This document shows, in pieces, positions 1 to 64,000 of a stretch of 64,000 nucleotides of DNA (position 1 is its first letter; every line of letters starts with the position of its first letter). Origin of the DNA: a bacterium (GTDB taxonomy: Bacteria; UBA8248); the NCBI GenBank assembly GCA_965213625.1, contig CBDBZU010000004.1, positions 3,232,001 to 3,296,000 of the forward strand, given 5' to 3'. The position numbers and the translations under genes were made by a program. Below the pieces are notes generated by a model. It worked only from the letters and a program-made list of their open reading frames with translations. It was not told the DNA's origin and made no database searches.

Positions 1-198
1 TGCACCCCCCGCGCGCTGGAGCGCGTCGACGAGTTCTCCCTCGACGTTGGATTGAAAACACTCGAGGTCCACCCCCTCATCCGCCGCCATCTTCGCGAGG
101 GCCGCCTCGAGCACGGCCAGCGTCGTCTTGCCGTATACCTCGGGTTCGCGGGTACCCAGAAGGTTGAGATTCGGACCGTTCAAAAGCAGTATTCTCAT
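1..198 (-). CDS. aroQ: Type II 3-dehydroquinate dehydratase (5' part; runs off the window)
   Basis: Manual translation from ATG at 198: [23 protein letters not shown]...[11 protein letters not shown], the DHquinase II signature; lies downstream of aroB. Not in the ORF track. Confidence 0.93.
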
Positions 199-302
199 GT
201 GCTCACTCAATTAGGGTGCGTCTCAACATATCCGCACAAAATCAGACAGGGATGGTAGAAAACACGGGCGGCGGCGTCAACGAACGAGAGCCGCCGAATC
301 CG

Positions 303-1388
303 TTATGCGCCCCCAAGCGCGCCCCGCCACATGCGGGGCGGGACCTCGACGCCCGGCTCTACCGCGCCGATTTTCCGCATCACGACGAACCGGGGACTCC
401 CCCGGCGCGTTTTCTTGTCGCTGGCGAGCAGCCGCTTCAAGACCGCGAGTTTCGGAGGCTCCTCCATACGCGTGGGCAGCCCGAACCGCGTGAGCAGGGC
501 CGTCAACCGCTCCACGTCCCCGCTCGCGCAGCGCCCCATCGCGCAGGATATCCGGCTCGCCGCGGACATGCCGATGGCGATGGCTTCTCCATGGAGCAGT
601 GCGGACGAGTAACCCGCCAGCGCCTCCACCGCGTGTCCTAGCGTGTGCCCATAGTTGAGTATCTGCCTCAAACCGCCCTCGCGTTCGTCCTGCTCGACGA
701 CCCTCGCCTTGATCCGACAATTCGTGGCGACGATGCGCTCCATGACGGCCTCGTCGCGCTCGAGAATCCGCGCCTCGTTTTTCTCGAGATAAGCGAACAG
801 CCGGGCGTCCGCTATCGCCGCGTGCTTCACCACCTCGGCCAGCCCCGCCCTGAATTCCCGCTCGGGCAGCGACCTGAGCGAAGACGTATCGCTCACCACC
901 GCTATCGGCTGATGAAACGCGCCCACGAGGTTCTTGCCCAGTCGGTGATCGATAGCCGTCTTGCCGCCCACCGCGCTGTCCACCTGGGCGAGGAGCGTTG
1001 TGGGCGCCTGAACGTAGGGAACTCCCCTCAGGAAGACGGCCGCGGCGAATCCGGTGATGTCGCCCACCACGCCTCCCCCTAAGGCCACGGCGCCGCAGCC
1101 CCTGTCCAGCCGCATGGACGCCATCTTGTCCAGTATCCGGGACAACTGCCGCATCGACTTGCTCGCCTCGCCCGCCGGAATCCTGAGGGCAGACGCCTGG
1201 ACGTCTGCCGCCGCGAGCAGAGCCAGCGTTTTTTCGGCATAGAGAGGCGCTACGTTCGTGTCCGAGACGACGAGCGCCCGCCCGCCCCTGAAATGGCGCA
1301 GGCAGACTTTGCCGATATCCCCGAGCGCGTCCGCCCCGATACGAATCGTGTAAGAGCGCTCCCCCAGATGAACCCGGACGTTCTTCAT
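303..1388 (-). CDS. aroB: 3-dehydroquinate synthase
   Basis: GGGVVGDITGF, PTTLLAQVDSAVGGKT, LNYGHTLGHAVE, LLHGEAIAIGM motifs. Start set at ATG 1388 (MKNVRVHL), overlapping the pilM stop. Confidence 0.95.
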   Translation of the reverse strand: MKNVRVHLGERSYTIRIGADALGDIGKVCLRHFRGGRALVVSDTNVAPLYAEKTLALLAAADVQASALRIPAGEASKSMRQLSRILDKMASMRLDRGCGAVALGGGVVGDITGFAAAVFLRGVPYVQAPTTLLAQVDSAVGGKTAIDHRLGKNLVGAFHQPIAVVSDTSSLRSLPEREFRAGLAEVVKHAAIADARLFAYLEKNEARILERDEAVMERIVATNCRIKARVVEQDEREGGLRQILNYGHTLGHAVEALAGYSSALLHGEAIAIGMSAASRISCAMGRCASGDVERLTALLTRFGLPTRMEEPPKLAVLKRLLASDKKTRRGSPRFVVMRKIGAVEPGVEVPPRMWRGALGGA

Positions 1389-2434
1389 GCAGACTCCAAA
1401 GCGCGATACGCCAACCCCGCGCCGATGGCGGCGGCGGGAGCGACAGATTCCACGAGCGCCGAATCGAATTCCCCCTCGGGCGCTTCCACGAGGCGGAATG
1501 GATTCAGAATTTCCACGGGCGCATCGAACGCCGCCGCCAGACGTTCCGGCAGCTCCTCGAGCAGCGCGCCGCCTCCCGAGAGAACGATACGCTCCACCTG
1601 CGGGGCGGGCGTTACCCGCCACATCAACCGGAACGTCCTGTCCAGTTCGAAAGCCAGTTTTTTCGCCTCCACGCGGAGAACTTCCTCCAAAGCGTCGGGG
1701 TCGGCAGCGGACGCCTCTCCCTTTTTTACGGCCTCCGCCTCTTCACGTGAAATTACCAGACGATTCGACAACAATCGCGTCAGGCCCTCACCGCCGAACG
1801 GAACCGTCCTTGTAATCAGGGTATGATTGTCGCACACCACGTTCACCAGGGTCTCGGAAGCGCCGATATCCACCAGGGCGGTGATTTCCCCCGCTTCGTA
1901 CATTCCCGAGAGATCGAAGGCGCTATCCATCGCCAGAAAGTTCACATCCACGATCACAGGCTCATAATCGACGCGCTTCAGGAAAGCCAACAACGCATCG
2001 AGCGGCTCGCGCTTCACGGCGACCATCAGATACTCATCCAGCCTTTCCGCTCGTCTTTCGATCTGGCCGATTCGCAGGTGGGACAGGCGCACCTCCTCCA
2101 GGGGGAAGGGCAGCACCTGTATCGCTTCGGCCTCGATGGCGTCGGCGACGGGAAAATCCTCTTCGGCGGGCAGAAGCACCGTCCGCACCATGGCCGCCCT
2201 GCCAGAAAGGGCCACGACAACCTTCCTTCCCGCTTCCCCGCCCGGGAGCAATTCCGCCAACGCCCGCTCGACCTCCTCCGGGTCATGCACGAAGCCTCCC
2301 TGCACCGCTCCCGGAGCCAGGGAACACGCATCCAAGCGGGAGAGGACGAGACGCTTCTCTTTCCTTACGAGCTTCACCACCTTGACGGCGAAACTCCCGA
2401 TATCAATCGCCAAAGGCGCGGAATCGTCAGACAC
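1385..2434 (-). CDS. pilM: Type IV pilus assembly protein PilM-like (actin-like ATPase fold)
   Basis: LAIDIGSFAVKVV, ALVDIGASET, IVLSGGGALL, PVEILNPF, AAIGAGLAYR motifs. Confidence 0.8.
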   Translation of the reverse strand: MSDDSAPLAIDIGSFAVKVVKLVRKEKRLVLSRLDACSLAPGAVQGGFVHDPEEVERALAELLPGGEAGRKVVVALSGRAAMVRTVLLPAEEDFPVADAIEAEAIQVLPFPLEEVRLSHLRIGQIERRAERLDEYLMVAVKREPLDALLAFLKRVDYEPVIVDVNFLAMDSAFDLSGMYEAGEITALVDIGASETLVNVVCDNHTLITRTVPFGGEGLTRLLSNRLVISREEAEAVKKGEASAADPDALEEVLRVEAKKLAFELDRTFRLMWRVTPAPQVERIVLSGGGALLEELPERLAAAFDAPVEILNPFRLVEAPEGEFDSALVESVAPAAAIGAGLAYRALESA

Positions 2435-2457
2435 GATGGTTCTCTACCAGAAGAAGG

Positions 2458-3486
2458 CTAAAACAGCCGAATGGGCGCCAGTGTGAACGTAGAAATCAGG
2501 AGTATCATACACGCAAATCCCCAAAAACGCCTCTTGCGCGTCAGAGGCTCCCACTCATCCATAAGCGTTGGATGCCGCCGGCCCAGCGCGAGCACGATTA
2601 CGCTCCAGAGAATCCAGCCGGGCCACCAGTATCCCATGACCAAAAGAACGAGGCCGATAGCCACGGATATCTTCGGGTGCCACCTGCCGAGAAGCGTGTA
2701 GATAACGTGGCCTCCGTCGAGTTGTCCGGCGGGGATGAGATTGAGCGAGGTCACCAGCAACCCGCACCAGCCCGCAAAGGCCACCGGGTGGAGGAGGATG
2801 GTCTGGCCCTTGGGTATAGATCCGTATACCAGCCATGCGAGGCCGTCGAACAAAAGGGGCGTCCCCAGTCCGATGCCGAGCGAACTCCCGACGGGCGCGA
2901 GCCTGGACATCATCAACCCGACTAGCAGGGCTGGAACCGCCGCCGCCAGACCGGCCAGCGGCCCAGACACGGCCACGTCCATCAGGGCGTTCCGGTTCAC
3001 AATACCGCCGCGTATGCGGATGACCGCGCCGAACGTCCCCAGCAACGAGGGGGCCGGCAGGAAATAGGGCAGCGATGCGTCCACCCCCCACCTTCTGCTC
3101 GCGACGTAATGGCCCATCTCGTGCGCACCGAGGATCAGGAGCAGCGTCAGCGAATAGGGGAGCCCGGCCAGAAGCGCCGCCGGTTGCGTGAAGACGGCGT
3201 CCGGCGCATAGCCGCGCTGAAGCGCGCCCGCCATCAAGGTGGTGAGTAACGTGAGGATGAACATCAACGCAGGAACGCCTATGGCTCTCCAGGAGGTCCG
3301 GCGCACACGGGCTTTGCTCTCGAAAGCAGCCATGGGGATTTCTTCTTGCGCAGGGAGTGGAAATGACTCCGCATCGGACACCGGATCGTCCATGCGCTCA
3401 TCCCACTCTCGTTCTTTGCGCGGGGCCTCATGGAGAGGACGACCGCCCGGCCCGAGGTGTCCTGTTCGCTCGTTCAACGGCTGCAT
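2458..3486 (-). CDS. Site-2 protease family (M50) membrane metalloprotease
   Basis: HEMGH, NLIPAGQLDGGH, several TM helices; start codon uncertain. Confidence 0.88.
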   Translation of the reverse strand: MQPLNERTGHLGPGGRPLHEAPRKEREWDERMDDPVSDAESFPLPAQEEIPMAAFESKARVRRTSWRAIGVPALMFILTLLTTLMAGALQRGYAPDAVFTQPAALLAGLPYSLTLLLILGAHEMGHYVASRRWGVDASLPYFLPAPSLLGTFGAVIRIRGGIVNRNALMDVAVSGPLAGLAAAVPALLVGLMMSRLAPVGSSLGIGLGTPLLFDGLAWLVYGSIPKGQTILLHPVAFAGWCGLLVTSLNLIPAGQLDGGHVIYTLLGRWHPKISVAIGLVLLVMGYWWPGWILWSVIVLALGRRHPTLMDEWEPLTRKRRFWGFACMILLISTFTLAPIRLF

Positions 3487-3617
3487 CCACGGCGGGAGAA
3501 AACGAAAAATCTCGCATCGCGGGGAGTTTAACCCAACCCTTACGTTTCACGCACCCTTGACACTTCGCGCTTCAATTCTTACCCTCGGCAGTGACCCGGT
3601 TCGCCCTTGAGAAAAAA

Positions 3618-5648
3618 ATGTCCACCGCCACATTCAGATTCATGCTCGCCGCTGCTCTCGGCGCATCCCTCCTCACCGGATGCAAGCTGGACACAGGCCC
3701 GGAGACCGCGCCCAAGCCCGCCGTTCGCATGCCCGCATCGGTAACGAAGGCCGAAACACCGCCGACACCCGAGCCCGCCCCGCAAAAGGCGCTGGCCGAA
3801 GGCTCCAGAAACTGGTCGGCCCCCGCCCCGGCGACGCCCCGGACGCCACCGGCGGCGCTGAGAGCGAAACTCGATAAAAACCCGGCCGCCCGCGACGCCG
3901 ACAAGACACTGCTCGACATCGCCAAACACCAGCTCGCGCGCGGGGAGCTGGAATCTGCGGCGCAAAGCCTCACACGCCTCCAGGAGAAATTTCCTTTATC
4001 ACCCCTTTATACGGAGAGCGCATTCTACCTGGGCCTCGCGCTCCAGGCTTCAGGCCGGGATGATGAAGCCTGGATCTCGCTCAGAAGCGCTTTGAGCAAG
4101 GAAACGACCCCCGAGAGACGCGCGCTGCTCGAAGCCTCCCTGGGAGCGGTCTATGAACAGCGCGGCGAACCCTTCCCCGCCCTGCTCTCCTATGCGCGCG
4201 CATTGAAGAGCGACTCTGAACTTTTCGGAAAGCGTCTCCTCATCGGGCGCATCGAGGCGCTGGCGCAGGAAATCACGCCGCACCGGCTTCGCACAGCGGC
4301 CGAGCAATTCGCCGGGACGCCTGCAGGGATGTATCTGCAAACGGCTCTGGCGGATCGAGAACAGCAGGAAAAATCCGACAAGACCGCACGCGAAGATGCG
4401 CCCCCGAAAAGCGCAGAAGATAAGGAGGGTACGACCACGGCCACCTATTCGGGGCGCGTGGGCATCATGCTCCCGCTATCGGGCGCCTTGGGCGCCGCGG
4501 GCGGGCGCGTATATGACGGCATTCGACTGGCGCTGCGGCACAGTTTAGCGAAATACCCCGACTTGCGGGTTCAACTCGCTGTCCGTGACACGAAAAGTAC
4601 GGCGCAATCCGCAGGCGACGCGGCGGAAGTGGCCGCCGAACTCATCGAGAAAGAACAGGCGATCTCCCTCATCGGACCGCTCATCACCGAGGCAGCGGAG
4701 TCCGCCGCCCAAGTCGCGAACCGCCTGAAAACCCCCATGCTCACGCCATTCGCGCTCAGGATGCGCATGAACCCCGGATTCACCTGGGTGTTCCGCAATT
4801 CGCTCACGAACCGGCTGCAGGCGCAGGGCATCGCCGCCTATGCGGTCCAGCAAATGGGCGTGCGGCGCTTCGCCGTCCTCTATCCGGCGGAGCACGACGG
4901 GATAGAAATGACCGACGCCTTCACCCAAGCGGTGGAGAACCTGGGGGGCGAGGTCGTCAAAATCATTTCGTTTCCCGAAAACGCCACCGACTTCAGGGCG
5001 CAGATGCGCGCGCTCGGCGGCATGGACGACCGCCAGTTGAAGAGGACGAAGCGATCGCTGGGTCTCAGCAAGTCGGACACGTATCAGATCCCGCTGAACT
5101 TCGAGGCGCTCTTCGTGCCCGTCCGCCATAAGAAGGCGGTGCTCATCGCGCCGCAGGTCCCCTTCTACAACATGCGCGAGGTCAGGCTCCTGGGCGGCAG
5201 CGGATGGAACAATCCCCGCCTGCTCGAACACGGGGAGCGCTACGTTGAGGGCGCGGTCTTCGTGGATGGATTTTTCTCAGGCTCTGCAGAACCCAAAGTC
5301 GCGCGTTTCGTGAACGAGTTCAAAAGCATTTTCGGCCGGACGCCGGACATCTTCTCGGCCCTGGGCTACGACACAGCGCAGATCGTCTTCGAAGCGCTCG
5401 CCATGGGCGCCAGGACGCGGGAGGACGTGAGGCGATACCTCGCCGCTCTCCGGGGCTTCGAGGGCGTCATGGGACTGACGGACATGGGGCCGGACAACGA
5501 CGCGCGCCGCCAGTTGTTCGTGTTGTCGGTCGAGAAGAAGAAAATCCGGCATCTCCAGATGATCACGCCGCACAGGAGGTTCGCGGGAGACGCGCCAACA
5601 GGCGAGAACGCGCGTCTTTTGCCTGCGCCGATTCCACCAACGCAATGA
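3618..5648 (+). CDS. Lipoprotein with TPR region and periplasmic-binding domain (LpoA/LppC-like PBP activator)
   Basis: Lipobox LLTGC, TPR-like helices, then VGIMLPLSG...IGPL...ALGYD type I PBP fold. Confidence 0.75.
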   Translation: MSTATFRFMLAAALGASLLTGCKLDTGPETAPKPAVRMPASVTKAETPPTPEPAPQKALAEGSRNWSAPAPATPRTPPAALRAKLDKNPAARDADKTLLDIAKHQLARGELESAAQSLTRLQEKFPLSPLYTESAFYLGLALQASGRDDEAWISLRSALSKETTPERRALLEASLGAVYEQRGEPFPALLSYARALKSDSELFGKRLLIGRIEALAQEITPHRLRTAAEQFAGTPAGMYLQTALADREQQEKSDKTAREDAPPKSAEDKEGTTTATYSGRVGIMLPLSGALGAAGGRVYDGIRLALRHSLAKYPDLRVQLAVRDTKSTAQSAGDAAEVAAELIEKEQAISLIGPLITEAAESAAQVANRLKTPMLTPFALRMRMNPGFTWVFRNSLTNRLQAQGIAAYAVQQMGVRRFAVLYPAEHDGIEMTDAFTQAVENLGGEVVKIISFPENATDFRAQMRALGGMDDRQLKRTKRSLGLSKSDTYQIPLNFEALFVPVRHKKAVLIAPQVPFYNMREVRLLGGSGWNNPRLLEHGERYVEGAVFVDGFFSGSAEPKVARFVNEFKSIFGRTPDIFSALGYDTAQIVFEALAMGARTREDVRRYLAALRGFEGVMGLTDMGPDNDARRQLFVLSVEKKKIRHLQMITPHRRFAGDAPTGENARLLPAPIPPTQ

Positions 5649-5672
5649 GGTGAAGCGAAAGCCGGAACATCC

Positions 5673-5857
5673 GGGGGTTGTTGAAAGAGTCTTGATTCCG
5701 TGATTCGGTTCGACGGATGTGAAGGTGTATGTCGGACATATATGTCCGACATACATGCGACCCTGCCTTTTACGCCCGCCGACCACGGGCCGCATATATG
5801 CGGCCCCTACACGACCATCATACCCGCTCTAGATACGGGGAGTTTTCGACAAAACCC
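5673..5857. mobile_element. MITE-like element with IS1182-like ends and internal palindromes
   Basis: Left end gggggttgttgaaagagtc, right end ggagttttcgacaaaaccc; perfect 30-bp palindrome at 5726-5755 and 20-bp palindrome at 5787-5806 followed by CTAC. Confidence 0.55.
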
Positions 5858-5905
5858 AGTCCAGGGCGGAATACTTGAAGCGCGAGTCTCAAACCAGGGT
5901 TCGCC

Positions 5906-6688
5906 TCAAATCTGAATCGCGCCGCAGGAGATGGTGTAGGCCTGTCCGGTGATGCCGGCCGCCTCTTCGCTCGCGAGGTATAAGGCCATGGCGGCGATCT
6001 CCTCGGGCGCGAGGAAACGCCCCATCGGAATGTCGTCCCGGTAGCGATTCATAACCGCCTCCGCGCTCTCTCCACCCTCCATTTGTGCGGCGAGACCTTC
6101 CCTGAAAGTGGCGACCATTCCCGTATCCACGAAGCCTGGGCAAATCGCGTTCACGGTGACGCCCGCCGACGCCGCTTCGAGCGCCACCGAGCGAACCAGG
6201 CCCAGGACGCCGTGCTTCGCCGCGTGGTAGGCGCTGCGGTTCGGCCCGCCGATCTTGCCCGACACCGAGCTTATCGCGATGAGTCGGCCCCAGCCGCGCT
6301 CGGTCATGCCGCCGATGGCCGCACGAAATGTGTAGAAGGCGCCGTTTAAGTTCACGCGCATCATTTCGTCCCAAAGGGCGTCGGTGGTCTCGCCGAGCGG
6401 CGCGTGGACGAGCGCGCCCGCGTTGGCGACCAGGACGTCCACGCCGCCCAACTCCCGGCTCGCGCGCTCAAGCGCATCTTCCACGCCCTGTGAATCGCCC
6501 ACGTCGCAGGGAATCGCCAGAGAACGCCTCCCCTTTTCCTCTATCTCCTTAGCGACCGCGTCGATTTCGGCGCGCGTTCTCGCGGCGACGGCCACGTCCG
6601 CGCCCGCCTCTGCGAATTTGAGCGCGATGGCGCGACCGATGCCCCGCCCGCCGCCCGTTACGAACGCACGCTTGCCCTCAAGCCGCAT
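5906..6688 (-). CDS. SDR family oxidoreductase
   Basis: TGGGRGIG, ANAG, YHAAK, NAICPG. Confidence 0.93.
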   Translation of the reverse strand: MRLEGKRAFVTGGGRGIGRAIALKFAEAGADVAVAARTRAEIDAVAKEIEEKGRRSLAIPCDVGDSQGVEDALERASRELGGVDVLVANAGALVHAPLGETTDALWDEMMRVNLNGAFYTFRAAIGGMTERGWGRLIAISSVSGKIGGPNRSAYHAAKHGVLGLVRSVALEAASAGVTVNAICPGFVDTGMVATFREGLAAQMEGGESAEAVMNRYRDDIPMGRFLAPEEIAAMALYLASEEAAGITGQAYTISCGAIQI

Positions 6689-7775
6689 GGGCGCTCTCCC
6701 CTGTCCTCATCATATGAACGTCCAAGGACAGATTATCGAAGAAAATCTCCACCTCGCGGAGGACGGCGTCCATTTCCTCCATCCGGTTCACCCGCTCGCG
6801 CATCACCGAGCCTCCCCGCAGCCCTTTCGTGTAGGCGGGCAGATGCTTCCGGGAATGGAACACGGCGAGCCGCTCGCCCAGCACCTCTCTTAAGAGCTCC
6901 AGGTGACGAAGGGCCATGTTCTTCTTCTCGGCCAAGCCGGGTGGTGCAGGCAATTCCCCGGTTTTGAGCCAACGGAGCAGGCGCGAGAAAATCCACGGGT
7001 TGCCGACCGCGCCGCGCCCGATCATCAGGGCGTCCACGCCGGTGCGGCGGATCATGGCGATGGCGTCCTGTGGACTCAGGATGCTGCCGTTTCCCATAAC
7101 GGGCACCTTGACCGCGCGCTTCACACGCGCGATGGCGTCCAGATCCACTGCGCCGCTGAACATGGCCTGGCGTGTTCTGCCGTGCACGGTGATGGCCCTG
7201 GCGCCTGCGTCTTCCACCGCCCGCGCGAAAACCTCCGCAGAGTTTTTCTCGATCGTGTCCCAGCCTGTGCGCATTTTCACCGTCACGGGGATTCGCACCG
7301 CGCGCACCATGGCGGAGACGATTTCGTGCGCCCGCTCGGGGTATCTCAGCAGGGAGGAGCCTGCCTGGTTTTTCGTAATCTTCTTAACGGGGCACCCGCA
7401 GTTGAGATCGACGATATCGGCGCCCGCTTCTTCCACGATGGCCGCCGCCTCGCCCATCTGGACCGGGTCCGCGCCGAAAAGCTGGATGGAGACCGGTTTT
7501 TCCGCCGCATCGTTTCGCATGAGGTCGTATGTTTTCTTGTGCCGCCGGACGAGGGCCTGGCTGCTCACCATCTCGGTGGCCACCATGCCTGCGCCGTGCG
7601 ACTTGACCAGCGTGCGGAAGGGCAGATTCGTATAGCCCGCCATGGGCGCCATGACGAGGCGATTTTCGAGCCTGACGCCTCCGATATCCAAAGGCGCATC
7701 GAAACCCTCGGGCGGCGGTGGAACGGCCTCCATGGACTCCTCGCAAACGCTCGGGCCCGCTTCTTCTGGGCGCAT
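6678..7775 (-). CDS. dusB: tRNA-dihydrouridine synthase DusB family
   Basis: MAPMAG, DLNCGCP, PVTVKMRTGWD, VHGRT, MIGRGAVGNPWIF. Confidence 0.92.
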   Translation of the reverse strand: MRPEEAGPSVCEESMEAVPPPPEGFDAPLDIGGVRLENRLVMAPMAGYTNLPFRTLVKSHGAGMVATEMVSSQALVRRHKKTYDLMRNDAAEKPVSIQLFGADPVQMGEAAAIVEEAGADIVDLNCGCPVKKITKNQAGSSLLRYPERAHEIVSAMVRAVRIPVTVKMRTGWDTIEKNSAEVFARAVEDAGARAITVHGRTRQAMFSGAVDLDAIARVKRAVKVPVMGNGSILSPQDAIAMIRRTGVDALMIGRGAVGNPWIFSRLLRWLKTGELPAPPGLAEKKNMALRHLELLREVLGERLAVFHSRKHLPAYTKGLRGGSVMRERVNRMEEMDAVLREVEIFFDNLSLDVHMMRTGESAHAA

Positions 7776-7796
7776 CAGTCTTTCCTCCCGATACCG

Positions 7797-8921
7797 CTAT
7801 TCACTCCACGCCTCTCCCAGTTCCCAGGATGGGTCCGCATCCATGTCCGCATAGTCCATGAATTGCTCGCTTCCACGTTCTCGCAGCCTGAAACCGCCCG
7901 CGCAGGCGATCATCGCGGCGTTGTCCGTGCAGTATTTGCGCGCGGGGAAATGGAGCGACCAGCTTTCCCGCTCCGCCCGTTCGGCCAGCCTCTTGCGCAG
8001 ATACGAATTCGCGGCCACGCCCCCACTCACGGAGACGGCGGGCAGTTTTTCCCTGCGAACCACCCTGCTCACCTTCTCCACCAGCACCTCCACCGCCGCT
8101 TCCTGAAAGCCCGCGGCCACGGCGCACGCCACCTCTTCGGGAACTTCCTGGGGACGCGCCCAGGGGGGGAGGTTCCTGTCGCTCAGGTAGAGTCCTCTTT
8201 CTTTCTGGTAGTTTAACACAGCCGTTTTCAGGCCACTAAAGCTGAAGGCGTAAGGCCTGTCCGCAAGGAACGGCCTGGGAAACTCGACCGGGGCGGCGCC
8301 GCTCCCGTTGGTCTCCAGAAACTTCGCGTGCAGACGATCGACGATGGGGCCGCCCGGATAGCCCAGCCCCATGATGGCCGCCACCTTGTCGTAGGCCTCG
8401 CCCAGGGCGTCATCCAGAGTGCCGCCCAGGTGCGTGACTTCGGAATGCCCGTCCACGCGGTAGAAATCCGTATGCCCGCCCGAGACCACGAAACCCAGAT
8501 GGGGAAACGGGGGCGGAGCGTCGTTCTCATCTCCGGTGGGTAGAAACAAGGAATGAACGTGTCCGTCCAGATGATGCACGCCGATGAGGGGGAGGCGCAG
8601 GCTCCAAGCCAGGCCCTTCGCCGCGGAGAGGCCCACGAGCAGGGCCACCACCAGGCCGGGGCCGCGCGTGACGGCCACGGCGTCGACTTCTTTCGCCGAA
8701 AGCGAGGCTTCCTCCAGGGCCGTTTCGAGGACGGGCGCTATCATCTCCACGTGGCGGCGGGCCGCGAGTTCGGGGACCACGCCGCCAAAACGCGCATGTA
8801 TCTCGTGCTGCGAGGCCACGACGTTGGAGAGAACCCTGGGGGCGGAGTTCTCCTCGAACTCAAGGACAGCTGCCGCCGTCTCGTCGCAACTCGTCTCCAC
8901 GCCCAGGATATACATTTTCAT
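7797..8921 (-). CDS. tsaD: tRNA t6A37 threonylcarbamoyltransferase TsaD
   Basis: ILGVETSCDET, GGVVPELAARRH, HHLDGH, SGGHT, SFSGLKT, CTDNAAMIA. Confidence 0.96.
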   Translation of the reverse strand: MKMYILGVETSCDETAAAVLEFEENSAPRVLSNVVASQHEIHARFGGVVPELAARRHVEMIAPVLETALEEASLSAKEVDAVAVTRGPGLVVALLVGLSAAKGLAWSLRLPLIGVHHLDGHVHSLFLPTGDENDAPPPFPHLGFVVSGGHTDFYRVDGHSEVTHLGGTLDDALGEAYDKVAAIMGLGYPGGPIVDRLHAKFLETNGSGAAPVEFPRPFLADRPYAFSFSGLKTAVLNYQKERGLYLSDRNLPPWARPQEVPEEVACAVAAGFQEAAVEVLVEKVSRVVRREKLPAVSVSGGVAANSYLRKRLAERAERESWSLHFPARKYCTDNAAMIACAGGFRLRERGSEQFMDYADMDADPSWELGEAWSE

Positions 8922-9076
8922 ACTCGCTTCGTTTGTGTGCGCTTCTCATCAAATTACGCATCATGGGAATACGGGAATTTACGCGGGGAAGCAACGCCCA
9001 CCGGAGTGTGAAGATGGGAATTGGGGAGTCATTGCTCCTTTCAGGGTCTGCTACGACCACACGGGGGAGCGGCCTT

Positions 9077-9103
9077 GGACAGGCAGAGGGGCCTGTCCGC
9101 TAC
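9077..9103. repeat. GTAG/CTAC-type REP-like palindrome
   Basis: ggacaggc-agagggg-cctgtcc followed by gctac; related copies at 10983, 11162, 46779, 46841, 48426. Confidence 0.55.
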
Positions 9104-9246
9104 ATTGCAATATCGGGTAGGCAGGTATCCGCTCCCCCTTTGAGGGGTCGGGCATCCCGAGGGAAATGCCCGACGATAAAGACCCCTTTTAAAGAGTAAA
9201 GGAGACACCTCTCACGACTGGAAAAAGCTGCAAACACTCGCTTTTC

Positions 9247-9305
9247 GGGGTTGTTGAAAACCCCCTCGATGCGGGAATACCACCGTCATTCCGGCGAAAG
9301 CCGGA
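9247..9305. repeat. MITE end plus GTCATTCCGGCG-type palindromic repeat
   Basis: ggggttgttgaaaacccc at 9247; gtcattccggcgaaagccgga at 9285, second copy at 11087. Confidence 0.5.
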
Positions 9306-9674
9306 TGCGAAAACCGATAGATGATAAAGAATCAAGAGAAACTCCATGGTTTCCCGGAAACATTGAAAGCATTTGCATAATTTTTTCTTGGCAGACCGAT
9401 AATTTTCATGTAACAATGCCGGAAATAGTTCACGAGTGTTCGAAACACTTGACTCAAAAACACTCATATTTCATCTGCGCGGGCAGTTCGCGAGACGCAT
9501 CCCACCGACGAGGGATTCGGCATGGCGAATGACACGAACCAAAAATCCCTGACAACCTATTCCACGACAACGTACCGAATGCAGCGATAGCCGGGGCTAC
9601 GCAGCGGAGGAGTACGTGAATGAACCTGTTGAATATACCAATTTCAAACTCTGAATACCGACGATAAGGAGAAG

Positions 9675-33229: not shown

Positions 33230-34153
33230 CTACGCTGGTGGTTCGCCTACCTGCTGCCTCGACCATTCTTCAAACATTTGCAGCAATTCCGTCTGGTCCG
33301 AATCCGGCCCATATTTTTGTAAACCAAGACCATAAATCTGCCGGGCATGATTCAAATAAAACGCCGTCACACCGTTTTCTCGCGCCAAATCGCTCCCCAT
33401 CGAGAGGTCCTTGTGCATCAATCCCGTGGAAAAACCACAGGTGAAGTCCCTCGGGAGGAGAAAGCGGGGCCATTTATCTTTTGTAGCACTATTCATGCCT
33501 GAACCACCGTTGAAGACTTGAAGCGCCTTTTCAGGGTCTAGGCCTAACTTCGATGCCAAGACCATGGCCTCCATAGAAGCGAGCAGGCTCGTCGCTGAGA
33601 GAAAATTGTTTACACATTTCATTGCATGCCCTGATTCTGGTGTTTCATCAATATGCACAATAGTTTTACCCATTGTCTCGAAAATGGGCATCGCCGCATC
33701 CACAATCTCTTTTGGACCACCAGGCATGATGGCCAGAGTGGCGGCTTCCGCCCCAACGACGCCGCCCGAGACCGGCGCACCGATCAAGTGCAAACCTTTT
33801 CCTGCTACGCGAGATGCAAGCGTACTAGTTCTCGTGGGATAGGAGGAACTCATATCAATTATCAATTTCCCCTTGTCCAGATGCGCGGAAATTCCATCCG
33901 GTCCATCGACTACTGCATCCACGATATCGCTATCAGGTAACATCGTGATGACAACATCGGCGCGCTTTGCCAGATCGGCCAAGCTTTCAGCCGCTTGCAC
34001 CCCATCATCCCTCAAGCACTCGACATTGTCCGGCCTTGTGTCAAAGGCCACGACCGCGTAGTCACCACGTCTCAAATTTTTCGACATGGGTGTTCCCATC
34101 TTCCCGATTCCGACAAAACCGATAGTAACGTTTCCTGGTTCTAAAATTTTCAT
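33230..34153 (-). CDS. 3-hydroxyisobutyrate dehydrogenase family NAD(P) oxidoreductase
   Basis: GFVGIGKMG, ITMLP, APVSGG, KCVNN, KDL. Confidence 0.9.
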   Translation of the reverse strand: MKILEPGNVTIGFVGIGKMGTPMSKNLRRGDYAVVAFDTRPDNVECLRDDGVQAAESLADLAKRADVVITMLPDSDIVDAVVDGPDGISAHLDKGKLIIDMSSSYPTRTSTLASRVAGKGLHLIGAPVSGGVVGAEAATLAIMPGGPKEIVDAAMPIFETMGKTIVHIDETPESGHAMKCVNNFLSATSLLASMEAMVLASKLGLDPEKALQVFNGGSGMNSATKDKWPRFLLPRDFTCGFSTGLMHKDLSMGSDLARENGVTAFYLNHARQIYGLGLQKYGPDSDQTELLQMFEEWSRQQVGEPPA

Positions 34154-34250
34154 AGTTTCCTCGCTATCTGAACAAACTGTTTTTTAAAAAACACCACCTA
34201 TCGTTTAGTTGTTTTTGATTCGCTCTAAGGTTTTTGTCAATCCCCATTTG

Positions 34251-34286
34251 GAGTGGTAAGCTTGAATTTAATTTCAAGCTTCACTC
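34251..34286. promoter_or_regulatory. Palindromic operator-like site between divergent genes
   Basis: aagcttgaa-tttaat-ttcaagctt with outer gagtg/cactc arms. Confidence 0.45.
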
Positions 34287-34334
34287 ATCATACCGCCCAA
34301 TTAATTTTCCATATGCCGTGCAAGGAGAAACAAA

Positions 34335-35060
34335 ATGGCGCCGATTTCGGCGGATGATGTTGTACTGTATTTGGAGGAAAATCCTGGTTTTTTCATAGAA
34401 CATCCAGACTCACTTCGCCAAAGTGGTCTTCTGACACAAGACAGTACTTCAGCAAAAGTCCTCAACTTACGGGATAAACTTTTTGACCGCTTAAAAGGCG
34501 AAAGAGAGGATTTGGTGCGACTTCTCGACGAAACGATAGAACTCGTTCGCCAAAATGAGCTAATCGAAAATGACTTTGTCGCTATTGAACAACTTTTATT
34601 TGAACAAGCTCCCTCACTGGCAAGCCTTACGGAAATCGTAAAAAATATCGAATCGCGCTTTGGGATTGAATACGCAGGTTTTTTGCTTTTAGAACCCGTC
34701 GATGGCATTCCAGTGCTCGCCGCAAAATCTGACGAATCATGCCGCATCCGCCCACTTGGTAAAATTGAAGAAGAACTCGTACCAATGGATGGAGGAGTTG
34801 TACTCAAGGGTAAATTAGAGGGCTGTGGGGGTCCGCTGTTTCCGAAAGCTTTGAGCGAAAGTATCAAATCAACCGCTATTGTAAGTTTAGAAATTCATGA
34901 GAAAAAAATCGGTTTTCTCATATTGGGTTCCAAAGATCCCGAGCGATATCAAGAGGGTATGGCGACCCACCTCCTCAGGCGTCTTGCAATGCGTTTGGCT
35001 TTGGGAATTTCCATCTTTCAGCGATTCAACAATGGAAAAACGGCGCAAACGATTTCTTGA
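34335..35060 (+). CDS. DUF484 family (GAF-like) protein
   Basis: VVLYLEENPGFFIEHP, LGSKDPERYQEGMATHLL. Confidence 0.8.
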   Translation: MAPISADDVVLYLEENPGFFIEHPDSLRQSGLLTQDSTSAKVLNLRDKLFDRLKGEREDLVRLLDETIELVRQNELIENDFVAIEQLLFEQAPSLASLTEIVKNIESRFGIEYAGFLLLEPVDGIPVLAAKSDESCRIRPLGKIEEELVPMDGGVVLKGKLEGCGGPLFPKALSESIKSTAIVSLEIHEKKIGFLILGSKDPERYQEGMATHLLRRLAMRLALGISIFQRFNNGKTAQTIS

Positions 35061-35107
35061 AGTAAAGCACTCGTTTAGCAATAGTCACATCGTCTGCTTA
35101 TGAGTAA

Positions 35108-36499
35108 TCAGGCTGGAACTCCCTCCGCTTTGGCCGCAAGTTCCATTACCTCGGAAATACTGCTCAGGTTTTCTAAATTCCTGACCCGCTCGATGATCAA
35201 ACCACCCGTTTCCTTTTCGAGCACTGGGGCAGTCATCACGTAGAATCGTTCGATCAACTCACCCCACGTCAACGGATTTCGAGAATCCCCCTTGGGATAA
35301 TCCTGATGCGCTTCGAAAACTCCGCGATCAGTCTCAATTTCGACATTCGCTTGCCATTTATCCGGAAATTCCTTTTCCATTTCGGCATCACCGTAGCATT
35401 CAATCTTCTTGATAATTGAGGAGTAAACCTGAGAGCGGAGGAAATCGTCTGCATACTCATCTAGCCCAGCAGCGCGCCTAAGAATCGCAACAGCCACGGC
35501 ATACTGAAGGCTGAATTGAGCATCAACGATATTTTGCGGATTCGTTTTCATATCATAGGGTTCGATGACTACCATTACGCTCGTCTCCGGAACCCGTACT
35601 TTTACTCGTCTGATTTCCTCTGGCTGAATATCATGCTTTTTGCAAACATCGATTGTGGCGTCAATCGAAGCGTGGTTATAACGACAACAAGCGTAGGGCT
35701 TTATCGCGCTCTCACAGATTTCCCAATACTCACCGAAGTGCTCCACCACATACTCAGGTGTATAGTCATCACTATGGCCATGCAAAAATCCCGTTTTCCC
35801 GCCCAAAATATCTTCCGGTCCCGTATAACCTTCCTGGGCTAAATAGGCGGCGATGATACCGCTATGCGCCGCCCATCCCGGGTGAAACCTCTTCGTCCAA
35901 GCGCCGTTATCGAGATATTGCATCGAACCAGCCGCCTGGCTGCCCGAGATGCCCATTGCATTTGAAGTGGCCTCGACCGAAAGCCCCAAAAGCTTCGATG
36001 CCGTGATCGAGGAGGCGAAAGTGCCGCATGTTCCCGTGGGATGGAAACCACGCTCATAGTGGCTCGTTGGATTCACGGCATTTCCGATGCGATTGGTGAC
36101 TTCATATCCTGCTACGATAGCGGCGATTACTCGCTTCGGATCAGGCTGATGCGCCTCGGCAACGGCTAACGTGCTTGGCATGACGCTGACTGCAGGATGC
36201 AGGCTTGAGCGCGTTGTCACATCATCCATTTCCGTGGCGTGGCTCACCCCCCCGTTCACCAAAGCGGCATGAGGGGCATCAGTTTTCAAACCCGAGCCTA
36301 TGATGGTGCAAGGCCCACCATGGGGAGCGCGCTTTTGGGCAAAATTATGAAACACACGAGAACTGGCCGCCTCCAATGCTCTCAATGTAACGCCGAGGTG
36401 ATCGAGCAAAAAATACTTTGCGCGGTCCCTGGCCTCATCGGACAGAGAACCATAAGTAATGGCGTGAACGTGTTCGACAAGCATTCGGCTGATATTCAT
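35108..36499 (-). CDS. MmgE/PrpD family protein
   Basis: LLDHLGV, EMDDV..HP, GFHPT, KPYACCRYNH, QFSLQY, KGDSRNPLT. Confidence 0.9.
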   Translation of the reverse strand: MNISRMLVEHVHAITYGSLSDEARDRAKYFLLDHLGVTLRALEAASSRVFHNFAQKRAPHGGPCTIIGSGLKTDAPHAALVNGGVSHATEMDDVTTRSSLHPAVSVMPSTLAVAEAHQPDPKRVIAAIVAGYEVTNRIGNAVNPTSHYERGFHPTGTCGTFASSITASKLLGLSVEATSNAMGISGSQAAGSMQYLDNGAWTKRFHPGWAAHSGIIAAYLAQEGYTGPEDILGGKTGFLHGHSDDYTPEYVVEHFGEYWEICESAIKPYACCRYNHASIDATIDVCKKHDIQPEEIRRVKVRVPETSVMVVIEPYDMKTNPQNIVDAQFSLQYAVAVAILRRAAGLDEYADDFLRSQVYSSIIKKIECYGDAEMEKEFPDKWQANVEIETDRGVFEAHQDYPKGDSRNPLTWGELIERFYVMTAPVLEKETGGLIIERVRNLENLSSISEVMELAAKAEGVPA

Positions 36500-36733
36500 T
36501 CGAACTTCTCCTTCCACTAGAAGCCAGTTTGTGATTTTGAGACTTTGGCCCACTGCTGTACAGGCAATTTTTACACTTCAAGCAATAATACCAGAACTTA
36601 TTGTATTCTGCCTCAGCGCAAGAGTGGATAAACCGCTCCAAGCCTTTGGGGCAAGGATGAATTTGTCATATGGTATTGCTTGCAGATACAATTCTCCATC
36701 ACTTGTACACTCTCATCATTTTGGAGACAGAAC

Positions 36734-37078
36734 ATGCAATCTTGCGTCTTTTGTAAAATCGTAGCAGGCGAGATTCCCTGCAAAAAAGTGTATGAAGATG
36801 ACGCATTGTTTGCATTTGAAGACGCCAACCCGGCGGCCCCCACACATATTCTGATCATCCCGAAAAAACACATGGAGACGCTCCATGAGATACAGGATGC
36901 GGACAAGGAACTGATTGGCTCGATATTCGTTGCGGCGAATGAAATCGCTCGCAAACAGGGAATCGCGCAAGAGGGTTTTCGTATCGTCGCGAATTGCGGA
37001 GATAACGGCGGCCAAACAGTCTTTCACATCCACTTTCACCTCTTGGGCGGACGCCAGATGGAATGGCCGCCTGGCTAG
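36734..37078 (+). CDS. Histidine triad (HIT) nucleotide-binding protein
   Basis: CVFCKIVAGEIP, GQTVFHIHFHLLGGR..WPPG. Confidence 0.95.
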   Translation: MQSCVFCKIVAGEIPCKKVYEDDALFAFEDANPAAPTHILIIPKKHMETLHEIQDADKELIGSIFVAANEIARKQGIAQEGFRIVANCGDNGGQTVFHIHFHLLGGRQMEWPPG

Positions 37079-37157
37079 CATATGCATCGTACATAAAATT
37101 GTTTGCGTCAATTGAACTGCCAGAGAACTCACCTGAGAATTGCTGCCCTCTTAGAAC

Positions 37158-37781
37158 CTACATCAATCGGAATCGCTGCTCCATGGCCCGGCTCCATTTG
37201 CTCGCTTGATCATGATCGAACAAAATATCCGGATCCGCAGGCGCCGTATACCAGTCTCCGCGCCTCATCTCGCTCTCCAGTTGCCCGGCCCCCCAACCGG
37301 CGTAGCCGACCACGATTACGATTTGCTTGGGCCGCTTGCCTCGAGCTATGGCCCGAAGCATCTCATCCACCGGACTTACCGCTACATTCTGTCCCAAGTC
37401 ATGTATCACATTGAGTTGATGTTCATTTGTATGGAGCACGAAGCCCGTATCGGGAGACACGGGACCACCGTAGTAGATATTCACCTGGCTCATCTCTCGA
37501 GGCGCTTTTATGCCAAAACTTCGGAAAAGCGCGGAGAGCGGTATTCTCTGCACCACACGATTTACTATCAGCCCGAATGCACCCTTTTCGCTGTGTTCCA
37601 CCAATAGAATGACACTCTGGCGAAACCGGCCGTCCGGCATGCCCGGTCGCGCGACCAGCAACACGCCCTCGTGATATCCAAGCAGTGGAAGGTATGGCCC
37701 TTCCGGGTTCTTATCCTGCTCCTGGGCAGAGGCGGTAACGGCGAAAAACAACACCATCGCAGCGAGAAGGATTCGTTTCAT
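37158..37781 (-). CDS. YqgE/AlgH family protein with N-terminal signal peptide
   Basis: LLVARP..FRQSVILL..GAFGLIVN, YGGPV, GYAGWGAGQLESE; MKRILLAAMVLFFAVTASA leader. Confidence 0.88.
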   Translation of the reverse strand: MKRILLAAMVLFFAVTASAQEQDKNPEGPYLPLLGYHEGVLLVARPGMPDGRFRQSVILLVEHSEKGAFGLIVNRVVQRIPLSALFRSFGIKAPREMSQVNIYYGGPVSPDTGFVLHTNEHQLNVIHDLGQNVAVSPVDEMLRAIARGKRPKQIVIVVGYAGWGAGQLESEMRRGDWYTAPADPDILFDHDQASKWSRAMEQRFRLM

Positions 37782-37782
37782 T

Positions 37783-38844
37783 CTAAGCCACCCAGCCACC
37801 ACCGTAGAGCACGTCGGCGGAGTAGAAAACGGCCGCCTGCCCCGGCGCCACTGCGCCCAGATATGTGGGGTCATGGGGCCTGATTTCGACGATTCCATCC
37901 TCTTTGGGCGTCACGGCGCATGCGGCCGCGCGGCCCCTATGCCTCACCTGCACTTCCAGAGGAGATGAATCGGGGGGAATCGACCAATGCACGTCCCTCG
38001 CGATGAAAACCTCACGCGCTAGGGCCTCGCGTTCGCCCACCACGATAGTAGCCGATTCCGATTCGAGTTCCACCACGTAGCGCGGCGGGCCGCCTCCCAA
38101 ATCGAGGCCCCGTCTTTGTCCCACGGTGAAGTTGGTCACCCCCCCGTGCCTGCCGAGCACGTTTCCCGCGAGGTCCACGATGTCTCCCGGCCTGTCGATA
38201 CCGGGTTTCTCGGCCTTGAGGAAAGCGCGGTAATCATCCTTTGGCACGAAGCAAATCTCCTGGCTTTCAGGCTTCTCCGCGGTGGGGAGGCCCAGTTTTC
38301 TGGCGTATTCCCTCGTTTGCTTCTTCGTGAACTCCCCCAGGGGGAACGCGGTGCGCGCGAGTTGCTCCTGCGTCATGCCGAAGAGGAAATATGTCTGGTC
38401 CTTCTCCCTGTCCAGGCTTCTAGCGACGCTCTGGTGGCCGTCGACTTCCACCCGTCTGGCGTAATGCCCCGTGACGAGGACCTCCGCGCCGAACGCCATC
38501 GCGCGCTCGGCGAGATAATCGAACTTCACCACCTGGTTGCACTTGACGCAGGGCACGGGCGTTCTGCCGTTTTCGTATTCCGAGATGAAGTCCACGATCA
38601 CGCTTTCCTTGAAGGATTCGCGCACGTCCATCACATAGAAGGGAATGTCGAGCTGGGCCGCCACGGCGCGCGCATCGGCCAGGTCGCGCGGGGCGCAACA
38701 CCCCCTGTGAAACGACTCCTGCGCGGGCCTGTCGGCGAGGCGAAGCCCCACGCCGATGGTCTCATGACCGGCCTCCACCATGAGGGCCGCGGCCACCGAG
38801 CTGTCCACCCCGCCGCTCATCGCCACCACTACGCGCTTCGCCAT
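37783..38844 (-). CDS. mnmA: tRNA 2-thiouridine synthase MnmA
   Basis: AMSGGVDSS, TPVPCVKCN, TGHYA, KDQTYFL, ESQEICF, TVGQRRGL, PGQAAVFY. Confidence 0.96.
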   Translation of the reverse strand: MAKRVVVAMSGGVDSSVAAALMVEAGHETIGVGLRLADRPAQESFHRGCCAPRDLADARAVAAQLDIPFYVMDVRESFKESVIVDFISEYENGRTPVPCVKCNQVVKFDYLAERAMAFGAEVLVTGHYARRVEVDGHQSVARSLDREKDQTYFLFGMTQEQLARTAFPLGEFTKKQTREYARKLGLPTAEKPESQEICFVPKDDYRAFLKAEKPGIDRPGDIVDLAGNVLGRHGGVTNFTVGQRRGLDLGGGPPRYVVELESESATIVVGEREALAREVFIARDVHWSIPPDSSPLEVQVRHRGRAAACAVTPKEDGIVEIRPHDPTYLGAVAPGQAAVFYSADVLYGGGWVA

Positions 38845-39090
38845 CACCGCCTCCCGAGGATGCCGCTCAAAGTCCGGCCACGTTATACACCACTCGCTTC
38901 GCCTGAGGCCACAGGGCGTGGAGAGGTTCCGCGCTGGAGCCACTGCGAGGAAATGCGGGTAAATGCGTGGTTCTTAAAAAAATTTTAATTCGATAAATTT
39001 CGATAATTACATAAAGTATTACTTTAGGTATATTTGATAAACTATTAAATGAATGTATAATGCCATGATAGTTTCGTCCATAAACTTTTT

Positions 39091-39128
39091 CGTAAATTTA
39101 TCCAATTTTATCGATATTTTCATGAATT
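39091..39128 (-). repeat. Right copy of 38-bp long-range inverted repeat
   Basis: Reverse complement reads aattcatgaaaatatcgataaaattggataaatttacg; matches 16474-16511 at 34/38. Confidence 0.8.
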
Positions 39129-39770
39129 CAAAACCCGGCGCACGCACGGCGCACGGGGGAGATTTCACCGCCTTTGCGCCTTCGTCCATCTCGCAACGCC
39201 TGCCATGGATTCGCCGAATCATCGCTTCACCTTTATCAATCCACAGTCGAGGTATTGATTTCACCGCCCAGTCCGTCCCTATGAATGCGGCTGTGAGGAA
39301 ACCAGATTCCTCCCGTCCAGCGTGCCCCTATGAAACGGCTGCGAAGAATCAATTCATACACCGGGCCTGCCCCTATGAAAGCGGCTACGAGTGGTTTGAA
39401 TGCGCCACCCTCTACGCCCGCATGAAATTCTCGCGCATCTCCAGGGAGGCGGGATAGCGCCAATTGCGGGGAAATGCGTGTCCGATTGATTCCGTCGTCA
39501 TGGCGGCGGTGGTCAATTTCGACCGAGTATGACTTTTTCAACAACCTCAATGAGGGGAGGTTTCCGACCCATGCCCCAGAAACCACCACTTTTACGGCAA
39601 ATACTGATGGCAATCGACTGGTTGACCGTAAAGCGATGATTCTCGCCCACCAGTCCTTCGCCAGCGCCACTTCACCCTTGAGCACGGAATTGTGAAGTGG
39701 AAAACCTCGTGTCTGGCCAGTGATCCGGCGAAGCATTTTACTGATTCTTCGATCATTCAGCAGATTTTAA

Positions 39771-41114
39771 TCAGCCGGCCCCTCCCACCGCATGCTCGAA
39801 AACCATCATCGGCTCAAAATCCGCAAGCTTAATTTGAGGCAACGAAACGCCCGCATACGCTCCCGCCGCATGGAATTTCTCGAGCAGCTCCGTATCACTC
39901 AGCGGCTTTCCCGGCATCCCGCGGGCGGCGCCGCAGAACCCGGCCGCGGTGCGGCCATCGCTCAGGGTCAGCGTGAGGCGGATGCTTTCGGGATATTTCC
40001 CGCGCATCTCCTCGGTGGAAAGGTCCATCGCGCGCTTTACACTCACCCGCGCCATGAGGGCCTCCATCTCCGGGCTGACCCCGGCTCCGGGTTCGAGATC
40101 CTCAAACCGGACCTTGCCGTTAAGCGCGGCGCAGGCCAGCGCATATGGCAGGCTGAACTGCATCTCCTGCGGGGTGGCCGGATTCGGAAAGACGAGACTC
40201 CCGTAGACGAGCTCCGGTACTTCGGCGTGTATCCCGGCCACCTCATCAGCACTTGCGCCGAGTTCCGCCATGAGTCCGTTCATCTGTTCGATGGCCGAAA
40301 GCGCTGCCGAGCAGACCGGATTCGTCTTGAACAAGAGGCCCGGGTCGCACAGGCGCCAGCGCAGGCCGATGGTTTTGAGTTCGGACTCGACGGCTTCGCC
40401 CCGGTTCAGCAGCTTCAGGAAACCCCGGTTGTCCTCGAACGCGGCTTCCGGTCCTGTAAGCCCGGCCTGCGCAGCCCGGGCGAACGTAACGGCCCGACGC
40501 GCGGTCTCGCCGACGAGCATCGGCTTGGCGTCCGTACCGAGCACGGCCTTTCCCCCGCCGGAAGCGGCTGCCGCCAGGCCGATAGCGCTCGTCATCGCGT
40601 CCTCATCGAGCCCCAGCAGGCATCCGGCGGCGACGGTCGCGCCCGTGAGGCCGAAGGTGATCGTGCTCCACCAGCCATGGAAGTAGTGGTCGTGTGTGCA
40701 AAGATCGGCGAGGACGTACGCCACCTCGGAACCCGCGACGAAGGCGCGGCGAAGCGAATCAGCGCCCGTTTCGAGTTCCTGCGCCAGGGCCATGGCGGCG
40801 GGCAGCACCACCGCCGAGCCGTGCATGATCCCAGTGTAGGAGGTATCGTCGAAATCCCAGACGTGCGCCGCCATTCCGTTGATGAGCGCCGCGGCTTCCG
40901 GGTCCGCTCTCCCGCCGGTCGCCAGCGTCGCCTTCCCTTCCCCGCGCGTAGTCACTGCAGCCAGGGCGCGCACGGATGGATGCGCGCCCCCCGCGAGCAT
41001 GACGCCCAGGGTGTCGAGCATGGCCCTGTTTGCAACCGTCCTGACTGCGGAATCAACCCGTTCCAGACCGCAGGCGAACCTCGCGAACCGCCGGGCTATT
41101 GTGGGTGTTTTCAT
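39771..41114 (-). CDS. MmgE/PrpD family protein
   Basis: MLDTLGVMLAG, DFDDT..H, QFSLPY, RGMPGKPLS; starts about 20 bp after the grdB stop. Confidence 0.9.
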   Translation of the reverse strand: MKTPTIARRFARFACGLERVDSAVRTVANRAMLDTLGVMLAGGAHPSVRALAAVTTRGEGKATLATGGRADPEAAALINGMAAHVWDFDDTSYTGIMHGSAVVLPAAMALAQELETGADSLRRAFVAGSEVAYVLADLCTHDHYFHGWWSTITFGLTGATVAAGCLLGLDEDAMTSAIGLAAAASGGGKAVLGTDAKPMLVGETARRAVTFARAAQAGLTGPEAAFEDNRGFLKLLNRGEAVESELKTIGLRWRLCDPGLLFKTNPVCSAALSAIEQMNGLMAELGASADEVAGIHAEVPELVYGSLVFPNPATPQEMQFSLPYALACAALNGKVRFEDLEPGAGVSPEMEALMARVSVKRAMDLSTEEMRGKYPESIRLTLTLSDGRTAAGFCGAARGMPGKPLSDTELLEKFHAAGAYAGVSLPQIKLADFEPMMVFEHAVGGAG

Positions 41115-41135
41115 GTGGTGACGACACCCACCCCT

Positions 41136-42452
41136 CTAGTACTCGAACACCGTGGGGCCGTCCACTTTTTCGGTCAGCGCTGAAGCGGCGGCGCGTGCTG
41201 CGCCCAGGCGCCATTCACGCTCGGCCTCGGGCGTCCGGGAGGGGTCGCCGAATGGATGATGAAAATGCCCGGCGCGGTTGTTGACGATGCGGTTGACCCC
41301 GATGTCACGCGCCACGTCCGGCAGGCATGTGACGATGACGGTGGGGATGCCCTCCCGCTCGAGCGCTCTCGCCAGCGCAGCCCCGCTGCGCGTGCCGGTG
41401 CCTCACGTTGCGGGGAGCACGACGCCCTCCACCCCGGTCTTTTTGAGTTCCGCGGCCCAGGCGCGGCCGATGCCGTCCATCTCGGCGAAGGCGCCGCCGT
41501 TCCCGCAGGTGCTGTGGAAATCATCGTGGAGCTCGGCGATCTCGCCCTCCTCCGCAAGCCGCCGGAAGGCGTCCACGGCGAGCATGCGGTCCGGCTCCTC
41601 GTTCACGAACACGGTGTTGAAGCCCCCATGAATCGAGATGAACGTGCCGCCCGGCAGGGCGTCTTTCCCCTTAAAGGAGTACGTGGCCCAGTTCTCATTT
41701 CTCGAGCCGGCGAAGCGGTCCGGGTTGCCGGGGGGCACCATGCCGCCTTCGGATACGATGGCGATGCGCGCTTTTTTAAGATCGGCGATCGCCTCGGGCG
41801 GCGCAATCTCTTCCAGAACGGGAACGTCGAGTTCCGTCTCGTAGGGCTCGCCCTTGATTTTTCGTAAAACCATGTCGACGGCGCGCTGCGAAGTCGGTAG
41901 TTCGGCGACTTCGTTGTAGCGGACCCCCCGAGGCAGGTATCCCTCCTCGGCCGCATTGCCGATCTCCTCGCCCCGGGCAAGCTTGAGTCCAAGGCGGGCG
42001 GCGGCTTCCAGGGCTTCCTCCATCCCGACGGCCGAATCTGCGGCGGGTACGGTGTGGACACCGGTACCGGCAGCGGGAAAGCCCGGATTCTCGGGGTGCA
42101 TGGCAGTGACGACGGGAACGCTCGCCTCATGCGCTGCGCGGCATACGGCGGCGCAGGCCAGCCCGAAGCGCCCGGCGTTGAAAGCGGGCCCGGCGAGAAC
42201 GAGATCAGGAGAATATTCGAGAATCCTAGCGAGAGCCTCTGCGGCGCAGTCTTCCTCGTTTTCGGCGATAAGGCCGTCCCCCGCAAAGACGGTGCCGACC
42301 ACTTCGGCGTCTTCCCCCAGAATTTTATCGAGCAAAACGCCGGGGCCAACCGGGCCTGTCTGCGCAGATACAGGATGATCGCTCTTCTCCTCGCCCCCGA
42401 CGCCTGCAAAGAACTGGTTCAAGTAGTGAACGACCCGAAGTTTACCGCTCAT
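41136..42452 (-). CDS. grdB: Glycine/sarcosine/betaine reductase selenoprotein B-like (Sec at UGA 41403-41405, codon 350; 438 aa)
   Basis: RVVHYLNQFFAGVGGEE, AGPAFNAGRFG, IHGGF; read-through gives PAT-U-GTGTRSGAALARALEREGIP...HPFGDP...PTVFEY* at full GrdB length. Confidence 0.93.
41375..41391 (-). promoter_or_regulatory. Putative bacterial SECIS hairpin of grdB
   Basis: GCGCAGC-GGG-GCTGCGC; G-containing loop begins 19 nt after the UGA. Confidence 0.7.
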
Positions 42453-42547
42453 AGCCTGGCCTCCTGTATGAATTCATTCAATTCAATATTTCAGTGTACA
42501 TGGTGAACACCCGTTTGGGCTAATATCTCCTTCACAGGCTCCCGTCC

Positions 42548-43831
42548 TCAATAATCCTTGCCCACCATGTTGTTGATGTCCTTCGCCCACTCGCTGGCGT
42601 AGTAGTCGCTGTCGGCCAGGGTGAAGGCCTCGCGGACGTTGTGTCTCTTGCCGTTGTAGAACTCGACGATTTCCGAGCCGATGACCCGCTCCACCGCCGG
42701 GGCGGCGATGCGCTCCCCCTGCATTCCCTTGGATACAATGGCGTCGGCCTCGGGCACGTGAAAGACGAGCGGGAACTCGCCTGAGCCCGGCCGGCCCACC
42801 TCGTAGATTATCGGAACGGCGCTCACGCCCATCTGCTCGAGCGCCTGGACGGTGAGCCAGTAGTCCACCGTGGAGTTGCCGCCGCCCTCAAAGGCGAGAA
42901 CCGCGCCTTCGGCCTTCAGGAGCGCGGCCAGCTTGGCCACGTATTGCGCCGAGCGCTCCTTGAGCGCCTGGTTGTCGTGGTGGCCGCGCGTGATGATCAT
43001 GCCGGCGAAATTAAGGTCCACACCGTGGCGGCGGTATAGCTCGTAGATGAGCGGTAAGTTGCAGTGCAGGTAGGTCGGCACCTTCTGCTGCGTCTTGTAG
43101 TTCGCCCCCACCACCGCGCCGTCGAGCATCTCGTTCGGGTGAATGAGGGTGGGAAGCGAATCCCCCAGATTCTTGCCGTACATGAAGGTCTGCACCATAG
43201 ACGCCTGGTGCATCACCTGATCGACAAAGACAACCCGGGGCAAATCGGGCGCGACGTCGCCGATCTCGAACGTCTCGACGCTCACAGGTTTGAGTTCCGC
43301 CGTGTGCGCGGCCAGCCGGGACGCGATTTTGAGCGTCGCCAGGCGCACGGCGTCGTCATGCGCTTCGTTCGAGGCGCCGGCCAAAGGCTCGTAGCAGGCG
43401 ACGAGGTTCGCGGTCTCTGAATTCGTGCAGTGCACGGCCCCTGGACCGGACATATCGATGATGCCTTCGCGAAAGCTCATGATGCCCGTCATGGGCCCCA
43501 GGAAATGGGTGGTGCTGATGACGCACATACCGGCCAGCTTGTGGGTGCGGCCCTGGCCGGCCGTCTTCGCCGGACCGAGGAATCCCGGAAAAGCGCAGGA
43601 GCGACCGCTTACCTTGTAGAGAGGCTCCACCGCGTCCAGCACGTTGGTGATCCGCACCGAATCGCCCGGCATGGCGGCGTCAAAGCGCACGTCCTCGAGA
43701 CCGCCGTCTTCGAGCGCAAGCTCGCGCAACTCATCGGCATCCACGGTGAGCGTACCTTCTTTGTACTCAAAGCGCGCACCGATGATGATTTTCGATACGG
43801 GGAATAACCCCATCTCCAGTCGCATGGACAT
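42548..43831 (-). CDS. grdE: Glycine/sarcosine/betaine reductase component B proprotein (GrdE/GrdG/GrdI-like)
   Basis: MRLEMG, PGDSVRI, EGIIDMSGPGA, PTLIHPNEMLDGAVV, KERSA, EGGGN. Confidence 0.88.
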   Translation of the reverse strand: MSMRLEMGLFPVSKIIIGARFEYKEGTLTVDADELRELALEDGGLEDVRFDAAMPGDSVRITNVLDAVEPLYKVSGRSCAFPGFLGPAKTAGQGRTHKLAGMCVISTTHFLGPMTGIMSFREGIIDMSGPGAVHCTNSETANLVACYEPLAGASNEAHDDAVRLATLKIASRLAAHTAELKPVSVETFEIGDVAPDLPRVVFVDQVMHQASMVQTFMYGKNLGDSLPTLIHPNEMLDGAVVGANYKTQQKVPTYLHCNLPLIYELYRRHGVDLNFAGMIITRGHHDNQALKERSAQYVAKLAALLKAEGAVLAFEGGGNSTVDYWLTVQALEQMGVSAVPIIYEVGRPGSGEFPLVFHVPEADAIVSKGMQGERIAAPAVERVIGSEIVEFYNGKRHNVREAFTLADSDYYASEWAKDINNMVGKDY

Positions 43832-43842
43832 CGTCGCCTCCC

Positions 43843-44295
43843 CTATCCGGCCGTGCGCATCGAGGCCAGGTCGCTTTCTATCTGCTCCAGATCGAGCACC
43901 ATTTCCATCATGAGGAGCTTTTCGGCGTACAGATTCTCTGGAACCTGGGCGCGCACCTTCTCTTCTAGAATGTGAAAAACGGGGAGTCCCAACGAGACTC
44001 CCGCCAGGGGCCCGGCCCAGCTGGGGTCCCCGGTGGTCAGCGTTTCGGCTGCGAGCCGAAGGCCTTCACCGGGCATTCCCAACACCACCATCAGGTTCTC
44101 CGACCCCACTTCATCGGCAATCGATTTGATGGCGGCCTGGTTCTCCAGGTCCATGGCGCCAGCGGAGGTTCAGACGAAACACTCCGTCTTCTGGAACACG
44201 ACCTCCGCACCCGCCGCCTCAATACACTCGGCAATCAGCGGACCGGGTACGCCGTCGCGCTCACCCAGCGCGATCACCTTCTTGCCTTTGAACAT
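43843..44295 (-). CDS. grdA: Glycine/sarcosine/betaine reductase selenoprotein A (Sec at UGA 44170-44172, codon 42; 150 aa)
   Basis: Manual translation [19 protein letters not shown]...[17 protein letters not shown]...[16 protein letters not shown]; CxxU motif. The ORF track shows only the part after the UGA. Confidence 0.95.
44136..44149 (-). promoter_or_regulatory. Putative bacterial SECIS hairpin of grdA
   Basis: CCTGG-AGAA-CCAGG, extendable; loop begins 26 nt after the UGA with G at position 2. Confidence 0.55.
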
Positions 44296-44328
44296 GTGTG
44301 TCCTCCACTTGCCTGAAAAACGAACGAA

Positions 44329-45750
44329 TCACGCTTCTATCAGCACCGAAGCCCCGTCGGCCTGCTGGGACATCCGGCCTAAAAACAGACTCCCTTTGGC
44401 GAGGATCATTGTACTCGCAAGGCTCCCCGCCCGCATCCGCTCCAGCGCGTGTCCGAGAAAGGGAACGCCTGCGGGAATATGCCCCTGCGTCGGCGCGAAT
44501 CCGGGCATCCCGTGCGCCTCGATGAAAGCCGGAATCTCCTCGCGGGCGATCTCCCCGCCCATCACCGCCATGGCGGCCAGCATCTTGTAATTCGTAGCCG
44601 CCACGTCTCCCGCCCCCGCGGGCAGCATGACTTCTGGATTATGGAGTTCGACGGCGTACTTATCGACGCTGGTCAGCTTGCGCCCGGCGCGGGCCAGCGG
44701 GTCGCGCACCATAGCCTCCGCCAGCCCTTGCGGCGTGGATGGCCTGCCCGCCGCGTGGCGTCCGGCTATCTCGAGATTCACGCGAGGGCCGTCCCCTGAA
44801 TTTTTCGTGAGAAAAAACGCGACCCCACCCAGTACGTCTTCCAGTACGGGCATTCCCTTTTCCAGATGGTAGTACGCCTTCATCCCGAGCTTCGCCATCG
44901 AACCGCCCCCGACGACGACGGCGTTCTCGACGACACCCGCCTGAATAAGCGCCGCCGCATGCACCAGAGCGTACACCGGCGCCGCGCAGAAAGACTTCAC
45001 GTCCACGCCGGCCGCATTGGCGCAGCCCGCCATCTCGGCGATCGCCTTTGCAAGATTGCCGCCGCCGCGATTGTAGCGATCTCCAATAGCTTCCTCCGAA
45101 CAACTGATCACGTACTCTACCTGTTCGGGCGCGATGCCCACCCCCACGAGCAACCGCCTGAGCGCATAAGCGCCGCTCGCCTTGGCCGAGAGGTTTTCCA
45201 ACAATATTCGGGCGTCCAGGGATTCATCGGCGTCATGATCGCGGCGTACGCACCCGATCATGTCCCCGTCCTGAAACAGCGGCAGGGCCTCTCCTCGCTC
45301 GATGCGTTCAATAATGTCTTCTTGTTTGTAATCCTTCGGAGGATTTTCTTTTTCGAGAAGCGCGTCGGCGGATTCAGAACCCACGCCGCGCGGCCCATCA
45401 CGCTCCTTATCGAGCATTATCAACCCGAACTGATCCGCCGCTTCGAGCAAGGCATAGAAAGAATCCTGCGGGAGGATTTCCCCGAATTGGCTCTCAAGCG
45501 AAGCGCCTGCGGGGGAGTTCTCGTACCACGGAGTTGGAATTTCGTTCAGATTTTCGGGCTGCAGATTGCCGATGAACGCCTGGTTCGGCGGGTAGCCGAC
45601 CACTTCATCAAAAGAGCGCAGGTCGTTGAACGAGTCGCCCGGCGCCTGATTGTTCCTGAAAGCCTCGCGCCAGGGCTTCGAGCCGTAGCGAACCAGATCT
45701 GGAACATGCACGAGAACGTTCGCAGCAGCACGCAGGTACGCCATCATCAC
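44329..45750 (-). CDS. grdC: Glycine/sarcosine/betaine reductase component C, FabH-like subunit
   Basis: LVHVPDL, LLENLSAKASG, CSEEAIGDRYNRGGGNLAKAIAE, FCAAP, ELHNPE, GFAPTQGHIP, KGSLFLGRM. Confidence 0.92.
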   Translation of the reverse strand: MMMAYLRAAANVLVHVPDLVRYGSKPWREAFRNNQAPGDSFNDLRSFDEVVGYPPNQAFIGNLQPENLNEIPTPWYENSPAGASLESQFGEILPQDSFYALLEAADQFGLIMLDKERDGPRGVGSESADALLEKENPPKDYKQEDIIERIERGEALPLFQDGDMIGCVRRDHDADESLDARILLENLSAKASGAYALRRLLVGVGIAPEQVEYVISCSEEAIGDRYNRGGGNLAKAIAEMAGCANAAGVDVKSFCAAPVYALVHAAALIQAGVVENAVVVGGGSMAKLGMKAYYHLEKGMPVLEDVLGGVAFFLTKNSGDGPRVNLEIAGRHAAGRPSTPQGLAEAMVRDPLARAGRKLTSVDKYAVELHNPEVMLPAGAGDVAATNYKMLAAMAVMGGEIAREEIPAFIEAHGMPGFAPTQGHIPAGVPFLGHALERMRAGSLASTMILAKGSLFLGRMSQQADGASVLIEA

Positions 45751-45841
45751 ACCCGCCCAATAACGAGGAAGAAAAGTTTACTCAGGAATTTGTACTCGAA
45801 ATGAAACGCCGCCGCCATGCCTGTTGGTCGCCATCACCGCC

Positions 45842-46627
45842 CTAGCCCGCGGTATAGCCGCCGTCGGCGTAGAGGATGTGGCCCGTGTAAAAGTCAGACG
45901 CCCGCGACGCGAGGAACAGGAGCGGCCCGGCCAGATCCTCGGGCTCGCCCAGCCTGCCCTTCGGTATCCGGCTCACGATGTTCTCGCGCGTCTTCACCGC
46001 CTTTGGCGCGTCAGTGAACATCCAGTCCGTAAGCACCGAGCGGAAGACGGTCGGCCCGACCGCGTTAACGGTGATTCCCGTCGGGCCCAGTTCGCAGGCC
46101 AGCGCCTTCGTGATGCCGTCGACCGCCGCCTTGGAGGCGCAATAGGCGGTATAGCCCGCGGGGTGGCCGAGAATCCCGCGCGTCGAGGAGACGAGGACGA
46201 TCTTGCCGCCCTCTCCCTGCGCCTTCATCTGCCGCGTCGCGGCGCGCGCCAGAAGCCACGACTGCGTGACGTTCGCGTCCATCACGTCGGCGAACGCATC
46301 GGGCGCCATCTCCTCGATCATCCCCACCCTGTTGATGCCCGACGCCACCACCAGAATGTCGAGGCGGCCATGGGTCTCGACGGCTTTCTCCACCATGGCG
46401 TCGGCCGCCGCTTCAGATTCCGGGCGCGCGTTCACCGTGGCGACCTCGGCTCCAAGCTCGCGGCACTCGCCCGCGACGGCGTCGAGCGCGTCCGTGGTGC
46501 CGGCTGTAAGCGTGAGGCGGCAACCGGCCCCGGCCAGGGTCCGCGCGGCCACCGCGCCGAGTGCGCCCGATGCGCCTGTGATGAGCGCGGAGCGTCCGCT
46601 GACGTCGAATAATTCCGAGGGTCTCAT
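45842..46627 (-). CDS. SDR family oxidoreductase (gluconate 5-dehydrogenase-like)
   Basis: LFDVSGRSALITGASGALG, YCASK, DGGYTA. Confidence 0.9.
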   Translation of the reverse strand: MRPSELFDVSGRSALITGASGALGAVAARTLAGAGCRLTLTAGTTDALDAVAGECRELGAEVATVNARPESEAAADAMVEKAVETHGRLDILVVASGINRVGMIEEMAPDAFADVMDANVTQSWLLARAATRQMKAQGEGGKIVLVSSTRGILGHPAGYTAYCASKAAVDGITKALACELGPTGITVNAVGPTVFRSVLTDWMFTDAPKAVKTRENIVSRIPKGRLGEPEDLAGPLLFLASRASDFYTGHILYADGGYTAG

Positions 46628-46778
46628 ATCGTGTTGTCCTGATGGGGGATCACGAGCAGCGTCCCGCAGGCGTGAAAGAAGAATACGTATGCCCCATGCT
46701 AGGTATCAAGCGGGTGTGGTGTCAAGAATAGCGAGAGGATGTCCATTTCAGGGGTCAGACTCGATCGATTGAGGTTTT

Positions 46779-46868
46779 GTAGGGACAGGTCGCGACCTGT
46801 CCTTCTGGCTTTTCTTCCTATCGCCAGGAAAATCGCGATTGTAGGAACAGGCCCCCGCGCCTGTCCTG
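46779..46868. repeat. Pair of GTAG-type REP palindromes
   Basis: gtagggacaggtcgcgacctgtccttc and gtaggaacaggcccccgcgcctgtcctg. Confidence 0.65.
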
Positions 46869-46990
46869 GCGAGGGTGGCCGCGGTAGCCGGACAAACCAA
46901 ATGCGAATCAGACAATTGGCCCTCAAATACGAGTGGACACGTAGGCCCACCCCTGAAAAATAATTTTCGAGATTGCCGACAGAACGCGCG

Positions 46991-48304
46991 TCAAACGACC
47001 TCGACCCAGGTCTTCATGCCAGACGCCTGGTGGGCCAGGGTGTGGCAGTGGATCAGCCATTTGCCGGGGTTGTCGAACACGCAGAGGACGTCCCGGCTCC
47101 GGCGCGGATCGATCAGGGTGGTGTCGCGGTAATGGCCGTGCGCGCCGTCCTCGCCGACCTCGTGGAAGTGATGGCCGTGGATGTGGATGCCGTGCGGGAA
47201 AACGGTATCGTTCTTCATGGTGATCAGCGCCGTCTCGCCTCGGGCGAATCGCCGCCAGGGCGTCTTTGGCATGCCGGAGTGGCCGTTCAAGGCCCAGAAA
47301 TCCCCGCCGCGCATCATGCCCATCATGCCCATCCCGCTCATCGCGCCGCCCTGCATGGCGAGCGTAAGCCGCCGCGCCTTTCTGCGGTCCGGCGACGGGA
47401 TGTCCACCGGCGGCAGGGGCGCGATAGGGACGTCGATGGGCGCGGGGTTGACGCCCTGCGCCGCTATTTTGCCGAGTTCATATGCTCCGCCCCGCGTCGC
47501 CATGGCGAAGGTGACCGGCTCGGCGACGTCGAGGATGACGTCGGTCCGCTGTGCGGGCGCCAGCACCAGCTCGCCCAGGGGCTCAGGCTTAGCCAGCGGC
47601 ATCCCGTCATGCGCCACGATCATGCCGGCGCCGCCGATCCGCACCCGGAAAATCCGCGCCGTCGCCGTGTTGATCAGCCGCAGGCGAACCCGGTCCCCGC
47701 GCCGCACCTCCTCCCGGGAGAGGAGCGCCCGGGCGAAGTTGCCGAGCCGCCCCTCATGGGAGAAGTCGTGGCGGTTGCCGAAATTCGGGTCCAACTCGCC
47801 GCTGCGCGTCAGACGCCAGTCGTCGAGTACCACCGTGATGTCGTGGTCGACGCGCGGGGGGTCGCGTTCCTCGACGATCAGTGGGCCGTAGAGTCCCTTC
47901 GCCACCTGCTCCCAGGAACGCTCATGCGAGTGGTACCAGTAGGTGCCGGGGTGAGGTACGTCGAAAACGTAGTCGAACGCGCCGCCCGGCTTTACCGCCG
48001 CCTGGGTGAGGCCGGGAACGCCGTCCATCGCGTTGTCGATGTGGATGCCGTGCCAGTGAACGGCGGAGGCGCTGTCGAGCCCGTTCTCAAAGGAGATGGC
48101 GACCCGGCCGCCTTGTCGGGCGCGTATCTCGGGACCGGGAGATGAGCCGTTGAACCCGAGCATGCGCGTCTCGCCTTGCCCGTCCGGCAGGAGGCGGACC
48201 GTGACGGGTTCGGCCCTGAGACGGAAACCCGATGGCGCCGCCCACCCGGTCGCGGGGGTCAGCGCCGTCGCCGCCAACGCCAGCAGAAAATCCCTTCGGT
48301 TCAT
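46991..48304 (-). CDS. Multicopper oxidase with Tat signal
   Basis: NRRDFL Tat motif; HWHG, WYHSH, HGIHIHGH, HCHTLAHQASGM copper ligands. Confidence 0.93.
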   Translation of the reverse strand: MNRRDFLLALAATALTPATGWAAPSGFRLRAEPVTVRLLPDGQGETRMLGFNGSSPGPEIRARQGGRVAISFENGLDSASAVHWHGIHIDNAMDGVPGLTQAAVKPGGAFDYVFDVPHPGTYWYHSHERSWEQVAKGLYGPLIVEERDPPRVDHDITVVLDDWRLTRSGELDPNFGNRHDFSHEGRLGNFARALLSREEVRRGDRVRLRLINTATARIFRVRIGGAGMIVAHDGMPLAKPEPLGELVLAPAQRTDVILDVAEPVTFAMATRGGAYELGKIAAQGVNPAPIDVPIAPLPPVDIPSPDRRKARRLTLAMQGGAMSGMGMMGMMRGGDFWALNGHSGMPKTPWRRFARGETALITMKNDTVFPHGIHIHGHHFHEVGEDGAHGHYRDTTLIDPRRSRDVLCVFDNPGKWLIHCHTLAHQASGMKTWVEVV

Positions 48305-48425
48305 GATTCTTCTCCCTCGTTCGCGTTCTCTCACGGCGCGATGATTTTATTACTCGCGCCAGGCGGCGGCAATGGATTCGACCCGGACGAGGATGAAGAC
48401 TCTTACGAGAAGAGAAAACGCGCCC

Positions 48426-48450
48426 GTAGGGACGGGTCGCGATCTGTCCC
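48426..48450. repeat. GTAG-type REP palindrome
   Basis: gtagggacgggtcgcgatctgtccc, a near copy of 46779. Confidence 0.6.
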
Positions 48451-48541
48451 AGCTCTTCGTCAAGGAAAATCCCGGTTGCGGATGGTGGTCACGGCTGTGG
48501 GACGACTCCGGGGAGGGGTCGCCCCTTCGCCTCTTGTATTC

Positions 48542-49942
48542 TTAGACGGGACTCGGTTCCCGCACCGGCTCCGCCAGCATGGCCGTGAGGGAGGCGACGT
48601 CCTCCACCTCATCCAGCTGCCGCCAGGCGTCCCAGGCGGCCTGGGCTTTTTCTTCGGTGAGGCCGGCGGCGCATTCCAGGAACTTTTCCCGGAGTTCGAG
48701 ATTGGTGATCGGGTTTTCGATGTGTCCGCGCGCGCGGGGGAAAAAGCGGGTGAGTTCGCGCCCGTCTTTCAGTTTCACCCAGACCCCGGCCGCTTCGGTT
48801 TCGGGGTCCTCACGCGCCATGTCTTCATCGAGCTCGAACGCAACGCGCTTTTGGAGAGCGGCTATCTCTGGCCGCTGTACGCTGTCTTCCTCGAACTGGC
48901 GGATGCCGACCTTGCGGTCCACGAGGGCGGAGGCGATGCAGAACGGCATGGAGAATTTTCCCTCCAGGCCCGTGGTCGCCTCCTTGTAGCGCAGCACTTT
49001 GAGCGTCATGGTCGAGGCGCGCGCGCCCAGGGCCGCCACGTCCGAGACCGCGATGTCTTCGCTCTTCACCAGGTCGAGCATGGCGTCGATGCCCGGATGC
49101 GTCATCGCGCAGCAGGGGTGGAGCTTCACGCAGACGCCCTCCTCAACATCCCAAGGCCGCCCCCACGTGCCGACCGCGCTCTCCCAGTCCGCGAATTCAT
49201 GCGCGGTGGGTCCGATTTCCTCTGCCGCCATGGCCGACGTGAAGCCTGTCTCCAGCGTATCCGCCGCCGCCGTGAAGCCGTCTTCGGCCAGTTTCGCCGC
49301 GACGAGTCCCGCCCGTGCGGACTGGCCCGCGTGAAATGGCTTCGTCATCGTGCCGAAGTTCGACACCAGCCCCGCCGAGCCGCTCGCCCCCAGGCTCAAT
49401 GCGTTTCGCGTCTGCTCCTCATCCAGTTCCAGCAGATACGCGCTTGCGCCCGCCACGCCGACCGAGCCGAGCGTGGCCGTGGCGTGAAAGCCCCGGCGGT
49501 AGTGTTTGGGGTTCACTGCGCGGCCCAGGACGTGCAAGAGCTCGAAACCGATCGTGTAGGCCTCGAGAACCTTTGCGCCCCCGATTCCCCTTTCCTCCGC
49601 CAGTGCGATGAGGGCAGGAACCAGGGTGACGCTCGGGTGACCCAGCATCACGAAATCCACGTCGTCATAATCAAGCGCATGGCCCGCCGTTCCGTTCACA
49701 AAGGCGGCCCAGGAGGCGCTCGTACGCTCCTCCGTGCCGATCAGGCGCGCTGCGGGAACGCCACCCTCCGAGACCGCCAGCCGGTGCGCCAGCCGCGCGC
49801 AGTCATCGTCCCGGCCCGCCAGATTCACGCCCAGCGTATCGAGCACGGCGTTTCGCGCCTGCGCGCGTGCCGCCTCGCCGATGTCAGAGGCGTGAACCGC
49901 CGCGATTCGCTTCGCCAGTTCCCTGGTGGCCTGATATGTCAT
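48542..49942 (-). CDS. MmgE/PrpD family protein
   Basis: VLDTLGV, HALDYDDV..GHP, GFHAT, TKPFHAG, KLHPCC..H, KFSMPF. Confidence 0.92.
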   Translation of the reverse strand: MTYQATRELAKRIAAVHASDIGEAARAQARNAVLDTLGVNLAGRDDDCARLAHRLAVSEGGVPAARLIGTEERTSASWAAFVNGTAGHALDYDDVDFVMLGHPSVTLVPALIALAEERGIGGAKVLEAYTIGFELLHVLGRAVNPKHYRRGFHATATLGSVGVAGASAYLLELDEEQTRNALSLGASGSAGLVSNFGTMTKPFHAGQSARAGLVAAKLAEDGFTAAADTLETGFTSAMAAEEIGPTAHEFADWESAVGTWGRPWDVEEGVCVKLHPCCAMTHPGIDAMLDLVKSEDIAVSDVAALGARASTMTLKVLRYKEATTGLEGKFSMPFCIASALVDRKVGIRQFEEDSVQRPEIAALQKRVAFELDEDMAREDPETEAAGVWVKLKDGRELTRFFPRARGHIENPITNLELREKFLECAAGLTEEKAQAAWDAWRQLDEVEDVASLTAMLAEPVREPSPV

Positions 49943-50029
49943 GGAGGAATCTCCTTGCGTGCGGATGAATCTGGGGGTGTGAATGAATCTAAAGGGGCGA
50001 CCCCCAGCAGGGCCGCCCCTGATTTTACG

Positions 50030-51664
50030 TCAGATGCCGCGCGGACGCTCGGCGGGTTCTTTTGCCTTGCGCCCCTTGCCCACGGGTTTACGCATATCTT
50101 CACTGAGCTTGAACTTGTTCACCGCGTTCACGAAGGCCTTGGCGCCCGCCTCGACGGTGTCGGGGCTCGTGGCGTGGCCCGCTATCTGCAACCCTTCGTC
50201 GAACTCCACCATCATGTTCACCTCGGCGAGCGCGTCGCGCCCCCGCGTGACGGCGTTCACCGAAAAATCCGCCAGGCGGCATTCGATGCCCACGACCCGG
50301 CAGATGGCGTTGATGGCCGCGTCCACGGGGCCGTTGCCCTGGCTTACGTCTGAGAACTCCTCCTCACCCTGCCGGATGCGCACCGTGGCCGTGGAGGCCG
50401 GCTGCGTGCCTGTGGAGGACGTGACCTGGAGGAACTCGAGGTTGTAGTAGTTCTCCCCGCCCTCGGCGCGGTTTTGCTGCAACAGCGCAATCAGGTCCTC
50501 GTCGTAGACCTCTTTTTTCTTGTCCGCGAGATCGATGAAGCGCGGGTAGATGGCCGTAATGTCCTCGCGCGACATCTTGAAGCCGAGCTGATCGTAGCGC
50601 TTTCGCAAGCCCGCGCGGCCCGAGTGCTTGCCGAGCACGAGCGTGTTCGAGGGCCTGCCCACCGACTTGGGCGTCATGATCTCATAGGTGATGGCCTTCG
50701 ATATCACCCCGTGCTGGTGGATGCCCGCTTCGTGCGCGAAGGCGTTCTTGCCCACCACCGCCTTGTTCGGCTGTACGGGCACGCCCGTCATGGAGGTCAG
50801 GAGCCTGCTCGTGGGGTAGATCTCGCGTGTCTTGATCCCCGATTTGTAGTTCAGCTCATCGCTGCGAGTGGAGATGGCCATCACGAACTCCTCGAGCGAG
50901 GCGTTGCCCGCCCGCTCACCGATGCCGTTGATGGTGCATTCCACCTGGCGCACGCCGGATTCGATGGCCACGATGCTGTTCGCCACCGCGAGGCCCAGGT
51001 CGTCGTGGCAGTGCGCGCTGAATACCACGTTGTCGTAACTGGGCACCTTTTCGAAAATGTGCTCCCAGAAGCGCTTGAACTCGCTCGGGATGATGTAGCC
51101 CACCGTGTCGGGGAGGTTGATGGTGGTCGCCCCCTCCTCGATAGCGATTTTCACCGTCTCGGCCAGGAAATCCCAGTCCGATCGCGTCGCGTCCTCAGCG
51201 CTCCACTCCACGTCCTTGCAAAGGCTTCGCGCATGGCGCACCGAGGCGGCAATCTCCTTCAGGAGCGCTGCGCGCGTCATCTTGAGCTTGTGCTTCAGGT
51301 GAATGTCCGACGTCGCGATGAAGGTGTGGATTCTGGGTTTCTTCGCGTGGCGCACCGCCTCCCAGCAGCGGTCGATGTCCTCACGCGCGGAGCGCGAAAG
51401 ACCGGCGACGACCGTCTTGGTCACCGCCTTGGCCACGTCGCGCACCGATTCGAACTCATCGTTCGACGCTATGGGAAACCCGGCTTCGATGATATCCACG
51501 CCCAGTTTTTCGAGCTGTAGCGCCATCTGCACTTTCTGGAAATGATCCATACTGCAGCCGGGCGACTGCTCCCCGTCCCTGAGCGTGGTGTCGAAAATAC
51601 GGATTCTGTTCGAGGCTCTGCCTCTGGATGGTTTCTTTCGTATTGCCGTGGCTTGTTTCGCCAT
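50030..51664 (-). CDS. leuA: 2-isopropylmalate synthase
   Basis: FDTTLRDGEQSPG, HCHDDLG, GIGERAGN, AHEAGIHQHG, GNGPVDA regulatory domain. Confidence 0.96.
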   Translation of the reverse strand: MAKQATAIRKKPSRGRASNRIRIFDTTLRDGEQSPGCSMDHFQKVQMALQLEKLGVDIIEAGFPIASNDEFESVRDVAKAVTKTVVAGLSRSAREDIDRCWEAVRHAKKPRIHTFIATSDIHLKHKLKMTRAALLKEIAASVRHARSLCKDVEWSAEDATRSDWDFLAETVKIAIEEGATTINLPDTVGYIIPSEFKRFWEHIFEKVPSYDNVVFSAHCHDDLGLAVANSIVAIESGVRQVECTINGIGERAGNASLEEFVMAISTRSDELNYKSGIKTREIYPTSRLLTSMTGVPVQPNKAVVGKNAFAHEAGIHQHGVISKAITYEIMTPKSVGRPSNTLVLGKHSGRAGLRKRYDQLGFKMSREDITAIYPRFIDLADKKKEVYDEDLIALLQQNRAEGGENYYNLEFLQVTSSTGTQPASTATVRIRQGEEEFSDVSQGNGPVDAAINAICRVVGIECRLADFSVNAVTRGRDALAEVNMMVEFDEGLQIAGHATSPDTVEAGAKAFVNAVNKFKLSEDMRKPVGKGRKAKEPAERPRGI

Positions 51665-52116
51665 GGGTTTCAGGCTCCTTAGGAATTTGTTCGTGAAGGT
51701 GCGCCTTGAGCGGAACGCCGGGTATTAGAGAGTGGATGGGCGCTTGCGCGCAAGACTGGTGAACGCGCTGGTTTCCTAAGAAGCCAGTGGATCGCGGGGC
51801 GTCTTGAACACGCCCCAGGAACTCCTGAGATCCTGATGCCTCATCGAATCAATACTCCATTTCGCTCAATCAAAGGCGAGGCGCATGGTTAAACGGGCGG
51901 AATCCACGCAGGTCCTCGCAAATACAATACGATCTTATGGGTCAAGCGCGAGCCGAGGTCAAGTCCCATGTTTCGTTTTTTTCGATTTCCGGGGTCAACG
52001 CCCCGAACGCCAAGACTGAATTACACTTGAAACCGCCTCCTATTGGGGCTGTTGAAAAAGCCCCGGTGAGCGATTTTGGTTGCTTGCGCGCTTTTGAAGT
52101 TCACTCCCCCCTTGAG

Positions 52117-53636
52117 GGGGCTGTTGAAAAACCCCCGGCATTGTGATTGGGTGTAATGACACTATCTCGCCCGAGATGGGAGTTCCCGAGATGATAGGCA
52201 GCAAGGGGCGCGAGCAGATGGATTTGTTCGTGGCCGGTTCGCTGGAACGGTTGATCCCCGAGGATCACGTCCTGATGCGCGTGGACCGCGTACTGGATTT
52301 GAGTTGGCTTCGCGCGGAGGTGGCGGATTGCTATTGCGCGGATAACGGTCGACCGGGGATCGACCCGGAGGTGGCGTTGCGCCTGATGCTGGCGGGTATG
52401 TTGCTGGGCTACGTACACGACCGGCGTCTGCTTCGCGAGGCGCGTGCGCACCTGGCGATCCGGTGGTTCATCGGGTACGGGCTGCACGAGGATTTGCCGC
52501 ATCATTCGAGCCTGACGCGGATTCGTCAGCGGTGGGGGGAGGCTCGGTTCAAGGAGATATTCCGTCGCACGGTGCAGGCTTGCCTGGAGGCGAATGTGGC
52601 GAAGGGGGAAGTGGTGCACGTGGACGCCTCGTTGATACGCGCGGACGTGAGCTGGGAGAGTCTGGCGGCGCACCACGCGGAGAAGGTGATTCGGGAGAAT
52701 CCCGTCGATGATGAGGGGGAGAAGAAGGGAGGAGGCCGCGGTGGCGGGGGTCGGGTGAGCCGGACGGACCCGGACGCGCGGCTTGCGCGCAAGAGCGCGC
52801 GGGCGGGGTTCGAGCCGAGCTACAAGCAGCACGCGGCGGTGGACGATGAGCGGGGTGTTGTTCTCGACGTGTCGGTGACGGAGGGGACGCGGAACGAGCG
52901 TGAGATGATGGCGTCCCATATAGAGGCGGTAAGCGAGTTGTCGGGCCGCGCGCCGGAGATGGTGACGGCGGATTCGGGGTACGCGTACTCGAAGGTTTAT
53001 GGCGAATTGGAGCGGCGGGGCGTGGAAGCGCTGATACCAGCGAAGAAGGAACCCAGCCAGAGCCGTGTTCCGCTGCAGTTGTTCCACTACGACGCGCGCA
53101 ACGAGGTGGTGAAGTGTCCGGGAGGCAAGACGCTGCGCCCCCGGCAGGCGACGGAGCGGGGGCGCTCCTATGTATCGAAGACGCGGGATTGCGCGGGCTG
53201 CGCGCTCCGTGCGGATTGTCTGTCGAAGTCGCGCACGAGCAGGACGGTGTTGATTCCGCACGCGTATCCGGCGCTGTTGCGCGCGCGTCGGCGGCATGCG
53301 CGCTGGGGGGAGGAGGAGAAGCGTCTCTATGGCCGCCACCGTTGGCGCTCGGAGGGCTACCACGGCGAGGCGAAGAGCCGGCACGGACTGGGGCGGGCGG
53401 TGCGCCGGGGCCTTGCGAACATGAGGATCCAGTCCTACCTGACGGCGATAGCGGTGAACCTCAAGCGGCTGGCCGCCGCTTTTGCGGCGCGTATATTCGC
53501 CCTCTGGACGGCCTGTGCCGCCCGGAGACGCCGTCTAAGCGCACATGGCGCCCTCACGCGCCGATTGGGCTGCCTCCCCGCCGCCGCGTGAGCCGCCAAA
53601 ACGCCCGCTTCCAACACCGGGTTTTTCAACAGACCC
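52117..53636 (+). mobile_element. IS1182-family insertion sequence, 1520 bp
   Basis: 18-bp terminal IRs ggggctgttgaaaaaccc / gggtttttcaacagaccc (17/18); TTGAG direct repeat at 52112-52116 and 53637-53641 (exact TSD length ambiguous). Confidence 0.88.
52191..53591 (+). CDS. IS1182-family DDE transposase
   Basis: LIPEDH, GRPGIDP, PHHSSLTRIRQR, VDAS, SRTDPDA, ADSGY, CxxC..C, RWRSEG..GEAK..HGL. Confidence 0.92.
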   Translation: MIGSKGREQMDLFVAGSLERLIPEDHVLMRVDRVLDLSWLRAEVADCYCADNGRPGIDPEVALRLMLAGMLLGYVHDRRLLREARAHLAIRWFIGYGLHEDLPHHSSLTRIRQRWGEARFKEIFRRTVQACLEANVAKGEVVHVDASLIRADVSWESLAAHHAEKVIRENPVDDEGEKKGGGRGGGGRVSRTDPDARLARKSARAGFEPSYKQHAAVDDERGVVLDVSVTEGTRNEREMMASHIEAVSELSGRAPEMVTADSGYAYSKVYGELERRGVEALIPAKKEPSQSRVPLQLFHYDARNEVVKCPGGKTLRPRQATERGRSYVSKTRDCAGCALRADCLSKSRTSRTVLIPHAYPALLRARRRHARWGEEEKRLYGRHRWRSEGYHGEAKSRHGLGRAVRRGLANMRIQSYLTAIAVNLKRLAAAFAARIFALWTACAARRRRLSAHGALTRRLGCLPAAA

Positions 53637-53713
53637 TTGAGGGGGAGTGGTTGTTGGCAATCTGCAAAGGGGAGAATGGTTTGGCGCAACCCGCAAGGAC
53701 TTTTTAAAAACCC

Positions 53714-54475
53714 CTACTGCGCGTACTGCCCGCCGTCCACCACGAGGGTCGAGCCCGTCATGAAACTCGAAGCGTCGCTCGCCAGAAAGAGAATCGCACC
53801 CTTGAGCTCCTCAGGCTTGCCGACCCTTCCCATCGGGATGTGGGCCTTGATCATCCGCTCGCCCGCATCGGACGCGAAGAACTTGCTGTTGATGTCGGTC
53901 AGGAAATATCCCGGCGCAAGGGCATTCACGCGCACGCCCGTTTTCGCCCATTCGAGCGCAAGCGTCTTGGTGAGCTGGATCAGGCCGCCCTTGCTCGCCG
54001 TGTAGGCGGAGAGCATCTTCACGCCGATGAAGCCCGCGACCGAGGCCACGTTCACTATCGCGCCGCCGCCGCGTTCGATCATGCCCGGCGCCACGGCCTG
54101 GCACATCAGGAATGCGCCCCGCAGGTTCGTCTCCAGCACCTGGTTCCAGCGCTCAATCGGCAGATCGGTGGCCCAGCCCTCACCGCTCACGCCGCTGTTG
54201 TTCACCAGAACGTCGATGGACCCCAGCGCGTCTTCCGCCTCTCGCGCCGCCTCTTGGACCGAGTCGGGATCCGTCAGGTCGCAGCCAGTGACATGGGCTG
54301 TGCGGCCGAGTGCGCGAATCTCCGCCGCCGCCTCCTCGAGCTTCTCTTTTCGCCTCGCCGCCAAGGCGACGTCGGCGCCTGCTTCGGCCAGCGCATGGGC
54401 CATCGCGCGTCCGAGGCCCGTGCCACCTCCTGTGACCAAAGCCCTCTTTCCGCTTAAATCAAATAGTTGTGGCAA
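53714..54475 (-). CDS. SDR family oxidoreductase (KduD-like)
   Basis: LFDLSGKRALVTGGGTGLG, YTASK, NALAPGYF; TTG start. Confidence 0.9.
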   Translation of the reverse strand: MPQLFDLSGKRALVTGGGTGLGRAMAHALAEAGADVALAARRKEKLEEAAAEIRALGRTAHVTGCDLTDPDSVQEAAREAEDALGSIDVLVNNSGVSGEGWATDLPIERWNQVLETNLRGAFLMCQAVAPGMIERGGGAIVNVASVAGFIGVKMLSAYTASKGGLIQLTKTLALEWAKTGVRVNALAPGYFLTDINSKFFASDAGERMIKAHIPMGRVGKPEELKGAILFLASDASSFMTGSTLVVDGGQYAQ

Positions 54476-54524
54476 CTCTCTTTCCCCTGTGTGTAAAGTT
54501 TTTATAATATTTGCTCACAGAATT

Positions 54525-54702
54525 CGTGAATAAGTTGTGGATAAGTATGTTAAATGGGCCTCTAAATCCCCTATTTTCCGTCACTTAATACATATTGACA
54601 CTTTTTTGAGCAAACCTTTTAATTCAAGCAATATCAGTAACATACATTAAATTTTCGCCCCTTCGGCCCTTGTGTTTTCATTTTAAGCATTGTTTTTGCA
54701 CA
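54525..54702. promoter_or_regulatory. AT-rich region with DnaA-box-like 9-mers
   Basis: TGTGGATAA 54536-54544 (perfect), CGTGAATAA 54525-54533 (1 mismatch), TTTTGCACA 54694-54702 (fits TTWTNCACA). Confidence 0.45.
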
Positions 54703-54753
54703 AGTTTTACCGACGAAATTCCGTTTCGCCTCCCATCGCGCTGCAAAAAATTT

Positions 54754-55347
54754 CTATTTTCTTTCGCCAGCATCGTCCGGTAACCCCGCCGAATTCGCCT
54801 CAAAGAAGAGCAAGCACGTATCGCCGTATCGCCTCTCGCGCACGAGCCTCACCCCGCAGACCTCGCTTTCCCGCTGCGCGTTCCGGGGCGCTTCCATCAC
54901 GAGGCTTGCGCATATCGGCTCGGGTGCAAATACGGCCTCTAAAACCTCTCGCCGCAGCGTGTCTTCGCGCCAGGGCGGGTCGGCGAAGGCCAAGTCGGAC
55001 CTGTGCGGAGATTCCGCCCGGATTCGTTCGATCTCAGCGTTCACGTCCGCGCTACGCACTTCCAATCCTTCCGCCAGGCCAAGAACTTCTGCATTTCGCC
55101 GCATCGCCTCGCAAAGACGACGGTTTTTCTCCACTGCTACAACACTGGTCGCGCCCCGGCTGAGCGCTTCGAGCGAAATCGCGCCCGAACCCGCGCACAA
55201 ATCGAGCACGCGCGCGCCTTCCACCGCGCCTCCCCAGATGTTGAACAGCGCCTCACGCACCCGCTCGCCCGTGGGCCTTACGCCCTCTTCTTCGGGCGAG
55301 GGAATCCTCCGGCTCCTTGCCGCGCCGCCGATAATCCGGAGCGACAT
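54754..55347 (-). CDS. rsmD: 16S rRNA m2G966 methyltransferase RsmD
   Basis: LRIIGG, RPTGERVREALFN, LDLCAGSG, EALSRGA, DPPW, RRYGDT. Confidence 0.9.
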   Translation of the reverse strand: MSLRIIGGAARSRRIPSPEEEGVRPTGERVREALFNIWGGAVEGARVLDLCAGSGAISLEALSRGATSVVAVEKNRRLCEAMRRNAEVLGLAEGLEVRSADVNAEIERIRAESPHRSDLAFADPPWREDTLRREVLEAVFAPEPICASLVMEAPRNAQRESEVCGVRLVRERRYGDTCLLFFEANSAGLPDDAGERK

Positions 55348-55356
55348 CGAATGTCC

Positions 55357-56265
55357 TCAGAGACGCTCGAAGTGGGCCAGTTCGCTGAACGCCCGGAAAC
55401 GCGCATCTATTTCTTCTGTCGATAGCGCGCGCATCCGGTCGTAGCTGAACGATTCCACGTTGAACGACGCCATGACGCTGCCGTATACGACCGCCCTGCG
55501 CATCCCCGCCTCGCTCAGGTCGCCCGTGGCGGCGAGATGACCCATGAAGCCGCCCGCGAAGCTGTCGCCTGCCCCAGTGGGGTCACAGACGTCTTCAATC
55601 GGAAGTCCTGGGGCGGAGAACACGCCGTCCTCGTGAAAAAGGAGAGCGCCGTACTCGCCCTGTTTCACCACCAGGGTCTTCGGGCCAATCTCGTGGATTC
55701 GGCGCGCGGCGCGCGCGATGTTCGCCTCCCCCGAGAGGGCGCGCGCCTCCGCGTCGTTGATGACCACCAGATCGACCATCGAGAGCGTTTTGAGCAATTC
55801 CTCGCGCTTGCCCTCGATCCAGAAGTTCATGGTGTCGCACGCCACGAGCTTGGGCGAGCTCGCCTGGCCCAGCACAGCGGCCTGAAGCACCGGGTCGATA
55901 TTCGCCAGAAACACGAACTCGGTGTCATTGAAATTATCCGGCAGCTTCGGCGAAAAACGCTCGAAGACGTTTAACTGCGTGTCGAGTGTGTGGGCGGTGT
56001 TCAAGTCGAACCCGTACTCCCCCTTCCAGCGGAAGGTCTCCCCCTCGCTTCGCTCAATGCCCGATATATCGATTTTCCGCTCTTCCAGGAACGCGAGCGT
56101 ATCTTCCGGGAAATCCGCCCCCACCACGGCCACGAGCCGCACGTCCGTGAAATAGCTCGCCGCCACCGAAAAATAAGTGGCCGATCCCCCCACCGCCTCC
56201 TCACGCTCGCCGAAGGGCGTCTTCACTGAATCAATCGCCATGGAACCGACCACCAGAAGACTCAT
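55357..56265 (-). CDS. PfkB family carbohydrate/nucleoside kinase
   Basis: LLVVGS..D, GGSATY, KQGEYGA, DPTGAGDSFAGG; start ATG 56265. Confidence 0.92.
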   Translation of the reverse strand: MSLLVVGSMAIDSVKTPFGEREEAVGGSATYFSVAASYFTDVRLVAVVGADFPEDTLAFLEERKIDISGIERSEGETFRWKGEYGFDLNTAHTLDTQLNVFERFSPKLPDNFNDTEFVFLANIDPVLQAAVLGQASSPKLVACDTMNFWIEGKREELLKTLSMVDLVVINDAEARALSGEANIARAARRIHEIGPKTLVVKQGEYGALLFHEDGVFSAPGLPIEDVCDPTGAGDSFAGGFMGHLAATGDLSEAGMRRAVVYGSVMASFNVESFSYDRMRALSTEEIDARFRAFSELAHFERL

Positions 56266-56304
56266 CTTTCCCTCACCTCTAAATTTGTATCCGATCAAGC
56301 AAAG

Positions 56305-56352
56305 TTGACAAAAACAATAGAAATACATGTATATGTAGAAATATATACATGT
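56305..56352 (+). promoter_or_regulatory. Putative TA promoter with palindromic operator
   Basis: TTGACA at 56305-56310; inverted repeat acatgtatat-N8-atatacatgt (56325-56352) over the expected -10 region. Confidence 0.6.
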
Positions 56353-56391
56353 CAAAGCTGCCTACATCATTAGAATCCATACGATAAAGAT

Positions 56392-56733
56392 ATGTTGAAT
56401 GAAGCATTTAATCCTTACGGGGCTTTAGAAGAACTCCAGGAGACAAATGAATTCCAAGCATGGATTGGAGAATTGCAAAGAACTGATAGGAATCTCTATC
56501 GGAAAATCGAATCGGAAAAATTGAAATTGATGGTAGGTCTTGGGAATAGAAAATTCGAGAGAGAAGGCGTCTATGCCTATCGATATCGTGGACAGCCATC
56601 CGCATTTCGATTATATTATGGCGTTGTGGATAGTCGGGCTTGGTTATTGTGGGGCGACACGAAACCTTCACAACGCCAACAATCCAGGGAAATCGACAAA
56701 GCGGTTGAACTATTGGAAAGATTAAGGACATGA
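56392..56733 (+). CDS. RelE/ParE-superfamily toxin (addiction module killer-like)
   Basis: TNEFQAWI..L, EGVY.YR, FRLYYG, LLWG..K..QSREIDKA pattern; low GC. Confidence 0.7.
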   Translation: MLNEAFNPYGALEELQETNEFQAWIGELQRTDRNLYRKIESEKLKLMVGLGNRKFEREGVYAYRYRGQPSAFRLYYGVVDSRAWLLWGDTKPSQRQQSREIDKAVELLERLRT

Positions 56734-56930
56734 AAATTACAAAATCCTTGAGAGACACTACAATCAAAAGACTTTCAGAAGAAGAGGACAGGTTGGCGCT
56801 TTTGGAAATGGCCAAAGAAGAGAACGATCCAAAACATTACGAAGCCGCCGTCAAAGTTGTAGACGCCGCTCGCAAATATCATAAGCATCAAGAACAAGAG
56901 AAAACCTGCAAATCTACTTCAGTCGCATAA
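56730..56930 (+). CDS. Putative short antitoxin (addiction module antidote N-terminal-like, no HTH)
   Basis: ATGA overlap with the toxin gene; LSEEEDRLALLEMAKEENDP...AAVKVV. Confidence 0.55.
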   Translation: MKITKSLRDTTIKRLSEEEDRLALLEMAKEENDPKHYEAAVKVVDAARKYHKHQEQEKTCKSTSVA

Positions 56931-57219
56931 ATCAACCCTGAAACATCATCTTGTCAACTGCGCTCAATTCACTGACGAGATTTTCTTACCGGCAGTCGTA
57001 GGTCGTCTCCTAAATCCACAACGCCTCCCTTGCATAGGAAATCCTTGGCTAAGGCGCGTCCATACCCATATCGTTCTCCAGGACGCCAACTCTAACGACA
57101 AAGCACGCACGTTTCAAAGGCTGTATCCATTTCCCGGCGAAATATGGTTTAATATCTCAAAACCCTGACAGTAAGCGGTCACACTCTTTTTTGCCGCTTC
57201 ATGGGTGAAGGAGAGCCGC

Positions 57220-58317
57220 ATGGACGCGAAACACCCCCTCGCCACGCGCGAGGAGTTGGCCAACCTCGATTTTTATTCCGATCTCGCCGATCGCTACCTC
57301 GCCGTAGACGGTCTGGAGGCGCGCTGGGTAAGTTTCACCAAAAAAGAGGTTCTCCCAGACAAGAATACCGCCGAGCGGATGCACTATCTCGTCTCCCTCG
57401 CGCGCGCAGTCGAGGAAACGCTCGATTCCGCCTTCCGCTCAGGGCACATCCCCGGCACCGCCTTTTTCGGCAGGGGAAACGAGGGGGCGAGCGTCGCCAG
57501 CGCGATGTGTCTCGAAGATCACGAATGGCTCGTACCCATGCACCGAAACTGCGGTGCGCACCTCGCTAAGGGGCATCCACCCAGGAGCATCATGTCGCAC
57601 TTTTTCGGTCGCGCCGACGGCCCCTCGGGCGGGCGCGACGGGAACTTCCACATGGGCTATAGGCCCAAGCGCATCACCCAGCTCATCAGCCACATCGGCA
57701 CCATGGTCCCCATCGCGACGGGCGTGGCGTGGGCGGCCAAGGCGCGCGGCAAGGGCGAGGCTACCATCAACTATATCGGAGACGGCGGCACGAGCGCGGG
57801 TGATTTCCACGAAGCGGTGAACTTCGCCGCCGTGAGAAAACTCCCGCTCGTCATCATCATCGACAACAACCAGTACGCCTACAAGACGCTCCTGAGCGAT
57901 CAGTACGCCTGCGACGCGCTGGTGCTAAAGGCGCCCGGCTACGGAATTCCCGGCTATCTCATCGACGGCACGAACGCGCCTCTGGTGCACCACGTCTGCA
58001 GCGAGGCCCTCGCGCGCGCGAGAGCGGGCGACGGCCCCACCTTGATCGAGAGCATCACCATGCGCGCCGCGGGCCATTCGGTGTATGACAAATTCTCCGA
58101 CTACGTGGACATGGAGCATTTCGAGAAATGGACCAACGAGCGCGACCCCATCAAGCGCCTCGATGAGACGCTCGTCGAGTTCGGCCTCATGACGGCCGAA
58201 GATGTCGCCACCTCCCATAAGCGAGCGAGAAAAGACGCGGAAGACGCGCGCGATGAGGCGCTTAAGAGTCCGATGCCGGATCCAACGCACCTGACCGAAG
58301 GAGTGTTCGCCGAATGA
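57220..58317 (+). CDS. 2-oxoacid/acetoin dehydrogenase E1 alpha subunit
   Basis: GDGGTSAGDFHEAVNFA...NNQYA TPP motif, R..GHS, DPI. Confidence 0.92.
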   Translation: MDAKHPLATREELANLDFYSDLADRYLAVDGLEARWVSFTKKEVLPDKNTAERMHYLVSLARAVEETLDSAFRSGHIPGTAFFGRGNEGASVASAMCLEDHEWLVPMHRNCGAHLAKGHPPRSIMSHFFGRADGPSGGRDGNFHMGYRPKRITQLISHIGTMVPIATGVAWAAKARGKGEATINYIGDGGTSAGDFHEAVNFAAVRKLPLVIIIDNNQYAYKTLLSDQYACDALVLKAPGYGIPGYLIDGTNAPLVHHVCSEALARARAGDGPTLIESITMRAAGHSVYDKFSDYVDMEHFEKWTNERDPIKRLDETLVEFGLMTAEDVATSHKRARKDAEDARDEALKSPMPDPTHLTEGVFAE

Positions 58318-59306
58318 TCACCTACCGGGAAGCGCTGAGCGAAGCCATGTGGGAGGAGATGGAGCGCGATGAGGAGGTCTTTCTCCTGGGCGAGGACATC
58401 GGCCTGGGCGGCGGGGCCTTCAACATCACCAAAGGGTTCATGGAAAAATTCGGGCGCGACCGCGTGGTGGACGTCCCCCTGAGCGAGGCGGGCTTCACGG
58501 GTACGGCCATAGGTGCGGCCTTGTGCGGCATGCGGCCCGTAGTGGAGTTCCAGTTCGCCGATTTCGTCACCGAATCCTACAAGATGATCGTGGACTACGC
58601 GGCCGGGAATCATTACCGGCAGATGGGGCCGGTGCCCATCGTCCTTCGCCTGCCCGCCGCCGCACTCGTGAGCGCGGGCCCGTTCCACAGCCAGAACCCC
58701 GAGATCTGGTTTTTCGGGACGCCGGGCCTCAAGATCGTCGCGCCCACAACCGCTTATGACGCCAAGGGAATGCTCAAGGGAGCGATAAGAGACCCCAACC
58801 CCGTCATCTTCATGGAATACAAAAAATTCTATAACTATCCGGTGGATGAATTGCCCGAGGTTTTGAGGCCCGAAATTCCCGAGGACGACTTCACCGTACC
58901 CTTCGGCGAAGCGAAAACCCTGCGCGAGGGGGACGACATATCGCTTATCACCTTCGGCACCACGGTGCTCGAAGCCCTGGAAGCGGCGGAAGTGCTCGAA
59001 AATGATGGCGTGTCGGTGGAGGTCATCGATCTCAGAACCCTGGTTCCGCTCGATAAAGAAGCGATCCTGGATAGTGTCAAGAAAACGGGAAAAATCCTCT
59101 TCTTGCACGAGGCGAGAAAACGAGGTGGCGTGGGCGGCGAGCTGGCCGCCATCGTAAGCGAGGAGGTCTTTGAATATCTGGACGCCCCCGTCCGCCGCAT
59201 CGGCGCGCCCGAAGCCCACGTACCGCTCAGCCCCCCGCTCGAGCGAGCCTACCTGCCCAGCACGGAAAAAGTCGTGAACGAACTGCGCGATCTCGCCGCG
59301 TTTTAG
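58314..59306 (+). CDS. 2-oxoacid/acetoin dehydrogenase E1 beta subunit
   Basis: GEDIG, PLSEAG, RPVVEFQFADF, HSQ, IDLRTLVPLD. Confidence 0.93.
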   Translation: MITYREALSEAMWEEMERDEEVFLLGEDIGLGGGAFNITKGFMEKFGRDRVVDVPLSEAGFTGTAIGAALCGMRPVVEFQFADFVTESYKMIVDYAAGNHYRQMGPVPIVLRLPAAALVSAGPFHSQNPEIWFFGTPGLKIVAPTTAYDAKGMLKGAIRDPNPVIFMEYKKFYNYPVDELPEVLRPEIPEDDFTVPFGEAKTLREGDDISLITFGTTVLEALEAAEVLENDGVSVEVIDLRTLVPLDKEAILDSVKKTGKILFLHEARKRGGVGGELAAIVSEEVFEYLDAPVRRIGAPEAHVPLSPPLERAYLPSTEKVVNELRDLAAF

Positions 59307-59386
59307 CCCCGCTTCATCTGGCGCAATCCTAAGTTTTCGAGTAAAACAAATTTTCGATTTTCTTCATCACGCTTGAGGGAGCCCCC

Positions 59387-60670
59387 ATGTACACTGCGCG
59401 CATCAGAATGCCCCGCATGGGAACCAGCGTGCACGAGAGCACCGTGGTCGCCTGGAAGAAGGCGGTGGGCGATACGGTGGCGAAGGGCGAGGTGCTGCTT
59501 TCGGCGGAGAGCGACAAGGTGGAGTTCGAAGTCGAGGCTCCTGCCGACGGCGTGATCACCGAGATATTGGCGGAAGCGGAAGAGACGGTGCCCGTCGGTG
59601 AAATACTCGCGACCATGGAGACAGCAACCGAGGTCGCCGACGAAACGCCCGAACCGGAAGTAACAGAACCGGCCGTGAGCGACTGGGCGGCCCCTGTGGC
59701 GCCGTTGCAACCCAGGGAAAAACCCGTCATCCCGGCGGCACGCGTGGTAAAAGCACCCCGTCCATCAACTGAGGGGAAAGCCTGGCTCTCTCCGCGCGTT
59801 CAGAGCCTTGCCGCCGCGCACGGGGTCGGGCTGGACGTAGTCGCAGGAATCGAGGGCACGGGAACGGGCGGACGTGTTACCGCGCGCGACGTAGAGGCCT
59901 TCATCGCGGGCGGCGGCGCGCCGCCCAGAATCGAGATGTCGACGAAACCGCTCAGCGATAACATGGATGAGCGCGTGGAACACCTCAGCAGGGTCAGAAA
60001 GCGAATCGCTGAAAACCTCACCCGTTCGGTGCGCGAGATACCCCAGGTCACCAGTTGGCTTGAGGTGGACATGAGCAGCGTTTCGGCCTTTCGGGACGCG
60101 AACAAAGAGGCGTTTCGCGAAAAACACGGCGTAAACCTCACCTACACGCCCTTTTTCATCATGGCGCTCGTCCACGCGCTCAGAAACGAGGGCAACGAGC
60201 GCTTTAACGCCACGTTTGAAGACGATGCCCTCATCATCAGGCGCTACCTGAACTTAAGCGTCGCCGTGGACTCCCCGGGCGGCCTCGTGGTTCCCGTCTT
60301 GAAATCGGCGGACTCCATGAACCTGGTGGAACTCTCGGCCAGGCTCGACGATCTGGGAACCCGCGCTCGTGAGAGCGCGCTCACGCCCGAAGACGTCCGG
60401 GGCGGGACGCTCACGCTCACCAATTTCGGCGCCTCTGGCGCGCTGGGTGGTAACCCCATCATCAACCCGCCCGAGGTGGCCATCATCGGAACGGGGGCCA
60501 TCGCGCCGCGCCCCGTGGCGCTGCCGGGCGGAACAGTCTCCGTGCGGCCCGTCATGATCCTGGCGATCACCTTCGATCACCGCGTGAACGACGGCATGGC
60601 GGCGGGCAGGTTTATTTCCGACGTCCGCGCTGCGCTCGAGAACATGGACTTTTCCCATTTGGAGTATTGA
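59387..60670 (+). CDS. Dihydrolipoamide acyltransferase E2
   Basis: Lipoyl ESDKV, E3-binding GTGTGGRVT, catalytic FDHRVNDG. Confidence 0.93.
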   Translation: MYTARIRMPRMGTSVHESTVVAWKKAVGDTVAKGEVLLSAESDKVEFEVEAPADGVITEILAEAEETVPVGEILATMETATEVADETPEPEVTEPAVSDWAAPVAPLQPREKPVIPAARVVKAPRPSTEGKAWLSPRVQSLAAAHGVGLDVVAGIEGTGTGGRVTARDVEAFIAGGGAPPRIEMSTKPLSDNMDERVEHLSRVRKRIAENLTRSVREIPQVTSWLEVDMSSVSAFRDANKEAFREKHGVNLTYTPFFIMALVHALRNEGNERFNATFEDDALIIRRYLNLSVAVDSPGGLVVPVLKSADSMNLVELSARLDDLGTRARESALTPEDVRGGTLTLTNFGASGALGGNPIINPPEVAIIGTGAIAPRPVALPGGTVSVRPVMILAITFDHRVNDGMAAGRFISDVRAALENMDFSHLEY

Positions 60671-60741
60671 ATACGGGAATCACATAACCCTTCTTCCTTT
60701 GCTACCAGCAAGCGAACAAGACACAAGGAGCAAGAAACCTC

Positions 60742-61656
60742 ATGGCCAGACCAGACATCGACACCCCCTTGCGCTCCATGCTCTTCATCCCCGGTTCGAG
60801 CGAGAAGATGGTGGGGAAAGGTCCCACCATCGAGGCGGACGCTGCCCTGTTCGATCTCGAGGATTCCGTCGCCCCCCAGATGAAGGAAGCGGCGCGCGAA
60901 CTCGTGCGCTCAGGCATCGCGGAAACGAGCAGCGCGCCCGGCGGCCCATCCACCATCCTCGTACGCGTAAACGACGTGGAATCGGGCATGCTGGATGAGG
61001 ACATCGACGCCATCGCGGTCGAAGGGCTCGACGGTATCTTCCTGCCGAAACCGGAGAGCGCGGCGGACGTGAGAACAGCCGATGCGATTTTATCGAAATA
61101 CGAGCGTGAGCGCGGCCTGGAGGAAGGCGGGGTCGGCATCATCGCCCAGATAGAGAGCGCCTCGGGCGTCGTGCATTGCTACGACATCTGCAAGGCGGCG
61201 GATCGCGTTGTGGGCGTGAACTTGGGCAGTGCTGAGGATGCGGACCTCTGCCGCAGCCTGGGGGCCACCTGGACGGAAGACGGAACCACGCTCCTCTACA
61301 CGCGGAGCAAGGTGCTCGTCGAGGCGCGCGCAGCAGCCTTGCCCCACCCCACCGACGGCGTCTACATGCGTTTACAGGACGACGACGGCTGCCGCGCGGA
61401 CGCGGAGTTCGCCAAAAAACTCGGCTATACCGGCAAGGCGGCCATTCACCCGAGGCAGGTACCCATTTTCAACGACGTCTACTCGCCGAGCGAGGAGGAG
61501 ATCTCCTACTACACCGAGATGGCCGAAGCCTACCGCGAGGGCGAGGCGCAGGGTCTCGGCGCGGTTTCCTTCCAGGGGAAGATGATCGATATCGCCATGG
61601 TCAAGCATGCGGATAACGTGCTCGCGCGCGCCCGCGCCATCGCCGAAAAAGCATAG
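60742..61656 (+). CDS. CitE/HpcH-HpaI family CoA-ester lyase
   Basis: RSMLFIPG, FDLEDSV, VRVN, LPK, IESASG, GKAAIHPRQ, GKMID. Confidence 0.9.
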   Translation: MARPDIDTPLRSMLFIPGSSEKMVGKGPTIEADAALFDLEDSVAPQMKEAARELVRSGIAETSSAPGGPSTILVRVNDVESGMLDEDIDAIAVEGLDGIFLPKPESAADVRTADAILSKYERERGLEEGGVGIIAQIESASGVVHCYDICKAADRVVGVNLGSAEDADLCRSLGATWTEDGTTLLYTRSKVLVEARAAALPHPTDGVYMRLQDDDGCRADAEFAKKLGYTGKAAIHPRQVPIFNDVYSPSEEEISYYTEMAEAYREGEAQGLGAVSFQGKMIDIAMVKHADNVLARARAIAEKA

Positions 61657-61666
61657 GCTTAAGCAA

Positions 61667-62692
61667 ATGGCGGATCCATCAGACCTTATCGAACATTTTT
61701 TCGCGCAGCCCTGGTCCGACGGCCTGCCCGTCGTCGTCCCGACCGAAGAGCGCTTATCCACAATGCTAGCGAACCACGCGCCCGATGCGCTCATCGGCCA
61801 TGTGCCGCCAGCGAACCATCCCGCGACTACCGAGGCCGTGGCAATTCACGCCGTCATGGCGGGTTGTAAGCCAGAATATTTTCCGGCGCTGTTATGCGCG
61901 CTCTCCTGCATTCTGGACCCAAGCTTCAACATGAACGGTATCCAGGCCACGATGAACCCCGCCGGCCCCCTCATCGTCATGAACGGCCCCTACCCCCGCG
62001 AAATCGGCGTACACGGCGGTACGGGCTGCCTGGGACCGGGTTTCCGGGCGAACGCGACCATCGGCCGCGCGCTACGACTCATGCTCCTGAACCTGGGTGG
62101 GGGGATTCCCGGCGTGGTGGATATGAGCACGTTCGGCAGCCCGAGCAAATTCGCCTACTGCCTGCGCGAGAACGAGGAAATCAGCCCCTGGCCCTCACTG
62201 GCCGTAGAACGCGGATTCGCGAAGGATGAGAACGTCGTCACCGCCTGTGCGGGGGAAGGTCCGCGCGTCGCGCTCGATGATTCGAGCGATCATCTCGACG
62301 GCGTGCTCACCACGATTGCGAGCACCATCTCCACCATGGGCACGCGCCACGCCTACTCGCCCGTTGGCCTCACGGTCATCATGGGGCCGGAACACGCCCA
62401 GCTTCTCGCCGACCACGGCTTCAGCCGGGACGACGCCAAACAAGGCCTCGTCGAGCGAGCTCAGCTGCCCGTAGGGCTGCTAAAGCGCGGCGGACGCTAT
62501 CGTGGTAAAGATAAAAGCGAATGGCCCGATTGGGTGGATCACGACGACGATGACTGCATGGCGCCCATGATCCGAAAACCCGAAGACGTGACCCTCTTGG
62601 TGGCCGGCGGCCTGCCCGGGCCGTCCTCGTTCATTATCCCGGGATGGAACAACACCAACCGGCCCGTCTCCAAGTCGTTCGTGGTGGTGTAG
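61667..62692 (+). CDS. Conserved hypothetical protein of the 'DGLP...AVMAGC...NATIGRA' type
   Basis: WSDGLPVVVPT, AVMAGCKPEY, GPGFRANATIGRALRL, ENEEISPW; host-like codon usage. Confidence 0.75.
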   Translation: MADPSDLIEHFFAQPWSDGLPVVVPTEERLSTMLANHAPDALIGHVPPANHPATTEAVAIHAVMAGCKPEYFPALLCALSCILDPSFNMNGIQATMNPAGPLIVMNGPYPREIGVHGGTGCLGPGFRANATIGRALRLMLLNLGGGIPGVVDMSTFGSPSKFAYCLRENEEISPWPSLAVERGFAKDENVVTACAGEGPRVALDDSSDHLDGVLTTIASTISTMGTRHAYSPVGLTVIMGPEHAQLLADHGFSRDDAKQGLVERAQLPVGLLKRGGRYRGKDKSEWPDWVDHDDDDCMAPMIRKPEDVTLLVAGGLPGPSSFIIPGWNNTNRPVSKSFVVV

Positions 62693-62724
62693 CCGGGAGG
62701 CTCACTTAAACTGCGCATGCCCCC

Positions 62725-64000
62725 CTAACACCCGTAGGCCTTGCCCTCCTGGGGAGTGAGACGCTTCCAGGCCATCGCCAGTTCGGCGAGAATCCGCACG
62801 CCCACGCCGGTGCCCCCCTCGGGGCGGTAGGCCTCGTCCTTGCCGGTGTGTGAGGGTCCCGCAATATCGAGATGCACCCAGGGCGTCTCGTCGGCGAAGT
62901 GCTGCAAGAACGCCGCGGCGGTGTTCGCGCCACCCCACCGCGCCCCCGAGATGTTGCACATATCGGCTATCTTGCCCTTCATCGCCTCACCGTATTCCGG
63001 GAACAGCGGCATGTGCCAGACGCGGTCGCCCGTACGCTCACCCAGGTCGCGCACGCGCTCCAGCAACTCATCGTGCGTGCCGTACATGCCTGTCACCTTC
63101 TGGCCCAGCGCCACCATGCACGCGCCCGTGAGCGTGGCGAGGTCGATCATGCACTGGGGCTTGTATTTCTCGTGCGTATAGTGGAGCGCATCGGCGAGTA
63201 CGAGCCTGCCCTCGGCGTCGGTGTTGTGGATTTCAATCGTCGTTCCCTTCATGGAGCGCACTATGTCGCCGGGCCGCGTGGCATCGCCGTCCACCATGTT
63301 CTCCACGAGGCCCGTCACGCCGATTACCGGCACGCGGGGCTTTGCGCGTGCGACGGCGAGCATCGCCCCCAGGACGGCGGCGGCGCCGCTCATGTCGGTC
63401 GTCATGAGCTCCATCCCGCTGCTCGGCTTGATGGATATGCCGCCCGTGTCGAACGTCACCCCCTTGCCGACGAAGGCGATGGGTTTCTGGCTTCTGGCAC
63501 CCTGTGGCCTGTACTCGAGAATGACCATGCGGGGCGGCTCGCTGCTGCCACGGTTCACGGAGAGAAGCGCGCCCATCTTCTGCCTCGCCATCTGCTTTTC
63601 ATCGAGTATCCGGCACCTCAAGCCCTCGCGCCTGGCCATCGCGCGCGCCATATCGGCCAGCGCGGGCGGACGCTTCTCGTTGCTGGGCGTGTTGATGAGG
63701 TCGCGCGCAAAGTTCGTCCCCTCGCAGAGCGCGCGCCCGTAGCGCACGCCGCGCCGCATCGCGCTCAAGTTCTTGGCAGGCCCCCCGCAGAGAATGACGC
63801 GCGATATCTCGGTTTTCTCATCCTCATCCGCACTCTTGTATTTATCCATCCGGTAGAGACCGAGTCCCACGCCCTCGACTATCGCTTGGGCCGCCTCGCG
63901 AGCTTCGAGACCATCTCCGGTCGTGGAGGACGCCGAAACGGAGACGCTCTCAAGGCCTTCTGAGCGCGCACGCTTGACCGCCTGAGCGCTGGCGCAGCGA
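62725..64000 (-). CDS. pepA: Leucyl aminopeptidase (M17), 5' end outside the window
   Basis: VGKGVTFDTGGISIK, DMSGAA, NTDAEGRL, DLATLTGA, HLDIAG. Confidence 0.95.
   Translation of the reverse strand, partial: RCASAQAVKRARSEGLESVSVSASSTTGDGLEAREAAQAIVEGVGLGLYRMDKYKSADEDEKTEISRVILCGGPAKNLSAMRRGVRYGRALCEGTNFARDLINTPSNEKRPPALADMARAMARREGLRCRILDEKQMARQKMGALLSVNRGSSEPPRMVILEYRPQGARSQKPIAFVGKGVTFDTGGISIKPSSGMELMTTDMSGAAAVLGAMLAVARAKPRVPVIGVTGLVENMVDGDATRPGDIVRSMKGTTIEIHNTDAEGRLVLADALHYTHEKYKPQCMIDLATLTGACMVALGQKVTGMYGTHDELLERVRDLGERTGDRVWHMPLFPEYGEAMKGKIADMCNISGARWGGANTAAAFLQHFADETPWVHLDIAGPSHTGKDEAYRPEGGTGVGVRILAELAMAWKRLTPQEGKAYGC

Follow-up and report, generated by a model that had tools for sequence, protein, structure and literature searches.

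A divergent Grd-type reductase operon encoding two predicted selenoproteins, without a pyruvoyl-precursor residue or GrdD, in a bacterium with a heme-copper oxidase

The window analyzed here, a stretch of 64,000 nucleotides, contains a string of six minus-strand genes separated by intergenic gaps of 11-95 nt, in the order and at the positions given in the preliminary description. The head of the string is a gene for an SDR-family oxidoreductase (45842-46627; PF13561 and PF00106), with promoter-like sites nearby (46696-46725). It is followed by grdC (44329-45750), which encodes the thiolase/FabH-like beta subunit of protein C (NF040746, PF19364, PF08545, and PF00108), grdA (43843-44295), which encodes selenoprotein A (150 aa), a grdE-like gene (42548-43831) for the alpha-type subunit of protein B (GrdE', 427 aa; PF09338), and a grdB-like gene (41136-42452) for the selenoprotein B-type subunit (GrdB', 438 aa). 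An MmgE/PrpD-family gene (39771-41114; PF03972 and PF19305) lies 21 nt downstream of the grdB-like gene. All four proteins encoded by the unit grdC-grdA-grdE'-grdB' are members of Grd families. GrdC and GrdA score above the cut-offs of the respective equivalog models (NF040746, 587 bits vs 450; NF040748, 207 bits vs 130), and the Pfam domains were readily detected (PF07355, 397 bits, cut-off 22; PF04723, 206 bits; PF09338, 355 bits, cut-off 22). Both B-component subunits exceed the curated cut-offs for the Grd/Prd selenoprotein B superfamily (TIGR01918 subfamily, 414 bits vs 65 for GrdB') and its PF09338 partner.

Two of these genes contain an in-frame UGA that the preliminary description read as selenocysteine (Sec): TGA at 44170-44172 in grdA, yielding U42 in the CxxU motif C39-F-V-U42, and TGA at 41403-41405 in the grdB-like gene, yielding U350 in the context PAT-U-GTG. 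Without read-through, the frames end at 41 aa and 349 aa, respectively, and PF04723 covers the full length of GrdA only with read-through. Comparison with homologues bears out the Sec reading. A single in-frame TGA is present in 51 of the 53 grdB-like matches (from 36 of the 51 genomes of the phylum), the other two being N-terminal fragments that end before codon 350. U350 aligns with U in all homologues compared, and U42 does so in 8 of 8. Within the clade, the 88 GrdB' residues after the UGA are 52-94% identical, always above the part that precedes it (for example, 94% vs 81% and 75% vs 55%). The host genome encodes the complete Sec machinery, the absence of which, as noted in the preliminary description, would make these genes nonsense pseudogenes: selA (564 bits), selB (388 bits), selD (333 bits, itself carrying an in-frame TGA), and tRNA-Sec.

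The two candidate SECIS elements fared differently. The hairpin of the grdB-like gene (41375-41391, minus strand) has a GGN loop on a stem of 7 bp that begins 12 nt past the UGA. Pairing is complete across 16 distinct homologues (112 of 112 cells), compared with 6-54% for slid controls. Two of its pairs covary, namely, 18-34 (GC/AU) and 21-31 (UA/CG/UG), and none of 500 shuffles matched either the observed percentage paired or the covariation score. The grdA hairpin (44134-44152, minus strand; CCUGG-AGAA-CCAGG plus two pairs) is paired in 86.8% of 91 cells across 13 homologues, and it does not surpass shuffles in covariation (156 of 500), so that its identification as a SECIS element is weakly supported. 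Single-sequence folding found neither stretch downstream of the Sec codons unusual (z = -0.82 and -0.98), and an Rfam search gave no match. Could the two genes nevertheless be nonsense-interrupted pseudogenes, or parts of a disused operon? Gene callers do terminate the proteins at the TGA, and the corresponding database entries stop at 349 aa. However, the TGA occupies the Sec-homologous codon in every homologue, the part after it is the better conserved one, the stem in the grdB-like gene covaries, the Sec machinery is complete, and all four core frames are intact in 30 genomes, making decay of the locus scarcely credible.

These 30 genomes are among 42 from the host family, and the core keeps the order C-A-E-B, with GrdB' identity of 56-95%, as expected for an operon that is under clear purifying selection at the sequence level. 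The flanking genes behave differently, and the inclusion of SDR and PrpD in the operon, as originally proposed, did not survive this comparison: they are local neighbors, not conserved partners. SDR adjoins grdC only in the closest relatives (loci L053, L054, and L074); in the blastp cluster of this protein, the L074 member (2944-3810) lies directly ahead of grdC (at 3895), and the fourth member, in L073, is located about 5 kb beyond grdB. Similarly, PrpD is adjacent to the grdB-like gene only in L054 and L074, and it is one of nine paralogues in the genome, four of which are located no more than about 50 kb from the operon. Among the related loci compared, no transporter or catabolic gene that could name the substrate is conserved beside the operon.

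The neighborhood does contain genes suggestive of organic-acid metabolism, and one could envisage that the enzyme acts on a longer or branched substrate, such as an alpha-substituted propionate, with the resulting acyl thioester passing to the surrounding organic-acid and acyl-CoA genes. Around the operon are PrpD-family, SDR, CoA-transferase, and acyl-CoA dehydrogenase genes. In L060, one flank carries PrpD, 3-hydroxyacyl-CoA dehydrogenase, acyl-CoA dehydrogenase, and Zn-ADH, and the other carries two CoA-transferase subunits; a paralogous operon in L061 adjoins IclR and the carboxylate uptake genes TctC/TctA. A gene for a family III CoA-transferase is located at 24392-25726 of the window. 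None of these neighbors is conserved across the clade, though, and by their equivalog matches, GrdA and GrdC are of the standard kind that handles carboxymethyl and acetyl groups. Grd-family enzymes that work with GrdA and GrdC are not known to us to handle any unit other than carboxymethyl. We consider a longer substrate unlikely.

The altered catalytic motifs reported in the preliminary description are real and fixed across the clade. GrdB' has UGTGTRSG where GrdB has UGTCTRCG (UxxCxxC), the form found in 78 of the 101 GrdB rows from the loci; the role of this motif is named in the available text of a recent review (PMC13188914). In GrdE', Asn244-Tyr245-Lys246 (Tyr codon at 43097-43099) occupies the classical Asn|Cys self-cleavage site, where all classical GrdE rows in the alignment read GN|CVSACDKN. 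The cysteine at this site is said, in an account attributed to Bednarski (2001), to become the pyruvoyl group. All 18 sequences of the N-Y group, that of the window alongside 17 locus rows, have tyrosine instead, and this position of GrdE' holds none of Cys, Ser, and Thr.

Scores against curated models place the B component outside each of the characterized types. For glycine reductase, GrdB' scores 395 against the cut-off of 602 for the GrdB equivalog TIGR01917, and this class was rejected also because of the UxxCxxC motif, the Asn|Cys site, and a published six-part GrdB sequence motif (Nobu et al. 2022, PMC9751293). As that motif appears in the available part of the paper, the window protein matches one of the six parts; it is matched by 62 of 79 classical sequences with UG[TS]CTRCG, including in full the controls L135, L082, and L112, and by none of 18 with UG[TS]GTRSG. 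The sarcosine reductase models yielded 412 vs 800 for GrdB' (GrdF, NF040794) and 258 vs 780 for GrdE' (GrdG, NF040793), the former to be read with the 722 that a true GrdB, L135, obtains on the GrdF model. Betaine reductase (GrdH, NF040795; 355 vs 775 for GrdB'), fluoroacetate reductase (FarE, 127 vs 675 for GrdE'), and D-proline reductase (PrdB, 81 vs 300; PrdA, 26 vs 700) were rejected as well. The positive controls passed their thresholds (GrdB of L135, 816 vs 602; GrdH of L125, 796 vs 775).

Phylogenetic trees of both subunits, built by a quick method and including some long-branched rows but no verified GrdF or GrdG sequence, agree with this placement. In the GrdB tree, the clade with the Cys-less motif (nine rows, SH-aLRT 95) lies outside a 40-row clade (SH-aLRT 100) that holds the NCBIfam-verified GrdB and GrdH. 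The GrdE tree shows an N-Y clade (10 rows, SH-aLRT 96), and a split with a support of 97 sets this clade apart from the classical N-C rows, with the verified GrdE, and from the partner of GrdH. Judging by sequence, the B component thus belongs to a separate clade and to no characterized type. Together with the Sec machinery, this outcome supports the earlier reading of the locus as a divergent Grd-like reductase. The clade is not confined to the host lineage and is found also in some Dehalococcoidia and Thermodesulfobacteriota.

Protein C is made of GrdC and GrdD, of which only GrdC is present. Cys255 of GrdC is invariant. In GrdC from loci without GrdD, six otherwise fixed columns differ (R225, Y226, K252, K291, H370, and A451), with Cys255 kept, and grdC in the window is of this subtype, which is seen only in loci without grdD; these two groups are defined by the GrdD trait itself and are not independent of it, so that the six columns may reflect no more than clade membership. 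The best match to GrdD in the host genome is 20 bits against a cut-off of 350 (tblastn E = 0.024); GrdD was found in none of the 51 genomes of the phylum, and of five genomes outside the phylum that have such loci, none has a match above the cut-off. The same query detected GrdD in 54 of 100 loci, always directly after grdC. Searches for ackA and pta gave no match in the host genome and none in the 42 genomes of the host family. The host genome is 96.6% complete, so these absences are not absolute, and PlsX or an unrecognized protein might stand in for GrdD. GrdD is also missing from classical-looking loci (N-C with UxxCxxC) in Thermodesulfobacteriota and Acetothermia, and its absence is therefore a wider lineage trait and not proof of new chemistry. 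The lack of GrdD, acetate kinase, and phosphotransacetylase is the strongest oddity of the system and was missed in the preliminary description.

With these data at hand, we can weigh the simplest interpretation, that is, a conventional glycine or sarcosine reductase whose sequence has simply drifted and which converts glycine to acetyl phosphate and ammonia, either at the end of a reductive glycine route or in scavenging. All four proteins belong to Grd families, with GrdA and GrdC above the equivalog cut-offs; close homologues are labeled "glycine reductase" or "betaine reductase" in the data sources; and, according to the accessible part of PMC7547702, glycine reductase supports autotrophy in a sulfate reducer. 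Against this, the cleavage site has neither Cys nor Ser nor Thr, which leaves no pyruvoyl group to bind the amine; the UxxCxxC cysteines are gone, and the GrdB, GrdF, and GrdG scores are far below the cut-offs; five of the six parts of the GrdB motif, as available from PMC9751293, fail; the clade falls outside the verified one in both trees; and no GrdD, ackA, or pta is present to make or use acetyl phosphate. Simple drift therefore appears quite improbable, and the missing glycine-binding and ATP-making parts suggest that the system probably has both a different substrate and a different product than glycine reductase.

The reading that we favor, and that seems to us likely on balance, is that the operon encodes a working Sec-dependent, thioredoxin-driven reductase that would cleave X-CH2-COO- without a Schiff base and yield an acetyl thioester or acetyl-CoA instead of acetyl phosphate. 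By homology with Grd, the B component (GrdE' and GrdB') would bind a substrate of the X-CH2-COO- type, and Sec350 of GrdB' would attack the alpha-carbon, displacing X. With Tyr245 in place of the pyruvoyl-forming Cys in GrdE', no Schiff base could form, and X itself would have to be a good leaving group. The carboxymethyl group would then be handed to Sec42 of GrdA, Cys39 would resolve the intermediate, leaving a Se-S bond, and this bond would be re-reduced by thioredoxin, thioredoxin reductase, and NADPH. A trxB gene is encoded outside the operon (363 bits vs 343). Cys255 of GrdC would take the two-carbon unit as an acetyl thioester and, given that GrdD (a PlsX-like phosphotransacylase subunit), acetate kinase, and phosphotransacetylase are lacking, the acetyl group would be released to CoA or by hydrolysis. 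The host also encodes a COX1 heme-copper oxidase and CtaA, in agreement with the previous description of the organism as oxygen using. On this view, the system would be an ATP-free route of assimilation or scavenging in a bacterium capable of respiring oxygen, not an ATP-yielding fermentation of the Stickland type.

The preliminary description had raised the prospect of a new substrate or direction. The former fits the favored reading, in which the substrate is inferred by homology; nothing supports the latter. In an oxidative or biosynthetic version, the enzyme would build a C-X bond from an acetyl unit, a notion for which only that suggestion and the aerobic setting speak. The sequences bear no sign of reversal, and the CxxU redox pair of GrdA and the thioredoxin reductase fit a reductive cycle; moreover, Grd is called a unidirectional selenoprotein in the available portion of PMC9751293. 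We regard this version as highly improbable.

The leading candidates for the substrate of the proposed Schiff-base-free reductase are quaternary ammonium or sulfonium compounds, such as glycine betaine, given that the alpha-type subunit partnering the betaine-specific GrdH (L125) also lacks the cleavage-site Cys and has Phe at the position of Tyr245, so that both systems fit a Schiff-base-free substrate. Nevertheless, the choice of betaine is a guess: UxxCxxC is retained in GrdH, which falls in another clade (that of Bacillota), and GrdH loci use GrdC together with GrdD. In addition, BCCT carriers are absent from 22 of the 23 genomes of the genus, and OpuAC-type binding proteins, found in 22 of the 23, occur with or without the operon. 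A halide or similar group as X is also conceivable. A precedent for a non-amine X-CH2-COO- substrate is the Grd protein B variant FarB/FarE, the fluoroacetate reductase of Cloacibacillus (Synergistota), which, as described in the available text of PMC10838667, indicates that the Grd family is not limited to amines. The far operon, however, includes an antiporter (farA) and a radical-SAM gene (farC), neither of which was found in the window or the related loci, and relies on GrdA, GrdC, and GrdD encoded at other sites, whereas grdA and grdC lie inside the operon described here. The subunits of D-proline reductase, PrdA/PrdB, are remotely homologous to GrdE and GrdB, and the B-type one likewise contains Sec, but this enzyme works without proteins A and C and forms no thioester.

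Textbooks present Grd enzymes as selenoenzymes through which strict anaerobes gain ATP. The clostridial GrdABCDE systems of Peptoclostridium acidaminophilum and Acetoanaerobium sticklandii share with the present one the four protein families, Sec encoded at equivalent positions in GrdA (CxxU) and GrdB, the conserved Cys of GrdC, and the availability of thioredoxin reductase. The differences are Tyr in place of the pyruvoyl-forming Cys, UGTGTRSG in place of UGTCTRCG, the lack of GrdD, acetate kinase, and phosphotransacetylase, the lack of trxA, trxB, and grdX in the operon, the gene order C-A-E-B, and an oxygen reductase encoded by the host. Purifying selection thus maintains a two-selenoprotein Grd-type operon devoid of the glycine-binding cofactor site and of the CxxC beside Sec, and it does so in a lineage with a heme-copper oxidase and without the enzymes that make or use acetyl phosphate. 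Selenoproteins are rarely kept by aerobes, according to the accessible text of PMC13188914.

This Grd-type clade is so far characterized by nobody, and our literature search found no paper describing the operon or the clade. If the proposed mechanism is correct, a classical reaction scheme would be extended to a further class of substrates and would acquire a new exit in the form of acetyl-CoA or acetate, and bacteria labeled Nitrospinota by NCBI would gain an unreported carbon route from an osmolyte-like compound. The host lineage consists of such marine bacteria, and in the available part of a survey of 70 nitrifier genomes (PMC10753782), grdHI is reported to be absent. More tentatively, and with considerable doubt, the clade could represent a widespread, overlooked branch of selenoprotein reductases, free of both pyruvoyl and GrdD, that would act in oxygen-respiring marine bacteria as well as in Dehalococcoidia and Thermodesulfobacteriota. 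Its substrate would be an abundant onium osmolyte, for example glycine betaine or dimethylsulfonioacetate, and the acetyl group released by reductive cleavage would pass to CoA via GrdC. The price of acetyl-CoA would then be a single NADPH, with no ATP spent, and the characterized glycine reductases would be a small corner of the family, considering the many Tyr-site GrdE-like representatives in metagenomes. Indeed, most PF09338 representatives near GrdE' have Tyr, not Cys, at the cleavage site, so that much of this family is functionally unexplored.

The locus comprises six minus-strand genes at 39771-46627, with 11-95 nt separating neighbors. Their coordinates and the assignment of the encoded proteins with Pfam and NCBIfam models agree with the order given in the preliminary description: an SDR oxidoreductase (45842-46627), grdC (44329-45750; equivalog score 587, above the cut-off of 450), grdA (43843-44295; 207, above 130), a grdE-like gene (grdE'; 42548-43831), a grdB-like gene (grdB'; 41136-42452), and an MmgE/PrpD-family gene (39771-41114). 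The order grdC-grdA-grdE'-grdB' is preserved throughout the host family (f1), where an operon of this type was identified in 30 of the 42 genomes, counting the genome analyzed here, with GrdB' identity of 56-95%; the other three families of the phylum (nine genomes) have operons of different types or none. The SDR gene adjoins grdC in the closest relatives only (loci L053, L054, and L074), and the PrpD gene is adjacent to the operon only in L054 and L074. Because neither gene is kept beside the operon beyond these closest relatives, we rejected both as stand-ins for GrdD. All-against-all comparison of the flanking frames of 15 loci revealed no further conserved gene, including no transporter or regulator, and the Pfam content of the flanks varies between loci. 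In two close relatives, the gap between grdE' and grdB' holds an insert of 1.9-2.5 kb (L053:6486-9012 and L074:7086-9001) that leaves the grd frames intact; these inserts, with a PIN-domain gene in L053 and a DNA-methylase-like gene in L074, are small foreign cassettes. Three same-genus genomes (G029 and G035, with loci L061 and L062, and G032) additionally carry a second, paralogous operon with the order grdA-grdC-grdE'-grdB' (GrdB' identity 47%, motif UGSGTRSG, GrdE' site N-Y-K), which neighbors genes for an IclR regulator, TauE, and TctC/TctA carboxylate uptake.

Both grdA and grdB' were found to contain one in-frame TGA, at 44170-44172 (codon 42) and 41403-41405 (codon 350), respectively, and, as originally proposed, reach family length only if UGA is read through. 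The Sec machinery, which the preliminary description had left to be searched for, is present in the host genome (4.15 Mb over 4 contigs; completeness 96.6%): tRNA-Sec, selA (564 bits), selB (388 bits), and selD (333 bits). The selD gene (L011, at 1518852-1519814 of contig C4) itself contains one in-frame TGA, which probably makes selenophosphate synthetase another selenoprotein. Across the host phylum, 36 of the 51 genomes yielded 53 GrdB-like matches, 51 of them with exactly one in-frame TGA; the two others are N-terminal fragments that stop short of codon 350, and a partial match in genome G048 has a TAA in addition to its TGA. Within the clade, conservation is higher over the 88 residues 3' of the UGA than over the 349 residues 5' of it (identity after vs before the UGA: 94 vs 81%, 93 vs 81%, 72 vs 59%, 75 vs 55%, and 58 vs 45%); judging from these values, this is unlike the conservation of a dead 3' remnant.

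A hairpin had been described downstream of each UGA. The one in grdB' (41375-41391) has a 7-bp stem that begins twelve nt past the UGA and a GGN loop; among 16 distinct homologues, 112 of 112 stem cells are paired, with covariation at pair 18-34 (GC to AU and the reverse) and pair 21-31 (UA, CG, or UG). None of 500 shuffles matched the observed pairing or covariation, a test in which related sequences may outdo every shuffle; the slid controls (6-54% paired) and the coupled synonymous and non-synonymous changes nonetheless favor a genuine stem. In grdA, the hairpin (44134-44152) shows conservation, but its covariation is within chance. Single-sequence folding found neither hairpin stretch unusual, and an Rfam search over 39000-47500 yielded no match.

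On sequence criteria, the B component belongs to no CHARACTERISED type. GrdB' clears only the broad subfamily model TIGR01918 (414 bits) and is far under the type cut-offs for GrdB (395 vs 602), GrdF (412 vs 800), and GrdH (355 vs 775), and GrdE' scores 258 against 780 with the GrdG model and 127 against 675 with FarE. For comparison, we compiled 80 named loci from the contig database and 20 larger stretches from the host phylum. The motif starting at Sec is UGTCTRCG (the classical UxxCxxC) in 78 of 101 GrdB rows, UGTGTRSG in 14 (every host-family locus and three Dehalococcoidia), UGSGTRSG in 4 (the paralogue of the three same-genus genomes and two Thermodesulfobacteriota), and UGTGTRCG in 3; the remaining 2 are singletons. 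In GrdE, self-cleavage between Asn and Cys converts the Cys to a pyruvoyl group. The title of Bednarski 2001 states the same. At this site, the clade of the window reads (G/S)(A/G)N-Y-(K/R), in contrast to GN|CVSACDKN of classical GrdE, and the altered GrdB' motif and altered GrdE' site occur together. Phe occupies the cleavage-site position in the protein that partners a verified GrdH (L125; 796, above 775).

The GrdB tree (IQ-TREE quick, PMSF) was built from the 60 of 100 rows left after dropping rows more than 80% identical. The nine UG[TS]GTRSG rows form a clade (SH-aLRT 95) outside a 40-row clade (100) that includes verified GrdB (L135, 816, and L082, 674, both above 602) and verified GrdH. 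Among the 57 rows of the GrdE tree, the 10 with N-Y are likewise a clade (96), and a split with support of 97 parts them from the GrdH partner and the rows with the classical N-C. The two B subunits are thus placed outside the clades of verified GrdB, GrdH, and the GrdH partner, as expected under the initial suggestion of a Grd-like system with perhaps a new substrate; the trees had no verified GrdF or GrdG, the HMM scores being the sole test against the sarcosine type. The GrdB motif of Nobu et al. (PMC9751293) is found in 62 of 79 rows with the classical motif and in none of the 18 Cys-less rows, and GrdB' of the window agrees with one of its six parts. A PDB search by sequence retrieved no relative of GrdE' or GrdB'.

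Several divergent homologues were observed. P0055, a full-length homologue of 441 aa (43% identity), is a natural Cys form in which Cys replaces Sec; its motif, C-G-T-S-Q-R-C, keeps only the second cysteine of CxxC. A Dehalococcoidia locus (L076:6075-8802) encodes two tandem GrdE-like proteins with F-N-G at the cleavage-site columns, followed by a UGTGTRSG-type grdB, grdC, and grdA, with genes for an MFS transporter, a pyridine-nucleotide disulphide oxidoreductase, and an amidohydrolase as neighbors. In the host genome, three short frames of 170-201 aa (C4:754651-755040, C4:1299266-1299661, and C4:1105001-1105303; L017-L019) match only the middle part of the GrdB/PrdB families. Their best hit is PrdB at 66-84 bits (cut-off 300), and the match contains no TGA.

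A phmmer search with GrdE' against 1.84 billion representative sequences retrieved 1100 relatives at E <= 0.001, of which 236 remain at E <= 1e-30. A quick and rough alignment of 146 proteins, drawn from the best 150 relatives of at least 330 aa, shows N-Y at the site in 27, Tyr in 65, and N-C in only 6, counts affected by the 50%-identity clustering, which merges the densely sampled classical enzymes. With this clustering taken into account, uncharacterized Tyr-site forms are still, by this alignment, many.

The second protein C subunit, GrdD, resembles PlsX and is a phosphotransacylase whose product is acetyl phosphate. The best GrdD match in the host genome scores 20 bits against a cut-off of 350; beyond this single weak match, no second PlsX/GrdD-like paralogue was found. 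At E <= 1e-10, GrdD was detected in none of the 51 genomes of the phylum. A tblastn search with a verified GrdD (L135; 605, above 350) found it in 54 of 100 loci, always directly after grdC, and in no locus from the host phylum, Dehalococcoidia, Thermodesulfobacteriota, "delta proteobacteria", or Acetothermia. Among the Bacillota and Synergistota, certain loci without a hit were left uncounted because their contigs end too soon. Five whole genomes behind GrdD-less loci, of completeness not established, contained no GrdD above the cut-off. Four loci from Thermodesulfobacteriota, "delta proteobacteria", and Acetothermia (L112, L118, L127, and L087) combine a fully classical B component (N|C site and UxxCxxC, with the published GrdB motif present in L112) and the order grdE-grdB-grdC-grdA with the absence of GrdD, which is genome-wide for L112, L118, and L087. 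Among the literature matches listed, none addressed Grd systems lacking GrdD as a general phenomenon.

GrdC from 22 GrdD-less loci differs from that of 52 GrdD-linked loci at columns fixed within each group (R225, Y226, K252, K291, H370, and A451 in window numbering vs M, N, R, N, Q, and G), and one Cys found in 83% of the GrdD-linked proteins is missing from the GrdD-less ones; both groups have an invariant Cys255. Because the groups are defined by the trait and related by descent, these alignment differences mark a distinct GrdC lineage, not adaptation. Acetate kinase and phosphotransacetylase had no match in the host genome or in the 42 family genomes, and outside this family ackA was found in one genome of another family only. 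Thioredoxin reductase (trxB), also left to be sought, is present in the host genome.

By its protein sequences, the system appears to act like a Grd reductase and to be a member of the broad Grd family; it differs from the glycine, sarcosine, betaine, fluoroacetate, and D-proline reductases in failing the defining features of each. By homology, Sec350 of GrdB' would attack a bound X-CH2-COO- at its alpha-carbon, the carboxymethyl group would pass to Sec42 of GrdA, reductive resolution by Cys39 would follow, the acetyl thioester would land on Cys255 of GrdC, and thioredoxin would re-reduce GrdA. Two steps, substrate activation and product exit, must on this scheme differ from the textbook Grd reaction. 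Without a pyruvoyl group, there would be no Schiff-base activation of the substrate, so X would itself need to leave readily, as it does in betaine. A study of fluoroacetate reductase (FarB/FarE) indicates that the Grd family can accept non-amines too (PMC10838667). Betaine uptake genes were uninformative as a discriminator (of the 23 genomes in the genus, 1 has BCCT and 22 have OpuAC, with or without the operon). No TMA monooxygenase was seen near the operon; the gene initially described as a flavin monooxygenase does exist, at 13224-14564, as one for a luciferase-like protein. With no GrdD, Ack, or Pta, acetyl phosphate appears unlikely as the product; the simplest alternative would be transfer of the acetyl group to CoA by the FabH-like GrdC, or hydrolysis. 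A look for expression data turned up no RNA set among the 24 runs listed.

Sources name the close homologues Nitrospinae, Nitrospinota, or Nitrospinaceae. According to three papers (PMC13326102, PMC11920076, and PMC11373643), some Nitrospinota-labelled MAGs belong to GTDB phylum UBA8248, with the proposed name Spongiamicota, and are among the bacteria richest in selenoproteins. The host had been taken as oxygen-using, and its genes for a COX1-type oxidase and haem A synthase support this. A search for nitrite oxidoreductase with the NarG model yielded only weak matches (27 bits at best), and ccoN reached only 42 bits; both models are made for enzymes other than those expected here. What makes the system genuinely interesting is that an oxygen-respiring lineage maintains two selenoproteins and that both ends of the classical mechanism appear altered. 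We found no paper on it; published supplementary trees, those of PMC9751293 among them, may already include the clade uncommented. Literature searches for Nitrospina with glycine reductase or betaine reductase found nothing, those for Nitrospinae selenoproteins only a database paper, and those for Grd-like or GrdB-like proteins only the fluoroacetate and serpentinite papers as relevant; in a survey of 70 nitrifier genomes, grdHI was absent.

The surroundings of the operon look like an organic-acid metabolism neighborhood, as far as gene content indicates. Of the nine MmgE/PrpD-family paralogues of the genome, four are found no more than about 50 kb from the operon (39771-41114, next to grdB'; 35108-36553 and 48542-49942, also in the window; and C4:3316217-3317506), in the company of SDRs, a family III CoA-transferase (24392-25726), a LeuA-like synthase (50030-51664), and a 2-oxoacid dehydrogenase E1/E2 set (57205-60670). 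Two minus-strand frames, 39236-39736 (166 aa) and 52101-53384 (427 aa), had no Pfam match at E <= 0.01. The G+C content is 46-50% over 18000-36000, compared with 58-66% on either side; this stretch encodes the housekeeping proteins enolase, Obg, a glutamate 5-kinase-like protein, and, at its edge, transketolase, along with TPR and FG-GAP proteins. A 412-aa protein encoded at 9675-10913 consists mostly of RTX calcium-binding nonapeptide repeats.
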